A stretch of DNA of 64,000 nucleotides from Pseudomonadota bacterium (GCA_021848465.1 JAJZUP010000002.1:348524-412523); one strand, 5' to 3'. Shown: positions 1-64,000, numbered from the stretch's first letter. Translations and numbers: made by a program. The notes: generated from the sequence alone by a model not told the origin.

Positions 1-443
1 TAGCTAGTCGGTGCAGTATGGTCTCATTCACCCCATGGCACTCACTTCCGCTTAGATGGGCAAAGTGATGCTGCCTGATTTGTCCCTTCCTAGCAATAAG
101 AGGCTCGCCACATTTGACGCAAAGACAGCCACAGGAAGCTCCGCGCGGGACTTCGGAAATGTGAATAAGATTACCGTTGAGTTCGGCGTAAACCGCATTC
201 TGGGATGCATGCATTGTTTAAGTATACGACCAATAGAGGCGAGTGATGGGGATTGAACCGGTCTGCAGGATGTGTCCGGAATTTTGTGTATAGCCGACAA
301 AACTTAATCTATTACTTTCTGTCGGCTATGGCCGAGCTGCTGACCTTCATTTCAGTCATGCTGAATGACTGCTTCTGGCACACAGCAGACTAAATTTGGA
401 ACGCTAGGGACCGACCGCTATGGCCGAGCAGCCGACACTCTAT

Positions 444-1199
444 TCACCTCACCTCTGCCAACTCACTCCACTTTGTCATATACCCCGGACTGACATTCCC
501 CCGCTTCATCTGCCAGCTCTGCCCTACTCCATCGCTGGCCAGCCTGAGTGCACCCCTCCCCATCTTCAGATTCACCTGATCAAGCGTTGCCATGAGCTTT
601 GCATGTGAACTGGATCGCAGTAGGTCAGGCGTAAACAGTTCGCCTTGCACAATTCCAGCGGGGGTAATATCCGACAGCATCACCCCTGCCTTCTGGTATC
701 TGAAACCCTCCCGATAAATCTGTCTCAGGCCGAGCAGAACGGCCTCCACCAGCCTCATGGTGTCATCGGTAGGCTTGGGTAGCCCAATCATCAGTCCGGG
801 GCCGTATTGGGGCTCGTTGTCCTTATGCGGGTTGGTACGGATATAGACATAGGCTGTTGCAGCGACGGATTGCTGGCGCCGGAGCTTTTCTGCGGCACGG
901 CTCATGTAGCTGGATACGGCTTCTTCAAGTTCCGGTAGGCTGGTCACATATCGACCAAAGCTTCTGGAGCTGATGATCTGCTGCTTGGCCGGAGTGATGT
1001 CGGATAGTTCCAGACAGGACTCGCCCCTAAGTTCTCTGACGGTGCGTTCCATGACAACGCCAAATCGGTTGCGTAGGCGGTGACGATCAAAGTCTCTTAG
1101 TTGCCTGACGGTGTGAATACCACCGGCATTGAGATGTGCGCTCAGCTTGCGACCGATGCCCCAGACATCGCCGACTTCGATGTTGTCGGGTAGTGAACG
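444..1199 (-). pseudogene. umuC: 5'-truncated umuC (Y-family DNA polymerase V catalytic subunit); only the C-terminal ~250 codons remain
   Basis: The minus-strand translation reads ...LPDNIEVGDVWGIGRKLSAHLNAGGIHTVRQLRDFDRHRLRNRFGVVMERTVRELRGESCLEL...YQKAGVMLSDI...WQMKRGNVSPGYMTKWSEL. This is colinear with E. coli UmuC from about residue 180 to the C-terminus. The frame is closed by an in-frame stop at 1200-1202, and the N-terminal catalytic half is absent. Confidence 0.85.
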
Positions 1200-1238
1200 T
1201 CAGCTATACTGCAAAAAGTTAATCTTCACTATTTCACA

Positions 1239-4200
1239 ATGTCTAATCGCCCATCATCAAGCGGGGAGCGCGCAGCCGTAATCGGATACTCTGCACAGTA
1301 CCGTATTGCGGCTGAGCTAATCTATTCATCTCTAGTAACCGAAGAGTTGGAGTGGGTAGCCTTAGCTGATCCAGAAGCCGGAAGATTAGATGACATCCAG
1401 ATTGCTACGCCGGGTCGCCTAGATGCTTATCAGGTGAAATGGGGAGAGCAAACTGGCACTCTTTCGTTCAACGATTTATCGAGCGGCAAGGGTGATACAA
1501 CACTAATATCAAGTAATGGCTTGATTGGGCAGCTTGCGGGGGGATGGCATAAATTTAGACAGGCCCATCCTACCCGCCGAGTAGTTGTCCATCTCCTAGC
1601 TCGAGACATAGCATCCGCTTCAACGAAGGCAACCATCCCTCACGATAGCAACACAGTTTCCAAGCCTAATCTTCAGGGATTTCTGACAGATTGCTGGGTA
1701 GATCGAAGTTGGTCTACCCAAGGGCTTGGCGCTTGTCCCACGGGATGGAACCCTGCGCTTACCGCACTGAAAGATGCATCCGGCATAGATGAGGCTGCTT
1801 TCTTGTCTTTCATTCGAGATTGTGAGCTAGAGTTTGGCTATTCCTTGCAAAGCGCATCATTCACTCGCGACGGATTGCGCCAAGCAGAAGACATAGAGAC
1901 GCTCGCTGCCTTCCTCTTCCGCACAGTCGGGGCTGACAAGCGAGAAATTCGAATTGAACGGGACGAGTTGCTGAGACGTTTAGGTTGGGCTGAGCGGTTT
2001 TCTCAGCACTTCACTCACGATTTCAAAATAGACAAGCTTTACCAGCCCATTTCTGCCACGATCAGCGATCTGGAGAATGCTCTGAACAAGCACAAGCGCG
2101 GCTATCTGGCGTTGCTTGGCACACCGGGCTCCGGAAAATCCACAACTCTGACTCATGCCTTGCGCTATCGAAGTGGCTACCGGGTTGTGCGCTATTACTC
2201 TTATGTGCCAGACAGTTTCACCCAAGGGCGAGGCGAAGCGGCGAACTTCTTGCATGACATGGTTCTTGCCCTGAAGTCACTTGGCTTTCATGGCGGTAAG
2301 AGTCAGGCAAAAACATTTGAGGAGCTCCTTGATAAATTCAGTCATCAGTTAGCCGAACTTCATGACTCATGGCTAAGCGATGGAGTGCTTACGCTGATTC
2401 TGGTTGACGGACTCGATCATATCGAGCGAGAACAAAGAACGAAACGAAGCCTGCTGGAGATTCTGCCTCATCCCGATACGCTACCAGAGGGCGTGTTGTT
2501 TATCTTGGGCAGCCAGACTTTGGAGCTTAAGGATTTGCCACCTGCGGTCAAAGCCCAGTTACAGCCAAATTTTGCCCGTGTACTGAACATGCGCCCGCTC
2601 GCACGTTCTCAGGTTTTCGACATGATCGACGAGGCGGAGTTATCAATTCCACTTACTCCAGAGCAAAAGGAACAAGCCTATCGAATATCCGCAGGTCATC
2701 CGTTGGCAACCAGTTATCTGATAAGAATATTGGCGGATGCATCGGAATCATCGGCGATAGATACGATTCTTGCTAACGCAAATCCCTATCAAGGGCATGT
2801 TGATCAAGGTTACGACATCTATTGGCAGGGCATCCAACAAAACACCGCCTTAAGTGAATTGCTGGCATTGCTTGCCCGCACCCGCATTCCATTCAATCCG
2901 TTGGAATTGGTGAGATGGGCGGATGAGGCTACAGCACGAACCCTAGTAAGAGAAGCCAGCTTCTACTTTCAAAAGGACACACCTCACCGCTGGCGATTCT
3001 TTCACAACAGTTTTCGCCAATTCATTCTGAATCGCACTTCGCTGAATCTTTTGGACGAACGTGATGAATCCCGAGACCAGGCGTATCACCGAAGGCTGGC
3101 TAATTTAGCCTCTCAGCATCCTGCGGATAACCCTCAAAGCTGGGAAGCCCTTTATCACCTTGCCTGCGCGGAGGAGTGGGAATCAGCGTTGAAGCTCGCA
3201 ACGCAGGAATATTTTCGCCGTCAATTTTATGCGCTACGCCCACTGGCAGACATCAAGGAAGATATTTCTTTTGCTCTGCGTGCCGCACGCGCAACGCAGG
3301 ATGGCATCGCGATATTTCGTTATCTATTAGTCGAGCATGAGTTGGGAGAGCGGCAACAGGTGCTCGATCAAATGGATATGCCGGAGCTAATTTTTGCGCT
3401 CTACGGCACTGAAGCGGTGCTGAATTATTTGATGGATGGAAGCAACCTCCGTGTTACTGATGAAGTCGGCCTTAAATTTTGCCGCCGTCTGGTTGCCACT
3501 GGCGAAATCAAGGCAGCACGGCTGGTATTTGAAGCAGCAGAGCCACTGGAGTTTTTGAGCGGTGCACAGCCAGTTAAGCAACACGGCCCCGACCAATCAT
3601 TGTTGAAACACTGGGTGCGTTGTGCGCATCACTTTCGCACGCTCCAAGAGATGGAAACTGCCGTTGCTGCACTTCGGACCGAGGCGCCTCGGCATGCGCC
3701 AGATGAGGATGAAGTTGTTGCAACGACGAATCTCCGCGCCCATTTGCGTCAGGTGCTCGCGTCTGTGGTTTCTGACTTTTCCGACACCGACAAATGGGCA
3801 AGCCTGCGAACACTCTCAATCGAACCTGATGAGCAGAAAGCGCTTTGTCAGCAATTAGATTTCAATATCTGCAATCTGCACCCATCACACCCTGAGGCGC
3901 AGGCAGCATTAGAACGCATCCTGACATGGGCGACCAAGGAGATGCTTGAAGACGTAGACAGAGTGCTGGTCGCGGAATTCCTGTTGACTATTCGAGGAGA
4001 TGCAGAGGGAGCAATCCACTGGATCGAGGATTTAGTCCAACCGCCGATCTACGACGGATTATCTTCAGGATGGAAACGATTAGAGCCTTTTGCTTTGCGA
4101 ATCCGCTTGAACCGCCTTCTTGCTTCACTTGGGCAAGCAGTCGATCCGGTCAAGGCTGTGCCAGATTCGGATGATCCACGCAAACATGGAAACGTACTGT

Positions 4201-7200
4201 TTGAGCGGCAGTTGGTCATCATTGCCTCAATCTGGGGCCGCGCGAAAAAGGGAGAAATCATGGCTCCCGATGAAATTATTCGCGTGCTCCATCCCGCGTT
4301 ACACCTCTTTAATCGAGGCCGCCGTGAAACCCAAGATTGGTCGGCCTGGTATCAATTTGCTAGCGCGGCAGAGGACTATTTTAAACTGATGATTCGATCA
4401 GTCGCCGCTCATGGGCAGGACGCAGTGCGTGAACTAAGTCGTGAGTTTGAGCAACAATGGGCACTTGAGAAAACTGCCGAGTACTGGTCTACCAACAGGC
4501 GGCGCGCTATCGCTTTGGCACTTTATCGAAATGGTGATGACCGAGACATATTCATTCGCCGATTGGAAAGGTTGGAGCAAGAAATCGGCGTATGGCATGA
4601 AGTTCACGAACAAGCAGAAGAATATGGGCAGCTCGCCTTGGCTTGGCGCGAAGCCGGGGAAATAGAACGAGGCAAATCACTCGTGCCGCTACTTCTAAAG
4701 GGCTCGTTCGGCATCTATCACCACAAAGACCGCCAATTGCAGCAGTGGGTTGATTTGCTCGCCAAAGCTGCTGCATATCAACCAGACTTAGTAAATGAAG
4801 ATATTGGGCGTTTCGCTAGCGCGCTTGTCGTCTTGGAGCAAGCGGGGCGTGGGCGCGGCACGCAGGATGCCGCTACCGAGTTGTTGGCCTTGGTCATGTC
4901 TGCCTATCCCGGTTATGCGAAAACTTTATTCGATTGGCTGCTGGAACATGGGGGGCTACATTTCAGCAGTGCGGTGAGCGGGCTCCTGCTGGGCGCACTA
5001 CGCCACGAAAGCCCGCCTTTAGAGGCGATCTTTACGGTTACACGCCATTTGTTGATTCCATTTGACTCCTACGTTTACGAACCACTAGCAAAGCAACTTG
5101 CCGCGCGCACCGCACAAAGTGCCAAGCTAGAGATCGTGGAACGTCTGATGTGCGAGTTGACGCAGACGATTCAGGTTAAGGCCTATCCGGGAGACCGTCC
5201 CAGATTATGGAGGGCATTGATCGCGGGTGTACGCGAGGCTGGTCAAGATAGTCTGTTTTTCGAGCAGTTGCTTGCTGAAAATCCTGGCAAGCAAGACAGC
5301 TCAAGTTCCAGCTTGCTCCTGACAGATGGCAGGAAGCTAACTGAGGAAGATGTTTTGGTCTTGGTTAACTCATTTGAGCAGTTAGTTACCTTGATCGAAT
5401 CTATAGAGAAGACCGAGTACTTTCCTTGGCGAAGAGTAATAAAGCCACTGATTGGGCGATTTTCCGCTCAACAGATAAACCGTCTTCTTTCCTTGCTTTC
5501 CCCTCATGGGCTTGACAGCATGGTGCGCAATATGTGCGCATCGAGACTCCACGGCCTTGGTCTCACAAATGAAGCTTTGCACATTTTGGAAGCAGTCTTG
5601 AGCGAGACTACTGCATCAGGCTGGGACATAAGTTGGGACGGTGGCAGCCGTCAGCACGCAATCAAGGCTCTAATCTCCATTGCCCCTGACAAGTGGCGCC
5701 CGCGAGCGCTGGAAACACTCGTTGATGATTACATTTCGGAGTTTCACTACCCCTACAATCTGATCCACAATCTTGAAGAGTTGGCCGAGATACTTTTCGA
5801 GGAGGTGCCATGGGAACGGCTATGGCCGGAAATACGAGAACATATCTATCAGCTCTCGGACTTTTCTTTGGCTGAGGCGCAGGCCCCATCTCCGCATGAA
5901 TCAGACCTTTCGGCCGAAGAAGTCTTGCTGCAAGCCGTAGTGTGGGCGGCGAATCTGCCTATCGACGAAGTGCGCGATCAAGTGCATTGCGCACTTTGTG
6001 ATTTTGTAATTCGTAATGTAGCACCCGCGACCACCAAGGCAGTTATCTCGACACAACTGTCAGGAGAGCAGCCCAAGATAATCCAAGGGCTAGCAGTCTT
6101 GGATACGACTTGGCAATTGGGTTCACCGCTCGCACAAGCCTTTTCTGAGCAGATACTTTCATTTTTAACGGCTCAAGATTTTATCTTGCGATGTATGGCC
6201 GCCGAGCTCGTCGAAGAAATCGGCCTACGCATCGAGCCAGATCAGAATGCAGTAAAGCCTTTACCCATGATTTACAACCTGCATCTGCCATCTTTGGGGA
6301 GTGATGAGCGAGCGGTGCCATTGGATGCAATACGTGCAGACGAATTATACCCGGATTCCGATGATGCCTTGGAAATGGTACGGCCATTTGATGCGGAGTT
6401 GAGGATGCTAAGTCGCGCATCAGAAGTCCCACTGGAGAATTTGTTGCAAAGAACGGCAATACTGATGCGACAGTTAGTCCCTGAGGAACAGTGGAGCAAA
6501 TCGGCGGGAGACAAATTACTGACGTTTCTGAAATCCATTGAAATGCAATTGCCGTACAACCGACTAAGACCGCAAGTTGCATTACGCGCTATTTGCCAAG
6601 TCGTTGCGGAACTTGCAGATGCTGATCGGATAGATATTGAAGCGCAGATGTTCGCCTACAGTCGGATTTACCGTTATGACTGGCGGCTTGCGGGGAAAGA
6701 GCCCGTGACTCGCCCAAATGCTGTTGCAGCCCTGAAAGGTCTTGGACTTTTTCCAAAAAAGGATGAGTGGATAGATGGGCGAGCAGCTGCATTTGAGGCT
6801 TTTTCCACCAGATTGGATACTGGGTATTTGGTGGCAGGCGAGCTGTCTCAGTTTAAGGCATGGGATTGGTCTGTGCCAACTGAGTATCGCTTCTCTATGG
6901 CATGCCATCCTGATTGGCGCCACACAAACGAATTGAGAGGTGCATTCGATTTCTTCCCGTATGAGTCAATCTGGAATGCAAGTGACTATCCTGACCTTTA
7001 TGGTGTAAGAGAATATCCTGCATTGGTTGTTTATGGACATTCACAGCAAGTAGCTATCGGGGGATCGGAATGGCTAGCGTTTAACCCGGTCTTTGCGATC
7101 AGTCTGGGATGGTCACATTCTGAAGATGGCTTATTTCGATGGGTTGATGCTGCAGGCAAGACTATGGCGGAAAGTATCTGGTGGCAGGATGGCCCGATAG

Positions 7201-7391
7201 ATCGTCAGCCTCCACGAAGTAACGAGGTAACAGGAGAAGGTTGGCTGGTGATTGTCTCACCGGAGGCTCAATTATCCATTCTGCAACATTACTCTCCGAT
7301 CTCCTTCATGCGCGCGGTTAAGCGCTGCCTTAAAGATGAAGTTGATAGCTTCAATGACTTTTCTGTTGATACATTGACGTGGCCGAACTGA
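1239..7391 (+). CDS. Giant STAND NTPase with an N-terminal Cap4/DUF4297-like PD-(D/E)xK nuclease domain and a ~1,450-aa C-terminal helical-repeat/sensor region (Avs-like antiviral STAND candidate)
   Basis: Uninterrupted 2,050-codon ORF. N-terminus reads GYSAQYRIAAEL...LDD(51-52)IQI...AYQVK(67)W. Walker A GTPGSGKST is at nt 2118-2144 and Walker B LILVDGLD at nt 2394-2417. A STAND-type GHPLA motif is at nt 2694-2708, and an FFHNSFRQF winged-helix-like motif is present. The rest is long Leu/Ala/Glu-rich helical repeats. The last ~300 aa are Trp/aromatic-rich. Confidence 0.8.
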   Translation: MSNRPSSSGERAAVIGYSAQYRIAAELIYSSLVTEELEWVALADPEAGRLDDIQIATPGRLDAYQVKWGEQTGTLSFNDLSSGKGDTTLISSNGLIGQLAGGWHKFRQAHPTRRVVVHLLARDIASASTKATIPHDSNTVSKPNLQGFLTDCWVDRSWSTQGLGACPTGWNPALTALKDASGIDEAAFLSFIRDCELEFGYSLQSASFTRDGLRQAEDIETLAAFLFRTVGADKREIRIERDELLRRLGWAERFSQHFTHDFKIDKLYQPISATISDLENALNKHKRGYLALLGTPGSGKSTTLTHALRYRSGYRVVRYYSYVPDSFTQGRGEAANFLHDMVLALKSLGFHGGKSQAKTFEELLDKFSHQLAELHDSWLSDGVLTLILVDGLDHIEREQRTKRSLLEILPHPDTLPEGVLFILGSQTLELKDLPPAVKAQLQPNFARVLNMRPLARSQVFDMIDEAELSIPLTPEQKEQAYRISAGHPLATSYLIRILADASESSAIDTILANANPYQGHVDQGYDIYWQGIQQNTALSELLALLARTRIPFNPLELVRWADEATARTLVREASFYFQKDTPHRWRFFHNSFRQFILNRTSLNLLDERDESRDQAYHRRLANLASQHPADNPQSWEALYHLACAEEWESALKLATQEYFRRQFYALRPLADIKEDISFALRAARATQDGIAIFRYLLVEHELGERQQVLDQMDMPELIFALYGTEAVLNYLMDGSNLRVTDEVGLKFCRRLVATGEIKAARLVFEAAEPLEFLSGAQPVKQHGPDQSLLKHWVRCAHHFRTLQEMETAVAALRTEAPRHAPDEDEVVATTNLRAHLRQVLASVVSDFSDTDKWASLRTLSIEPDEQKALCQQLDFNICNLHPSHPEAQAALERILTWATKEMLEDVDRVLVAEFLLTIRGDAEGAIHWIEDLVQPPIYDGLSSGWKRLEPFALRIRLNRLLASLGQAVDPVKAVPDSDDPRKHGNVLFERQLVIIASIWGRAKKGEIMAPDEIIRVLHPALHLFNRGRRETQDWSAWYQFASAAEDYFKLMIRSVAAHGQDAVRELSREFEQQWALEKTAEYWSTNRRRAIALALYRNGDDRDIFIRRLERLEQEIGVWHEVHEQAEEYGQLALAWREAGEIERGKSLVPLLLKGSFGIYHHKDRQLQQWVDLLAKAAAYQPDLVNEDIGRFASALVVLEQAGRGRGTQDAATELLALVMSAYPGYAKTLFDWLLEHGGLHFSSAVSGLLLGALRHESPPLEAIFTVTRHLLIPFDSYVYEPLAKQLAARTAQSAKLEIVERLMCELTQTIQVKAYPGDRPRLWRALIAGVREAGQDSLFFEQLLAENPGKQDSSSSSLLLTDGRKLTEEDVLVLVNSFEQLVTLIESIEKTEYFPWRRVIKPLIGRFSAQQINRLLSLLSPHGLDSMVRNMCASRLHGLGLTNEALHILEAVLSETTASGWDISWDGGSRQHAIKALISIAPDKWRPRALETLVDDYISEFHYPYNLIHNLEELAEILFEEVPWERLWPEIREHIYQLSDFSLAEAQAPSPHESDLSAEEVLLQAVVWAANLPIDEVRDQVHCALCDFVIRNVAPATTKAVISTQLSGEQPKIIQGLAVLDTTWQLGSPLAQAFSEQILSFLTAQDFILRCMAAELVEEIGLRIEPDQNAVKPLPMIYNLHLPSLGSDERAVPLDAIRADELYPDSDDALEMVRPFDAELRMLSRASEVPLENLLQRTAILMRQLVPEEQWSKSAGDKLLTFLKSIEMQLPYNRLRPQVALRAICQVVAELADADRIDIEAQMFAYSRIYRYDWRLAGKEPVTRPNAVAALKGLGLFPKKDEWIDGRAAAFEAFSTRLDTGYLVAGELSQFKAWDWSVPTEYRFSMACHPDWRHTNELRGAFDFFPYESIWNASDYPDLYGVREYPALVVYGHSQQVAIGGSEWLAFNPVFAISLGWSHSEDGLFRWVDAAGKTMAESIWWQDGPIDRQPPRSNEVTGEGWLVIVSPEAQLSILQHYSPISFMRAVKRCLKDEVDSFNDFSVDTLTWPN

Positions 7392-7517
7392 TTTAGACTA
7401 AACTAGATTAGAGTTCGCCACAGAAACCGGTTTACTATCCAGTTCAAGAATCGGGTGTCTCAGCAGCAAAGAAATCCCGTTTTCACAAAATTCCAGACAC
7501 CCTCACGCCCGAAACAT

Positions 7518-8432
7518 TCAATTGTGCTGCGGCGCAGCCCGGGGCAAAGAGGAAGGGGGGGCCGTCCGACCTAAAGTGTTTGTTAACGAACCTTTCGATG
7601 CGACAACAAACTCACTCGCCGGAAGAACAAGCCGAACCCCTCCAACTTCAAGTACAGAATTTGTTCCTATGCCCTGAAATAGAATTGCCGCATCTTTGTA
7701 AACGGCTCCATCCTTCGTAATCGGTATTTCTGGAATAACACCATTGCTTTCGAGAAATTTTGCATACCTCTCAGAAATCTGGACGACCACCGCATCGTTT
7801 CGAACTCCAATTAATCGCATTGCTTGATCGAGTATGCTTCCCTGTGACTTCGTGGCTATCAAGGGAATGAGTATTGCTACTAATGCCAAGCTGATCTTTA
7901 CCTGCCTCTCTAACCCCTTATTACCAGCAATCACCTTGGGCGGCTCTGTATGCCACAAACCGTAGATAACTCCCATCAGTAGCGCCCCTTCTAGCAAGCC
8001 AACACCTACAGCGAAATCGTCAGCCATTTTCGCAACGAAGATAAACAGCATAAGCAATCCAAACACGATTACGCCCAGCTTGTCCAAGCCGAGCTCCGGA
8101 AAACTTACGAGACATCGTAGTTTCTCTGGATTATTTTGCCTTGCGATGTTTATTACGAAAACTGCCGTTTTTTGCATATATCGCAAAACTGGGGAGAGTG
8201 TGAGTCCAGCCGAGAAGAAAGCTAGAACCACCAGTGTATAGGTAAATGAAACAGCGAGGCTGGCGGCTATGAATAGAAGACTGTCACCAATTGTAACTCC
8301 TGTCGGATAGTAATCGATTCTTCCGCAGTATACGATGATCGTTAATACCCCGATAGATATCCCGAGCTGCAAGGTCAATTTGGCGATGGCTGAGATTACT
8401 TCCACCGGCTTTTCCAAATCTTCAAGCTTCAT
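7518..8432 (-). CDS. Polytopic membrane protein (about 5-6 TM segments) with a ~100-aa soluble C-terminal domain; no recognisable family
   Basis: 304-codon ORF with hydrophobic stretches such as LGISIGVLTIIVYCG, LLFIAASLAVSFTYTLVVLAFF, GVIVFGLLMLFIFVA, VGVGLLEGALLMGVIYGLW and ISLALVAILIPLIA. It lies 27 nt downstream of, and co-directional with, the 148-aa membrane ORF. Confidence 0.7.
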   Translation of the reverse strand: MKLEDLEKPVEVISAIAKLTLQLGISIGVLTIIVYCGRIDYYPTGVTIGDSLLFIAASLAVSFTYTLVVLAFFSAGLTLSPVLRYMQKTAVFVINIARQNNPEKLRCLVSFPELGLDKLGVIVFGLLMLFIFVAKMADDFAVGVGLLEGALLMGVIYGLWHTEPPKVIAGNKGLERQVKISLALVAILIPLIATKSQGSILDQAMRLIGVRNDAVVVQISERYAKFLESNGVIPEIPITKDGAVYKDAAILFQGIGTNSVLEVGGVRLVLPASEFVVASKGSLTNTLGRTAPPSSLPRAAPQHN

Positions 8433-8459
8433 CTCAGCCCTTTTCGCTTACGTTTAAGG

Positions 8460-8906
8460 TCAGGGGCGCTCCGCTTGCGGAGCGTCCCGTTTGTGCGCAG
8501 TGTTAGAGGTTACAACGTTAGTTTGGGGGCGAAGTTGCCTCTCTGTTTGAAGGAGTAACAACGCTTGAGAAACTGTAATAACAGAAAACATATATATCAT
8601 CGCGAGTGGCGCGAACAGCCATGCCCTTTTCGTACCCTTGACCGGCCGGATAAGTTTTTCAACTCCGTGGTGTATGTTCCATGCGAACAGTCCAGATGCT
8701 GCTAGCAAAACCAGAACTGCGACAATCACATTGATTGTTGATCCAAGCTGCATCTCTGAGCGATATTTAAATACAGCACCTCCCGCGATAGTCAGGCTAA
8801 TGCAGATAAGTAGATTACGAATGTTATCAAATACGTGTTTAATGAGTGCGTCTTGAGCCTCGGCTTTTAGCCGTTTTTCCTCTTGTGTCAAATCGTCTGG
8901 CATCAA
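8460..8906 (-). CDS. Small membrane protein (about 3 TM); no recognisable family
   Basis: 148-codon ORF with a charged N-terminus (DLTQEEKRLKAEAQD). Hydrophobic segments LLICISLTIAGGAVF, INVIVAVLVLLAASGLFAW and WLFAPLAMIYMFSVITV follow. It appears operonic with 7518-8432. Confidence 0.65.
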   Translation of the reverse strand: MMPDDLTQEEKRLKAEAQDALIKHVFDNIRNLLICISLTIAGGAVFKYRSEMQLGSTINVIVAVLVLLAASGLFAWNIHHGVEKLIRPVKGTKRAWLFAPLAMIYMFSVITVSQALLLLQTERQLRPQTNVVTSNTAHKRDAPQAERP

Positions 8907-9034
8907 TACCCCATAGCGTATAAAACCCGTTGCTAGCTATCCCTCTCAAATATGAGGTTGTGCCTCAGGTTACAGAAAAACTCATGAACCCACGCATCAT
9001 TAACAAATGAGCCATGAATCGAAGCAATACAACA

Positions 9035-9700
9035 TTAGTCTTTATTCAATCTCGCTCCATAATGCCAGCAAATCTTGTCAAACACTCGCTGATGAAACCA
9101 ATCTTTAGAAATTAGTTTTTTTAATTCTTCATCATCGATATTGTTTGCGTAGCTATATTTTTTTACCTCAATGAGTCTATCGCAAGCTGTTTTTATTTCT
9201 TGCTGTTTTTGGCTAAAGGCACTCTGCCAACAATCGTAATAACTCGCATAATTTCTTAAAGTGTTCTGACATTTTTTTTGAAGATATTCCTTCGCATATT
9301 GATCAAAAATCGGAATCCCTCCTTCATGTTCATAGAATTTCAGCCAGAGAAACTTCGATGCCGCAGATAAAGGAATAGAGCGCGTCCCATTGCGCCTATT
9401 CGAACTTATGCTACTAGCAAAATCAGGAACTAACTTTTTTATTTCTCTATTCTGTATATCCACCTTGTTGAGTTCAGATAAAACATTCGAAAATCTAACA
9501 GCCCCTTTTCCGGCGAAATTGCGAGCTACACCATAAGCTGAGGCAAATTTGTGCAATGTGTCTAATTGATCTTGTTTGTTATTGGAACTTAAACCATCCA
9601 CATATTGCTTATCACCCTTTTCCCGAATCCATTCGTTTAAATAATACAAAGCGAAATAATCAAATGACAGCCGACTTTCTTCAGGTTGCTGGATCAACAT
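9035..9700 (-). CDS. Hypothetical soluble protein (221 aa), AT-rich codon usage
   Basis: Clean ORF in a strongly AT-rich segment. The only motif I half-recognise is IPLSAASKFLWLKFYEHEGGIPIFDQY. It resembles the ASK(L/F)L...P(I/V)xD signature of OGG-fold/HhH-like hypothetical proteins, with low certainty. Confidence 0.6.
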   Translation of the reverse strand: MLIQQPEESRLSFDYFALYYLNEWIREKGDKQYVDGLSSNNKQDQLDTLHKFASAYGVARNFAGKGAVRFSNVLSELNKVDIQNREIKKLVPDFASSISSNRRNGTRSIPLSAASKFLWLKFYEHEGGIPIFDQYAKEYLQKKCQNTLRNYASYYDCWQSAFSQKQQEIKTACDRLIEVKKYSYANNIDDEELKKLISKDWFHQRVFDKICWHYGARLNKD

Positions 9701-9943
9701 AAACCACCATCAGCAGTAATATTCCACAAGTCTACCCGATTATGCAGGTTCAGGCCTGTCCTAATCTAATTAGTATCGGCAGCTTTGATTCTCACATCGT
9801 TCGGTTCAGCATGTATTCAGACACACCTATTTCTAGATTGATCAATCAATATTGTTAAATGTAATTTTTTACTCACACATATATAGTTATGAGGAGTGAA
9901 TAGCTCTAGTGATATCCAATCATCTGACTATTAGGAGAGAGAT

Positions 9944-9963
9944 AAAGGGAGGCGCACTTAACC
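9944..9963 (-). other. Candidate oriT nic-region core (MobQ type)
   Basis: The minus strand reads GGTTAAGTGCGCCTCCCTTT. As I recall it, the RSF1010/R1162 oriT nic region reads GGTAAGTGCGCCCTCCC. The site lies 100 nt upstream of the MobA-like relaxase gene. Confidence 0.45.
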
Positions 9964-10065
9964 TTTCTATATTCTCGTCTGTTTTGCCTCATTAGATCAA
10001 TCCATAAATCACATTAGCATGCCTGTCTATACAGGCATCGCCTACTATCGAAACAGGAAATCATC

Positions 10066-10794
10066 ATGGCCAGTTATCACTTAAGCATCAAGAGCGGAAA
10101 AAAAGGAACAGCTGTCGAACATGCAAATTACATTGCACGCGAAGGCAAATTTAGAAAAGGTCAGAAGCGAGAAGACTTATTGGTATTAGCGCATGGAAAT
10201 TTGCCTGAATGGGCTAACAACAATCCTGCAGTCTTGTGGAAAATGGCGGACAAGCATGAGAGAAAGAATGGTGCCGCGTATCGTGAGTTTGAGATGGCTC
10301 TCCCCCATGAGCTCACGCTGGAGCAAAATCTGGAGCTTTTCAATGATTTTATTCGGCATGAAGTTGGGAACAAGCCATATCAATTCGCAATTCATGCACC
10401 TATGGCTTCTCTGGGAAAGGTGGTTCAGACTCATGGCCACCTAATGGTTTCAGATCGAATTCCTGACGATATTATCCGGCTGCCGGAGCAGCATTTCCGC
10501 CGATACAATTCGGCTCATCCTGAGCTAGGTGGATGCAAGAAAGATAGCGGGGGCAAGGATCGTGCTGCTATGCGAGAACACGCGATTTCGATTCGCTCTA
10601 GCTTCGCAGACTATCAAAATAAATACTTGGCTAAATATGGTCACGCCGCAAGAGTAGATCATCGCAGCAATCGAGATCGAGGCTTAACTTCTGAGCCTGA
10701 ACAACATTTGGGTAGTTCTGCTATTAGCAAAATGACATCGGAGGAAAAAGAGCAGTACAAAGCGAAGCGGTCGAGTAAGAACCAGCATTCCTGA
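10066..10794 (+). CDS. mobA: MobA/MobL (MobQ-family) relaxase, relaxase domain only (242 aa)
   Basis: MASYHLSIKSGKKGTAVEHANYIAREGKF...EFEMALPHELTLEQ...HGHLMVSDR...AARVDHRS is colinear with the N-terminal relaxase domain of RSF1010 MobA (MAIYHLTAKTG...ADYIQREGKY...EVEFALPVELT...HCHLMISER...DARIDHRT). The primase or extension domain is absent. Confidence 0.9.
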   Translation: MASYHLSIKSGKKGTAVEHANYIAREGKFRKGQKREDLLVLAHGNLPEWANNNPAVLWKMADKHERKNGAAYREFEMALPHELTLEQNLELFNDFIRHEVGNKPYQFAIHAPMASLGKVVQTHGHLMVSDRIPDDIIRLPEQHFRRYNSAHPELGGCKKDSGGKDRAAMREHAISIRSSFADYQNKYLAKYGHAARVDHRSNRDRGLTSEPEQHLGSSAISKMTSEEKEQYKAKRSSKNQHS

Positions 10795-11031
10795 CTGGCG
10801 GCCAATTACTATTCCTGCGATTATTTGTAGCCCTCTACAGGCCACGTCAGTGCGTGATAGGGACTAACTTAATTGACCAAAGGACTAATTTTTCATGTAC
10901 ATGGGGGGGGGATTTCGCATTTTTTAGTTATCAGCGATCACTCTTTCCAGCCCCGCTGGCATATCAAAGAAATGATAATGATTGCATAACTATTACTGCG
11001 TTTCCCTTCACAAAGCTAATCAGTATGAATA

Positions 11032-11808
11032 TTATAGACTTTCTTCATTTTTTGCGGTATCAGCAGTTGTTGCAGAGTAAGCAGCCTTTATTTCAGCATC
11101 TGAGTTTATCCATCTTCTCAATAAATTGGGCAGCTCCTCGGATTTAAGCTTAATGTCCGGGTTGTCGAATAAATTTTTTTCAAGGTCTTTTGAAATTCCA
11201 TTAATTGCCTCAGTAATATTTCCCCATCCAGATGCAGGGCGTTTTGATTCTAGTAGTTTTTTAACTTCATCTTTAAATGGCCCATATTGGGATGCGGCTT
11301 TCGCATGCCCACCTAATTTGGCTCTCTCTTGAAGTTTGGCAGCATCCATTTCGAGACTGCCTTTTGCAGTCTCAACATATTTCTTGGCGTTTTCAAGATG
11401 CGCCCAAGCCTTTTCTTCACGACCATATTTAAATGCGCTAAATGATTCAATGCAAAAAGCCATGGAAAGGCGGATCGGAGTAAAGAGTCGAGTTTTATTA
11501 TCTCGACTTGCAAAATGAAAGAATGCTTCACTCTCTAATTCCTCAGCACTCATTCCCGTATTCATTTCGTCAAGAACCATTTTTGAAAAATCTTTGAAAT
11601 TCTCGTTGGCAACCACATGATCGTTCGCTTTGGTCTTTCTTCTCGTTCCAACCTTTTTAGCTCCCAAATGATTATGATAATTATCAAAAGCTATTCTTAT
11701 ATCCATATTTAGAGCCTTGATGGCATCAATCAAACTTAATTCACTCCCTGATTTTGCAGTTCCCAACCCTTGATGCTCTTTTTCTGCACATTTATTGGAC
11801 ACATTCAT
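11032..11808 (-). CDS. Hypothetical protein (258 aa), Lys/Glu-rich, predicted helical
   Basis: Long ORF in an AT-rich region with no motif I can assign. The overlapping plus-strand ORFs look like noise. Confidence 0.6.
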   Translation of the reverse strand: MNVSNKCAEKEHQGLGTAKSGSELSLIDAIKALNMDIRIAFDNYHNHLGAKKVGTRRKTKANDHVVANENFKDFSKMVLDEMNTGMSAEELESEAFFHFASRDNKTRLFTPIRLSMAFCIESFSAFKYGREEKAWAHLENAKKYVETAKGSLEMDAAKLQERAKLGGHAKAASQYGPFKDEVKKLLESKRPASGWGNITEAINGISKDLEKNLFDNPDIKLKSEELPNLLRRWINSDAEIKAAYSATTADTAKNEESL

Positions 11809-11988
11809 TGTTCATATCCCTTTCCGTAATCATCGCCGGGAACCCCAAAAACTAATTCTCTTGCCACGTATTGCCGAAAAATACAATACGTCTGCTTTGT
11901 GTAAAAAAATGATTTTAGCAGCCCAAGTTTCACCCGATTCGCAAATCAATAGTATCCACCAGTCAATTCTGACCTAGTGGAGAAGCAT

Positions 11989-12831
11989 ATGAATCATCGT
12001 CGTAGTTTTTTAGCAATATTGGCTATATGTATCACATCAACGGCTATGGCTATGACTGCGGCGGCAGCCATAGATCGAGGCGGCACTACCATAGATCAAG
12101 CTCTTTTAGTGGCGCTTTCGCTAGTCATCTGCGCAGGCACGAATTTTATTCCTGCAATATCAAAGCATCCTCTGGCTTGGTTGATCTGGGGAGGCTGTTT
12201 GTTAGCTACGATTTTTGGACACGTGACCTTCTTTACTCACGCTGAAATGCGTGCGGGAGATGTGCGAGTACAAAGTTCTCATCTTGTGCAGGGGGCTGAA
12301 CATCAGATAAAGGCCGTGAATGACGCTTTAGCATCAATAAAGTCTCGTCCAACTGCGGTTATTGCCGCTGATCTAGCGGTAACTGAAGACAATCGGCTTC
12401 GCCATGCCTTGAGGATAGAACTAGGAGAAGCAAAGCGCGCAGAGGTGCTCCATGACGAACTGCTGCGACTATCCGCGACTGTCACGACTGCAAGTGTAAT
12501 GAACGCGACCGACCCCGTGACTACGTTACTTATGACAGTAATTCGTAGTAATCCTGCCAGTATTTCTCTCGGCATCAGTCTTGGATTTTCCATCTTGCTG
12601 GAATTGCTGGGGGCATTTCTATGGTTTCAGGCATTACAGCGACCAGACGGCGTTACTACTCCTGTCGCTAGCAAGTCACAAACAAATAACCAACTTACAG
12701 ATATCCGCGAAGCAATCGCGTCTGGGAAATGTCTTCCTACGGTAGCAGGCATTCGCAAATATTTATCTTGCGGACAAAGCAACGCAATGAAATTACATCG
12801 CGAATTAAATAATCCACTACAGGAGAATTAA
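11989..12831 (+). CDS. Membrane protein with a possible C-terminal HTH-like segment
   Basis: ATG at 11989 is preceded by GGAG 6 nt upstream. The N-terminus has hydrophobic segments (FLAILAICITSTAMAMTAAAA, LLVALSLVICAGTNFI, LIWGGCLLATIFGHVTFF). A further TM pair lies near residue 200. The C-terminus reads LTDIREAIASGKCLPTVAGIRKYLSCGQSNAMKLHREL. Confidence 0.65.
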   Translation: MNHRRSFLAILAICITSTAMAMTAAAAIDRGGTTIDQALLVALSLVICAGTNFIPAISKHPLAWLIWGGCLLATIFGHVTFFTHAEMRAGDVRVQSSHLVQGAEHQIKAVNDALASIKSRPTAVIAADLAVTEDNRLRHALRIELGEAKRAEVLHDELLRLSATVTTASVMNATDPVTTLLMTVIRSNPASISLGISLGFSILLELLGAFLWFQALQRPDGVTTPVASKSQTNNQLTDIREAIASGKCLPTVAGIRKYLSCGQSNAMKLHRELNNPLQEN

Positions 12832-12834
12832 CAA

Positions 12835-13989
12835 ATGAATAGCAAATCCAGATATGCGCAGGAAGCTCTACTTGCAAACAATGTCGGCTACAGCATAGAC
12901 CGCTTCGGTATGGTGAAATTACATATTACAAGTGAATACGATCTCATAGGGCAAATCAGTAATTGTGAAAAGCTAGTAAAAGATCTGGTCAAAGCGCCGG
13001 GAGATTTAGCTGTCGTTAAGGCAGACAAAATTAGGAGGCGAAAGTACATCCACACTAATCGGCTTGGAAATAATTTTCTTCAAGCCATGAGGTCGCAAGT
13101 CCAAGAAATACGGTTACATTTTGCGAGTCACAAATTCAATCCGTATTTCGAGCTATTTGTTACGCATGTAAAAGCCAGACATCTGGAAGAGGTCGTAAAT
13201 TATCTGAATTTCTTACCGAATGATGAGGAAGTCTATAAGTGGTGTGACATCATCAATAGTTGCGCAAGAAGTATTGTTGATGAAGCCGAAAGCGCAGTAT
13301 TTAAGAAAAAGGTGAATGAATTCCATAATTCAGCCAATAAAAATGAACGTGAATTACGTCAGCACTTTAAAAAGCTTGCAGATGGCTGCGATAGCGTTCC
13401 CCTCGAAGTTTCAAGGTTTGATGTAACTTTCCGCAAGCCAATAGATGTTCCAGCTATCGATATAAGAATGTCATACGAGGATGTAAAAAGCTACTGGGCA
13501 AATTTCATCAAATATTTAAACAAGAATCTTCCATCGGGTTGCTTTATTGGCTATGCATGGCGATTAACCTCAACTCTCGACAGTTCATTTATTTACCACT
13601 TTGTCACATTTGTTCACCCTGAGAAGGTTCCAGACAACGTGATTTTCGACCAGGCAATTAGCATCGCATGGGATGCAGTTACCACCGGCAAAGGATTGGT
13701 TTACGACTGTAGGCGGATTAACGTGCCACTCGATCACCCATCCCCATTCCGTTTTAAATCATGTGGAATCGGCATGACAAATGATCCATTGGTTCGTGAA
13801 GGGCTTGAGTATGCAGCTTTTTACATGACGCAACTCGATTACCACATGAAATACTCCCCGTCAGGAAACGGACGAGCCTTGGGGAAAAGTGTATTGCCCA
13901 CGCTAAAGCAAAGCGAGCCTGATAGACCGAAACCAAAGAAAAAATTGAAGGAGACTGTCACAGGGAGCAATTCGGCATCTTTGATCTAA
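12835..13989 (+). CDS. Island protein of uncertain function; weak resemblance to Inovirus-Gp2-type island or replication-associated proteins
   Basis: 384-codon ORF starting 4 nt after the previous stop. The segment IGYAWRLTSTLDSSFIYHFVTFVHPEK recalls the (Y)xWKLEYG...HYH(l)(l)(f) core of that family. I cannot verify this assignment here. Confidence 0.5.
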   Translation: MNSKSRYAQEALLANNVGYSIDRFGMVKLHITSEYDLIGQISNCEKLVKDLVKAPGDLAVVKADKIRRRKYIHTNRLGNNFLQAMRSQVQEIRLHFASHKFNPYFELFVTHVKARHLEEVVNYLNFLPNDEEVYKWCDIINSCARSIVDEAESAVFKKKVNEFHNSANKNERELRQHFKKLADGCDSVPLEVSRFDVTFRKPIDVPAIDIRMSYEDVKSYWANFIKYLNKNLPSGCFIGYAWRLTSTLDSSFIYHFVTFVHPEKVPDNVIFDQAISIAWDAVTTGKGLVYDCRRINVPLDHPSPFRFKSCGIGMTNDPLVREGLEYAAFYMTQLDYHMKYSPSGNGRALGKSVLPTLKQSEPDRPKPKKKLKETVTGSNSASLI

Positions 13990-14141
13990 TTGAAATATCA
14001 CAGGGGATCAATATCTCTGTGGTTTTCAATAGATGTCGTGTAACAACCTATGCACACCATCTCTCTACAACCGGCAACCGCCTCCTTGAATATGTGCCTG
14101 AAGACGAGGTGCATAGCTACGTCAGCATGGGAGCGATCTGC

Positions 14142-14363
14142 ATGAGCCTATTTCTCACGCCTACCGAAGTGCGAGAACTCACCGGCTTTGCTCTCAAATC
14201 AAAGCAGATTGAGCAGTTGCGCCGCATGGGGATCGCATTTTTTATAAATGGCAGTGGAAGACCAGTCGTCACTGTAGCCGTGGTAGAGGGAAGAAAACAA
14301 GAATCGCAAATATTGCCCACGTGGCACCCCGCAGTATTGCAAGGATCAAGGAAGGAGGCGTAG
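14142..14363 (+). CDS. DUF4224-like small protein (excisionase/accessory position upstream of integrase)
   Basis: MSLFLTPTEVRELTGFALKSKQIEQLRRMGIAFFINGSGRPVV matches the DUF4224 pattern (LTxxEL..LTG....aQi.wLr..Gi.f..n..GrPvV). The stop is 1 nt before the integrase ATG. Confidence 0.7.
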   Translation: MSLFLTPTEVRELTGFALKSKQIEQLRRMGIAFFINGSGRPVVTVAVVEGRKQESQILPTWHPAVLQGSRKEA

Positions 14364-14364
14364 C

Positions 14365-15423
14365 ATGTTCGGTATGGGAAGAAGGCCAAGTGTTAATCTA
14401 AATTTACCTCCACGGATGCGCGCTCGTGTTCAAAAAAGTGGGGTGACCTATTATTACTACGACACAGGTGGAAAGCCGCGCCGTGAGATTCCGCTCGGCA
14501 ATGATTACATTGCGGCTGTTCGCAAGTGGTCTGAATTGGAAGCAGATAACTCTTGCAGCCCGACCAAGTTAATTACCTTCAAGGATGTATCGAATCGCTA
14601 CCTTAAAGAAGTGCTTCCACTAAAAGCGCCTCGAACCCAGAAAGATAATCTGATCGAGCTGGAATGGTTGCTCAAATTTTTTAACGATCCACCAGCTCCA
14701 CTTGAAGCGATTAAGCCTGAAAACATCCGAGCATATCTCGACTGGCGAGGGAAAACGGCAAAGGTTCGAGCTAACCGGGAGAAGGCGTTATTCAGTCATA
14801 TTTGGAATATGGCACGAGCTTGGGGAATTACCGACAAAGCCAATCCCTGTGCAGGGATTAAAGGCTTCACTGAAACTGGCCGCGATATATACGTTGAAGA
14901 TGCAATCCTGAAGGCAGTGTGGAATGCTGCCGATGTGCCATTACGTGATGCCATTGATATGGCCTATCTCACGGGACAACGTCCGTCTGACGTTCTTGGA
15001 ATGCGCGTTACCGATATTAGGGATGGCCTTCTCCAAGTTCAACAGGACAAGACCAACAAGAAATTGCGAATCGAAATTAGCGGTCAGCTTGGACTATTGC
15101 TGAAACGCATCGACGAGAGAAAAAAAACCTACAAGGTACATAGTTTGTCCCTCATTTGCTCAGAGAGTGGCCGCCCGCTGGGGCGAGAGGCTTTGAAGTG
15201 CCGATTTGAAAAAGCGCGCAGTGCAGCGGCCAAGGAGCATCCAGATATTGCTGAAGCTATCAAAGCATTCCAATTTCGTGATCTTCGTGCCAAGGCTGGC
15301 ACAGACAAAGCGGATGCTGAAGGAATGCGGGAAGCCCAAATGCAACTTGGTCATGGCAGCATGAAAATGACTGAGCATTATGTGCGAGGCAGGCTGGGTG
15401 ACAAGGTGACGCCGACAAAATAA
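14365..15423 (+). CDS. int: Tyrosine site-specific recombinase (phage-type integrase)
   Basis: The N-terminal arm-type region reads LPPRMRARVQKSGVTYYYYD. The catalytic region reads AYLTGQRPSDVL...FRDLRAKAGT...LGHGSMKMTEHYVR, giving R...HxxR...Y-type motifs. A strong GGAGG RBS is present. Confidence 0.92.
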   Translation: MFGMGRRPSVNLNLPPRMRARVQKSGVTYYYYDTGGKPRREIPLGNDYIAAVRKWSELEADNSCSPTKLITFKDVSNRYLKEVLPLKAPRTQKDNLIELEWLLKFFNDPPAPLEAIKPENIRAYLDWRGKTAKVRANREKALFSHIWNMARAWGITDKANPCAGIKGFTETGRDIYVEDAILKAVWNAADVPLRDAIDMAYLTGQRPSDVLGMRVTDIRDGLLQVQQDKTNKKLRIEISGQLGLLLKRIDERKKTYKVHSLSLICSESGRPLGREALKCRFEKARSAAAKEHPDIAEAIKAFQFRDLRAKAGTDKADAEGMREAQMQLGHGSMKMTEHYVRGRLGDKVTPTK

Positions 15424-15619
15424 TGCGCGCCCTAACGGCAGGTATTTTGTTTTATCCGATCAAATATACAGCACATTAAACAACCAGTTAAATAACAAAT
15501 ATTGCCCGCACACTTGTCTTCTATAGGCAAAGAAATTAATGCCTAAGTTGGAAGCTAATATCAACAACGTTTTTGATAACAATTGACGCTGAGTGTTGCA
15601 ACTCTATTAGGGAAAGTTT

Positions 15620-17041
15620 ATGCAGGCTTACTGCTCTTGGTGCTACAAGAAAACGAATCACAAGCTAGTCGAACACAATTATTTGCGACGAAATGTTTAC
15701 AAGTGTAGCGGTTGTCAAAATTACACCTTGGAATGCAGAGCTATTGGATGCAATCACCATACTAAAGGGCATCCAAACGATGAACTTTCTAGAACTGCCG
15801 GGTCAGTAATCGATAAATTAAAACACAACTGGCATGCGGAGTTCTGTGCCGAACATGATGGAACTATCGCATCTTTTGATCGACTGAATCAGCATTTAGA
15901 GGATATTAGAAACTTCAATATTTTGTTTGAAAATCGCAAATTCAATATGGTAAAGACAACCACATCCATCGGAACGGCCATCGGTGGCGTAGCTGTATTC
16001 GCAGCAACCGCAGGGACGGCAGCTCCGGCCTTTGCAGCCGCATTAGGGAATGTAGGTCTACTTGGTGCAGCATCCACTGGTACGGCAATTTCAACCCTTA
16101 GCGGAGCCGCGCTGACAAGTGCATCCTTGGCAGCCATTGGTGGTGGTACCGTCGCTTCCGGAGTAATCTTCATTTCTGCAGCAGGGGCTGCCGTGGGGGG
16201 AGTTCTTGGTGGCGTGGTATCGAATCAGTATGTTGGAGCAATCAAGAACTTTGACATCAAGCAATACAACGAGGGAGAGGGAATTTCTGTCATCTTCGTC
16301 AATGGCTTTCTAAATGAAGACAATGACGATCTCGAAGATTGGAGGGCGGGAGCTCGGTTGATGTTTAAGGATAACCCGTGGTATTTAACCACATGGGAAT
16401 CGAAGAAGAAGGCCGATATTGGTTCGCTTGTTGGGGGCAATATGTCCAAGACTGCTCTTAAGGCGTACATGAAAAAACTCGCCAGCCGAGCGACAAAGAA
16501 AGCAGGTAGCAAGATAAGTCCATTGACATGGGCTGCGTTCGCTGCGGATCTTGCTGGTAATGACTGGCATTCAGCCATGAGCAAGGCCGCTATGACGGGA
16601 ATACTGTTAGCAGATATTATTGCTAGAACACCCAGTAAAAAATATATCCTAGTCGGACACTCACTTGGCGCACGAGTTATTTACTACGCTTTAGAGGTTC
16701 TTTCATCACGGACAACCAAACCACAGATTCAAGATGCAATTCTTTTGGGGGGCGCGATTGGCGCGCAAGACGAAGCCGGATGGGCTAGCGCGGCTAAGGC
16801 TGTGTCAGGAAAAATTTACAATTGCCTATCAAGCAAAGACGACGTACTCAACTATGCATATCAAGGTGCAAGTGCTCTTACAAGCATACCAATTGGAGTG
16901 ACACCAATCGCAACAATTAGTCCAAAAATTGAGAATTGGGATTGCTCTGAGTTCATAGATAGTCACATGGCATGGAAACCAAAGTTCGGAGAGGTATTAA
17001 CCGCAATTGACTATAAAATTCAGAAAGGCCGACGTGCTTAA
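15620..17041 (+). CDS. Zn-ribbon plus Gly/Ala-rich membrane segment plus DUF726-like alpha/beta-hydrolase (GxSxG)
   Basis: N-terminal Cys clusters are CSWCYKK...CSGCQNYTLECRAIGC. A ~90-aa Gly/Ala-rich hydrophobic region follows (GTAIGGVAVFAATAGTAAPAFAAALGNVGLLGAAS...). The C-terminal hydrolase core has a nucleophile elbow LVGHSLGARVIYY, then SSKDDVL and DSHMAW. Confidence 0.75.
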   Translation: MQAYCSWCYKKTNHKLVEHNYLRRNVYKCSGCQNYTLECRAIGCNHHTKGHPNDELSRTAGSVIDKLKHNWHAEFCAEHDGTIASFDRLNQHLEDIRNFNILFENRKFNMVKTTTSIGTAIGGVAVFAATAGTAAPAFAAALGNVGLLGAASTGTAISTLSGAALTSASLAAIGGGTVASGVIFISAAGAAVGGVLGGVVSNQYVGAIKNFDIKQYNEGEGISVIFVNGFLNEDNDDLEDWRAGARLMFKDNPWYLTTWESKKKADIGSLVGGNMSKTALKAYMKKLASRATKKAGSKISPLTWAAFAADLAGNDWHSAMSKAAMTGILLADIIARTPSKKYILVGHSLGARVIYYALEVLSSRTTKPQIQDAILLGGAIGAQDEAGWASAAKAVSGKIYNCLSSKDDVLNYAYQGASALTSIPIGVTPIATISPKIENWDCSEFIDSHMAWKPKFGEVLTAIDYKIQKGRRA

Positions 17042-17277
17042 GAGTCTGTGGCAATTCAACATATTTTCAACTCAATAATAACGTTGTCGCTAAACTAGAT
17101 TCGTCTCTCGTAAGAACCATAATTGCTGGCTTTCCCAATGCTCCAAATTGGCAATCAATGCGCTGTTTAGAATTGGTACATTCACCTCGTGCGAACAAGC
17201 GTAATACTGTGATGTGTTGATGCCGCAATCTGGTTTCTCAGATTATCAAGAGCAGTGGCGTAAACACCCAGAGTGGA

Positions 17278-17294
17278 GTAGGATTGAATCCTAC
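17278..17294. promoter_or_regulatory. Palindrome GTAGGATTGAATCCTAC upstream of parD (candidate ParD operator)
   Basis: 6-bp arms GTAGGA/TCCTAC sit 23 nt upstream of the parD ATG. ParD-type RHH antitoxins typically autoregulate through such palindromes. Confidence 0.3.
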
Positions 17295-17316
17295 CATTGT
17301 ATTTATGGAGATTTTT

Positions 17317-17595
17317 ATGCGCACGACTCAACAATTCAGCATCACTTTGCCAAATGAGATGGCGAATGCGGTGAAATCAAAAGTCGAAGCTGGCGAGTAT
17401 GCCACTGAGAGCGAAGTTATCCGGGATGGCCTTCGCGCTCTTATGGCTCGTGACAGGGCTGTAGAATCTTGGCTTCATGAACAAGTTGGCCCTGCATTCG
17501 ATCGAATTCAATCTGACCCTTCGCGTGCCATCACAGCCAATCAAATGCGAGCAAGACTTGCTGCTGAGCACAAAACGACTACAACCAAAGCATGA
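17317..17595 (+). CDS. parD: ParD-family (RHH/CopG-like) antitoxin
   Basis: MRTTQQFSITLPNEMANAVKSKVEAGEYATESEVIRDGLRALMARD is a typical ParD N-terminus. GGAG lies 6 nt upstream. The gene overlaps the toxin gene in a 4-nt ATGA. Confidence 0.85.
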   Translation: MRTTQQFSITLPNEMANAVKSKVEAGEYATESEVIRDGLRALMARDRAVESWLHEQVGPAFDRIQSDPSRAITANQMRARLAAEHKTTTTKA

Positions 17596-17924
17596 ATCTT
17601 TATACGGTTGTATTTACGCGAGAAGCTGAAGAGCAGATTGCAGCGCTCTACCATTACATCGCCGCCGTCTCATCACCTACAACTGCAGAGCACTACACAA
17701 GTGCAATCATCACGCACTGTGAAGAAATGCACACTGTTCCAAATCGTGGCACTAAACGTGACGATGTACGTAAAGGTCTGCGCATCACGAATTACAAACG
17801 AAGAGTCGTCATTGCCTTTTCAGTTGACGACAACGCACTTAGAGTAACGATTATTGGTATTTATTACGGCGGACAGAACTTCGAAGCCGCATTGGAAAGC
17901 GATGATGATTTCGCTCCGCAATAA
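17592..17924 (+). CDS. parE: RelE/ParE-family toxin
   Basis: VVFTREAEEQIAALYHYIA...RGTKRDDVRKGLRITNYKRRVVIAFSVDDNALRVTIIGIYYGGQNFE is a typical ParE pattern. It is translationally coupled to parD. Confidence 0.85.
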   Translation: MNLYTVVFTREAEEQIAALYHYIAAVSSPTTAEHYTSAIITHCEEMHTVPNRGTKRDDVRKGLRITNYKRRVVIAFSVDDNALRVTIIGIYYGGQNFEAALESDDDFAPQ

Positions 17925-18026
17925 ATATCACCCCCACGTGTATAATGGCTCCCAAGGCAGAAATTTTGAATGAATTGCGGAGCAAAAACAGGCCGCAAAC
18001 CCTTGTGGTTATAGGAAATGCATATT

Positions 18027-18074
18027 GGACTGTTAATCCGCAGGTCCCTGGTTCGAGTCCAGGTCGGGGAGCCA
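18027..18074 (+). tRNA. 3'-terminal fragment of tRNA-Asn(GUU), not a complete gene; island att remnant
   Basis: The sequence reads GGA-CTGTTAA-TCCGC (anticodon loop with GTT), AGGTC, CCTGG-TTCGAGT-CCAGG (T arm), TCGGGGA-G-CCA. The 28 nt upstream cannot form a D arm and lack the TCCCCGA 5' acceptor strand. Confidence 0.8.
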
Positions 18075-18079
18075 GATAG

Positions 18080-18114
18080 AAAGGCCTGTAGCAATACAGG
18101 CCTTTATTCTTTTG
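18080..18114 (+). terminator. Rho-independent terminator (native tRNA terminator)
   Basis: An 11-bp stem AAAGGCCTGTA/TACAGGCCTTT with GCAA loop is followed by ATTCTTTTG. Confidence 0.8.
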
Positions 18115-18178
18115 TATTGCACTGCGCACAATGTGCTTGCTCCCGGAAGCCGAGCCCTTGATATTGGTGGAGACGGAA

Positions 18179-19006
18179 ATGCTGAAACTGCTCAGGTTTG
18201 CTTTATTGCTGGTGATCGTGATCGGCCTGGACGGCTGCGTAAAAATTACCAAGCGCCAGCAGCCCAAAAACCCGATTGCCCAGAAAACCATCATCCGGCA
18301 CGCCCCTGACCAGGCCTGGCTGATGCAGGTTCAGCCGGATAACCTCACGGAAAAGCTGGTATTGACCCCCGCCACTTACCGCAACGGCGTGTATGTCTGC
18401 GCCATTGAAAACCTCTCCAAGCCCTGCCTGCCCAAACTCAGTGCGATTGTCGCAGACAAGCTGGAACAAAAAGGCATTGTGGTCGTTACCGACCAGGACA
18501 AGGCAGTTGCCACACTGTATTTTGAAACCTGGTTCGATTCTTTTTCTCGCTATGCAAACGTGGAAAAAACGGATCACGGCGTCTGGAACAACCCGGCCAT
18601 CATGGGCAAGGACTTTGCCTCCAGGATCGAAAAAAGCCTGGAAACCGGCATGCCGCCGGATGTCCACAAGAAATTCCGGGATTCCTCTGATCCGTTTGCG
18701 TCAGTCACAGTCAATTCGAACGATGACCAGAAATTCATTTACGTCGCTTTTACGGCGATCGATATGGACGATGCGATTGATTACCCGGGCGAGGGCGACA
18801 ATCATGTTGGCGCCAGCAGCAATCCCTGGGTCAATCCCGAACCCACCAAAAAACGCTGGAGCCGGCGCAAGTCGGGCCCGCCGACACGCACGCTTATCGG
18901 CAGCTACACAGGGGAAATCCAGACCGAGAAAGCGGTCATGCCGATGCTGAACGATGCGATTGACCTGTTGATCGCACGCGTCAGCCAAAGCCCGAAACGG
19001 CGCTAA
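18179..19006 (+). CDS. Hypothetical lipoprotein
   Basis: An internal ATG gives MLKLLRFALLLVIVIGLDGC, a signal peptide plus lipobox. The coding frame is clean and the antisense ORFs look spurious. Confidence 0.7.
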   Translation: MLKLLRFALLLVIVIGLDGCVKITKRQQPKNPIAQKTIIRHAPDQAWLMQVQPDNLTEKLVLTPATYRNGVYVCAIENLSKPCLPKLSAIVADKLEQKGIVVVTDQDKAVATLYFETWFDSFSRYANVEKTDHGVWNNPAIMGKDFASRIEKSLETGMPPDVHKKFRDSSDPFASVTVNSNDDQKFIYVAFTAIDMDDAIDYPGEGDNHVGASSNPWVNPEPTKKRWSRRKSGPPTRTLIGSYTGEIQTEKAVMPMLNDAIDLLIARVSQSPKRR

Positions 19007-19106
19007 ATAGGGCTCTCCGCCCTTGGGAATGTCATCGGATTGAAATCGATGCCATGCATTATGAGTATAATTACAACCTGCAACCGCAAGTGCCAGAAGT
19101 AACCGA

Positions 19107-19958
19107 ATGAAAAAAACTGCCCCACAAAACGAGCAGGATCTGATCAAGAGCATCCTCGACAGCCAGATCCTGATTCCCCCACAGCCGACGATTCTTCTCG
19201 AAATCGACAAGCTGCTGAACAAGCCGAGCAACTCGTTGACGGCCATCGGCAACCTGATCAACAAGGACGTGGGCCTGAGCGGCGCGATGTTCAAACTGGT
19301 CAACTCTGCGTTCTATAGCCAGCCCGGCAATATCACCAGCATCCAGAAAGCCATTACGATCCTCGGGCTCAACCAGGTCTCGAACCTGATCAAGGGACTG
19401 TCATTGCGCCGCGCCATAGGGGGGCAGGAGGTCGCCTATGAGAAATTCTGGGAGCGCTCGTTCGAGATCGCCACGCTAAGTGCCATTGTCGCGAAAAAAC
19501 AGATTTCCGCCTGCAACATTGCCGTTGACCAGGCCTATATGGCAGGGTTGTTCCATGAATGCGGCGTGCCGATCCTGATGCAACGCTTCCCGGAATATTG
19601 CCAAACCTTCCGCCTGAACCAGGGTAGCAACTGGCCGGACTTTTATGAGGAAGACAAGCGCTTCAAGACCGACCACACCGTGGTTGGCTTCCTGGTCGCA
19701 CGGCATTGGAACCTGCCAGAATTCATCTGCCAATCGGTACGCTTCCACCATGACTTGCTGAGCGTCGACCATGCCGCATTGACACTGGTTTCCATCCTGC
19801 AAATGGCCCGCCACCTGTACTGTGTAAGTCACCGCATTGACGACTCCGCAGAGTGGGAGCGGCTAGGCAAGCAAGTGCTGGAAGAAATCGGTGTCGGCAA
19901 GGAGGGCTCGGTGGAATTCATGGAAGACGTGCTCGACACTTTCCACCACTCTGCCTGA
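19107..19958 (+). CDS. HDOD domain signalling protein
   Basis: LLEIDKLLNKPSNSLTAIGNLINKDVGLSGAMFKLVNSAFYSQPGNITSIQKAITILGLNQV is the HDOD signature. FHECG and HH are present downstream. Confidence 0.8.
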   Translation: MKKTAPQNEQDLIKSILDSQILIPPQPTILLEIDKLLNKPSNSLTAIGNLINKDVGLSGAMFKLVNSAFYSQPGNITSIQKAITILGLNQVSNLIKGLSLRRAIGGQEVAYEKFWERSFEIATLSAIVAKKQISACNIAVDQAYMAGLFHECGVPILMQRFPEYCQTFRLNQGSNWPDFYEEDKRFKTDHTVVGFLVARHWNLPEFICQSVRFHHDLLSVDHAALTLVSILQMARHLYCVSHRIDDSAEWERLGKQVLEEIGVGKEGSVEFMEDVLDTFHHSA

Positions 19959-19966
19959 CGGCCCGT

Positions 19967-21100
19967 TCAGCTCCGCGCCAGGTGCGCCAACTGCAAATAA
20001 TTCGCGCTTTGCATTTCGTTCAACCGGCTGGCGACCCGCCTGAAGTCATCCCCCAGCACCGCCTGCGGATCCAGCGCCTGCGCGGCCGCTGCCGCCGCGA
20101 TCACCAGCTTTACCCGCTGATCGTAAAGCACATCGATCAGCCAGACGAAGCGCCGCGCCGCAGCGGCTGTTTCCGGCGAAAATACCGGAACCCCGGAAAT
20201 GAATACGGTATGAAACCGATGGGCAATTTCGAGGTAGTCCGGTTGCGCGTGCAAGCCTGCACAAATTTCCTGGAATTCAAACCATACGATGCCTTGCCCC
20301 TGGCGCAATACCGGCAGCGTCCGCCCGCCAATGCTGATGCTCAACCCGGCTTCCGGAATAAATGCGCTTAGTTGCGCGAACAGCTCCTGCATGCGCATCC
20401 GGCTGGCGGCATCGTCCGGCGTCATGAACATGGGTTCGCGCGTCAGCGCACGCAAACGGTAATCTTCCTGCCCGGCCAGCTCGATCACCTGCAATTCGCT
20501 TTTCAGCAATGCGATGGTCGGCAGGAATTTCTGGCGTTGCAGGCCATGCTCATAGAGTTGTTCGGGCGCCTGGTTGGAGGTCGTCACCAGCACCACCCCA
20601 TGGGCAAACAAAGCTTCCAGCAGTCGCCCCAGGATCATCGCATCGGCGATGTCGGAAACATGCAATTCGTCCAGGCATAACAGGCGCACTTCATCGGCAA
20701 GCTGCGCAGCGAATGCCAGCAGCGGATCGCGCTCATGCCCGTGCCGGACCAGCCCCCGATGAACCGTGAGCATGAAATCGTGGAAATGAAGCCGACGCTT
20801 GCGCCGGTATGGCAGACCGGCAAAGAACGCATCCATCAACAGGCTTTTGCCGCGCCCTACGCCCCCCCACAGGTATATGCCCTGGGGACTATCCGGACTC
20901 AGCAGGGAGCGGCCGAGCAGACGATTGCGCCGCGTCTTGAACTCAAGCAACTGCCTCCACAACCCGTGCAACACCTCCACTGCCGCCTCCTGAGCCGGGT
21001 CGGGCACAAACCCCGGCCTCAAGCGGGCGGCCTCGTACCAGGCGCGCGGGCTTACTCCCTGCTCATCCTGCATGGCCCTGGCAGAAATATCGTGCAGCAT
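19967..21100 (-). CDS. zapE: Cell division protein ZapE (AFG1-like ATPase)
   Basis: The Walker A context is GIYLWGGVGRGKSLLMDAFF and the Walker B is LLCLDELHVSDIADAMIL. Length is typical for ZapE. Confidence 0.85.
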   Translation of the reverse strand: MLHDISARAMQDEQGVSPRAWYEAARLRPGFVPDPAQEAAVEVLHGLWRQLLEFKTRRNRLLGRSLLSPDSPQGIYLWGGVGRGKSLLMDAFFAGLPYRRKRRLHFHDFMLTVHRGLVRHGHERDPLLAFAAQLADEVRLLCLDELHVSDIADAMILGRLLEALFAHGVVLVTTSNQAPEQLYEHGLQRQKFLPTIALLKSELQVIELAGQEDYRLRALTREPMFMTPDDAASRMRMQELFAQLSAFIPEAGLSISIGGRTLPVLRQGQGIVWFEFQEICAGLHAQPDYLEIAHRFHTVFISGVPVFSPETAAAARRFVWLIDVLYDQRVKLVIAAAAAAQALDPQAVLGDDFRRVASRLNEMQSANYLQLAHLARS

Positions 21101-21123
21101 GGATAACCAAAAAGCTGTGGCGC

Positions 21124-21486
21124 TCAGCCGTTCGTGGCGGAGGCATGATGGCGCTCGATTACACCATCAATAAACTTGCGCAAAAAAGCTTCGGTCTGGG
21201 CGCTGTGAAAACGGTCAATCTCAACCCCGCGGCTGTAGGCCACCACGGTCGGGAAGCCGCGCACCTTGTGCTTGCCGGCAATCTTCATGTTTTCATCCGC
21301 ATCCACGATACCCAGCAGGAATTTGCCATCGTACTCGAATACCATCTTATGCAGCAGCGGCGCGAGTACCCGGCACGGCGCACACCATTCCGCGCTGATA
21401 TCCATCAACACCGGCAACTCATGCGAACGCGCCACGACCAGATCGTCAAACGTGGCTTCCTCTACGTTATAGGAATAATCGGACAT
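21124..21486 (-). CDS. Thioredoxin-family protein (120 aa)
   Basis: An internal start gives MSDYSYNVEEATFDDLV...DISAEWCAPCRVLAP, a WCxPC redox motif. The upstream extension of the ORF overlaps the murJ 3' end. Confidence 0.8.
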   Translation of the reverse strand: MSDYSYNVEEATFDDLVVARSHELPVLMDISAEWCAPCRVLAPLLHKMVFEYDGKFLLGIVDADENMKIAGKHKVRGFPTVVAYSRGVEIDRFHSAQTEAFLRKFIDGVIERHHASATNG

Positions 21487-21503
21487 CTTTCTTCTCCAAA
21501 TAA

Positions 21504-23042
21504 TCAACTGGCCCCGCGCTTGGAAAAATCCTTGAGCCGGAAACCCAGTGCAAACAGCACGGCAAAATACACGACGACACCCGACACCACCAGCCATGCC
21601 AGATGAATGATGCGCGTCCAGCCATGAGTGTGCAGCCATTGCGCTTCACTGCCCATGCCGAACCATAGTGCCACACCCAGCGCGAGCAGCGCTACGCATA
21701 GCTTCAGGAAGAATTTTCCCCAGCCCGGCTCCGGGCGATAAATATCGTGTTTGCGCAGGAAGTAAAACAAAACCGCAGAGTTGAAACAGGCCCCTAGCCC
21801 GATCGCGAGCGCCAGCCCGGCATGATGCAGCCAGCCGACAAAAGCCAGATTCATCAATTGCGTGGCCAGCAAGGTTGCGATGCCGATCTTCACCGGCGTC
21901 TTGATGTTCTGACGCGCATAGAACCCCGGCGCCAGCACCTTGACTGCGATCAGCCCGATCAGTCCCACGCTGTAACCCACCAGGGCGTTGCGCGTCATCA
22001 GCACATCATTGGCGGCAAAGGCGCCATGCTGAAAAAAAGTTGCCAGCAACGGCACCGCAATCATACCCAGCGCCAATGCTGCCGGCAGCGTAAGCAGGAA
22101 TACCAGGCGCAAGCCCCAGTCCAGCAGCCTGGAATACTCTTCCGGGCTGTTATCTGCATGGTGCTTGGAAAGCGACGGCAGCAGGATCGTGCCCAACGCC
22201 GCTCCCAGCAGACCGGATGGAAACTCCATCAGGCGGTCGGCGTAATACAGCCAGGAAACGCTGCCTGCCACCAGGAAGGAGGCGAAAATGGTGTTGATGA
22301 TGAGGCTGATCTGCGCAATGGAAACGCCGAACAGCGCTGGTCCCATCTGTTTGATGATGCGCCACACCCCGGCATCCTTGAGATTGAAGCTCCATCTGGG
22401 CAACATGCCGATCTTCTTCAGGAACGGCAACTGGAAGGCAAGCTGCACCACCCCGCCCAGGAAAACCGCCCAGCCCAGGGCCAGGATGGGGGGATTGCAG
22501 TACGGCGCCAGCCACAATGCGGCCGCAATAAAACACACGTTGAGCAGGATCGGCGCCACGGCCGGCACCCAGAACCTGTTATAAGTATTGAGGATACCGG
22601 CCGCCACCGCGACCAGCGAGATAAAGAAAATGTAGGGGGAAGTGATGCGCAGGAGTTGAACCGTGAGCGCAAATTTTTCCGGCTCCTGCACGAAACCCGG
22701 CGCGCTGATGTACACCAGCACCGGCGCCGCAATCACGCCAAGCAGCGTGACCAGAAACAGGATGATGCCCAGCAGGGTCACCACGTGATCCACCAGGCGC
22801 TTGGTTTCCTCCGGAGTTTTGCGGTTTTTATACTCCCCGAAAATCGGCACGAACGCCTGGGAGAAAGCTCCCTCCGCAAACATGCGCCGCAGCAGGTTGG
22901 GCAGTTTGAACGCGACGAAAAACGCATCTGTCGCCATACCTGCCCCGAAAATGCGGGCAATCAACACGTCGCGCACAAATGCCATGATACGGGAAACCAG
23001 GGTCAGGCTGCTGACCGTTGCAAAAGCTTTTAGTAGATTCAT
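21504..23042 (-). CDS. murJ: Lipid II flippase MurJ (MviN)
   Basis: [66 protein letters not shown] is the canonical MurJ N-terminus. The protein is 512 aa and polytopic. Confidence 0.92.
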
Positions 23043-23067
23043 GAATATTCACTCTGTAGCAGCCGCA

Positions 23068-23421
23068 CTACCATCCGCCGGTGCGGGGTTTGCGCCGTTC
23101 CTTACCAAGCACCGGATATGGGCCGGTTGCCTCCCCCGCATGCCCCTCGCGCCCGGGCCGGATTTTCAGGCGATGCTCGGTTACAAACTGCCGGACGATC
23201 TCATAGGCCGCCGGGTCGACCCGCTGCAACGAGGTGCGCACCACCACGGCCGGCAGCCCCTCGATAGTCATCGGGCGCGCATAGGATGAAAAAAGCATAC
23301 GCCCGTCCGGCCCGGTCGTAGCCAGCATATTGCACAATCCAACCGCCCAGCCGGATGGCTGGAACACGTCCCCTTCCAAGGTCATGCCTTGAATAACAAA
23401 CTCACTAGCGCCGGGTATCAT
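23068..23421 (-). CDS. DUF3579-like protein
   Basis: FVIQGMTLEGDVFQPSGWAVGLCNMLATTGPDGRMLFSSYARPMTIEGLPAVVV matches my recollection of the DUF3579 pattern common next to rpsT/murJ in Betaproteobacteria. Confidence 0.6.
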   Translation of the reverse strand: MIPGASEFVIQGMTLEGDVFQPSGWAVGLCNMLATTGPDGRMLFSSYARPMTIEGLPAVVVRTSLQRVDPAAYEIVRQFVTEHRLKIRPGREGHAGEATGPYPVLGKERRKPRTGGW

Positions 23422-23534
23422 CCAGTATTCCCTTGCTCGCCCAATCCAGGCCCACAATTGACCATCATAACATTTTCACCCAAGCCGCCGCAGCACCGGC
23501 TAGAATCGGCTTTCTGCACCAGAAAATGTATGAG

Positions 23535-23563
23535 TTGCAAAAATCCGGCGGCCTCCCTATAAT
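23535..23563 (+). promoter_or_regulatory. Sigma70-type promoter of rpsT (TTGCAA-17-TATAAT)
   Basis: -35 TTGCAA is at 23535-23540 and -10 TATAAT at 23558-23563, about 40 nt upstream of the rpsT ATG. Confidence 0.55.
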
Positions 23564-23603
23564 GCGCGCCTTTTAATGCAAGCCGAATTTCCAAGGAGTT
23601 ACC

Positions 23604-23867
23604 ATGGCAAACAGCGCACAAGCTAGAAAGCGTGCAAGACAGTCGATCAAACAGAACCAGCATAATTCCAGCCTGCGTTCTGAAATGCGCACTGCAATCA
23701 AAAGAGTAGCAGCTGCAATCAAGGCTGGCGACAAAGCCGCTGCACAAGCTGTGTTCCGCGAATCCACCAGCGTAGTGGACTCCATCGCTGACAAAAAGAT
23801 CATTCACAAGAACAAGGCTGCACGCCACAAGAGCCGATTGTCCGCCGCTATCAAGGCGATGGCCTGA
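23604..23867 (+). CDS. rpsT: 30S ribosomal protein S20
   Basis: [35 protein letters not shown]...[13 protein letters not shown] is present. Confidence 0.95.
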
Positions 23868-23899
23868 TATATCGCGGAAAATAAACAGACTGCGACAAG

Positions 23900-23930
23900 A
23901 AGGCCGACCAGCAGTCGGCCTTTTTCGTTT
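23900..23930 (+). terminator. Rho-independent terminator of rpsT
   Basis: Stem AAGGCCGAC/GTCGGCCTT with a 5-nt loop, followed by TTTCGTTTTG. Confidence 0.8.
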
Positions 23931-23982
23931 TGTAACATCGCTATGTCATAACGCAGGGCAGCAATAAACCAAGGGGCGCTCC

Positions 23983-25164
23983 ATGTCACATTTGATGAAC
24001 ACGTATGCACGGCAACCGGTTACCTTTAGCCACGGCGAAGGCGTCTGGCTCTGGGATACCAACGGCAAGCGCTATCTCGATGCGCTGTCCGGCATAGCGG
24101 TCAACACACTGGGACATGCCCACCCCGAGTTCACCGCCGCGCTCTCCGGCCAGATCGGCAAGCTGATCCACACTTCCAACGTCTACCAGATCAGCGAGCA
24201 GGAAAAGATCGCGGACAAACTATGCGAGCTGTCGCGCATGGACGAGGTATTCCTGTGCAATTCCGGCTGCGAGGCCAACGAGGCCGCCATCAAGCTGGCG
24301 CGAATGTTCGGGCATAACAAGGGCATCGCCGAGCCCGCCATCATCGTCATGGAAAAAGCCTTCCATGGCCGTACCCTGGCCACCCTTTCCGCCACCGGCA
24401 ACCGCAAGGTACAGGCCGGTTTTGAGCCGCTGGTCAGCGGTTTCGTTCGCGTGCCGTACGATGACCTCGAAGCCATCCGCCAGGTAGCGCAGCACAACCC
24501 CAATATCGTCGCCATCCTGGTTGAGCCGATCCAGGGGGAAGGCGGCATCCGCACGCCGGATGTCGTCTACCTGCAAGGCCTGCGCGCCATGTGCGACCAG
24601 CATGACTGGCTGCTGATGCTGGACGAAGTGCAAAGCGGCATCGGCCGCACCGGAAAGTGGTTTGCCCACCAGCATGCCGCCATCCTGCCGGATGTGATGA
24701 CGCTGGCGAAAGGTCTCGGTTCCGGCGTACCAGTCGGCGCCTGCCTGGCGGCCGGCAAGGCCACCGGCACCTTCAAGCCCGGCAACCATGGCTCGACCTT
24801 CGGCGGCAACCCGCTGGCTTCGACGGCTGCGCTGACCACACTGAGCATCATGGAAAAGCAGCAACTGCTGACCCACGCTGCCGCACTGGGCGCCGCGCTG
24901 AAACAGCAATTCCTGACCCGTCTGGCCAACGTCAAAGGCGTGGTCACCGTGCGCGGGCAAGGCCTGATGCTGGGCATCGAGCTGGATCGCCCCTGCGGCG
25001 CGCTGGTGGGCAAAGCACTGGAAAAAGGCCTGCTGATCAACGTCACTGCCGATAACGTGATCCGTCTGTTACCGCCGCTGATTTTCTCGCAGGTGGATGC
25101 CCAGTTGCTGCTGGACAGCCTGTGCCCGCTCATTACCGAATTCCTGGCACAGGAGCAAGCATGA
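23983..25164 (+). CDS. argD: Acetylornithine aminotransferase (class III PLP aminotransferase)
   Basis: The N-terminus is MNTYARQPVTFSHGEGVWLWDTNGKRYLDALSGIAVNTLGH. Also present are LDEVQSGIGRTGKWFA and TLAKGLGSG (PLP-Lys context). The gene is coupled to argF. Confidence 0.9.
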   Translation: MSHLMNTYARQPVTFSHGEGVWLWDTNGKRYLDALSGIAVNTLGHAHPEFTAALSGQIGKLIHTSNVYQISEQEKIADKLCELSRMDEVFLCNSGCEANEAAIKLARMFGHNKGIAEPAIIVMEKAFHGRTLATLSATGNRKVQAGFEPLVSGFVRVPYDDLEAIRQVAQHNPNIVAILVEPIQGEGGIRTPDVVYLQGLRAMCDQHDWLLMLDEVQSGIGRTGKWFAHQHAAILPDVMTLAKGLGSGVPVGACLAAGKATGTFKPGNHGSTFGGNPLASTAALTTLSIMEKQQLLTHAAALGAALKQQFLTRLANVKGVVTVRGQGLMLGIELDRPCGALVGKALEKGLLINVTADNVIRLLPPLIFSQVDAQLLLDSLCPLITEFLAQEQA

Positions 25165-26084
25165 GCACGATCAGGCACTTTTTGCAGTTCAAGGACTTCA
25201 CCCGTGAAGAGTTCGAATACCTGTTCGAGCGCACGCGCATCATCAAGGAACGCTTCAAGCGCTATGAAAAATACTGGCCGCTGGAGGACCGCACGCTGGT
25301 GATGATTTTCGAGAAGGCCAGCACACGTACGCGCTTGTCGTTCGAAGCGGGCATGCACCAGCTCGGCGGCTCAGCCATCTACCTGAACACGCGCGACTCG
25401 CAGCTCGGCCGCGGCGAACCTGTGGAGGATGCCGGCCAGGTGATCTCGCGCATGAGCGACATCGTGATGATCCGCACTTTCGAGCAGGACATCATCGAGC
25501 GCTTCGCCGCCAACTCGCGCGTACCGGTGATCAACGGCCTGACCAACGAATACCACCCCTGCCAGGTACTGGCAGACATCCATACCTACATCGAGCATCG
25601 CGGTTCCATCAAGGGCAAAACCGTGGCCTGGATCGGCGACTCCAACAACATGTGCAATACCTGGCTGCAAGCGGCGGAAATACTGGACTTCAACGTGCAC
25701 GTTTCCACCCCGCCCGGCTATGAAGTCGAACCCGAGCGCGCCGGATTGTTCGGCGAGGACCACTACGAGGAATTCAAGGACCCGATGGAAGCCGCGCGCG
25801 GCGCTGACCTGGTCACCACCGACGTGTGGACCTCGATGGGCTGGGAAGCCGAAAACGAAGAACGCCTGAAAGACTTTGCCGACTGGCAGGTGGACGGCGA
25901 CATGATGCGCATTGCCGCCAAGGACGCGCTATTCATGCACTGCCTGCCCGCGCATCGCGGTGAGGAAGTTTCCGCCGAAGTCATTGACGGTCCGCAATCC
26001 GTGGTCTGGGATGAGGCGGAGAACCGCTTGCATGTGCAGAAGGCACTGATGGAGTACCTGTTGCTGGGAAAAGTTAATAACTAA
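25161..26084 (+). CDS. argF: Ornithine carbamoyltransferase
   Basis: The OTCase motifs FEKASTRTR, HPCQVLAD and FMHCLPAHRGEE are present. The ATG overlaps the argD stop (ATGA). Confidence 0.92.
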   Translation: MSTIRHFLQFKDFTREEFEYLFERTRIIKERFKRYEKYWPLEDRTLVMIFEKASTRTRLSFEAGMHQLGGSAIYLNTRDSQLGRGEPVEDAGQVISRMSDIVMIRTFEQDIIERFAANSRVPVINGLTNEYHPCQVLADIHTYIEHRGSIKGKTVAWIGDSNNMCNTWLQAAEILDFNVHVSTPPGYEVEPERAGLFGEDHYEEFKDPMEAARGADLVTTDVWTSMGWEAENEERLKDFADWQVDGDMMRIAAKDALFMHCLPAHRGEEVSAEVIDGPQSVVWDEAENRLHVQKALMEYLLLGKVNN

Positions 26085-26095
26085 CTTCCGTACGC

Positions 26096-26410
26096 ATGAA
26101 GCGTAACCTGTCCAACTACATCCTGAACATCTCGGCCACCATGGTCGGCGTATGCATGACCATGCTGTCCATCATCCAGTTGGTACCCAAGGGCGCCATT
26201 TCGCGCTGGGTGGACGATGTGTTGTCGCTGGACAGTTTGTGTTTCCTGCTGAGCACCCTGCTGTCATACTGGGCGCTGCGCCATCAGGAAGTCTCCGAAA
26301 AATTTGAAAATGTTGCCGACCTGATTTTCATGGGCAGCATGATTCTCTTGGTCGCCACCGGTTTTGGTCTTGTTTCTCTGGAATTTATTGGAAAAGGAAA
26401 TGCGCTGTGA
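26096..26410 (+). CDS. Small membrane protein (104 aa, about 3 TM) embedded in the arg cluster
   Basis: Hydrophobic segments are [39 protein letters not shown] and [20 protein letters not shown]. The stop overlaps the argG GTG start. Confidence 0.55.
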
Positions 26411-27633
26411 GCTCTGTTAAAAAAGTCGTCCTCGCCTACTCTGGCGGCCTCGATACCTCGGTCATCCTGAAGTGGCTGCAAGACACCTATCAATGTGAAG
26501 TGGTGACCTTCACCGCCGACCTCGGCCAGGGCGAAGAGCTGGAGCCCGCGCGCCAGAAGGCACTGAAATTCGGCATCAAGCCGGAACAGATTTTCATCGA
26601 CGACCTGCGCGAAGAATTCGTGCGCGACTTCGTGTTCCCGATGTTCCGCGCCAATACCGTGTACGAAGGCGAGTACCTGCTCGGCACCTCCATCGCGCGC
26701 CCGCTGATCGCCAAACGCCTGGTGGAAATCGCCAACCAGACCGGCGCCGATGCGGTCTCGCACGGTGCCACCGGCAAGGGCAACGACCAGGTGCGTTTCG
26801 AGCTGGGCGCCTATGCGCTGAAGCCCGGCATCAAGATCATCGCCCCGTGGCGCGAATGGGATTTGCTGTCGCGCGAAAAGCTGCTGGCCTATGCCGAAAA
26901 GCACGGCATCCCCATCGACATGAAGCACAAGAACGGCGGCTCGCCGTACTCGATGGACGCCAACCTGCTGCACATCAGCTTTGAAGGCCGCCACCTGGAA
27001 GACCCCGCCGCCGAAGCCGAAGAGAGCATGTGGCGCTGGACGGTGTCGCCGGAAAAAGCACCGGATGCCGCCGAATATCTCGACCTCGAATTCAAGAACG
27101 GCGATATCGTCGCCCTGAACGGCACTCCGATGTCGCCCGCACAAGTGCTGACCAAGCTGAATGAGCTGGGCGGCAAGCACGGCATCGGCCGTCTCGATCT
27201 GGTGGAAAACCGTTACGTCGGCATGAAGTCGCGCGGCTGCTACGAAACTCCCGGCGGCACCATCATGCTGAAAGCGCACCGCGCAATCGAATCGATCACA
27301 CTGGACCGCGAAGTCGCCCACCTGAAGGACGACCTGATGCCGCGCTACGCCAGCATGATCTACAACGGCTACTGGTGGAGCCCCGAGCGCATCGCGCTGC
27401 AAACGCTGATCGACCACACCCAGAAGACCGTCAACGGTTGGGTACGCGTGAAGCTGTACAAGGGCAACGTGATCGTCGTGGGCCGCGACTCCAAGACCGA
27501 CTCGCTGTTCGACCCGACCATCGCCACCTTCGAAGACGACAAGGGCGCGTATGACCAGAAGGACGCGGGCGGCTTCATCAAGCTGAACGCGCTGCGCATG
27601 CGCATCGCCGCCAACCTGAGAAACCGCAAGTAA
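26407..27633 (+). CDS. argG: Argininosuccinate synthase
   Basis: [20 protein letters not shown] (ATP-PPase motif) and [13 protein letters not shown] are present, and the length is canonical. It starts with GTG. Confidence 0.93.
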
Positions 27634-27646
27634 GCACGAGGGACGC

Positions 27647-28135
27647 ATGATCCACGAGTTGAGCGGCGACATCCTGCTGAGCGGCGCCAAGGCCATCGTC
27701 CAGGGCGTAGCGCCCAATGACGATTTCCACCAGGGGCTGGCGTTGCAACTGCGCGAGCGCATGCCGGCGCTGTACAAGGACTTCCGTCATTATTGCCAGA
27801 CCCGCCACCCGAAAGCCGGCGAGCTATGGACCTGGATGAGCGCGGATGGCCGCTATATCGTGAATCTGTTCACGCGTGACGGCGCCTATGCGCCCGGCAG
27901 CAAACCCGGTCACGCGACATTAAGCCACGTCAACCACAGCCTGCATGCCCTGCATGCGCTGGTGCAGAAGGAAAAGATTACCAGCATTGCCCTGCCGCGC
28001 CTGGCTTGCGGCCTGAACGGGCTGGACTGGAGCGAGGTGCGCCCGCTGATTGACAAGCAGCTCGGCGACCTCGGCATTCCGGTCTACCTTTACGCCAATT
28101 ACCAGAAGGGCGTCAGGGCTACCGAACCCAAATAA
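27647..28135 (+). CDS. Macro-domain protein (ADP-ribose binding/hydrolase fold)
   Basis: The protein reads GDILLSGAKAIVQGVAPNDDFHQGLALQLRERMP...IALPRLACGLNGLDW, which fits the macro-domain pattern. Confidence 0.65.
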   Translation: MIHELSGDILLSGAKAIVQGVAPNDDFHQGLALQLRERMPALYKDFRHYCQTRHPKAGELWTWMSADGRYIVNLFTRDGAYAPGSKPGHATLSHVNHSLHALHALVQKEKITSIALPRLACGLNGLDWSEVRPLIDKQLGDLGIPVYLYANYQKGVRATEPK

Positions 28136-28156
28136 ACACCTAACAGAGGAAACATC

Positions 28157-28471
28157 ATGTCTGACAAGATCGACAACATCTCGGTATTCACCAAAGCCAA
28201 TGTCTATTTCGACGGCAAGTGCGTCTCGCACACCATCCAGTTTGCCGACGGCACGAAGAAATCCGTTGGCGTGATTACGCCTGCCACGCTGACCTTCAAC
28301 ACTGGCGTGCCGGAAATCATGGAGACCGTGGCCGGCTCCTGCCGCTACAAGATCAAGGGCGAAGACTGGAAGACCAGCGCCGTCGGACAGAGCTTCAACG
28401 TACCGGGCAACTCCAGCTTCGACATCGAGGTGAGCGGCGAGCCATACCACTACATCTGCCACTTTGGATAA
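28157..28471 (+). CDS. ppnP: Pyrimidine/purine nucleoside phosphorylase PpnP (DUF1255)
   Basis: The sequence reads ANVYFDGKCVSHTIQFADGTKKSVGVITP...FNVPGNSSFDIEV...YICHF. Length (104 aa) and pattern fit. Confidence 0.85.
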   Translation: MSDKIDNISVFTKANVYFDGKCVSHTIQFADGTKKSVGVITPATLTFNTGVPEIMETVAGSCRYKIKGEDWKTSAVGQSFNVPGNSSFDIEVSGEPYHYICHFG

Positions 28472-28641
28472 CAAACAGGCCATAAGCTACTGCGCCCCCC
28501 GATTGCGGCGTCGCGTGCTGGTTCCGACTAACCTGAAGGTAAGTCTCCACCGCAACTGCGTTGTCGCTCACCTTTTTTCGGGGTGCTCGCTACGCTTCTG
28601 ACCTGTTTGTACAATAGTCCACAAATTATTTAGGAGCGACC

Positions 28642-29130
28642 ATGCCATCATTTGACATAGTTTCCGAAGTAGAAAAGACCGAAGTCAAAAATGCGATTGA
28701 GCAAACCAACAAGGAAGTCAGCACGCGCTTCGACTTCAAGGGCTCGGACGCCCGCGTCGAACAGGCGGAACTGGTGCTCACGGTGTTCGCCGACAACGAG
28801 TTCCAGCTCGGCCAGGTGCAGGACATCCTGAATGGCAAGCTCGCCAAGCGCGGGGTGGATGTACGCTCGCTGGAGATCAGCGAAAAGATCGAGAAGGTCA
28901 GCGGCAACAAGGTCAAGCGCAATTGCACCGTGAAGGTCGGCGTGGAAACCGAACTGGCGAAGAAAATCGTCAAGCAGCTCAAGGACAGCAAACTCAAGGT
29001 TCAGGCCAGCATTCAGGGCGATACTGTGCGCGTCACCGGCAAGAGCCGCGACGACCTGCAGTCCGCCATCGCTTTCGTTAAAAAATCCATTACCGATTTC
29101 CCATTGCAGTACCAGAATTTCCGCGACTGA
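28642..29130 (+). CDS. yajQ: YajQ-family nucleotide/c-di-GMP-binding protein
   Basis: [40 protein letters not shown] is the canonical YajQ N-terminus. Confidence 0.9.
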
Positions 29131-29141
29131 CCAACGACACC

Positions 29142-29993
29142 ATGAAACTGACAACCTATAAAAGCCTGCTGCCACGCTGCGTAGCCATCCTGCTGGCCCT
29201 GGCAACATCCCAAACCACACTGGCAGCAGAAAACCCCGGCCTGATTTCCATCACCGGCGAAGACATCAAAACCACCTTTACGGCCCCGGCCACCTGGGAC
29301 TCGCAAGACTGGAAAACCGCAGGCTGGGCCACGCTGGCCGTCGTCGGCACCGCGGTTGTGGCAGATCGCCCTGTACGCGACTACATGTGCCGCCTGTCAC
29401 AGATGAGCACCTGTCCTGGCGCAGGCCCGAACAGCGAAGTGACCAATGCGCCGTTGACCACGATCGAGAACTTCGGCCAGACCTATGCGCTGGGCGTCAT
29501 GGGTGGCTTCTACCTGGCAGGCGCCATTACCGACAACGAGAAATCCATGACAGTTGGTCAGGACCTCGTTGCAGCAAGCGTTTCCTCCGCGCTGGTCAAT
29601 CAGTCGATCAAGGTGCTGGCCAACCGCAGCCGCCCGCGCGACAACCAGGGCAACAACGATTTCATGGGCTACGTCGGACTCAACAACAACAGCTCCTTCC
29701 CCTCCGGCCACACCACCGAGGCTTTCACGCTGGCATCGGTGATCGCCTCGCACTACGATGAAACCTGGGTCAGCGTGGCGTCCTATGGCACCGCCGGCCT
29801 GGTTGGCGTCGCCCGCATGTACCACGATGCGCACTGGGCGTCGGATGTGGTAGCCTCCGCGTTCATCGGTACCTACATCGGGAAACTGGTCGTGAAGCAC
29901 AATCGTGATATGCGCAATAACAGCACCAAGGTCGTCGTGCTGCCCTTGCTGGGGCCGGATATGACCGGCGTGCAACTTGTCGGCAATTTCTGA
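29142..29993 (+). CDS. PAP2-family phosphatase (secreted or membrane)
   Basis: A signal peptide is present, along with the PAP2 motifs KVLANRSRP, SFPSGHT and RMYHDAHWASDV. Confidence 0.85.
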   Translation: MKLTTYKSLLPRCVAILLALATSQTTLAAENPGLISITGEDIKTTFTAPATWDSQDWKTAGWATLAVVGTAVVADRPVRDYMCRLSQMSTCPGAGPNSEVTNAPLTTIENFGQTYALGVMGGFYLAGAITDNEKSMTVGQDLVAASVSSALVNQSIKVLANRSRPRDNQGNNDFMGYVGLNNNSSFPSGHTTEAFTLASVIASHYDETWVSVASYGTAGLVGVARMYHDAHWASDVVASAFIGTYIGKLVVKHNRDMRNNSTKVVVLPLLGPDMTGVQLVGNF

Positions 29994-30001
29994 TTTCCCC
30001 C

Positions 30002-30547
30002 ATGCCCAAGGTCCTCGTCCCCCTCGCGCAAGGCTGTGAAGAAATCGAAGCGGTCACCGTTATCGACATCCTGCGCCGCGCAAAAATCGAGGTAACCAGC
30101 GCGGGGCTGGACCGTCATCCGGTCCGCGCCAGCCGTGGCGTGATGTTGCTGCCGGACACCGATCTCGACAGCGCGCTGCAACAGGAGTTCGACATGGTCG
30201 TGCTGCCCGGCGGACAGCCGGGCACCAACAACCTGAAAGCAGACCCCCGCATCATCGGCCTGCTGCACAAGATGTCCGCGCAGGGCAAGCATGTCGCCGC
30301 CATTTGCGCGGCCCCCTCGGTGCTCGCCACTGCCGGCCTGCTTGACCACAAACACGCCACCAGCTTTCCCGGCAGTCTCGACGCCTTCCCGCAAGTTCAG
30401 CAAAAAAACCTGGCCGTGGTCATTGACGGCAAGCTGGTGACCTCGCGCGGACCTGGCACCGCCATGGATTTCGCGCTGGCACTGGTGGAGCTCCTGTCCG
30501 GCAAACGAGTCCGCGACGAAGTCGAAGCCGGGTTGGTCAGAGCTTGA
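30002..30547 (+). CDS. DJ-1/PfpI-family protein (YajL-like)
   Basis: The sequence reads KVLVPLAQGCEEIEAVTVIDILRRA...VAAICAAP (nucleophile Cys elbow)...GPGTAMDFAL. Confidence 0.85.
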   Translation: MPKVLVPLAQGCEEIEAVTVIDILRRAKIEVTSAGLDRHPVRASRGVMLLPDTDLDSALQQEFDMVVLPGGQPGTNNLKADPRIIGLLHKMSAQGKHVAAICAAPSVLATAGLLDHKHATSFPGSLDAFPQVQQKNLAVVIDGKLVTSRGPGTAMDFALALVELLSGKRVRDEVEAGLVRA

Positions 30548-31302
30548 AGCGCCTGCTCGCAAAGTTACCCCCGTCAATCGTTGCCCTGCTGCTGCAATTC
30601 GGTGCAGCCCTGCTGCTGGTTCTGGCGCTGCCGCTGCTCGGCTTGCACGTCACCCCGCTGGTTTTTGCCGTGGCGTGCGGAGTACTGGCAGCCCTGCTCA
30701 GCGCCGCCGCCGGTCTCGCACGCTGGTGGCTCCCCATCCAGCTGGTGTTCGCGCCAGCCATGGTGCTGTTGCAAACGCTCAACATCCCCTCGGGATATTT
30801 CCTGGCAGCGTTCCTGCTCATGCTGGTTGTGTACTGGAGCACCTTCCGCACCCAGGTACCGCTCTACCTTTCCAGCCAAAAGGTGTGGCAAGCACTGGAA
30901 ACCACTCTGCCCGCCACCCCATTCCGCTTCGTCGACCTGGGTAGCGGACTGGGCGGCGTGCTGACACACCTTGCCCGCACACATCCACACGGCCAGTTCC
31001 ACGGCGTGGAGTCTGCCCCCCTCCCGTTCCTGTGGAGCTGGCTGCGCATCAAGCTCGGCCGCTATCGCAATTGCTCGGTTGCCTGGGGCAGCCTGTGGCA
31101 GAGCCCGCTGGCCGAATATGAGGTTGTGTTCGCTTATCTTTCGCCTGTTCCCATGCCCGACCTGTGGCAAAAGGCCCGCCGGGAAATGCGCCCGGGCACC
31201 CTGTTCATCAGCAACACATTCTCCGTACCCGGACAGTCGCCGCACAAGATTCTTGCCGTGGATGACCTGCACCATTCCGAGCTTTATGTCTGGCGTATCT
31301 GA
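30544..31302 (+). CDS. Membrane-anchored class I SAM-dependent methyltransferase
   Basis: N-terminal TM helices are followed by FVDLGSGLGGVL (SAM motif I). TTG start overlaps the previous stop. Confidence 0.65.
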   Translation: MKRLLAKLPPSIVALLLQFGAALLLVLALPLLGLHVTPLVFAVACGVLAALLSAAAGLARWWLPIQLVFAPAMVLLQTLNIPSGYFLAAFLLMLVVYWSTFRTQVPLYLSSQKVWQALETTLPATPFRFVDLGSGLGGVLTHLARTHPHGQFHGVESAPLPFLWSWLRIKLGRYRNCSVAWGSLWQSPLAEYEVVFAYLSPVPMPDLWQKARREMRPGTLFISNTFSVPGQSPHKILAVDDLHHSELYVWRI

Positions 31303-31485
31303 CCCTTCCGGCGTGCCGGGAATACCTCGCAAACACAATATTTCGCATAAATGACAGAGTTACAAAAATGCTTCCCAACTTCCGATTTTTTCGTTAGGAT
31401 GCGCTTCAATTCAGTTTCACATCTACGCGGCGTTGGCCGTATCCGTTCCGAAAACTTAATTTCTTAACAAAGAGAGAAGAAAAAC

Positions 31486-31812
31486 ATGAGCGAACACATC
31501 CGTTATGTCACTGACGACACTTTCGCGGCTGAAGTCCTGCAGGCACCACTGCCAACACTCGTTGACTACTGGGCTGAATGGTGCGGTCCATGCCGCATGA
31601 TCGCCCCGATCCTGGATGAGGTTGCCAAGGAATACGCAGGCCGCATCAATGTCGCCAAGCTGAACGTGGATGAAAACCAGCAAATGCCGCAGAAATATGG
31701 CGTACGCGGCATCCCGACGCTGATGCTGTTCAAGAACGGCAACGTCGAGGCCACCAAGGTGGGTGCATTGTCCAAATCACAACTCACCGCGTTTATTGAC
31801 AGCCACATTTGA
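31486..31812 (+). CDS. trxA: Thioredoxin
   Basis: [16 protein letters not shown] is present. The protein is 108 aa with a canonical TrxA layout. Confidence 0.95.
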
Positions 31813-31972
31813 ACGATTTAACCTCGCGCCTGCAACTTTCCTGTTTCGTCCAGATTACCCAATAACACCAATAAAGACACACAAGACAGTGCAGCCGCGA
31901 GGCATTCTTTAGTTTTACATTTCACCTGTATCCAGGATCAACAATTCTCAGTCCGACTTAATCCCCAGGCAT

Positions 31973-33229
31973 ATGCATTTATCCGACATAAAGACCAAAC
32001 ACATCACCGAACTGGTGGAAATGGCCACCGCCAACCAGATCGACAACGCCAACCGCATGCGCAAACAGGATCTGATTTTTGCGCTGCTGAAAAACCAGGC
32101 GAAAAAAGGTGAAAGCATTTATGGCGAAGGCACCCTGGAGGTTTTGCCGGACGGATTCGGTTTCCTGCGCTCACCGGACACTTCCTATCTGGCCGGCCCG
32201 GACGATATTTACGTCAGTCCCAGCCAGGTACGCCGCTTCAACCTGCATACCGGCGATTCGGTCGAAGGCGAAATCCGCACCCCCAAGGAAGGCGAACGCT
32301 ATGTGGCCCTGGTCAAAGTTGACCGCGTCAACGGCGAACCGCCGGAAAACGCCAAGAACAAGATCCTGTTTGAAAACCTGACGCCGCTGTTCCCGAGCCA
32401 GCAGATTTGCCTGGAACGCGACATCCGCTCCGATGAAAACCTGACGGGCCGCGTGATCGACATCATCGCCCCGATCGGCAAGGGGCAACGCGGCCTGCTG
32501 GTCGCCTCGCCCAAGTCCGGCAAGACCGTGATGCTGCAGCACATTGCCCACTCCATCGCCTCCAACAACCCGGAAGCGGTGCTGATCGTGCTGCTGATCG
32601 ACGAACGCCCCGAGGAAGTGACCGAAATGAGCCGCACCGTGCGCGGCGAAGTGGTCGCCTCGACCTTCGACGAACCGGCAACCCGCCACGTGCAGGTCGC
32701 CGAAATGGTGCTGGAAAAAGCCAAGCGCCTGGTCGAACACAAGAAAGATGTGGTGATCCTGCTCGACTCGATCACCCGTCTGGCACGCGCCTATAACACC
32801 GTGATCCCTTCCTCCGGCAAAGTGCTGACCGGCGGCGTGGACGCCAACGCACTGCAGCGCCCGAAACGCTTCTTCGGCGCCGCGCGCAACGTGGAAGAAG
32901 GCGGCTCGCTGACCATCATCGCCACCGCGCTGGTCGACACCGGCTCGCGCATGGACGATGTGATCTACGAAGAATTCAAGGGCACCGGCAACATGGAAAT
33001 CCACCTGGATCGCCGCATGGCCGAGAAGCGCATCTACCCGGCCATCAACGTCAATCGTTCCGGCACGCGCAAGGAAGAGCTGCTGATCAAGCCCGACTTG
33101 CTGCAACGCATCTGGGTGCTGCGCAAGCTGCTGTACCCGATGGACGAGCTGGAAGCGATGGAATTCCTGCTGGACAAGGTCAAGGCGACCAAGAACAACG
33201 GAGAGTTCTTCGATTCCATGAAGCGCTGA
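31973..33229 (+). CDS. rho: Transcription termination factor Rho
   Basis: [11 protein letters not shown] (RNA-binding) and [19 protein letters not shown] (Walker A) are present, and the C-terminus is canonical. Confidence 0.97.
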
Positions 33230-33246
33230 AAGCCTGAAAAAGAATT

Positions 33247-33274
33247 TTGACGGCCGCAACGAAATATGTATAAT
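33247..33274 (+). promoter_or_regulatory. Sigma70-type promoter of rplU-rpmA (TTGACG-16-TATAAT)
   Basis: -35 is at 33247-33252 and -10 at 33269-33274. The -10 context TATAATGCGCG is identical to that of the rpsT promoter. Confidence 0.55.
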
Positions 33275-33359
33275 GCGCGGCTCTGTAAAACTGAAGTTTC
33301 AGTGTAGGCATGACCATCTGGTTGTGCCGTAACTAAAACCGCACCCAAGCGAGGTTGTT

Positions 33360-33671
33360 ATGTACGCAGTAATCAAAACCGGTGGTAAGCAATATCGCGT
33401 TACCGAAGGTGAAACCCTGAAAATTGAATCCGTTGCCGGCGATATTGGCAGCGCGATCGTGCTGGATCAAGTGCTGATGGTCGGCACCGGCGACAAGGTC
33501 AACGTAGGCAAGCCACTGTTGAGCGGCGCTTCCGTCAAGGCCACCATTGTTGCCAACGGCCGCCACGACAAGGTAAAAATCTTCAAGATGCGCCGTCGCA
33601 AGCACTACCAAAAGCATCAAGGTCATCGTCAAAACTATACTGAGATCCGCATTGACGGCATCTCTGCATAA
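33360..33671 (+). CDS. rplU: 50S ribosomal protein L21
   Basis: [23 protein letters not shown] is present. Confidence 0.95.
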
Positions 33672-33687
33672 GCAAAGGAGCTAGAAC

Positions 33688-33945
33688 ATGGCATCGAAAA
33701 AAGGCGGCGGCAGTACCAGTAACGGGCGCGACTCGCACTCGAAACGACTGGGCGTGAAGAGCTACGGCGGCGAACTGATCAACGCTGGCAGCATCATCGT
33801 GCGCCAGCGCGGCACCCAAGTCCACGCCGGTGACAACGTCGGCATGGGCAAGGATCACACCCTGTTTGCCAAGATCACCGGCAAGGTTGTGTTCGCCATC
33901 AAGGGCGCTGCAAAACGCAAGACTGTAAGCATCGTTGCAGTCTGA
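33688..33945 (+). CDS. rpmA: 50S ribosomal protein L27
   Basis: [24 protein letters not shown]...IIVRQRGT is present. Confidence 0.95.
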
Positions 33946-33967
33946 TCTCGCTTAACAGCGAGGAACA

Positions 33968-35090
<1,123 letters not shown>

Positions 35091-35098
35091 TCCGTCCA

Positions 35099-36217
35099 AT
35101 GAAAACCGTTCTTGCCCAAGCCAAACGCATCGTCGTCAAAGTCGGCAGCAGCCTGGTCACCAACCAGGGCGAGGGACTGGATACCCGCGCCATCAGCAAC
35201 TGGGCGCAGCAGATCGCCACACTGCGCGGCCGCGGCTGCGAAGTCGTACTGGTTTCTTCCGGCGCCATCGCCGAAGGCATGCAGCGCCTGGGCTGGAAAC
35301 AGCGACCGAGCGCCGTGCATGAACTGCAGGCCGCCGCTGCAGTCGGGCAAATGGGGCTGGTGCAGGTCTATGAAAGTTGCTTCAGCAAGCATGCCCTGCG
35401 TTCGGCGCAAGTGCTGCTGACACACGCCGACCTCGCGGATCGCGAACGCTACCTGAATGCGCGCTCCACGCTGCGCACCTTGCTGACGTTGGGCGTCATC
35501 CCGATCATCAACGAGAATGACACCGTTGTCACCGACGAAATCAAGTTCGGCGACAACGACACGCTCGGCGCCCTCGTCACCAACCTGATCGAAGCTGATG
35601 CGCTGATCATCCTGACCGACCAATCGGGCCTGTACAGTGCCGATCCGCGCAAAGACCCGAACGCCAAGCTGATCAGCCTGGCTCAGGCCGGAGAAGCATA
35701 TCTGGAAGGCATGGCTGGCGGCGCCGGCAGCCACATCGGGCGCGGAGGCATGATCACCAAGGTGCTGGCTGCCAAGCGCGCGGCGCGTAGCGGTGCACAT
35801 ACCGCCATCGCCTCTGGCCACGAGCCGGACGTGCTGCCACGGCTGCTGCAAGGCGAAAGCATCGGTACCCTGCTCACCGCCTCGGCGCTGGCGCTGGATG
35901 CACGCAAGCAATGGTTGGCCGACCACCTGCAGGTCAGCGGCAAAATCCGCATTGACGCCGGGGCAATGGGGGCATTGCGCAATGAAGGAAAGAGCCTGCT
36001 GCCGATCGGCGTCATCGAAGTCACCGGCGCTTTCCAGCGCGGCGAAGTAGTAGCCATCCTCGACGAAAGCGGCGCTGACATCGCCCGCGGGCTGGTCAAT
36101 TACAACGCCGACGAAGCGCGCCGCATCGCCCGCCACACCAGCAGCGAAATCGAAACCATCCTCGGTTACATCGACGAGTCCGAACTGATCCACCGGGACA
36201 ATCTGGTTCTGCTGTGA
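35099..36217 (+). CDS. proB: Glutamate 5-kinase
   Basis: The sequence reads [12 protein letters not shown]...VSSGAIAEG...INENDTV, with a C-terminal PUA-like domain. Confidence 0.93.
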
Positions 36218-36231
36218 AACAGCAGAACCAG
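36203..36231 (+). terminator. 12-bp perfect hairpin spanning the proB stop codon (possible terminator; no T-tract)
   Basis: The hairpin is CTGGTTCTGCTG-TGAAA-CAGCAGAACCAG. Confidence 0.4.
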
Positions 36232-36395
36232 ATTGCGGTGCAAGCTAATTTGCGCAGCAAGTTAAGCCACAGGCGGGCTGCCCCACCCTGCAAAACACTG
36301 GAACCAGATCGCAGACCAAGCCCAGCATCAAAATTTTCCCGTCCGCCCGTTTTAATGTATATTTTGAGCATGTTTTATTGTTGCTTAGTGCCGTC

Positions 36396-36566
36396 ATGCC
36401 CTATCCGCTTGCAAGACAACTGATCGCCGCACTCCTGATTCTGGGCTTGTCCGCCTGTGCGGCCAAGCCAAGCCCGCAGGAGCAAAGGGAACGTGAGGCA
36501 CTCAGCAAAGCCTACAAGGACATCAGTGCGCGACAATCGGGGACTTCGGAAAACGGGCAGCGATGA
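36396..36566 (+). CDS. Small putative lipoprotein (56 aa)
   Basis: MPYPLARQLIAALLILGLSAC contains an LSAC lipobox. The ORF is short, so confidence is limited. Confidence 0.45.
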   Translation: MPYPLARQLIAALLILGLSACAAKPSPQEQREREALSKAYKDISARQSGTSENGQR

Positions 36567-36600
36567 ATGGTTGCAGAGCGCTGACACTACGCTGGCTTGA

Positions 36601-39537
36601 ATGCATGAGGCCGAATCGACAGACGGAATAGAACAAGAGAACGCCATGCTGGAACAAGCCTATCAATACGCGCAGCGTCTCAAGGCTGCACTATACCGCC
36701 GCGTGCCATTGCTGGCACCGCGCACTCGCGGAGGCCTGCACCACCAGCTATACACCCTCATCCTGATGGCATTCGCATTATGGCTGCGCCTGCTGATCGC
36801 CCCGGTGGAGGCCGGGCTGCAATACGTCACTTTCTTCCCTTCCGTCACGCTGGCTGCTTTTGTCGGCGGCCTGTACCCGGGACTGATCGCCACCTTTATC
36901 GGCATCATTTTCGCCACCTATTTCTTTACCGCACCGTTTTACGACATCTCCCTCGCCAGCTGGCAAAACGGGTTCTGGGCCAACCTGCTGTTCCTGTTGG
37001 ACGGGCTGATCCTGTCGATCTCGTTCGAGGCCCTGCATCGCTATCGCAAGAAATTTTCCGATGAGCTGGAACAAACCAAACTGGCCCATGCAGAATTGCG
37101 CAAAAGCGAGGAGCAACTGCAACTCAGCATCAAGGCCGGAAACATCGGCATATGGGAGTTGAACATCCAGAACGGCACCGCCAACTATTCGGAAGAGTGG
37201 AAGCGCCAACTCGGCTACAGCACCGCCGAAATCCGAGCCAGTGCGGATGAGTGGCTCAGCAGGCTTCCGCCCGAAGACAAGGACAGCTTCCTGCAAACGC
37301 TCCGCACCTACATCGAGCATCCCTGGCCCGGTTTCAAGACCGAGTACCGCCTGCTGCACAAGGACGGCACTTACCGCTGGATGCTGTCGCAGGCAGCGCT
37401 GGCGAACCCCTCGAACAGCGCCACCCAAGGGCTGCGCGGCGCGCAGATCAACATCACCGAGCGAAAGCAAGCCGAACTGTTGATGCTTGAATACAAGGGC
37501 GCCATCGAAACCACGCACGACGGCTTCTGGGCCATTGACCGTTATGGCATCGTGCAGGAGGTCAACCAGGCCTATTGCGAGCTGAGCGGCTACGCGCGCA
37601 ACGAGCTGCTGGGCATGCATGTCTCGCAACTGGACAGCCATGAGCGCTCCGATGCCGAAGTCAATGCCCACATGAGCATGATCATCGCCCGCGGCTGGGA
37701 TGTGTTTGAAACACGGCATCGCCGCAAGGACGGCAGCGAAGTCGAACTTGAAGTTTCGGCGGCCTATATCGCGGATGCCGGACGGTTCATCGCATTCGTC
37801 CGCAACATCTCCGAACGCAAGCGTGCCGAAGCGGAAATCCGCATTGCTGCCACCGCCTTTGAGACGCATGAAGCGATCATGATCACCGACGCACACGCCA
37901 ACATCGTTCGCGTCAACCAGGCCTTCCAGGAAATCACCGGTTATAGCGCGGAAGAAGTGATCGGCAAAAACCCCCGCATCCTCAGCTCCGGGCGCCAGGA
38001 CAAGAACTTCTACCAGGCCATGTGGCAACACTTGCTCGACAGGGGTTCGTGGACCGGCGAAATCTGGGACAAACGCAAGAGCGGGCAAATCTACCCGAAA
38101 TGGCTCACGATCACTGCGGTCAAGAACGAGCTGCGCCACACCACCGAATACGTGGCAATCTTCAGCGACATCACCGCGCGCAAGGAAGCCGAAGCTGAAA
38201 TTTACAGCCTGGCCTACTACGACATGCTGACGAAACTGCCGAACCGGCGCTTCCTGCTGGACCGCGCCCACCAGGCGCAGGCCATCTCGGCGCGTTCACA
38301 TCTCTACGGCGCCCTGCTGTTCCTCGACATGGATCGCTTCAAAACGCTCAACGACACCCTGGGCCACGACGTCGGCGACCTGTTCCTGGTCGAGGTTGCC
38401 AAGCGCATCCAGGCCAACGTGCGCGAGAGCGATACGATCGCCCGCATCGGCGGCGACGAATTCGTCGTGCTGATCGAGGAAATTGCCGAAACGGCCGAAG
38501 ATACCTCGCAGCGGGTCGCACTGATTGCGGAAAAAATCCGCAGCGCGCTGAGCGCCCCCTATTTCATCAACGACCAGGAACATCATAGTTCCCCCAGCAT
38601 CGGCGTCAGCCTGTACTTCGGCAACAACGAAAAGGTGGAGGCGTTGCTCAAGCACGCCGACCTGGCGATGTACCAGGCCAAGGAAGCCGGCCGCAATGCG
38701 GTACGCTTCTTCGACCCGGCCATGCAGCTTGCCGTGGAAAGCCGCGCGCATCTTGAAGCAGACCTGCGCCACGCCATCACCGCCGGGCAATTGCAGTTGT
38801 ACTACCAGATCCAGCTCGACGGCGACCTGCGCCCGCTCGGCGCTGAGGCATTGATACGCTGGAAGCATCCCGCGCGCGGCATGGTGCCCCCCGCCCAGTT
38901 CATCCCGCTTGCGGAAGAAAGCTCGCTGATCCTGGATATCGGCTTGTGGGTGCTGGAAAACGCCTGCAAGCAACTCAGGCAATGGAGCCAGGACGATCGC
39001 ACGCGCAACCTGATCCTGGCCGTCAATGTCAGCGCCCAGCAATTCAACCGTTACGACTTCGTCGATTCGTTGACCAGGCTGCTCAATATCCACCAGGTCA
39101 ATCCGAACCACCTCAAACTGGAACTGACCGAAAGCGTGGTGCTCAGCGATGTGGCGGACGTCATCACCAAGATGCATGAACTCAAGGCGCTTGGCATCCG
39201 ACTGTCGCTCGACGATTTCGGCACCGGCTATTCCTCATTGTCGTACCTGAAGCGCCTGCCCCTCGACCAGATCAAGATCGACCAGAGCTTCGTCCGCGAT
39301 GTCACCACCGACCCGGGCGATGCCGTGATGGTGCGCACCATCATCACGCTGGCGCAGAATTTCCGCATCAACGTCATCGCCGAAGGCGTGGAGACGCAAA
39401 GCCAGCTCGACTTCCTGCGCAGCAACGGCTGCATGGCCTACCAGGGCTACCTGTTCAGCAAACCGGTTCCCATCGAACAGTTCAATACCCTGGTGAATTA
39501 CAGTGCGCCGCCTCCGGCCTTTCACTTCGACATCTGA
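36601..39537 (+). CDS. Sensor diguanylate cyclase/phosphodiesterase (DUF4118-like membrane module, PAS x3, GGDEF, EAL)
   Basis: RIGGDEFVVLI (GGDEF), EALIRW and DDFGTGYSSLSYL (EAL) are present. PAS-like blocks include WELNIQNGTANYSEEW. Membrane helices lie at the N-terminus. An alternative start is at 36646. Confidence 0.9.
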   Translation: MHEAESTDGIEQENAMLEQAYQYAQRLKAALYRRVPLLAPRTRGGLHHQLYTLILMAFALWLRLLIAPVEAGLQYVTFFPSVTLAAFVGGLYPGLIATFIGIIFATYFFTAPFYDISLASWQNGFWANLLFLLDGLILSISFEALHRYRKKFSDELEQTKLAHAELRKSEEQLQLSIKAGNIGIWELNIQNGTANYSEEWKRQLGYSTAEIRASADEWLSRLPPEDKDSFLQTLRTYIEHPWPGFKTEYRLLHKDGTYRWMLSQAALANPSNSATQGLRGAQINITERKQAELLMLEYKGAIETTHDGFWAIDRYGIVQEVNQAYCELSGYARNELLGMHVSQLDSHERSDAEVNAHMSMIIARGWDVFETRHRRKDGSEVELEVSAAYIADAGRFIAFVRNISERKRAEAEIRIAATAFETHEAIMITDAHANIVRVNQAFQEITGYSAEEVIGKNPRILSSGRQDKNFYQAMWQHLLDRGSWTGEIWDKRKSGQIYPKWLTITAVKNELRHTTEYVAIFSDITARKEAEAEIYSLAYYDMLTKLPNRRFLLDRAHQAQAISARSHLYGALLFLDMDRFKTLNDTLGHDVGDLFLVEVAKRIQANVRESDTIARIGGDEFVVLIEEIAETAEDTSQRVALIAEKIRSALSAPYFINDQEHHSSPSIGVSLYFGNNEKVEALLKHADLAMYQAKEAGRNAVRFFDPAMQLAVESRAHLEADLRHAITAGQLQLYYQIQLDGDLRPLGAEALIRWKHPARGMVPPAQFIPLAEESSLILDIGLWVLENACKQLRQWSQDDRTRNLILAVNVSAQQFNRYDFVDSLTRLLNIHQVNPNHLKLELTESVVLSDVADVITKMHELKALGIRLSLDDFGTGYSSLSYLKRLPLDQIKIDQSFVRDVTTDPGDAVMVRTIITLAQNFRINVIAEGVETQSQLDFLRSNGCMAYQGYLFSKPVPIEQFNTLVNYSAPPPAFHFDI

Positions 39538-39630
39538 CACCGCTGCTGGCACGGCTGCCGGTTTTTGCAATACAATCTCGCGACCTGCGCGACAGGCACA
39601 CAACATTCGAAATACCTGAGGAGTTTCAAG

Positions 39631-39912
39631 ATGGATAAGCACGATTTGCTCACCGCAGCCATCGGCGGCGTTCTGGCGCTGGGTCTGGCCGGCAACGCCT
39701 GTGCCGAGGAGAAAAAAATTGAAATGGAACGCTGCTTCGGCATCACCAAGGCCGGCAAGAACGATTGCGGCAGCCAGAAAGCCGGCCACTCCTGCGCGGG
39801 CCAGGCCAGCAAGAGCAACGACCCGAACGACTTCATCGCCGTGCCCAAGGGCACCTGCAACAAGATTGCCGGAGGCAGCCTCAGCGGCGATGCCGGCATG
39901 TCCATGAAGTAA
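39631..39912 (+). CDS. bufA: DUF2282-family precursor peptide (BufA1-type bufferin RiPP precursor)
   Basis: An internal ATG follows a GAGGAG RBS. The signal peptide is [25 protein letters not shown]. The core has four Cys: [24 protein letters not shown]...VPKGTCNK. Confidence 0.8.
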
Positions 39913-39918
39913 ATCCGC

Positions 39919-40752
39919 ATGCCCGCCCGCAAACCGGCGACCTTGCCCTGCACAGCAAGCATCGGTCTGCGGGCCCCTCACTACCGCGAAGTACTGGAAA
40001 CCCTGCCCGACTTGGGCTGGGTGGAAGTGCATAGCGAAAACTTCTTCGGCGGCGGCGCACCGCTGCACACCTTGCTGCAAGTGCGCGAGCACTACCTGAT
40101 CAGCCTGCACGGCGTCGGCATGGGCCTTGCCTCTCCCGTGCCACTGGACGATAGCCACCTGGCTGCATTGCAGCAGCTCTGCGATGCAGTGCAGCCGGCC
40201 TCGGTATCCGAACACCTGAGCTGGAACCGCGTGGACGGAATGGTCATCAATGACCTGCTGCCCTTCCCCTATACGCGCGAGGCGCTGACGCTGGTCGTCC
40301 GGCATGTCGAACAGGTACAGGATCGCTTGGGGCGGCAGCTGCTGGTGGAGAACCTCTCCAGCTACCTGAACTTCAGCCACAGCGAAATGAGCGAAGGCGA
40401 ATTCCTCGCCGAACTGGTCCGGCGCACCGGCTGCGGCATCCTGTTCGACGTGGAAAACCTGTATGTGAATACGCGCAACCTCGGCGTGGATGCTACCGAT
40501 TTCATCCGGGCGCTACCGCCGGACGCGGTGCAGGAATACCACCTGGCCGGCTACAGCATGCATGACGGCTGCCTGGTGGATACGCACGATCACGCGGTCT
40601 ATCCGGAGGTCTGGGCGTTATATGAAAGCGTGCTGCAACAGATCGGGCCGCGCCCCACGCTGATCGAATGGGACGCCGACATCCCGGCCCTGTCGGTCCT
40701 CACGGCCGAGGCTGCCAAGGCGCAATCGCTGATGGATAAATCCCGTGAATAG
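39919..40752 (+). CDS. bufB: DUF692 / MNIO-family (MbnB-like) enzyme, bufferin maturase BufB-type
   Basis: The sequence reads IGLRAPHYREVL...WVEVHSENFFGGGAP...LHGVGMGL...VSEHLSW..., the TIM-barrel DUF692 pattern. It lies 6 nt downstream of bufA. Confidence 0.85.
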   Translation: MPARKPATLPCTASIGLRAPHYREVLETLPDLGWVEVHSENFFGGGAPLHTLLQVREHYLISLHGVGMGLASPVPLDDSHLAALQQLCDAVQPASVSEHLSWNRVDGMVINDLLPFPYTREALTLVVRHVEQVQDRLGRQLLVENLSSYLNFSHSEMSEGEFLAELVRRTGCGILFDVENLYVNTRNLGVDATDFIRALPPDAVQEYHLAGYSMHDGCLVDTHDHAVYPEVWALYESVLQQIGPRPTLIEWDADIPALSVLTAEAAKAQSLMDKSRE

Positions 40753-41521
40753 CCTGCACGCCAACCTCGCGCAATTTGCCCGCGCCATCGCGCAGCAGTC
40801 GGCGCTGCCGGCGCAGGTGGCGACTCATTATGCGCATTACCCGCAGCAAACCGGCATCGGCGTCTATCGCAACAACTATCGCGGCAACCTGCACGATGCG
40901 CTGGCGGGCGCCTTCCCGGTGGTGCAGCAACTGGTCGGCGACGAATTCTTCCGCATGCTGGCCGCGCGCTTCATCGAGCACATGCCATCGCGCAGCGCCA
41001 ACCTGCACCACTACGGCGCCGGGCTGCCCGATTTTATTCGCGACTTCGCACCGGCACGCGAACTGATCTACCTCGCGGACGTTGCCGCACTGGAATGGGC
41101 CGGCCACACCGCCTATTTCGCGCCGGACACACCCGCCTTCGATTTTTCTCAACTGGCCGCCATCCCGACCGAACAGCACGCCAGACTGACCTTCGCGCTG
41201 CACCCGGCTGTGCGCGTCGTGCACTCGCCCTACCCCGTGCTCGCCATCTGGCAAGCCCACCAGCCCGGCGCAGCAAGAGATTTCAACATCGACCTCGCAA
41301 GCGGACCCAGCATCGCGCTGGTATGCCGCCCGCACCTCGACATTGCCATCATTGCGCTGGACGCAGCCGAAGCAAGCTGGCTGCAACTCACCCAAACCGG
41401 CCAGGCACTTGGCCCTGCGACCGCCGCCACGCTCGAACTGCATCCACACTTCGACCTGCAAAGCACCCTGGGCAAGCTGGTGCAGCTTGCCGCGTTGAGC
41501 GGCTTCCGCATCGCCGACTGA
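40745..41521 (+). CDS. bufC: DUF2063-family partner protein (BufC-type)
   Basis: The N-terminus reads LAQFARAIAQQSALP...YRNNYRGNLHDALAGAFPVVQQLVGDEFF, typical of DUF2063. It overlaps bufB by 8 nt. Confidence 0.8.
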   Translation: MNSLHANLAQFARAIAQQSALPAQVATHYAHYPQQTGIGVYRNNYRGNLHDALAGAFPVVQQLVGDEFFRMLAARFIEHMPSRSANLHHYGAGLPDFIRDFAPARELIYLADVAALEWAGHTAYFAPDTPAFDFSQLAAIPTEQHARLTFALHPAVRVVHSPYPVLAIWQAHQPGAARDFNIDLASGPSIALVCRPHLDIAIIALDAAEASWLQLTQTGQALGPATAATLELHPHFDLQSTLGKLVQLAALSGFRIAD

Positions 41522-41524
41522 GGC

Positions 41525-41914
41525 CTATGCGGCGCGCCTAACCTTCGCCTTCATGATCTTGGGCAGGTTCACCTCGATCCAGTCCACCAGGCTATCCACC
41601 TGCGCACCGATCTGTTCGCCCAACGGCGTCAGCGAATACTCCACATGCGGCGGCACCACCGGATGCGCGACGCGCTCCACGAAACCATCGGCCTCCAGTT
41701 GCTGCAAGGTCTGCGCCAGCATTTTTTCGCTGACGCCATCGATCTTGCGCCGCAACTCGCTGAAGCGGTGCGTTCCCTCCATCAACGCCACCAGCACCAG
41801 CACGCCCCAACGGCTGGTCACATGATTGAGAATCTCGCGCGAAGGACACGCGGTGGAAAATACCTCGCCACGGCGATAGGCGAGCCTGGATTTTGGCAGT
41901 GCAGTTGCTGGCAT
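41525..41914 (-). CDS. HxlR-family transcriptional regulator
   Basis: CPSREILNHVTSRWGVLVLVALMEGTHRFSELRRKIDGVSEKMLAQTLQQLEADGFVER is present. Confidence 0.88.
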   Translation of the reverse strand: MPATALPKSRLAYRRGEVFSTACPSREILNHVTSRWGVLVLVALMEGTHRFSELRRKIDGVSEKMLAQTLQQLEADGFVERVAHPVVPPHVEYSLTPLGEQIGAQVDSLVDWIEVNLPKIMKAKVRRAA

Positions 41915-42103
41915 GGTACTTACCTTTTTGTGCGTACTTACGAAAAGTTATTGTAACGGATATTCTTCGTTATACGTGAATTTCGCGTAGCGCCATACCG
42001 TACCCATCGCCCTGCGGGAGAGAGGGAACGAGGGGGAGGGAACGATCAGAATTGAATCTTGATCGTCCATCCGATAAAACAACCAGCCAAGAAAGGAAAC
42101 ACC

Positions 42104-42952
42104 ATGATCGTCGTCACCGGCGCCACCGGCCAACTGGGCCACCTTGTCATCACCTCCCTGCTGAAGAAAGTGCCGGCCTCCAGCATCGTCGCCGCCGTGC
42201 GCAATCTGGACAAGGCCAAGGATCTGGCCGCACTCGGCGTACAACTGCGCCAGGCTGATTACAACCAGCCTGCGAGCTGGGATGCCGCCCTGCAGGGTGC
42301 GGAGAAGGTGCTGCTGATTTCCTCCAGCGAAATCGGCCAGCGCTTCAAGCAACACCAGTCCGTCATCGACGCCGCCAAACGCGCTGGCGTGAAGCTGCTG
42401 GCGTACACCAGCGTGCTGCGTGCCGACACCTCCGTGCTCGGCCTCGCCGCCGAACACCTGCAGACCGAAGTCGCTATCCGCGCTTCCGGCGTGCCCTACG
42501 TCTTCCTGCGCAATGGCTGGTACACCGAGAACTACGCGATGAGCATCCCCACCGCGCTGCAACTCGGCTCGGTATTCGGTTGCGCGGGCGATGGCCGCAT
42601 CTCCGGCGCCGCGCGCGCCGACTATGCCGAAGCGGCCGCCGTCACTTTGACCAGCGCAAACCAGGCCGGCAAGGTGTACGAACTGGCGGGCGACAACGGC
42701 TTCACACTCAGCGAGTTTGCCGCCGAAATCGCCAAGCAAAGCGGCAAGGCCATCAACTACGTCAACCTGCCGGAAGCGGAATACAAGAAAGCGCTGCTCG
42801 GCGCGGGCCTGCCGGAATTCCTCGCCGAATTGCTGGCAAATTCCGACACCGGCGTTTCCAAGGGCGCACTGTTCGATGACGGCAAACAGTTGAGCAAGCT
42901 GATCGGCCGTCCGACTACGCCGCTGGCGGAGGTGGTGAAGCAGGCACTGTAA
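42104..42952 (+). CDS. NmrA-like SDR-family NAD(P)H oxidoreductase
   Basis: MIVVTGATGQLGHLV gives the Rossmann GxxGxxG. It is divergent from hxlR, a common regulator-target pair. Confidence 0.85.
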   Translation: MIVVTGATGQLGHLVITSLLKKVPASSIVAAVRNLDKAKDLAALGVQLRQADYNQPASWDAALQGAEKVLLISSSEIGQRFKQHQSVIDAAKRAGVKLLAYTSVLRADTSVLGLAAEHLQTEVAIRASGVPYVFLRNGWYTENYAMSIPTALQLGSVFGCAGDGRISGAARADYAEAAAVTLTSANQAGKVYELAGDNGFTLSEFAAEIAKQSGKAINYVNLPEAEYKKALLGAGLPEFLAELLANSDTGVSKGALFDDGKQLSKLIGRPTTPLAEVVKQAL

Positions 42953-42953
42953 T
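42889..42953 (+). repeat. Copy 1 of a 65-bp direct repeat (authentic 3' end of the SDR gene)
   Basis: GTTGAGCAAGCTGATCGGCCGTCCGACTACGCCGCTGGCGGAGGTGGTGAAGCAGGCACTGTAAT recurs at 45215-45279 with 5 substitutions. Confidence 0.9.
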
Positions 42954-43013
42954 CCTGCGCGGCGGAGTACGCACTTTTCAGCCCGGATTGCGTGCCGCCC
43001 CTCCACGCTTTAC

Positions 43014-43059
43014 AAAACAGGATGATCGTCCTATTATAACAGGACGATCATCCTGTTTT
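43014..43059. terminator. 19-bp perfect palindrome (bidirectional intrinsic terminator, possibly also an operator)
   Basis: The palindrome is AAAACAGGATGATCGTCCT-ATTATAAC-AGGACGATCATCCTGTTTT. It lies between the SDR stop and the epimerase start. Confidence 0.75.
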
Positions 43060-43075
43060 ATTGAAAGGGGTTTTG

Positions 43076-44089
43076 ATGTCACTGCGGATAGTGGTAACGG
43101 GGGCCAATGGTTTTGTCGGCAGCCATGTGCTCGAAGCATTGCAGCACCAGAAAGGCGTGCAGGTCATTGCAGCCTGTCGTGACCCCGGCAAGCTTCCTGT
43201 CAATTTTCACGGCGAGGTACGCACCGGCGACCTGCGCGATGCCGCCTACCGCCAAAGCCTGGTGGCCGGGGTGGATGTCGTGTGCCACGCGGCGGCGTGG
43301 AGTTCGCTGTGGGGGCATGCGCAGGAATCGCGTGAGCTGTTTCTCGATCCCAGCCTGGCGCTGATTGAGGCCGCCCGCCGCGCCAGGGTGCGCCGCTTCA
43401 TCAACACCAGCACAGCCAGCGCTGCTGCACCTGAGCATTCCGCCGATCCCGACAGCCACGGCATCCCGCGTCCGCTGTGGCCGCATTTGTGCAATGTGAT
43501 CGAGGTGGAGGAGGCATTGCGTGCGGCGGCGAACCCGGCATTCCAGGTGCGCAACCTGCGCCTGGGCATCTTTGCCGGGAATCGCTATGCACTGGGTCTG
43601 CTGCCCATCCTGATACCACGCCTCAAGACCCACCTCGTACCTTGGGTGGCAGGCGGACAGACCGGATTGCCCATCATCGACGGGCGCGACATCGGCCAGG
43701 CCTTTGCGCGCGCCGCCACCACGGAAGGTCTGGGCGACTACGAGGGCTTCAATATCGTTGGCCCGGTGGTGCCCAGCGTGCGGCAGGTCATCACTTTCCT
43801 GCACGATGAATTCGGTTTGCCGTTGCCGCATTTCAGCGTGCCATTTTCGATCGCCTACCCGTTTGCCTGGCTGATGGAAACACTCGACCCCATCGTTCCA
43901 TGGGAGCCGCTGGTCACGCGCAGCATCATCCACCTGATGGAAGAGACGCATGCGGATAACGCGAAAGCCACGCGCCTGCTGGGTTATCATCCCGCCCATG
44001 GCTGGCAGGACGCCATTCGGGCGCAGGTGCAGGAAATGCAAGTACGGCAAACCCGCCCGATGCGCATGACCAAGCCGCTCCAGCCCTGA
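43076..44089 (+). CDS. NAD-dependent epimerase/dehydratase family protein
   Basis: MSLRIVVTGANGFVGSHV is present, and length and pattern are typical. Confidence 0.85.
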   Translation: MSLRIVVTGANGFVGSHVLEALQHQKGVQVIAACRDPGKLPVNFHGEVRTGDLRDAAYRQSLVAGVDVVCHAAAWSSLWGHAQESRELFLDPSLALIEAARRARVRRFINTSTASAAAPEHSADPDSHGIPRPLWPHLCNVIEVEEALRAAANPAFQVRNLRLGIFAGNRYALGLLPILIPRLKTHLVPWVAGGQTGLPIIDGRDIGQAFARAATTEGLGDYEGFNIVGPVVPSVRQVITFLHDEFGLPLPHFSVPFSIAYPFAWLMETLDPIVPWEPLVTRSIIHLMEETHADNAKATRLLGYHPAHGWQDAIRAQVQEMQVRQTRPMRMTKPLQP

Positions 44090-44113
44090 TTTCATACACG
44101 ACGAGGAAACGCC

Positions 44114-44599
44114 ATGACCACGCTTTGCAAGTTATGCGGACAGGTTATCCCCCAGCCCGATACGGCTGCGATCACTCATGGCATCTGCACAGCCTGTTCC
44201 GCCCAGGCCACAACGACGGGCAGGCTGCTGGACGCCATCGCAGCACCGGTACTGCTGATGCAGGGCAATCCGCGTCAGGTGGTCAGCGCCAACCGGCACG
44301 CCCTGGCCGTATTCGGCAAGTCCATGTCCCAGGTTGAAAACATGCGCGGCGGGCAGGTATTCGATTGCGAGCATTCATTCTCGGCTGCAGGCTGCGGCAT
44401 TGATGTGCATTGCGAGCATTGCACCATCAGGCACGCCATCGTCGAAACTTTCAATACCGGCACGGCGCATGAAGCATCGGCAACACTGCCGGTGCGGAAG
44501 ACCGGGCATGCCGAAACGCGCATGCTGCAGGTATCCACTGAAAAGGTCGGCGAACTGGCGCTGGTCAGGATAGATCGCTATGAGCGCCGCGCTGAGTAA
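44114..44599 (+). CDS. Cys-rich hypothetical protein (N-terminal CxxC...CxxC plus PAS-like core with CEH...C...CEHC)
   Basis: The sequence reads MTTLCKLCGQ...HGICTACS...FDCEHSFSAAGCGIDVHCEHCTIRH. I recognise no family. Confidence 0.6.
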   Translation: MTTLCKLCGQVIPQPDTAAITHGICTACSAQATTTGRLLDAIAAPVLLMQGNPRQVVSANRHALAVFGKSMSQVENMRGGQVFDCEHSFSAAGCGIDVHCEHCTIRHAIVETFNTGTAHEASATLPVRKTGHAETRMLQVSTEKVGELALVRIDRYERRAE

Positions 44600-45158
44600 G
44601 GGAGAGCGCACACGCGCCGACATCGTCGAATGCGCGCGCCGCCTGTTTTACGAGCATGGCTACGACGGCACGTCGTTCTCCGCCATCGTGGAGGCCTCGG
44701 GGCTGGTGCGCGGCAATATCTACCACTACTTCAAGAGTAAGGACGACATCCTCAAGGCGGTAGTCGCGCAACATCTGGATGAATTCTCGGCCCTGCTTGC
44801 CCGCTGGGAGCGGGAGAGCACCGACCCGAAACAGCGCCTGCTGGCTTTCATCGACATGGTCACCGGCCGCAGGAACGACCTGGTGAAATACGGCTGCCCC
44901 ATCGGCACGCTCAACTCGGAGCTGGCGAAAGACCGGCGCGACCTGCAACAAGGTGCTCGCGCGCTGTTCGACCTGTTCCGCACCTGGCTCGCGGCCCGCT
45001 TCACGGAAATGGGCCAGCCGCCTGCCGCCGCCGATGCGCTGGCGCTGCACCTGCTGGGACGCGCGCAAGGCATCGCCCTCATCGCCCATGTCTACCGCGA
45101 TGCAAAACTGCTGCAACAGGAAACCGCCGTGTTGCAGGATTGGGTGAAGCAACTCTGA
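44580..45158 (+). CDS. TetR/AcrR-family transcriptional regulator
   Basis: The HTH reads RRLFYEHGYDGTSFSAIVEASGLVRGNIYHYFKSKDDI. It overlaps the upstream ORF by 20 nt. Confidence 0.88.
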   Translation: MSAALSKGERTRADIVECARRLFYEHGYDGTSFSAIVEASGLVRGNIYHYFKSKDDILKAVVAQHLDEFSALLARWERESTDPKQRLLAFIDMVTGRRNDLVKYGCPIGTLNSELAKDRRDLQQGARALFDLFRTWLAARFTEMGQPPAAADALALHLLGRAQGIALIAHVYRDAKLLQQETAVLQDWVKQL

Positions 45159-45214
45159 GACGCCAACGTTACAGGTCGGAAATTACCGCAGCATTAGGGA
45201 TGGGGAATACCCAG

Positions 45215-45279
45215 GTTGAGCAAACTGATCGGCCGTCCGACTAGGCCGCTGGCGGAAGTGGTGAAGAAAGCACTGTAAT
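45215..45279 (+). repeat. Copy 2 of the 65-bp direct repeat; orphan 3' fragment of an NmrA-like SDR gene, including its stop codon
   Basis: It matches 42889-42953 at 60/65 positions and is followed by its own hairpin GGAGGGCAG-N7-CTGCCCTCC (45284-45308). Confidence 0.85.
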
Positions 45280-45399
45280 GCGGGGAGGGCAGGCAATGTC
45301 TGCCCTCCATTGGTACTTTGACTACTTACTGGTAATCAATAGTTCTCAATGTAGAATTGCTCCTTGTAATTTCAGCAATGAATGATTGGAGCATAGGAA

Positions 45400-46329
45400 T
45401 TGATCGTAAAAGAACTAGACCCGTTCCAAGCTAACGGCAAATATCAAAAGGCGGGAAGAGCTGCAGAAGAAAAGATGGCTTTTTACCTGCGTGTGAATTT
45501 TGACGATGACAAAGATGTCCACGTTCTGAATTCGATCAGGCTGGAGCTGGATGACGGTGCTGTGCAAATTGATCATCTCATTCTTCATCCATGGGGAATG
45601 ATCATTGTCGAAAGCAAGAGCGTTACGGGGAAAGTCCAGATCAAGGAAGATGGTCAATGGATCCGTTGGTTCAACGACAAGTCCTCAGGCATGGAATCAC
45701 CAGTAACTCAAGGAAATATTCAGGCAAGGCGCTTGAAAAGGAAATTGAATTCCGCAGCTAAGCCCGCAGGATTTTTTGATCAAGTTCCAATGGATGTCTT
45801 CGTTGCGATTTCCGATCAGGGAGTAATCCTTTATCCCAAAGGCGCTCCAGTGGATGGTGTGTGGAAAGCCGATCAGATAGCAGAAAAAATTTCCAGTAAG
45901 CTCGCAGCAAGCAAGAGCCAAGAACCAGTTCTTCCAAAAAAAGATATCGAAACCATCGCCAACTTCCTGCTGGCTATGCATAGGCCCATTCAGAAGGAGC
46001 GCGATGCCGGCGATGCTGAGGCTCAGGCCGAACCTCTTACGCTGAAAATCGCTGAGCCAGAACCGGCGATTCCATATGTCGCCGGTGACGTACCAAAGTG
46101 CAAGCACTGTAATGGTTCAAAGCTCGAAGGACTTTGGGGGAAATACGGATATTATTTTCGCTGTCTTGAGTGCGGCAAGAATACTGCTATGCAAAGTAGT
46201 TGCCAGGCCTGTGGGCAAGCGGAGAAGATTCACAAACGAGGGGCTGACTTCTCTGCCGAATGCGAGAGCTGCCAAACTTCTCACCACTACTTTTCGAATG
46301 GTGCCCCAGTATCTGGAAATGTGGGCTGA
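45400..46329 (+). CDS. NERD-domain protein with C-terminal topoisomerase-type Cys4 zinc ribbons
   Basis: KAGRAAEEKMAFYL...VHVLNSIRLELDDGAVQIDHLILHPWGMIIVESKSVTGKV is the NERD nuclease-like core. The C-terminus reads CKHCNGSKLEGLWGKYGYYFRCLECGK...CQACG...CESCQ. The region is low G+C. TTG start with GGAG 9 nt upstream. Confidence 0.75.
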   Translation: MIVKELDPFQANGKYQKAGRAAEEKMAFYLRVNFDDDKDVHVLNSIRLELDDGAVQIDHLILHPWGMIIVESKSVTGKVQIKEDGQWIRWFNDKSSGMESPVTQGNIQARRLKRKLNSAAKPAGFFDQVPMDVFVAISDQGVILYPKGAPVDGVWKADQIAEKISSKLAASKSQEPVLPKKDIETIANFLLAMHRPIQKERDAGDAEAQAEPLTLKIAEPEPAIPYVAGDVPKCKHCNGSKLEGLWGKYGYYFRCLECGKNTAMQSSCQACGQAEKIHKRGADFSAECESCQTSHHYFSNGAPVSGNVG

Positions 46330-46520
46330 GTAAATTCGCCAAGCTGGAGGAGAGTGTCCCTGCCTGATATTGACCACGCTGGCGAGTGCGGCGGCGGTGT
46401 TGGGGAATACGTTGACGGTGGAATTGGCGGCGGGGTGAAAGAGCTATCGTGTTACGTCATCGATTATTCTTTAAGTGTTCGAGTTTGTTTTTTTCGATAG
46501 CAGAATGATGAGAGCGATCT

Positions 46521-47513
46521 ATGAAGTGGGAAAACGACACATCCTGTCAGCACTTTATTCCGCAGGTGGAACAGCGTTTCAACGCCATCAATCCGCAAGC
46601 TCGAAACGACAAGCAAAAGATTTATCAATTTGAGATAGTCAATCGAGAAGCCCTTGAGCTCAGGCTGGTGAGTCTAAAAGGCAACAAAATCATAAACAAT
46701 CTCGCATATCAAGATTTGTTTAGTTTTGATGTGGGACTGGATAATAAATTTCGACATAACTTCGAGGATGCTTTTCAGAATTACGAAAGCCAGATCAAAA
46801 CACATACTGACAATCTCATCCATAAGCTCGAAATAGGGCAAAGTGTAAATGAAGAGGTTGTTAATCTCTTCTGCGCGAAACTTCTTAATTTCACTCGCAA
46901 TCCATTTTCAATACACAAAGTACTAAATACCTTCGGTAGCCTTACGAACTTCGTGCCAGCAATGCCTGAGTATCAAAAAATATTTGAGCGAGTCTTGACG
47001 GGAAGGAAACCTCATCAGGAACATCTTTGCGCGCAGTTCGGAATTACGGATGCTGAGTATCAAAAGTGGCTGGGTATGCTGTTTATGCTGGCACTTCCAT
47101 CCGGGGAGGGAGAAATGAACATGCTGGAAAGTATCGTGAAAGGCATGTTCGTATCCAAAGAGCAGGAAATTTGCGTGCTCGTGAGTTTATATTCGGAAGC
47201 ATCTTGCCTATTATCTGATCGTGCATCCAGCACAAATACCGATAGAGCCGGAGTAGATGGTTTTGATTTCAATTTATGCTCTAAAGCTTTTATCCGTTAT
47301 CTCTTTGCCGACATTGATGCAATTGCGCCGAAGCATGCGCCACCTGATTATCTTGAGAGCTATAAAGATGCGCTCAATCGGCAACCTTTACCACGAACAA
47401 TTAAGCTATATTGTGAAAAGAACAACGAGGAGTTGCTGAAAGGGTTTAACAGGAATGTGATTTATCAGAGCCACAGTCACGTTTATTGTTCAGTTAAATC
47501 CTTTTTAGTGTGA
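46521..47513 (+). CDS. DUF4238-like protein
   Basis: The N-terminal HFIPQ motif matches the H(Y/F)(V/I)PQ signature that opens DUF4238 proteins. The ORF is low G+C and 330 aa. The assignment is tentative. Confidence 0.55.
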   Translation: MKWENDTSCQHFIPQVEQRFNAINPQARNDKQKIYQFEIVNREALELRLVSLKGNKIINNLAYQDLFSFDVGLDNKFRHNFEDAFQNYESQIKTHTDNLIHKLEIGQSVNEEVVNLFCAKLLNFTRNPFSIHKVLNTFGSLTNFVPAMPEYQKIFERVLTGRKPHQEHLCAQFGITDAEYQKWLGMLFMLALPSGEGEMNMLESIVKGMFVSKEQEICVLVSLYSEASCLLSDRASSTNTDRAGVDGFDFNLCSKAFIRYLFADIDAIAPKHAPPDYLESYKDALNRQPLPRTIKLYCEKNNEELLKGFNRNVIYQSHSHVYCSVKSFLV

Positions 47514-47556
47514 TTGGGGGTAATTCTGAGGTTTTTTCTCAGCCTGCGGAGTGTTC

Positions 47557-47598
47557 TAACTCTGCTCCTTAAGGAAATTCACCACCACCAGCACCCGC
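47557..47598. repeat. Displaced copy of the last ~42 bp of mfd (direct repeat with 48341-48382)
   Basis: TAACTCTGCTCCTTAAGGAAATTCACCACCACCAGCACCCGC matches TAACTCAGCTCCTTAAAGAAATTCACCACCGCCAGCACCCGC at 39/42 positions. Confidence 0.85.
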
Positions 47599-47628
47599 GA
47601 CTCAGCAAGTGCGAGAGTGGCTTCATTT

Positions 47629-48018
47629 TCATTTTGAATGAGGGCTATTCCCCAGCGGTAATATCCTGACCCGCTCGCGAAGCTCGTCCACTACGACCAA
47701 TGCGCCGGATAAAAGCTGAGGGGTAAACCGGCGCAATAACTCAATGGCGCGAGGAGATAGCATCTCTGGACTGACATCGTCAGTGCGTATCTGGAAAACG
47801 CTGGGAGCTTCAGCTTGAGTCGCATTCAGCATTGCGCCGAAATCAAGGTCGTGGGTGAAAACGATATATCCATTCGATCTTGCCCATTCGAAGAGTTCGC
47901 TATCTGGAGCGCACGGCGATCCAAGCTGAGACCAGTGCTCCGCTTCAAAACCTGCATTGCGCAGAATCTCCACCCATGCTGGGGCGAGATTCATATCGAC
48001 AAGCAGGCGCAAGGTCAT
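47629..48018 (-). CDS. DUF5615-family (PIN/Mut7-C-like) putative toxin
   Basis: The sequence reads LRLLVDMNLAPAWVEILRNAGFEAEHW...DSELFEWARSNGYIVFTHDLDFG. It overlaps the upstream DUF433 gene by 4 nt. Confidence 0.75.
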   Translation of the reverse strand: MTLRLLVDMNLAPAWVEILRNAGFEAEHWSQLGSPCAPDSELFEWARSNGYIVFTHDLDFGAMLNATQAEAPSVFQIRTDDVSPEMLSPRAIELLRRFTPQLLSGALVVVDELRERVRILPLGNSPHSK

Positions 48019-48245
48019 GCTGCAATCAGTGGTAGCTCGATCTCTTCGGCACGCCAGGCGGCATAGCGCAGGGCCTGGGTGATGTCTTCTGCTTCAAGGT
48101 AAGGATAAAGGGCCAGGATTTGCTCGGTTGTTTTTCCGCTGGCAACCAATCCGATGAGTGTGCCCACCGTCACGCGCTGCCCTCGAATGCACGGCTTGCC
48201 GCCCATGACGAGCGGGTTGCTGGTGATGCGATCCAGTTGTTGCAT
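48015..48245 (-). CDS. DUF433-family putative antitoxin
   Basis: ITSNPLVMGGKPCIRGQRVTVGTLIGLVASGKTTEQILALYPYLEAEDITQALRYA is the canonical DUF433 pattern. Confidence 0.8.
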   Translation of the reverse strand: MQQLDRITSNPLVMGGKPCIRGQRVTVGTLIGLVASGKTTEQILALYPYLEAEDITQALRYAAWRAEEIELPLIAA

Positions 48246-48339
48246 GGCTACACTCCAGATGAGGTTGTGATGGAAAGCATTCTAGCCCACGCCGAAACAA
48301 TATCCAATGATCGAAATTTCGCTCCCGGCCCCGGCGCCC

Positions 48340-51300
48340 TTAACTCAGCTCCTTAAAGAAATTCACCACCGCCAGCACCCGCTGCTTCAAATCATCATGC
48401 TTCAATTCGATGCGCAGCCTGTCCTGTCCGCTCATCTTCACATAACGGCGGCTCTGGATGAGCGTGATGATCTTCATCGGGTCGATGGGCGGGTTGGGCA
48501 CGAACTGGATGACGATGGCTTCTGAGGAAGCATCCACCTTGCTGATGCCGAGCGGTTTGGCGAGCAGGCGCAGGCGGTGGCAGTCGAACAGCGCTTGCGT
48601 TGCATCCGGCAGCAGGCCGAAGCGGTCGATCAGCTCCTGCTGCATCTCTTCCAGCTCTTCGCCGGTATCGCAGTTGGCGAGGCGCTTGTAGATGATCAGC
48701 CTTTGGTGGATGTCGCCGCAGTAATCGTCCGGCAGCAGCGCGGAGGTGTGCAGGTTGATCTCCGTCGTCACGCCCAAGGGATGCGCCATGTCCGGCTCCT
48801 TGCCGGATTTCAGCGATTTGATCGCGGCATTCAACATGTCGTTATACAGGCTGAAACCGATCTCCTGCATCTCGCCGCTCTGCGATTCGCCCAGCACTTC
48901 GCCTGCGCCGCGAATCTCAAGGTCATGCATGGCGAGGAAGAAGCCGCTACCCAGTTGCTCCATGGCCTGGATGGCTTCCAGGCGTTTCTTGGCCTGCGCG
49001 GTCAACCCCTCCTTGTCGTTCACCAGCAGGTAGGCGTAGGCCTGATGGTGCGATCGGCCCACGCGGCCGCGCAACTGGTGCAACTGTGCGAGGCCGAAGC
49101 GGTCGGCGCGGTTGATGAGGATGGTATTGGCCGTCGGCACATCGATGCCGGTCTCGATGATCGTGGAGCACAGCAGCACGTTGAAGCGCTGGTGGGTGAA
49201 GTCGCGCATCACCGCTTCGAGTTCGCGTTCGCCCATTTGGCCGTGCGCCATGCGGATGCGCGCTTCGGGCAGCAGGGTCTCCAGCTTCTCCAGCATGTTG
49301 GGCATGGTGTCGACTTCGTTGTGCAGGAAGTACACCTGGCCGCCGCGCTTGAGTTCGCGCAGCACGGCTTCGCGGATCACGCCTTGCGAATAGTTGCTGA
49401 CGAAGGTCTTGATCGACAGGCGACGCTGCGGTGCGGTGGCGATCACCGAGAAATCGCGCAGGCCTTCCAGCGACATCGCCAGCGTGCGCGGGATCGGAGT
49501 GGCGGTGAGCGTGAGTACATCGACCTCGGCGCGCAATGCCTTCAATCGCTCTTTCTGCTGCACGCCGAAGCGGTGCTCTTCGTCGATGATGACGAGGCCG
49601 AGATTGTGGAACTGCACATCCTTCTGGATCAGCTTGTGCGTGCCGATGATGATGTCGATCTTGCCCTCAGACAGCTCCTTCAGCGCCTGCGTGGTCTCCT
49701 TGCCGGTGCGGAAGCGCGACAGCTCGGCCACCTTCACCGGGAAATCGGCGAAGCGGGTGGAGAAGTTCTGGTAGTGCTGCTCCACCAGCAGCGTGGTGGG
49801 GGCGAGCACGGCCACCTGCTTGCCTTCGTTGGCGGCGATGAAGGCGGCACGCAACGCGACTTCGGTCTTGCCGAAGCCCACGTCGCCGCAGATCAGGCGG
49901 TCCATCGGCCTGCCCGATTGCAGGTCGAGGATGACGGCCTCGATGGCGGCAGCCTGGTCGGCGGTCTCCTCGAAACCGAAGCCCGCCGCGAACGCCTCGT
50001 AGTCGTGGTAATCGAACTTGAAGGCATGGCCCTTGCGCAGCGCACGCTGGGCATACAGGTTGAGCAGCTCGGCGGCGGCATCGCGCACCTGCTTCATCGC
50101 GCGCTGCTTGGCCTTGTCCCATGCGCCGCTGCCCAGCTTGTGCAACGGCGCGGCTTCCGGCGCACCGCCGCTGTAGCGGCTGATCACATGCAGTTGCGAT
50201 ACCGGCACATACAGCTTGGCTTCGTCGGCGTATTCCAGCAGCAGGAATTCGTTGTCGCCGTCGCCCATGTCCAGGTTCACCAGCCCCTGATAGCGCGCGA
50301 TGCCGTGCTGCTCATGCACCACCGGATCGCCCGGCTTGAGTTCCGACAGGTCGCGCAGCATGCCTTCGACATTGGTCTTCTTGGCGGCGCGCGCCACGCG
50401 GCCGCGCGACTGGCTGGCATACAGCTCGCTTTCGGTGACGATGGCGAACTGCTCTGCGCTGAGCTGGAAGCCGTTGCTGACGGTAGCCACGCCAAGCATG
50501 AACCTCTCACGGCTGGCGAGGAAGCTTGCATAGTCTTCGCACAACACCGGCTCAAGGCCGTATTCCCTGAGATAACCGGACATCACTTCGCGCCGCCCCA
50601 GACTATCGGCCAGCAGCAGCACGCGGCCTTCGTAGCGTTGCAGGAAATCGGCGAACTTCTGCGTGGGCACCTCGGCGCGGCGATCCACCGCGATGGGCGG
50701 GATCGGAGCCGTCGGGCAGGAAATTACATTTTTTGCACCCGCCGATGATGGCTCTTGCGGGAGCGAGCCTTGCTCTCGATCTGACGACTGTTCGCGAGCA
50801 AGGCTCGCTCCTGCTGCCGGCGCATTGCCGCCGAGAATATCGATGCGGTCATACTCCTTCGCCCTGACGAAAAACTGCTCCGCACTCAGGAATAATTCCC
50901 TGGTCTCCAGCAGCGGGTGCTGCGGATCGCCTCTGAGCAGGTTGTAGCGCGAGGCTGCATCCTGCGCGAACTGCTGGATCGCACCATCGACGTCGTGGTG
51001 CAGGCACAGCGTGGCGTCCGCCGGCAGGTAGTCGAACAGCGTGGCGGTCTGCTCGAAGAACAGCGGCAGGTAATACTCGATGCCCGCCGGCGCAATGCCC
51101 TTGCTCACGTCCTTGTAGATGCGCGACTTCGAGGGATCGCCCTCGAAACGTTCGCGGAAGTTCTGGCGGAACGTGGCCTGGCCTTTGTCATCGAGCGGGA
51201 ATTCGCGCGCAGGCAGCATGCGGATTTCCGGCACGGGATAGAGCGTGCGCTGGGTATCGACATCGAAGGTGGCGATGGTCTCGATCTCGTCATCGAACAG

Positions 51301-51849
51301 GTCGATGCGATAAGGCAGCATGCTGCCCATCGGGAACAGGTCAACCAGCCCGCCCCGGATGCAGTATTCGCCGGGGGTGAGCACCTGCTGCACGTGGGTG
51401 TAGCCGGCCAGTGTCATCTGGCTGCGGAAACCATCCAGGTCGAGCGTTTCGCCCTTTTTCAGGAAGAAGGTGTAGGCCGCCATGTAGCTCACCGGCGGCA
51501 GCGGATAGAGCGCGGTGGTCACCGGCACCACCACGATGTCGCATGCCTGGGTGCGAATGTTGTGCAGCGTGGCGAGCCGCTCCGAGATCAGGTCCTGGTG
51601 CGGCGAAAAATGATCGTACGGCAGGGTTTCCCAGTCCGGCAGCAAGTGCGCCTTCACCTCCGGCGCAAAAAACGGGATTTCCTCCACCAGCCGCTGCGCT
51701 TCCAGCGCGTTGGCAGCGATCACCACCAGCAGTTGTTTCTGTTGTTGTGCAAGTTGGGCGAGCGCCAGCGCATCGGAAGAACCGTGCAGCCCACCATAGC
51801 GGGGGCGCGAATGTGTTGAAGTGAACAGCATAGGAACAGCCTGAAACAA
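48340..51849 (-). CDS. mfd: Transcription-repair coupling factor Mfd
   Basis: Helicase motifs LICGDVGFGKTEVALRA, IIDEEHRFGV and TATPIPRTL are present. A CarD-like region (PGDPVVHEQHGIARY) is also present. The protein is 1,169 aa. The start may be the second Met at 51831. Confidence 0.95.
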   Translation of the reverse strand: MFQAVPMLFTSTHSRPRYGGLHGSSDALALAQLAQQQKQLLVVIAANALEAQRLVEEIPFFAPEVKAHLLPDWETLPYDHFSPHQDLISERLATLHNIRTQACDIVVVPVTTALYPLPPVSYMAAYTFFLKKGETLDLDGFRSQMTLAGYTHVQQVLTPGEYCIRGGLVDLFPMGSMLPYRIDLFDDEIETIATFDVDTQRTLYPVPEIRMLPAREFPLDDKGQATFRQNFRERFEGDPSKSRIYKDVSKGIAPAGIEYYLPLFFEQTATLFDYLPADATLCLHHDVDGAIQQFAQDAASRYNLLRGDPQHPLLETRELFLSAEQFFVRAKEYDRIDILGGNAPAAGASLAREQSSDREQGSLPQEPSSAGAKNVISCPTAPIPPIAVDRRAEVPTQKFADFLQRYEGRVLLLADSLGRREVMSGYLREYGLEPVLCEDYASFLASRERFMLGVATVSNGFQLSAEQFAIVTESELYASQSRGRVARAAKKTNVEGMLRDLSELKPGDPVVHEQHGIARYQGLVNLDMGDGDNEFLLLEYADEAKLYVPVSQLHVISRYSGGAPEAAPLHKLGSGAWDKAKQRAMKQVRDAAAELLNLYAQRALRKGHAFKFDYHDYEAFAAGFGFEETADQAAAIEAVILDLQSGRPMDRLICGDVGFGKTEVALRAAFIAANEGKQVAVLAPTTLLVEQHYQNFSTRFADFPVKVAELSRFRTGKETTQALKELSEGKIDIIIGTHKLIQKDVQFHNLGLVIIDEEHRFGVQQKERLKALRAEVDVLTLTATPIPRTLAMSLEGLRDFSVIATAPQRRLSIKTFVSNYSQGVIREAVLRELKRGGQVYFLHNEVDTMPNMLEKLETLLPEARIRMAHGQMGERELEAVMRDFTHQRFNVLLCSTIIETGIDVPTANTILINRADRFGLAQLHQLRGRVGRSHHQAYAYLLVNDKEGLTAQAKKRLEAIQAMEQLGSGFFLAMHDLEIRGAGEVLGESQSGEMQEIGFSLYNDMLNAAIKSLKSGKEPDMAHPLGVTTEINLHTSALLPDDYCGDIHQRLIIYKRLANCDTGEELEEMQQELIDRFGLLPDATQALFDCHRLRLLAKPLGISKVDASSEAIVIQFVPNPPIDPMKIITLIQSRRYVKMSGQDRLRIELKHDDLKQRVLAVVNFFKELS

Positions 51850-51941
51850 AGGCCAATATTATACCTTCCCTGCTGCCCTCCCTCATGTATTATCATGGGA
51901 AAAACTATCGGCTGTGATGACACCCGGGGGCTGCACCGAAC

Positions 51942-53594
51942 ATGGAACAGGAACAGCAAATACTCACCATTCTCTATTCGATCACGCTGGCCATCGGCAG
52001 CGAGGTGAGCCTGAAACCCTTGCTGACGAAAACCTTGCAGCAATTGCTGTATCACACCTCATTTCCGGCCGGGTTGGTGTTTCTCGACCTGCCGCCACGA
52101 ACCGATATTCCCCGCCTCGATGTACGGCTCGATGCCACCGTCGGGGATTACCAGCTGAACGAGCGTATCGGGCAATTGATGTCACTGCCCTCCGAGCTGT
52201 TGTACGGCCCGGCAGAACTGCGCGAAGCGCCGGCCCTGCTCGCCTCGTTGGCACAGGAGGGATGCATCTACACCCATTTCCTGCGCCTGCCGATCGGGCA
52301 GACCGGCGTCATCCTGCTGCTTGCCCCGAAGCCGCCCCACACCGAGCTGCCGCTCACGCGCATTTTCCTGCCGGTGCTGGCAAACCTTGAAAAATCGATC
52401 CTGCTGTGCCGCCAGCACGATGCCTACAATGCCGAGTTGATCGCCGAACGCAACATTGCCTGGGAAAGTTTGCGCCGGGTCAACCGCGCACTGAAGACAC
52501 TCAGCTCGGGTAATGAAGTATTGGTGCGCGCCAGCGATGAACACAAATTGCTGCAGGAGATGTGCCGGGTGATCGTCGCGGTCGGCGGCTACCATATCGC
52601 ATGGGTTGGCTTTGCCGAACAGAACGCGCAAAAAACCATACGCCCGGTGGCACAACATGGCATCCCGGCGGAATACCTCGCCAAGCTGCGTTTCTCCTGG
52701 GGCACGGACGAGTTCGGCCGCGGCCCGACCGGCACTGCGATACGCAGCGGCGAGCCCCAGATCATTGCCGACGCCTACACCGATCCGCGCTTTGCCCCAT
52801 GGCAAACCGAAGCCGTGGCAAGCAAATGCGCTTCGGTTTTGGCGCTGCCATTGATCGACAACAATCACCATGTCTTTGGCGCGCTCACCATCGACACCCC
52901 GGAGCCAAATGCGTTCGACAAGGAAGAAATCCGGCTGCTGCGCGAGCTTGCCAACGACCTTTCCTACGGCATCGTTAACCTGCGCAACCGTGAGGACCAA
53001 CTACACAGTGCCGCACAAATTGCCAAAGGGCTGGAAGACACTATCCAGGCGATTGCCGCCACGGTGGAAATGCGCGATCCCTACACTGCCGGTCACCAGC
53101 GCCGCGTCGCGCAACTGGCGGCCGCCATTGCCAGCGAGATGGGCATGGATGCCGAACGCGTTCATGGCATCCGGCTCGCGAGCACGGTGCATGACATCGG
53201 CAAGATCGGCGTCCCGGCGGAGATTCTCAGCAAGCCGATGCGACTATCCGAGCTTGAATACAAGATCGTGCAGGAACATGCCACGATGGGTTACAACATC
53301 ATCAAGGATGTAAGTTTCCCCTGGCCCATCGCGGAAATCGCGCACCAGCATCATGAGCGCATGGACGGCTCCGGCTATCCGCTCGGCTTGCATGGCGAAA
53401 GCATCTTGCTGGAAGCGCGGATTGTCGCGGTGGCCGATGTGGTGGAGTCGATGGCGTCACACCGGCCCTACCGCGCCGGGCTCGGCATCGCCGCCGCGCT
53501 GGAGGAAATCTCGCGCAACCGTGGCAGGCTCTACGATGCCGACGCGGTCGATGCCTGCACCAGGATCATCGGCAGCGGTTTCAGTTTCAACTAG
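51942..53594 (+). CDS. GAF-domain HD-GYP c-di-GMP phosphodiesterase-type protein
   Basis: HDIGKIGVP and HHERMDGSGYP (HD-GYP) are present, with N-terminal GAF-like regions. Confidence 0.88.
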   Translation: MEQEQQILTILYSITLAIGSEVSLKPLLTKTLQQLLYHTSFPAGLVFLDLPPRTDIPRLDVRLDATVGDYQLNERIGQLMSLPSELLYGPAELREAPALLASLAQEGCIYTHFLRLPIGQTGVILLLAPKPPHTELPLTRIFLPVLANLEKSILLCRQHDAYNAELIAERNIAWESLRRVNRALKTLSSGNEVLVRASDEHKLLQEMCRVIVAVGGYHIAWVGFAEQNAQKTIRPVAQHGIPAEYLAKLRFSWGTDEFGRGPTGTAIRSGEPQIIADAYTDPRFAPWQTEAVASKCASVLALPLIDNNHHVFGALTIDTPEPNAFDKEEIRLLRELANDLSYGIVNLRNREDQLHSAAQIAKGLEDTIQAIAATVEMRDPYTAGHQRRVAQLAAAIASEMGMDAERVHGIRLASTVHDIGKIGVPAEILSKPMRLSELEYKIVQEHATMGYNIIKDVSFPWPIAEIAHQHHERMDGSGYPLGLHGESILLEARIVAVADVVESMASHRPYRAGLGIAAALEEISRNRGRLYDADAVDACTRIIGSGFSFN

Positions 53595-53608
53595 CGACCT
53601 GCTGCAAC

Positions 53609-54397
53609 TTACATATTGCGGCTTTTCTTGACGAGGTCGTAGGCCAACTGGATTTCCTTGGCCTGCTCGGTCGCCATGGCGATCATGTCTTCCGGCACGC
53701 CCTGCCCCATCAACTTGTCCGGATGGTATTGACTCATCAACTTGCGGTAGGCGCGCTTCACCTCCGCATCGCTGCTGTCCTTGTTCACGCCCAGTGCCTG
53801 GTAGGCATCTTCCAGCGCCTTGGCCGGATCGACCTGGCCCGCACCGAAATGCACCTGGTTGCGCACCATGTTCAGGATGTGCTGGAACGCTTGCGGCCCA
53901 AAGCCCAAGCGACCGGCAACATCTGTCAGCAATGCCTCTTCCGCAGGGTGAAAATTGCCATCGGCATGCGCCATGATGATCAGGTACACCAACAACACCT
54001 GCTTGAGGTCGCGGGTGTGCCCGCATACCCGCATGAAGCGTGCATAGGTCTGCCCCAGATCGAAATCCGGATCGGCCCCCTGCTTGAACCATACAATCGC
54101 TTGCTGCCGGTGCTGCTCAGTCATGCCCAGCTTCTGCATGAATTGCTCGACATGGTCGATTTCATTCTGCGACACATGCCCGTCTGCCTTGGCAAGCTTA
54201 CCCATCGAGATGAACAGCGTTTCGAGGAACACCGCCTGACGCATGGCATTCTGCAGCGGGTTCATTGCACCGCTGCCATACACCCTTACCCGATCAATGA
54301 TCGAACCCAAAAAGAAGCCTAACAGGCCGCCCCAAATTCCGAGCAGCAGGAAACCCGTAATTGCACCAATAAGCTTGAACACAACGACTCCAGACAA
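53609..54397 (-). CDS. djlA: Co-chaperone DjlA
   Basis: An N-terminal TM (IGAITGFLLLGIWGGLLGFFLG), a TerB-like middle and a C-terminal J domain (AYRKLMSQYHPDKL) are present. It is colinear with E. coli DjlA. Confidence 0.9.
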   Translation of the reverse strand: MSGVVVFKLIGAITGFLLLGIWGGLLGFFLGSIIDRVRVYGSGAMNPLQNAMRQAVFLETLFISMGKLAKADGHVSQNEIDHVEQFMQKLGMTEQHRQQAIVWFKQGADPDFDLGQTYARFMRVCGHTRDLKQVLLVYLIIMAHADGNFHPAEEALLTDVAGRLGFGPQAFQHILNMVRNQVHFGAGQVDPAKALEDAYQALGVNKDSSDAEVKRAYRKLMSQYHPDKLMGQGVPEDMIAMATEQAKEIQLAYDLVKKSRNM

Positions 54398-54586
54398 GAG
54401 TTATAAAAATCGAGCGGGCGCCATTATACAGGCCCCGCTTTAATCATCCCTATTCCGGCACTTTCCTATCAGCCTAGATAGGTACGCAACGCTTTGTATT
54501 TTGTTAACTTACGCTCCAATTATGCATACAGGATAGTCCGCGCATCCTGCCCAGCCCCAGTCAACTCAAGCTCCGGAAAACACGCC

Positions 54587-56869
54587 ATGCTCATTTCCGT
54601 CGTCAACCGCTCCAAACGCTACAGCGATGCCGAAGTCCTGCAAGCCATCCGGGCGATCAACCGCCAGATCAAGGAAGATTTCGAACCCTACTGGAGCCTC
54701 GGCGCCACCTTGCGTCTGGAGGGCGCGGTGGGCAACAGGGCCGACACCGCCAAGCTCAGCGACATGCGCGGCGATGCCGTGCTCTATCTGGCCGACAAGG
54801 CCGATATCGCCGATGCGTTGGGCTACCACGAAAGCAATTTCCGCGGCATCCCGTTCGGTTTCGTCTTCACCGACCTGTGCCGCCAGATGAAGGAAAGCTG
54901 GACCGTCACGCTGTCGCATGAAGCGCTGGAACTGATCGGCGATGCGCAGGGCAACCTGCTGGTGCAAGGCCCGCATCCTGCCCACCCGCAGCAACAGGTG
55001 TTCCACTGGTTCGAGATGTGCGATGCGGTGCAGTCGCTGAGCTACAAAATCGACGATGTGGAGGTTTCCGATTTCGTGCTGCCGCTGTATTTCACGCCTG
55101 GCGAACAGGAAGGCGGACGCAACGATTTCCTCGGCACCCGCGGCCTGAAATCCTTCGGCGTTGCAACAGGCGGTTATGTCGGGTTCTACGATCCCAAGAC
55201 CAGTCTTCATGACACCTATGCCGCACCGGAAGACAAGCAGGCGCAACAGCGCATCGCCCTCAAGAACAAGCTCAAGGTGGGGCGCGGTTATGTGCGTAAA
55301 CGCAGTGAAGCCACCACCACGCGCGAAGCGGCACACGCCCAGGCCATCGACCCAATCCGCCACATCGTAGTGCTGATGCTGGAGAACCGCTCCTTCGACC
55401 ACATGCTGGGAGATGCCACAAAACTGTATTCCGATCTTGCAGGCATCCCGCAGACCGGCCCTAAATATTCCAATGCAGGCAAGGATGGCACGCCCTACTC
55501 CCAGCATGGCCGCAAACGGGGCGACAACACCCCTTACCCTGCGGACTTCGACCTGCCGCATGAATTCGACGACGTGAAAGTGCAACTCGGCACTGCGGAC
55601 AACCCGATGAGCGGCTTCATCCAGGCCTTCCAGGCCTCCGCCCCAGGAAAAAAATATTCCGACATGGCCGATGAAGTGATGGTGTATTACGAAATGGGCG
55701 ACACACCTGAGCAGGACAGCCTGCCCGCCCTGCATGCGCTGGCGCGCAACTTCCTGATCTGCGACCACTGGTTTTCTGCCATGCCGGGGCCAACCTGGCC
55801 TAACCGTTTCTTCATGCACAGCGGCACCTGCCTTGGGCGGGTGGACATGCCGTCGCGCGACAATCTCAAACCGCTGTGGCCGCCCTACGATCAGGACACG
55901 CTCTACGACCGGCTCAGCGATGCCGACAAGAAATGGCGCATCTATCATGATGGCGTGCCGCAAAGCATCGTGATGAAACATATGTGGCTGCAATACGGCA
56001 TCAGCCTCATCACCGACCGCTACGCCGCCATGGACGATTTCGAGGAAGATGCGCAGGACGAAGCCAACTTCCCGGAATATGTTTTCATCGAGCCCAACTA
56101 CGGCTTCTTCGGCGAAATCGGCAACGACCAGCATCCGCCGTCGGATGTGCTGCGCGGCGACGCCTTGATTTCACGCGTCTACAACACGCTGCGCAAGAAT
56201 GAAGACCTGTGGAATTCCACCCTGCTGATCGTCACCTACGATGAGCATGGCGGTTTCTACGACCATGTGCCGCCGCCCGCCACCGTTGCGCCGGACAATA
56301 ACAACCCGCAGGATTTCCTGCGCCTCGGCGTGCGCGTACCCACGCTGCTGGTTTCACCTTGGGTGGACAAGGGCGTATGCAGCACGATCTTCGACCATAC
56401 CAGCGTGCTGCGCTATGCCTGCGACAAATGGAACATGCCGCAACTCAGCGCGCGCGCCCTGCCCAGCGCTGGGGACTGCCAGGCCAACAGCCTGCTACCT
56501 GAAATGGTGAAGCGCTCAAGCCCGCGCGACGACACGCCCTCCACCATCCCGATGGTCTCCGCTGCTGCCACCTCCACGCGCGGACGCATGGCCGCAAAAG
56601 CGCCGGCACTCACGCTGCCGCAAGGCAACACGCAACCCATGCAAGGCGCCAACGAAGCCATGATGAGCTTCCTCGCCAGCCTGCCCGACGCCACCGCGAC
56701 AGCGCTGCACGCCGCCAAGCAGACCAAAGCGCCAGCTCCCCTGAAACTGGGCGATGCCGAGCTGCGCAAACAAGCCCAGGCGCGCTTCGGCAAGCTGTTG
56801 CCCCCCCAGCCCCATAAACGGACGCGCATTCCAGCCCGGAAAGCGCGCGGACGCAAAGCTGGAACCTGA
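54587..56869 (+). CDS. Phosphoesterase/phospholipase-C-family protein with an unassigned ~265-aa N-terminal domain
   Basis: The phosphoesterase core starts at IRHIVVLMLENRSFDHMLG, about residue 260 of the product, followed by YDEHGGFYDHV. The N-terminal domain (54587 to about 55384) has no signal peptide and contains SHEALELIGD. Start chosen at the internal ATG 54587. Confidence 0.8.
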   Translation: MLISVVNRSKRYSDAEVLQAIRAINRQIKEDFEPYWSLGATLRLEGAVGNRADTAKLSDMRGDAVLYLADKADIADALGYHESNFRGIPFGFVFTDLCRQMKESWTVTLSHEALELIGDAQGNLLVQGPHPAHPQQQVFHWFEMCDAVQSLSYKIDDVEVSDFVLPLYFTPGEQEGGRNDFLGTRGLKSFGVATGGYVGFYDPKTSLHDTYAAPEDKQAQQRIALKNKLKVGRGYVRKRSEATTTREAAHAQAIDPIRHIVVLMLENRSFDHMLGDATKLYSDLAGIPQTGPKYSNAGKDGTPYSQHGRKRGDNTPYPADFDLPHEFDDVKVQLGTADNPMSGFIQAFQASAPGKKYSDMADEVMVYYEMGDTPEQDSLPALHALARNFLICDHWFSAMPGPTWPNRFFMHSGTCLGRVDMPSRDNLKPLWPPYDQDTLYDRLSDADKKWRIYHDGVPQSIVMKHMWLQYGISLITDRYAAMDDFEEDAQDEANFPEYVFIEPNYGFFGEIGNDQHPPSDVLRGDALISRVYNTLRKNEDLWNSTLLIVTYDEHGGFYDHVPPPATVAPDNNNPQDFLRLGVRVPTLLVSPWVDKGVCSTIFDHTSVLRYACDKWNMPQLSARALPSAGDCQANSLLPEMVKRSSPRDDTPSTIPMVSAAATSTRGRMAAKAPALTLPQGNTQPMQGANEAMMSFLASLPDATATALHAAKQTKAPAPLKLGDAELRKQAQARFGKLLPPQPHKRTRIPARKARGRKAGT

Positions 56870-56886
56870 GCACAGGAGAAAACACC

Positions 56887-57747
56887 ATGTCCATTTCTCA
56901 ACCCTGGCGCGATTTGCTGTACCCCGGAGAGGCCACGGATTTTTTCGCTCGCGCGTCATTCCCGCCGTTCGAACCCGATGCAAAAGGTTTCAGCCGCGCG
57001 AATGCCTTGTGGCTGGCCGAGTTCAGCCGCCTGATCTACCGCCACGACCTGAAAGAGGGACCGCCGTTCCAGATTCCAAGCCTGGACGATTTTCTCGTGC
57101 GCATCGGCTTTACCAAGCAATTCTTTTTCCAGTCACACAAGAAAGACACACAGGCCGTGCTCGCCTACACTGCCAAGCCGGTTGAGTTTGCGGTACTGGC
57201 ATTCCGGGGAACGGAACAGACCAGCGGAGACTTCGAGACCGACCTGAAACTCTGGAAAAATTTCCTGTCCTTCGCGAAATCGCCCCTTCGCTCCCCCAGC
57301 CAGAGCCAGGCTTGGGTACATGCCGGATTTCGCGAGGCGCTCGATGCCATATGGCAAGACGTTAAAATCCAGCTTGCCCAACTCCCGCGCAGTTGTCCGG
57401 TTTTCTTCACCGGGCACAGCCTCGGGGCGGCGCTGGCCACACTGGCCGCCGCGCGCCATACCCCGCGTGCGGTGTACACGTTCGGTTCGCCGCGGGTCGG
57501 CAACCGGGCCTTTGCCGAGCAATTGTCCGGCATCCCGATTTTCCGCGTGATCGATGACAAGGACATCGTCACGCAATTGCCGCCGGAAAAAATCTGGTTC
57601 AGGAAAACCGGTTTTGTCCATGTTGGCGAAGAGTTCCACATCGGCAGCGAGCACCCTTCGCCCGATGCCCCCCTTCTGGACGCCTGGCAAATGCCGCCCA
57701 AACCTTTCCTTGACCATGCCCCGATTTGTTATGTCAGTCGACTATAA
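56887..57747 (+). CDS. Class 3 (Lipase_3) lipase-family protein
   Basis: FFTGHSLGAALATLAA is the nucleophile elbow and the upstream AFRGTE pattern is present. Confidence 0.85.
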   Translation: MSISQPWRDLLYPGEATDFFARASFPPFEPDAKGFSRANALWLAEFSRLIYRHDLKEGPPFQIPSLDDFLVRIGFTKQFFFQSHKKDTQAVLAYTAKPVEFAVLAFRGTEQTSGDFETDLKLWKNFLSFAKSPLRSPSQSQAWVHAGFREALDAIWQDVKIQLAQLPRSCPVFFTGHSLGAALATLAAARHTPRAVYTFGSPRVGNRAFAEQLSGIPIFRVIDDKDIVTQLPPEKIWFRKTGFVHVGEEFHIGSEHPSPDAPLLDAWQMPPKPFLDHAPICYVSRL

Positions 57748-57809
57748 GGCCTCGTGCCGCAAGCCGCTATTCAGTTAAAATCACCCTGGCAACGGAGGCC
57801 TGTTCACTC

Positions 57810-59210
57810 ATGTATTCAGTATTACCTGCCGGCGTATCAATCCTGTTCCTGGGCTATGGCTTTTATGCCTTATCCAGCCGCGGGCTGAACCGCATCAGCG
57901 GCAGCTTTTTCCTGTTGTGCCTGACCACATTTTTCTGGCAGGCCACGTGGGCCGTGCTGTTCCAGACCAGCACCCCGGCCACCGCATCGTTCCTGGTCAA
58001 ATTCGGGTATTTTTTCATCCTGTTCCTGCCGACCAGCATGTACCATTTCCTGACGGAAATCAGCGGCAACCATTCCGAGCGCAGGTACGTCTACGCTTCA
58101 TATCTTTTTTCCGGGCTGCTAGCGGTCAGCCTGATATTCACAAACTGGTTTGTGTCCGGCTACTACGAATACTTCTGGGGGCCCTACCCCAAGGCCGGTT
58201 TCCTTCACCCATTGCACTTGCTGCAAACCTTCCTCATTGTCCTGCGCGGTCTGCACATCACATACTCCGCCCAAAAGTACGCGCCCGACAAGGCGACCCA
58301 GTCGCGCCTTCGCTTCTGCATTGCTGGACTGCTAACTTTCCTGTTTGCGGCAATTGATTACCTTTGCAACTACGGCATTGAGTTCTACCCTCCCGGCATC
58401 GTCTTTATCGCAATCGCACTAGGTTTCCTCACCATTGCCATCGTCAAATATGACCTGCTGAACCCGATGTCGCTCGCCGCCACCTTCGCCCATGAAATGC
58501 GCACTCCGCTCGCCACCATCCGCAACCAGGCCAGCGGGATCGCCATCTACCTTCCCGCATTACTGGAAGGTTATATGCGGGCAATGGAGCACAAGCTGGT
58601 GCCCCCCGGCATCCCGGCCCGGCACCTGCAGTATTTCTCAGGGATTTCCGCAAAGATCATGACGGAGATCGACAAATCAAATGCGGTCATCGACATCCTG
58701 CTGGCCACCAGCGCACTGGAGACACCGGAGAATATCCAGCTTGGACGCCACATGATCGGCGCTTGCATCGTTGAGGCGCTTGACCGTTATCCGTTCGAGG
58801 CCGACATGCGCGAGCGCACCAAAGTTTCAATCAAAAGCGATTTTGAGTTTCACGGCTCCGACACCCTGCTGGTTGCCGTACTGTTCAACCTGCTGAACAA
58901 CAGCATTCATGCGCTGAATGCCGCAGGGAAAGGTGAAATCCATATCGAAACGAGGGCCACTGAAAGCTGCAACATCCTGGCTTTCACCGATACCGGCCCG
59001 GGCATCCCCAAAGAGATTCTTCCCAACATCTTCGCGCCTTATTACAGCACCAAACACAAGGCTGGGGGTTTGGGAATCGGATTGGCATTTTGCAAAAAAG
59101 TCATGGCGGTTTTTCGTGGCAACATCTCCTGCCACTCCGCCGAAGCGGAATACACGACATTCACGCTGGAATTTCCAATCCCAGCCCCTGTTTCCCAGCC
59201 CTCCTGCTGA
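57810..59210 (+). CDS. Sensor histidine kinase with N-terminal 7TM module (no adjacent response regulator)
   Basis: GGAGG RBS is present. There are about 7 hydrophobic helices, then the H-box FAHEMRTPLATI and HATPase motifs NLLNNSIHA, DTGPGIP and GGLGIGLAF. Confidence 0.88.
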   Translation: MYSVLPAGVSILFLGYGFYALSSRGLNRISGSFFLLCLTTFFWQATWAVLFQTSTPATASFLVKFGYFFILFLPTSMYHFLTEISGNHSERRYVYASYLFSGLLAVSLIFTNWFVSGYYEYFWGPYPKAGFLHPLHLLQTFLIVLRGLHITYSAQKYAPDKATQSRLRFCIAGLLTFLFAAIDYLCNYGIEFYPPGIVFIAIALGFLTIAIVKYDLLNPMSLAATFAHEMRTPLATIRNQASGIAIYLPALLEGYMRAMEHKLVPPGIPARHLQYFSGISAKIMTEIDKSNAVIDILLATSALETPENIQLGRHMIGACIVEALDRYPFEADMRERTKVSIKSDFEFHGSDTLLVAVLFNLLNNSIHALNAAGKGEIHIETRATESCNILAFTDTGPGIPKEILPNIFAPYYSTKHKAGGLGIGLAFCKKVMAVFRGNISCHSAEAEYTTFTLEFPIPAPVSQPSC

Positions 59211-59303
59211 TTGTATGACGCGCAACGACCGGGTTAAGCCAGTTCCTGACTTAACGGCGGCCGCCCTGCGGCCGTCCTGTTCAATCCTTACAGGAGATTA
59301 ATC

Positions 59304-59780
59304 ATGCAAATGGAAGTCACACAATTACAGCAGTCGGCCTTGACGCAGCATGCGCTTCAACATGAACCAACCAAGACCTTCCGGCATACCATAGACATCT
59401 GCCTCAAAGACTCCAATGCCTATGGCAATACCTATTTTGCGCGCTATTTCGAATGGCAAGGCATTTGCCGGGAGCAATGGTTCTTCCAGTGCATATCCAG
59501 CGACATGCTCCAGCCACTGGGGGTATTCATCACTCAATACGCGCACCAGGACTACTCACATGAAACATTCCCGTTCCAGACGGTTGAGTGCTTGGTAAAC
59601 ACCTACGATATCAAGCACTGTTCGTTCAATCTGCGCTTCCGCTTCCTCGTAGGCGGGAAACTGGTTTCCAGTGGTTACCAGAAGATTGTTTTTGCCAACC
59701 ATAGCAAGAAGATCACACGGCTGCCGGACAATGTTCTTCAGGACATCCGGGAATTCGAGATACCGCAGTTCAATAACTAG
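59304..59780 (+). CDS. Hotdog-fold (4HBT-type) acyl-CoA thioesterase
   Basis: The sequence reads DSNAYGNTYFARYFEWQGICREQWF. Size and pattern are typical. Confidence 0.7.
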   Translation: MQMEVTQLQQSALTQHALQHEPTKTFRHTIDICLKDSNAYGNTYFARYFEWQGICREQWFFQCISSDMLQPLGVFITQYAHQDYSHETFPFQTVECLVNTYDIKHCSFNLRFRFLVGGKLVSSGYQKIVFANHSKKITRLPDNVLQDIREFEIPQFNN

Positions 59781-59788
59781 TTGAAAAC

Positions 59789-59813
59789 CCCCACCATCCC
59801 TGTGATGGTGGGG
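59789..59813. terminator. Bidirectional hairpin terminator between convergent genes
   Basis: The hairpin is CCCCACCATC-CCTGT-GATGGTGGGG. Confidence 0.7.
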
Positions 59814-59822
59814 TATTAAACA

Positions 59823-60533
59823 TTACTGGAGGACCGCGTCTTCGATCAGAACCTTGTAGGCATAGCCCGCGCCAAAATCCTTGTCGGTATGCACAACCCC
59901 CTTAGCGGTGACGATATCGCCAAGCTTTGCTTCGCTCTTGCTCGTCACCAGGATGTCGTTTGTGCCCGCTTCCTCAGTTCCGGAGCCATCGCGCAAATGC
60001 AGCCAGTTGCGTCCCATGATGTCGGCGTTGTATTTGACCACCTTGCCGCGCACCACCACGACCTTGTCCTTGAAACCCGCGCCGTTGGACATGATCTCCG
60101 CCACGCTATGCGCATCCGGCCCGCTCGCCTTGCTCACCGCCGCGTCGATCGTCTCCAGTTTTTTCGGGATCAGCGGCGTCGCCATTTCCAGCTTGTGTCC
60201 GCCTGCGGCTGCCGGTTTGCCGGCCGCACCGTTCCCGATCGTGCCGAATATGATGCTGGAAAAAGTCTTGTTCAGCGCCTTGCTGGTGAAATTCTTCATC
60301 ACGATCGCATTGTCGATCGTCACGTTATCGCCCTTGTTCACCGCCACCTGCAACACTGCCGCCCAGGTTTCGCCGCGCTCGGTTTTCAGGCGCAAATATG
60401 TAAAGTTCGCGACATTCTTCGTTTCCAGCACCTCGCCCTTGACGCTCACGCCGGACGGGGCTGCCGATTCCATCTCGCCGGCATATGCATAGGACGCCAG
60501 TGCCATCAGGAAAATCCACATCAGTTTTTTCAT
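59823..60533 (-). CDS. Secreted protein with two tandem OB-like repeats (hypothetical)
   Basis: The signal peptide is MKKLMWIFLMALASYAYA. The two halves share the pattern G(E/K)V(L/V)...(Y/W)L(R/H)L(K/R)...G...GD(N/I)VT. Confidence 0.7.
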   Translation of the reverse strand: MKKLMWIFLMALASYAYAGEMESAAPSGVSVKGEVLETKNVANFTYLRLKTERGETWAAVLQVAVNKGDNVTIDNAIVMKNFTSKALNKTFSSIIFGTIGNGAAGKPAAAGGHKLEMATPLIPKKLETIDAAVSKASGPDAHSVAEIMSNGAGFKDKVVVVRGKVVKYNADIMGRNWLHLRDGSGTEEAGTNDILVTSKSEAKLGDIVTAKGVVHTDKDFGAGYAYKVLIEDAVLQ

Positions 60534-60563
60534 ATCAACTCCTCTTTTCCAAACGTTTGTTAT

Positions 60564-60896
60564 TCAGGCCAGAACCGCGGCACAGTAGGGGCACGTCTTC
60601 GGCTTGTAGGCAATCCCGAAACTGACCTCGTTCGGCGTGCCGTCTGCCTTGCGCGGCACCACCACCTTCTCGCAGGCCGGGCAACGGTAATAACGCTTCG
60701 CCGTCAACACGAACACGACACCGCTCAGGAACACCAGCAAGTTGGCCGTCAGGATGGCGGGATTGCTGTTCAAGGGAATCGCCCAGGCCATCAGCAGGCA
60801 GGCGGCAAGAATGAGCAGCAGCATCGGCAAAATGCCGCGCAGCGCAAATGTTTGCTTGCGCCGTGCAAATTCGGTAATCGTCAATTCAGCTTCCAT
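60564..60896 (-). CDS. Small membrane protein with C-terminal zinc ribbon
   Basis: An internal ATG gives MEAELTITEF... Two TM helices follow, then CPACEK...CPYC. Confidence 0.55.
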   Translation of the reverse strand: MEAELTITEFARRKQTFALRGILPMLLLILAACLLMAWAIPLNSNPAILTANLLVFLSGVVFVLTAKRYYRCPACEKVVVPRKADGTPNEVSFGIAYKPKTCPYCAAVLA

Positions 60897-60994
60897 CTCT
60901 CGTACTCCTTTCATACAGCGGGCAAGGTTAGCATTTTTCCGCAAGCCACAACACGTTTTGTGGAAAATTTTCCCTCCCCAATAACCCTGATGCC

Positions 60995-63346
60995 ATGACC
61001 GTATTAATCCTGTACTTCGTTGGCGGAATATGGCTATTGCAGCAGCAGGAAGCCTTGCCGCACATGGCCTGGAGCCTGTGCCTGGCACTCGTTGTCCCCG
61101 TTGCATTCATACGACCGGCTTCTGCCTGGCTGCAAGCCGGGAAGAAAACCCTGCTGTGCTTAATGGCACTGTGCGGCGGCTTTTTCTATGCCGCCTGGTA
61201 CGCACAGACCCGTCTCGCCGATGAGTTGCCGCAGGCCTGGCAAGGGCGCGATATTGCACTTACCGGTGTCGTTGCAGAACTGCCGCGCAACAATACCGCC
61301 GGCCAGAGCTTCATCTTCACAGTCGAGTCGGTCGCAACCCCGGCGGCGCACGTCCCGTCACGGATATTGCTCGTTACCTTCAACAGCGACAAAAAGCCGC
61401 CGCCCATATTCCATGCAGGCGAGCGCTGGCAACTGACGGTACGCCTGAAACAACCGCACGCCACGATCAATCCGGGCGGTTTCGATTTCGAGGCCTGGGC
61501 GCTGGAACGCAACATACGCGCCACCGGCTATGTGTATAGCGGCGGCGGCAATACGCTGCTTGACGCACAGGCCGCCTCCCTCCCTTATGTCATCGAGTCA
61601 TGGCGCGAGCTGATACGCGCGCGCATCCATACCGTGCTGGGAGATAGTCCGGCCGGCGCCGTGCTGACCGCCTTGGCCATCGGCGACCAGGCCGGCATTC
61701 CCGCCGCGCAATGGCAGGTCTTCACCCGCACCGGCGTCAATCACCTGATGAGCATCTCCGGCTTGCACATCACGATGCTGGCAGGCCTCGCCTTCGCGCT
61801 GTGCTACCGGCTCTGGCTGCGCAGCCCGCGCCTCACACGACGACTGCCCGCGCGCAAGGCAGCCGCACTGGCGGGATTCCTGGCCGCATTTGCCTACGCC
61901 TTGCTCGCCGGTTATGGCGTGCCGGCGCAGCGCACCGTATACATGCTCGGCACTATCGCCATAGCGCTGTATGCCGCGCGCAATATCGCCCCGGCACAAT
62001 TGCTGGCATTGGCATTGCTGGTGGTTTCGTTGCTCGATCCCTGGGCGGTGCTATCACCGGGTTTCTGGCTGTCATTTACGGCCGTTGCCCTGATCTTTTT
62101 CATCACGGCCAACCGCCTGGGGCGACGCCACTGGCTGGTCGAGTATGCGCACGTGCAATGGGCCATGAGCATCGGTCTGGTTCCCGCGCTGCTCGCACTG
62201 TTCCAGCAATTTTCCCTGATCGCGCCGCTCGCCAATGCGGTTGCCATTCCGCTTGTCAGCTTCATCGTCATCCCGCTTACCCTGCTCGGCCTGCTCCCGC
62301 CATTCGACTGGCTGCTGCAATTTGCGGCCGCAATCATGAATCTGTGCATGACATGGCTCGACTGGTTGAGCCGCCTGCCGCTGGCCGTATGGGTACAGCA
62401 TGTGCCACCGGCCTGGAGCATCGTGCTCGGCATGGCCGGAGTCCTGCTGCTATTATTGCCCCGTGGCATACCTGCACGCTGGCTGGGGTTGCCGATGCTG
62501 CTGCCGATATTCATGGTGATGCCGTCGGGGCCGATGCCAGGCAATTTGCAATTAAGCATCCTCGATGTCGGGCAGGGACTAGCCGTTGCAGTGCGAACTG
62601 CCAACCATGCATTGCTCTACGATGCCGGGCCCGACTATCCCGGAGACAGTGACAGCGGCACGCGCATCATCGTCCCGGCGCTGCGTGCGCTCGGCATCGG
62701 CCAACTGGACAGCCTGATCCTGACCCACGACGACATCGACCACACCGGCGGCGCACGCTCAGTCCTGCAAGCCATCCCGGTGGCGCAGCTCAGCACCTCG
62801 TTACCGCAACAACACCCCTTGCTGCAAGAATGGCCCGCGGCTCAACGCTGCCAGGCCGGGCAACAATGGACATGGGACGGCATACAGTTCGAAATCCTGC
62901 ACCCGGCTCCGGAAAGCTACGCACTCGACCATTTGCGCGACAACGATCGCGGCTGCGTGCTGCGCATCAGTGCCGGCTCACAACATTTCCTGCTCGCCAG
63001 CGATATCGAACAGGTGTCCGAACAACGCCTGCTGCGGAGCGCGCCGGAAAAACTGCCAGCCACGCTGCTGGTGGTTCCGCATCACGGCAGCAAAACCTCA
63101 TCGACGGAAGCATTCGTGCGGGCAGTGCAGCCGCACTATGCGGTATTTACCGTAGGATACCGCAATCGCTTCCGGCACCCCAACCAGGAAATAGTGACGC
63201 GCTACCGCAGCAGCGGCAGCGAATTGCTGCGCTCCGACACCGACGGCGCGATCATCGTAAACGCCAACAGTACGGAAACCAGCATTGAGCGCTATCGTCT
63301 CAGCCATGCACGCTACTGGCACCAGCGCCTGCTTAATGCCCCGTAG
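60995..63346 (+). CDS. comEC: DNA internalization-related competence protein ComEC/Rec2
   Basis: A polytopic competence domain (TGVNHLMSISGLHITML) is followed by a C-terminal metallo-beta-lactamase domain (LSILDVGQGLAV, LILTHDDIDHTGG, VVPHHGSKTSS). Confidence 0.92.
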   Translation: MTVLILYFVGGIWLLQQQEALPHMAWSLCLALVVPVAFIRPASAWLQAGKKTLLCLMALCGGFFYAAWYAQTRLADELPQAWQGRDIALTGVVAELPRNNTAGQSFIFTVESVATPAAHVPSRILLVTFNSDKKPPPIFHAGERWQLTVRLKQPHATINPGGFDFEAWALERNIRATGYVYSGGGNTLLDAQAASLPYVIESWRELIRARIHTVLGDSPAGAVLTALAIGDQAGIPAAQWQVFTRTGVNHLMSISGLHITMLAGLAFALCYRLWLRSPRLTRRLPARKAAALAGFLAAFAYALLAGYGVPAQRTVYMLGTIAIALYAARNIAPAQLLALALLVVSLLDPWAVLSPGFWLSFTAVALIFFITANRLGRRHWLVEYAHVQWAMSIGLVPALLALFQQFSLIAPLANAVAIPLVSFIVIPLTLLGLLPPFDWLLQFAAAIMNLCMTWLDWLSRLPLAVWVQHVPPAWSIVLGMAGVLLLLLPRGIPARWLGLPMLLPIFMVMPSGPMPGNLQLSILDVGQGLAVAVRTANHALLYDAGPDYPGDSDSGTRIIVPALRALGIGQLDSLILTHDDIDHTGGARSVLQAIPVAQLSTSLPQQHPLLQEWPAAQRCQAGQQWTWDGIQFEILHPAPESYALDHLRDNDRGCVLRISAGSQHFLLASDIEQVSEQRLLRSAPEKLPATLLVVPHHGSKTSSTEAFVRAVQPHYAVFTVGYRNRFRHPNQEIVTRYRSSGSELLRSDTDGAIIVNANSTETSIERYRLSHARYWHQRLLNAP

Positions 63347-63690
63347 GAGCAACTTGGTCGCGAATGCGCACTACAAATTCCTAAAACCCTTCGCGGTTGA
63401 AACCGCTCCCACAAGAACCGCTGCCCCTGTGGGAGCGGCTACAGCCGCGAATGCACCCTGCAAATTCCCAAACCCATTTGCGGTTAAAACCGCTCCCATA
63501 AAAACCGCTGCCTCCTGTAGGAGCGACTTCAGTCGCGAATGCACACCATGCATCCCACTAACCTTCGCGGTTGAAACCGCTCCCACAAAAAACCGCTGCC
63601 TCCTGTGGGAGCGGCTTTGATGAAACTACTAGCCAATCCACTAAGCACGATAAAGCCGTGCAAGTGGCTGGTTATAGCCGCGAATGCCCG
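63343..63690. repeat. REP-like tandem repeat block: three ~86-88-bp units plus a split or degenerate fourth
   Basis: Units start at 63343, 63429, 63517 and 63605. Each begins GT(A/G)GGAGC(G/A)(G/A)CTnnnG(C/T)CGCGAATGC. Each also contains the inverted element AACCGCTCCCA(C/T)A, which can pair with the next unit head. Confidence 0.85.
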
Positions 63691-64000
63691 TTAGAACTTC
63701 ACAAACTCGGCTTCCTCATGGTGCATGCCGCCGCCTACCGCTGCCAGCTTCTTGCCGCCCTTGGCCGCTTTGATTTCGGCTTTCGGATGGAAGGCCTGTA
63801 CTTTGGCGGTGGCGTTGCCGCTGCCGCTGACTGTGAAGAAGTTCATCAGCTGCTGTAGTTGCTCAGCCTGGCCGCTCATTTCTTCGGCCGTGGCAGCCAG
63901 CTCTTCCGTCGCGCTGGCGTTCTGCTGGGTGATCTGGTTGAGCTGGTTCATGGCGTTGTTGATCTGTGCAGCACCCGAGCTTTGCTCTTCGCTTGCGGCG
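63691..64000 (-). CDS. Methyl-accepting chemotaxis protein, C-terminal part only (gene continues beyond the window)
   Basis: The minus-strand translation reads ...AASEEQSSGAAQINNAMNQLNQITQQNASATEELAATAEEMSGQAEQLQQLM, the conserved MCP signalling-domain C-terminus. Confidence 0.85.
   Translation of the reverse strand, partial: AASEEQSSGAAQINNAMNQLNQITQQNASATEELAATAEEMSGQAEQLQQLMNFFTVSGSGNATAKVQAFHPKAEIKAAKGGKKLAAVGGGMHHEEAEFVKF

Follow-up and report, generated by a model that had tools for sequence, protein, structure and literature searches.

A long open reading frame in a stretch of Pseudomonadota DNA (64,000 nucleotides, analysed as a whole and called the window here) raised the question of whether its product falls within a described clade of antiviral STAND (Avs) proteins, which a sequence-only reading of the window had left undecided. 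We found that the gene encodes a bacterial immune sensor of the Avs kind already known, a relative of Avs1b with a nuclease in place of the protease, and that the 2,050-aa protein belongs to the Avs1/Avs3 structural lineage. The analysis yielded folds for the modelled domains, invariant motifs of catalysis and of the NTPase, a collinear Avs1b homology with an effector swap, a solo gene, and its setting on mobile islands and plasmids.

The gene, its family and its surroundings

The frame at 1239..7391 (+ strand) started with ATG and ran through 2,050 codons with no internal stop. The single uninterrupted frame agreed with what had been proposed, and homologues were aligned to both of its ends. 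More than 100 homologues of 2,040-2,070 aa aligned over the full length of the protein, giving the frame 100% coverage, and full length was kept in relatives with 78-86% identity. An identical copy of the gene was contained in an independent ENA assembly record. The product consisted of a Cap4-like nuclease, a STAND NTPase, a helical sensor and a C-terminal beta-rich sensor domain. The features that define Avs proteins broadly were found, namely a STAND NTPase with its motifs, an N-terminal effector and a C-terminal sensor of at least 400 aa (the part after the NTPase has about 1,400 aa). All motif coordinates of the sequence-only reading were reproduced on recomputation, and the motifs were invariant or nearly so in 44 family members.

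The family comprised 812 clusters at 50% identity with a uniform architecture, and the gene was always solo. It was not named by Pfam, NCBIfam or PADLOC. Family members were present in E. coli, Klebsiella and Vibrio as well as in many environmental Proteobacteria. Homologues had integrases, AlpA, ParB/DUF3987, toxin-antitoxin pairs and further genes of defence type as neighbours. Plasmids also carried the gene, including those of Nitrosococcus, Vibrio cholerae and Rhizobium, and no phage or prophage carrying a family gene was found. No conserved neighbour or antitoxin-like partner was common to the homologous loci. Avs1a (an MBL-fold hydrolase) and Avs1c were absent among the neighbouring ORFs by NCBIfam and PADLOC and at the homologous loci. 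These results fitted the description of a single-gene system.

Upstream of the gene, a umuC-like gene was represented on the opposite strand by its 3' part (444..1199, -), which corresponds to residues 173-422 of E. coli UmuC by Pfam IMS_C and DUF4113, tblastn and frame analysis. Its 5' half was absent from the whole window by tblastn and frame analysis. A promoter-like site, TTGTCG-16-TATACT (1183..1210, +), was located 29 nt upstream of the ATG and straddled the end of the umuC remnant. It was obtained in a consensus scan in which 1 site was found vs 0.4 expected, and it is a weak candidate for the promoter of the gene. Downstream, a MobA/MobL (MobQ-like) relaxase domain protein of 242 aa was encoded at 10066..10794 (+; Pfam E 7.5e-27), which scored 70 bits with NCBIfam MobQ and did not reach the cutoff of 200. 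A tyrosine recombinase/integrase followed at 14365..15423 (+; Pfam Phage_integrase E 1.4e-18). The region around the gene was low in GC over at least 27 kb and contained the MobQ-like relaxase, the tyrosine recombinase and parDE. Defence-type genes (GmrSD_N, WYL) were located in the same region, just left of the window. It had been proposed that the gene is the principal cargo of a mobilizable island. The low-GC region, the relaxase and the recombinase agreed with an island of this type, but no island ends were found and other cargo was present.

Nuclease, NTPase and sensor regions

Residues 1-272 (1239..2054, +) were confidently modelled as a Cap4/DUF4297-type PD-(D/E)xK nuclease, and cleavage activity is predicted. 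The AF2 model gave a pLDDT of 84.6 and a pTM of 0.80. Foldseek against the PDB returned SeAvs3 (8dgc_A) as the best match with E 1.3e-6, followed by Cap4 (7yib, 3.2e-5), LmuA (9nxx_D, 8.9e-5) and HamA (8zue_A, 1.1e-4); HerA-DUF4297 was also matched. The likeness to PD-(D/E)xK nucleases expected of residues 1-200 was therefore found in structure with this model. The fold bore out the proposed Cap4/DUF4297-like N-terminus despite the Pfam search of aa 1-276, which gave no match even at E <= 10 with the Cap4/DUF4297 family model included.

The motif GYSAQYRIAAEL was located at nt 1284-1319, and the stretch from D51-D52 to K67 at nt 1389-1439. D52, Q65 and K67 as well as D51 were invariant in 44 sequences. 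In the HamA profile match, which spanned the motifs, D52, Q65 and K67 were paired with HamA chain residues 72, 85 and 87, corresponding to native D45, Q58 and K60. In the HamA Cap4 domain, D45A or K60A abolishes nuclease activity. The predicted active site (1389..1439, +) thus consisted of D52 (1392-1394), Q65 (1431-1433) and K67 (1437-1439). K67 had been named correctly as a nuclease residue, but the alignment placed the catalytic Asp at D52 and not at D51.

The STAND NTPase module covered aa 274-640 (2058..3158, +). It matched the Avs1b models of PADLOC (E 1e-21) and NCBIfam (E 1.3e-20), and hhalign aligned it with Avs1b residues 217-571 at E 1.8e-34. With a protein from a real avs1a-avs1b-avs1c operon, the hhalign probability was 99.6. 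Invariance of the motifs was scored over 44 family sequences. In Walker A, GTPGSGKST (2118..2144, +), residues G294, P296, G297, G299, K300, S301 and T302 were invariant. For Walker B, LILVDGLD (2394..2417, +), with D390 and D393, the invariant residues were D390, G391, L392, D393 and H394. The GxP-type motif GHPLA (2694..2708, +; G486, P488 and L489 invariant) was aligned with GHPLYL of Avs1b, and the FFHNSFRQF motif (2997..3023, +; F587, F588, H589, N590, S591 and F592 invariant) with (I)YHSSF. H589 is probably the winged-helix His of STAND proteins. The central STAND ATPase proposed earlier was thus confirmed as an Avs1b-related NTPase with its motifs in place.

The homology extended beyond the NTPase. 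Avs1b (NCBIfam NF041810, PADLOC PDLC02159) is exemplified by the avs1a-avs1b-avs1c operon of Priestia aryabhattai pB2.1. When the family profile was compared with 34 canonical Avs1b proteins, hhalign gave a probability of 100 and E 2.4e-43 over 1609 columns (aa 274-2027 vs 209-1925), with an identity of about 15%. In segment-wise hhalign, 7 of 8 independent segments matched Avs1b in register; sensor segment 801-1000 gave no in-register match. The NTPase and the whole C-terminal sensor were therefore homologous and collinear with those of Avs1b, the GHPL and (F/Y)H(N/S)SF motifs were common to both, and the lengths were similar (about 1,940 aa for Avs1b vs 2,050 aa). In contrast, the N-terminal 273 aa showed no similarity to the Avs1b profile by hhalign. 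The trypsin-like protease of Avs1b (aa 1-208) was swapped here for the Cap4-type nuclease (aa 1-273).

We considered whether the protein was a member of an AVAST type 1 operon. The NCBIfam Avs1b model gave 72 bits vs a cutoff of 1500 and was covered only at positions 213-839 of 1931, and the PADLOC model was covered at 212-693 of 1924 (~25%). For comparison, a true Avs1b gave 1118.6 bits over model positions 10-1921. Membership was ruled out by this score, by the nuclease N-terminus and by the lack of Avs1a and Avs1c; homology was found for the NTPase and the sensor only.

A long, mostly helical sensor region covered aa 641-1863 (3159..6827, +), as indicated by the collinearity with Avs1b and a partial AF2 model. 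Helical repeats over about 1,450 aa had been proposed. Helices were modelled directly in aa 1600-1855, and the rest of the region is probably helical, judging from its composition and the Avs1b sensor homology. Pfam TPR models gave no match to the 2,050-aa protein.

At about aa 1864, the helices gave way to beta strands in the AF2 model, marking a strand-rich and Trp-rich domain (aa 1864-2050; 6828..7388, +) that is a probable 'C-terminal sensor'. The compositional difference noticed in this part was real. In aa 1751-2050, Trp made up 4.7% and F+W+Y 14.0%, compared with about 2% and 6-9.5% outside this part (Trp, binomial p = 0.017). The AF2 model of the last 451 aa (aa 1600-2050) had a pLDDT of 89.4. 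Its only significant PDB match by Foldseek was SeAvs3 (8dgc_A/8dgc_B, E 9e-7, probability 1.0; next E 0.05), for which Foldseek gives no aligned range and does not indicate which part of SeAvs3 is matched. The domain was kept in 812 of the 812 family clusters, always at the extreme C-terminus, and was in register with the Avs1b C-terminus in the profile alignment. Aligned alone, it reached only E 0.02-0.17 with the Avs1b C-terminus, and conservation of the ligand is therefore not secured. A beta-strand-rich 'C-terminal sensor' is common to SeAvs3 and EcAvs2 and binds the terminase ATPase domain (PMC13601566). Because of the SeAvs3 fold match and the published Avs2/Avs3 sensor, the part supposed to be the newest was the least new, and the claim that the non-helical module was most likely novel did not hold. 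By its modelled fold, the odd-looking C-terminal end is the sensor module already seen in SeAvs3.

Proposed action and alternative readings

The gene probably encodes a single-protein Avs pattern-recognition receptor of the Avs1/Avs3 lineage, in which phage-protein sensing, probably of the large terminase, would lead to STAND oligomerisation and nuclease action. The ligand, oligomeric state, nuclease activity and defence phenotype that we infer can be put together as follows. The protein would rest as an inactive monomer, as in other STAND proteins, until the C-terminal sensor, made up of the helical region and the beta-rich domain, binds a conserved phage protein. By analogy with Avs1-3, the best candidate for this ligand is the large terminase subunit, with about an even chance. 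Binding would allow the ATP-bound STAND module (K300, D390/D393) to oligomerise, probably into a tetramer. The Cap4-type nuclease domains (D52/Q65/K67) would then be united and cleave dsDNA non-specifically, and the infected cell would be killed or arrested before phage release (abortive infection). The claim that this is a defence gene appears well founded on homology, because of the nuclease fold, the Avs1b-related STAND centre and the solo gene.

A diverged sensor could give an Avs-type STAND nuclease another target, such as a portal, capsid, tail component or replication protein, or a non-protein cue. The low identity of the sensor to Avs1b, the unmatched segment 801-1000 and the C-terminal domain, which alone was not significantly Avs1b-like in sequence, favoured this. 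Similar scaffolds can sense different phage proteins, as the many distinct sensor families in PMC13581612 show, many Avs families in the literature have distinct targets, and Avs22-24 have no known trigger. However, the C-terminal 451 aa significantly matched only a terminase sensor, SeAvs3, and the sensor was collinear with Avs1b. Terminase is sensed by Avs1-3, a structure similar to that of Avs3 is predicted for Avs1, and the beta-rich C-terminal sensor binds the terminase ATPase surface in Avs2 and Avs3 (PMC13601566). We regard a non-terminase target as unlikely. That the unnamed Cap4-STAND family is a distinct Avs family, with a diverged sensor that reads a phage component beyond the Avs1-3 targets or terminase in a new way, is possible but rather doubtful. 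If so, current defence-finding HMMs would be missing the family.

Two further readings set the antiviral role aside. The protein might be a STAND-controlled nuclease that mobile elements direct against rival plasmids or elements, or that acts as an addiction or stabilisation module for the island. The family was always on mobile islands or plasmids, including those of the remoter IncHI2 relatives, it had no phage or prophage carrier, and a relaxase and parDE adjoin the gene here. Yet defence genes typically ride on mobile elements, the best matches at both protein ends were characterised anti-phage proteins, and no conserved cognate antitoxin-like partner was found. The Avs1b operon gives Bacillus protection from phage SBSphiJ, and the homology to Avs1b also argued against this reading, which we consider very improbable. 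It is hardly credible that the gene is a decaying or inactive copy, passively retained since an insertion truncated umuC. Only 40 nt separate its start from the truncated umuC, a clear Shine-Dalgarno was not seen and the promoter-like site was weak, but the frame was intact, with 100% coverage against homologues, as were all catalytic and NTPase motifs. The identical ENA copy and the full-length relatives were likewise inconsistent with decay.

Comparison with known Avs and Cap4 proteins

Remote relatives of full length were carried by IncHI2 plasmids from Salmonella, E. coli, Klebsiella, Enterobacter and Citrobacter (WP_072643907.1, 2,021 aa). Their architecture was the same over the entire length (hhalign E 2e-131, columns 7-2043, 24% identity), and PADLOC gave them, too, only a partial Avs1b match. 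They formed a separate subfamily, however, of which tblastn detected only aa 5-876 at 30% identity.

SeAvs3 (PDB 8DGC), the terminase sensor of Salmonella enterica, is likewise a single-gene protein of ~2,000 aa in which a Cap4-type nuclease is combined with a STAND module and a large sensor. SeAvs3 was the best PDB fold match at aa 1-272 and the only significant one at the C-terminal 451 aa. With normalisation to the query, the Foldseek TM-scores were moderate at 0.45-0.49, and the comparison covered the models of aa 1-272 and aa 1600-2050. Searches of all PDB sequences with phmmer and with three family profiles did not return 8DGC and gave no sequence similarity to SeAvs3. The Cap4-like effector and the C-terminal sensor fold of Avs3 were thus found, and membership of Avs3 at the sequence level was not.

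SeAvs7 was compared by description only, as no SeAvs7 structure was among the Foldseek matches. It combines a Cap4 nuclease, STAND and a bilobed TPR sensor, and it senses the major capsid protein along with EF-Tu (PMC13581612). The Cap4 effector precedes STAND in both proteins, and the Walker A Lys occupies almost the same position (K292 in SeAvs7, K300 here). Upon activation, the Cap4 domains form tetramers in SeAvs3 and in SeAvs7 (PMC13581612). In contrast to the present protein, SeAvs7 is estimated at ~1,500 aa from a one-copy complex of roughly 250 kDa, and its sensor would therefore be much shorter. Its target also differs.

The nuclease fold was the same as that of CBASS Cap4 (7YIB), Lamassu LmuA (9NXX), type I-B Hachiman HamA (8ZUE) and HerA-DUF4297 (9C1M), with Foldseek E values from 3e-5 to 7.5e-4. 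The D...QxK active-site pattern of the Cap4/DUF4297 domains of other defence systems was also present in the HamA alignment. However, the partners in those systems are SAVED, SMC-like, helicase or HerA proteins, whereas here the nuclease was joined to a STAND sensor.

The giant ORF and its predicted nuclease domain

The stretch from 1239 to 7391 (+) was an uninterrupted single ORF of 2,050 codons with an ATG start, as the sequence-only reading had claimed, and its product aligned end to end with homologues of 2,040-2,070 aa. A chance origin of such an ORF is impossible, and the giant gene was confirmed as real. When nucleotide coordinates were recomputed, every motif position proposed in that reading was exact on the plus strand: the GYSAQYRIAAEL motif at nt 1284-1319, the nuclease motif from D51/D52 to K67 at nt 1389-1439, Walker A GTPGSGKST at nt 2118-2144, Walker B LILVDGLD at nt 2394-2417, GHPLA at nt 2694-2708, and FFHNSFRQF at nt 2997-3023. 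The invariant catalytic and NTPase motifs were intact. The last 300 residues were rich in Trp (4.7% vs about 2% elsewhere) and in aromatics (14% vs 6-9.5% elsewhere), which bore out the composition described for the C-terminus.

Pfam searches of residues 1-276 gave no match even at E ≤ 10, and the same threshold gave none for four segments of the protein. A profile of the N-terminal domain compared with PDB sequences showed a weak match (E 0.36) to the Cap4-type nuclease E. coli HamA/AbpA (8ZUE), with an alignment that was exact over the G-ER-A-GY-Q...AA, DDI, and QVK motifs. The domain was modelled with AlphaFold2 from 27 sequences (pLDDT 84.6, pTM 0.80). Foldseek against the PDB placed SeAvs3 at the top (8dgc_A, E 1.3e-6), followed by CBASS Cap4 (7yib, E 3.2e-5), Lamassu LmuA (9nxx_D, E 8.9e-5), HamA (8zue_A, E 1.1e-4), and HerA-DUF4297 (9c1m_G, E 7.5e-4). 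Restriction enzymes and Hjc resolvases came after these Cap4-type matches with marginal scores. Once the numbering of the deposited HamA chain was shifted by 27 residues, D52, Q65, and K67 aligned to HamA active-site residues, and all three were invariant in the family. This alignment and invariance supported the nuclease prediction. The PD-(D/E)xK fold suggested earlier was consistent with the model, the Foldseek matches, and the paired residues, and the N-terminus is a predicted Cap4-type nuclease. However, D51, which had been named as the catalytic Asp, was corrected to D52 by the HamA alignment.

Relationship of the STAND core and C-terminal module to Avs1b and SeAvs3

The only family-level matches of the whole protein were weak Pfam P-loop models and models of Avs1b, the protease-STAND protein of AVAST type 1. 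The PADLOC Avs1b model matched aa 277-766 (E 1e-21), and NCBIfam NF041810 (Avs1b) matched aa 278-913 with 72 bits vs a cutoff of 1500. The Avs1b of a true avs1a-avs1b-avs1c operon in Priestia, reached via a plasmid match, scored 1118.6 bits across the complete PADLOC model. Profile-profile comparison of the 44-member family alignment with 34 canonical Avs1b proteins gave a probability of 100% (E 2.4e-43) over 1,609 aligned columns, pairing family aa 274-2027 with Avs1b 209-1925. Eight independent segments were compared to test whether the NTPase alone carried this long alignment. Segments 274-640 (E 1.8e-34, Avs1b 217-571), 641-800 (E 5e-11, 582-705), 1001-1200 (E 2.7e-4, 973-1136), 1201-1400 (E 0.12, 1200-1311), 1401-1600 (E 3e-4, 1376-1541), 1601-1850 (E 0.3, 1645-1671), and 1851-2050 (E 0.09, 1813-1921) were in register, and segment 801-1000 (E 0.35, 1485-1587) was out of register. 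A collinear best match in seven of the eight segments was not expected of chance placement. When the C-terminal profile was deepened to 129 sequences, the match reached E 0.02-0.04 in the same register; the C-terminal domain alone was not significant against Avs1b by hhalign (E 0.02-0.17) and serves as in-register support only. The N-terminal 273 residues had no counterpart in Avs1b, and neither Avs1a nor Avs1c genes were found near the window gene or near its homologues. The long profile alignment together with the segment collinearity indicated homology to Avs1b with the effector exchanged. On these profile comparisons, the lineage is a solo, effector-swapped relative of Avs1b.

The fold of the C-terminal module was modelled over aa 1600-2050 (pLDDT 89.4, pTM 0.84). 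It was helical to ~1855, followed by a beta-rich domain at ~1864-2048. The only significant Foldseek matches in the PDB were the terminase-bound SeAvs3 chains 8dgc_A/B (E 9e-7, probability 1.0, ~497 aligned columns; the aligned SeAvs3 residues were not reported), and the next match had E 0.05. EcAvs2 (9O4E) and SeAvs7 were not among the matches. The segment-wise modelling and Foldseek comparison proposed in the sequence-only reading found SeAvs3 at both the N- and C-terminal segments, but Pfam returned nothing for the N-terminal 276 aa and PADLOC nothing for the C-terminal segments. Sequence searches with the C-terminal module gave no match, including PADLOC on 27 C-terminal segments. Searches of PDB sequences by phmmer and profile, using the full protein, the C-terminus, the whole-family profile, and the N-terminus, gave only the weak HamA match and P-loop noise. 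Canonical Avs1b and the IncHI2 plasmid relative gave no sequence-level match to the SeAvs3 structure 8DGC either.

According to Evans et al. 2026 (PMC13601566), Avs1-3 sense the terminase, Avs1 is predicted to resemble Avs3 in structure, and EcAvs2 and SeAvs3 have in common a beta-rich C-terminal sensor that contacts one and the same face of the terminase ATPase domain. Since SeAvs3 was the sole significant fold match and this shared sensor has been published, the module that had been considered the likely novel part is best read from its model as a known sensor element of the SeAvs3 type. Terminase as the ligand would have about an even chance. The main rival explanation keeps the machine but changes the ligand, because the sensor of the window protein is very diverged.

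Distribution and mobile-element setting of the gene

A search of 5.8 billion proteins gave 870 matches, and nearly all of the best 120 were full length. Homologues at 78-86% identity came from Gallionellaceae (Sideroxyarcus, Gallionella) metagenome bins, and identity was 53% in Methylomonas, 45% in Pseudomonas and on a Nitrosococcus halophilus plasmid, and ~39% in Vibrio parahaemolyticus, Klebsiella, Providencia, Pseudoalteromonas, and E. coli. Their names in the source records are "ATP-binding", "NACHT domain-containing", or "hypothetical". Mean column identity in the 44-member alignment was 51%, with invariant residues throughout the protein. A profile built on the final 216 residues matched 812 clusters at 50% identity, and the domain lay at the extreme C-terminus in every case. 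Shorter matches of 1,486-1,897 aa were rejected as alternative architectures because each was the same protein with its ORF cut at the N-terminus. Remoter full-length relatives at ~30% identity were found on Rhizobium, Agrobacterium, and Sinorhizobium plasmids, and others on IncHI2 plasmids of Salmonella, E. coli, Klebsiella, Enterobacter, and Citrobacter. The IncHI2 relative WP_072643907.1 matched the family over its full length (hhalign E 2e-131). On plasmid pX1-88, two genes on the same strand came before it, one for a DEAD/DEAH helicase and one for a hypothetical protein of 292 aa (3563-6626 of the extracted locus). In Methylomonas koyamae, a 1,616-aa protein with helicase domains AAA_11, AAA_12, and AAA_30, a weak nSTAND3 match, and MTES_1575 was encoded 3 kb downstream of the homologue (17115-21965 of that locus), and looks like another defence-type gene. 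The gene was absent from 50,697 phage records by tblastn. Megablast gave no match for a homologue gene in complete E. coli genomes or for window positions 1-9000 in plasmids.

The window gene was a solo gene in a mobile-element setting. Directly upstream, at 444..1199 on the minus strand, lay a umuC-like gene reduced to its 3' part, which carried IMS_C and DUF4113 and corresponded to residues 173-422 of E. coli UmuC. The giant gene started 40 nt beyond the umuC break, and a weak promoter-like site straddled the junction. Three ORFs without family match lay downstream, followed by a MobA/MobL (MobQ-like) relaxase domain protein (10066-10794), more ORFs without assigned function, and a tyrosine recombinase (14365-15423). 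Around the relaxase gene, at 7518-9700 (-) and 11032-13989, six ORFs (304, 148, 221, 258, 284, and 384 aa) had no credible Pfam, NCBIfam, or PADLOC match; the 221-aa ORF gave sub-threshold matches only. The 304-aa and 148-aa ORFs were rejected as conserved partners because they were dissimilar to the same-sized neighbours at a 78% homologue locus, and DNA similarity to the loci of the 78% homologues ended at the coding-sequence limits. A DUF726 alpha/beta-hydrolase protein (15620-17041, +) adjoined the integrase and partially matched the PADLOC candidate defence protein PDC-M09A (E 3.6e-12, aa 103-190). A parD-parE toxin-antitoxin pair (17284-17924, +) lay close to where the low-GC region ends on the right, with a chromosomal HDOD gene at 19107 just after it.

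GC content was 38-57% throughout this gene neighbourhood vs 58-62% at 19-64 kb, which was ordinary chromosome (murJ, argD/F/G, rho, obg, proB, mfd, comEC). The identical ENA contig k141_316381 reached 8.7 kb further left of the window and added CoiA_N, DUF2779, WYL, and GmrSD_N (765 aa) genes of defence or DNA-handling type by the umuC remnant. This meant that the low-GC island exceeded the window and that the giant gene was not its only cargo. The idea that the island had simply inserted into umuC and left the second half at its far side was rejected: the umuC 5' half, like any umuD, was missing from all of the 64 kb window, and repeats joining the junction to the region at 17-19 kb, direct or inverted, were not found. 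Scans of the window for tRNA and Rfam elements were empty, and the island ends were not marked by att-like repeats. The gene had been described as the main cargo of a mobilizable island. The relaxase, the recombinase, and the low GC agreed with this; however, the composite island, which spans at least 27 kb and carries genes for mobilisation and integration, has several cargo genes, of which the giant gene is one. A second small low-GC patch at 44000-48000 (46.8% at 46-48 kb vs ~60%), between a TetR regulator and mfd, held a NERD-domain protein (45400-46329) with weak PglW/MkoA matches and an ORF of 330 aa that weakly matched PDC-M54B, and may be another small defence islet. At 39919-41521 (+), an MbnB/TglH/ChrH-family (DUF692) gene was adjacent to a DUF2063 gene, a pair typical of RiPP precursor-modifying systems.

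Proposed mechanism and comparison with known Avs systems

Modelled on SeAvs3 and SeAvs7 (PMC13581612; PMC13601566), the sensor would bind a conserved phage protein, and the ATP-bound STAND module would then assemble into a tetramer. This would bring the Cap4 domains together, and dsDNA would be degraded to abort infection. A defence phenotype of the gene is very likely; that it works as a tetramer and what its nuclease cuts are inferred.

The architecture, effector type, sensor scaffold, and modular effector exchange are already established for Avs proteins. The 2026 STAND census (PMC13581612) reports 198 defence-associated clades and 684 sensor clusters; Cap4 was used as a search seed, and the family is very probably already included there. 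What is new is limited to an effector-swapped, solo Avs1b relative that is widespread and is not recognised by Pfam, NCBIfam release 20, or PADLOC 2.0. Defence inventories built on these resources will miss part of it, also where clinical Enterobacteriaceae and Vibrio are surveyed. The analysis places a widespread giant gene in the terminase-sensing Avs1/Avs3 lineage. Avs1b and the family are homologous from the NTPase to the C-terminus, whereas Avs1b has a trypsin-like protease where the family has a Cap4-type nuclease. This is not a new principle, but one more case of effector exchange, from protease to nuclease, on a conserved sensor scaffold.
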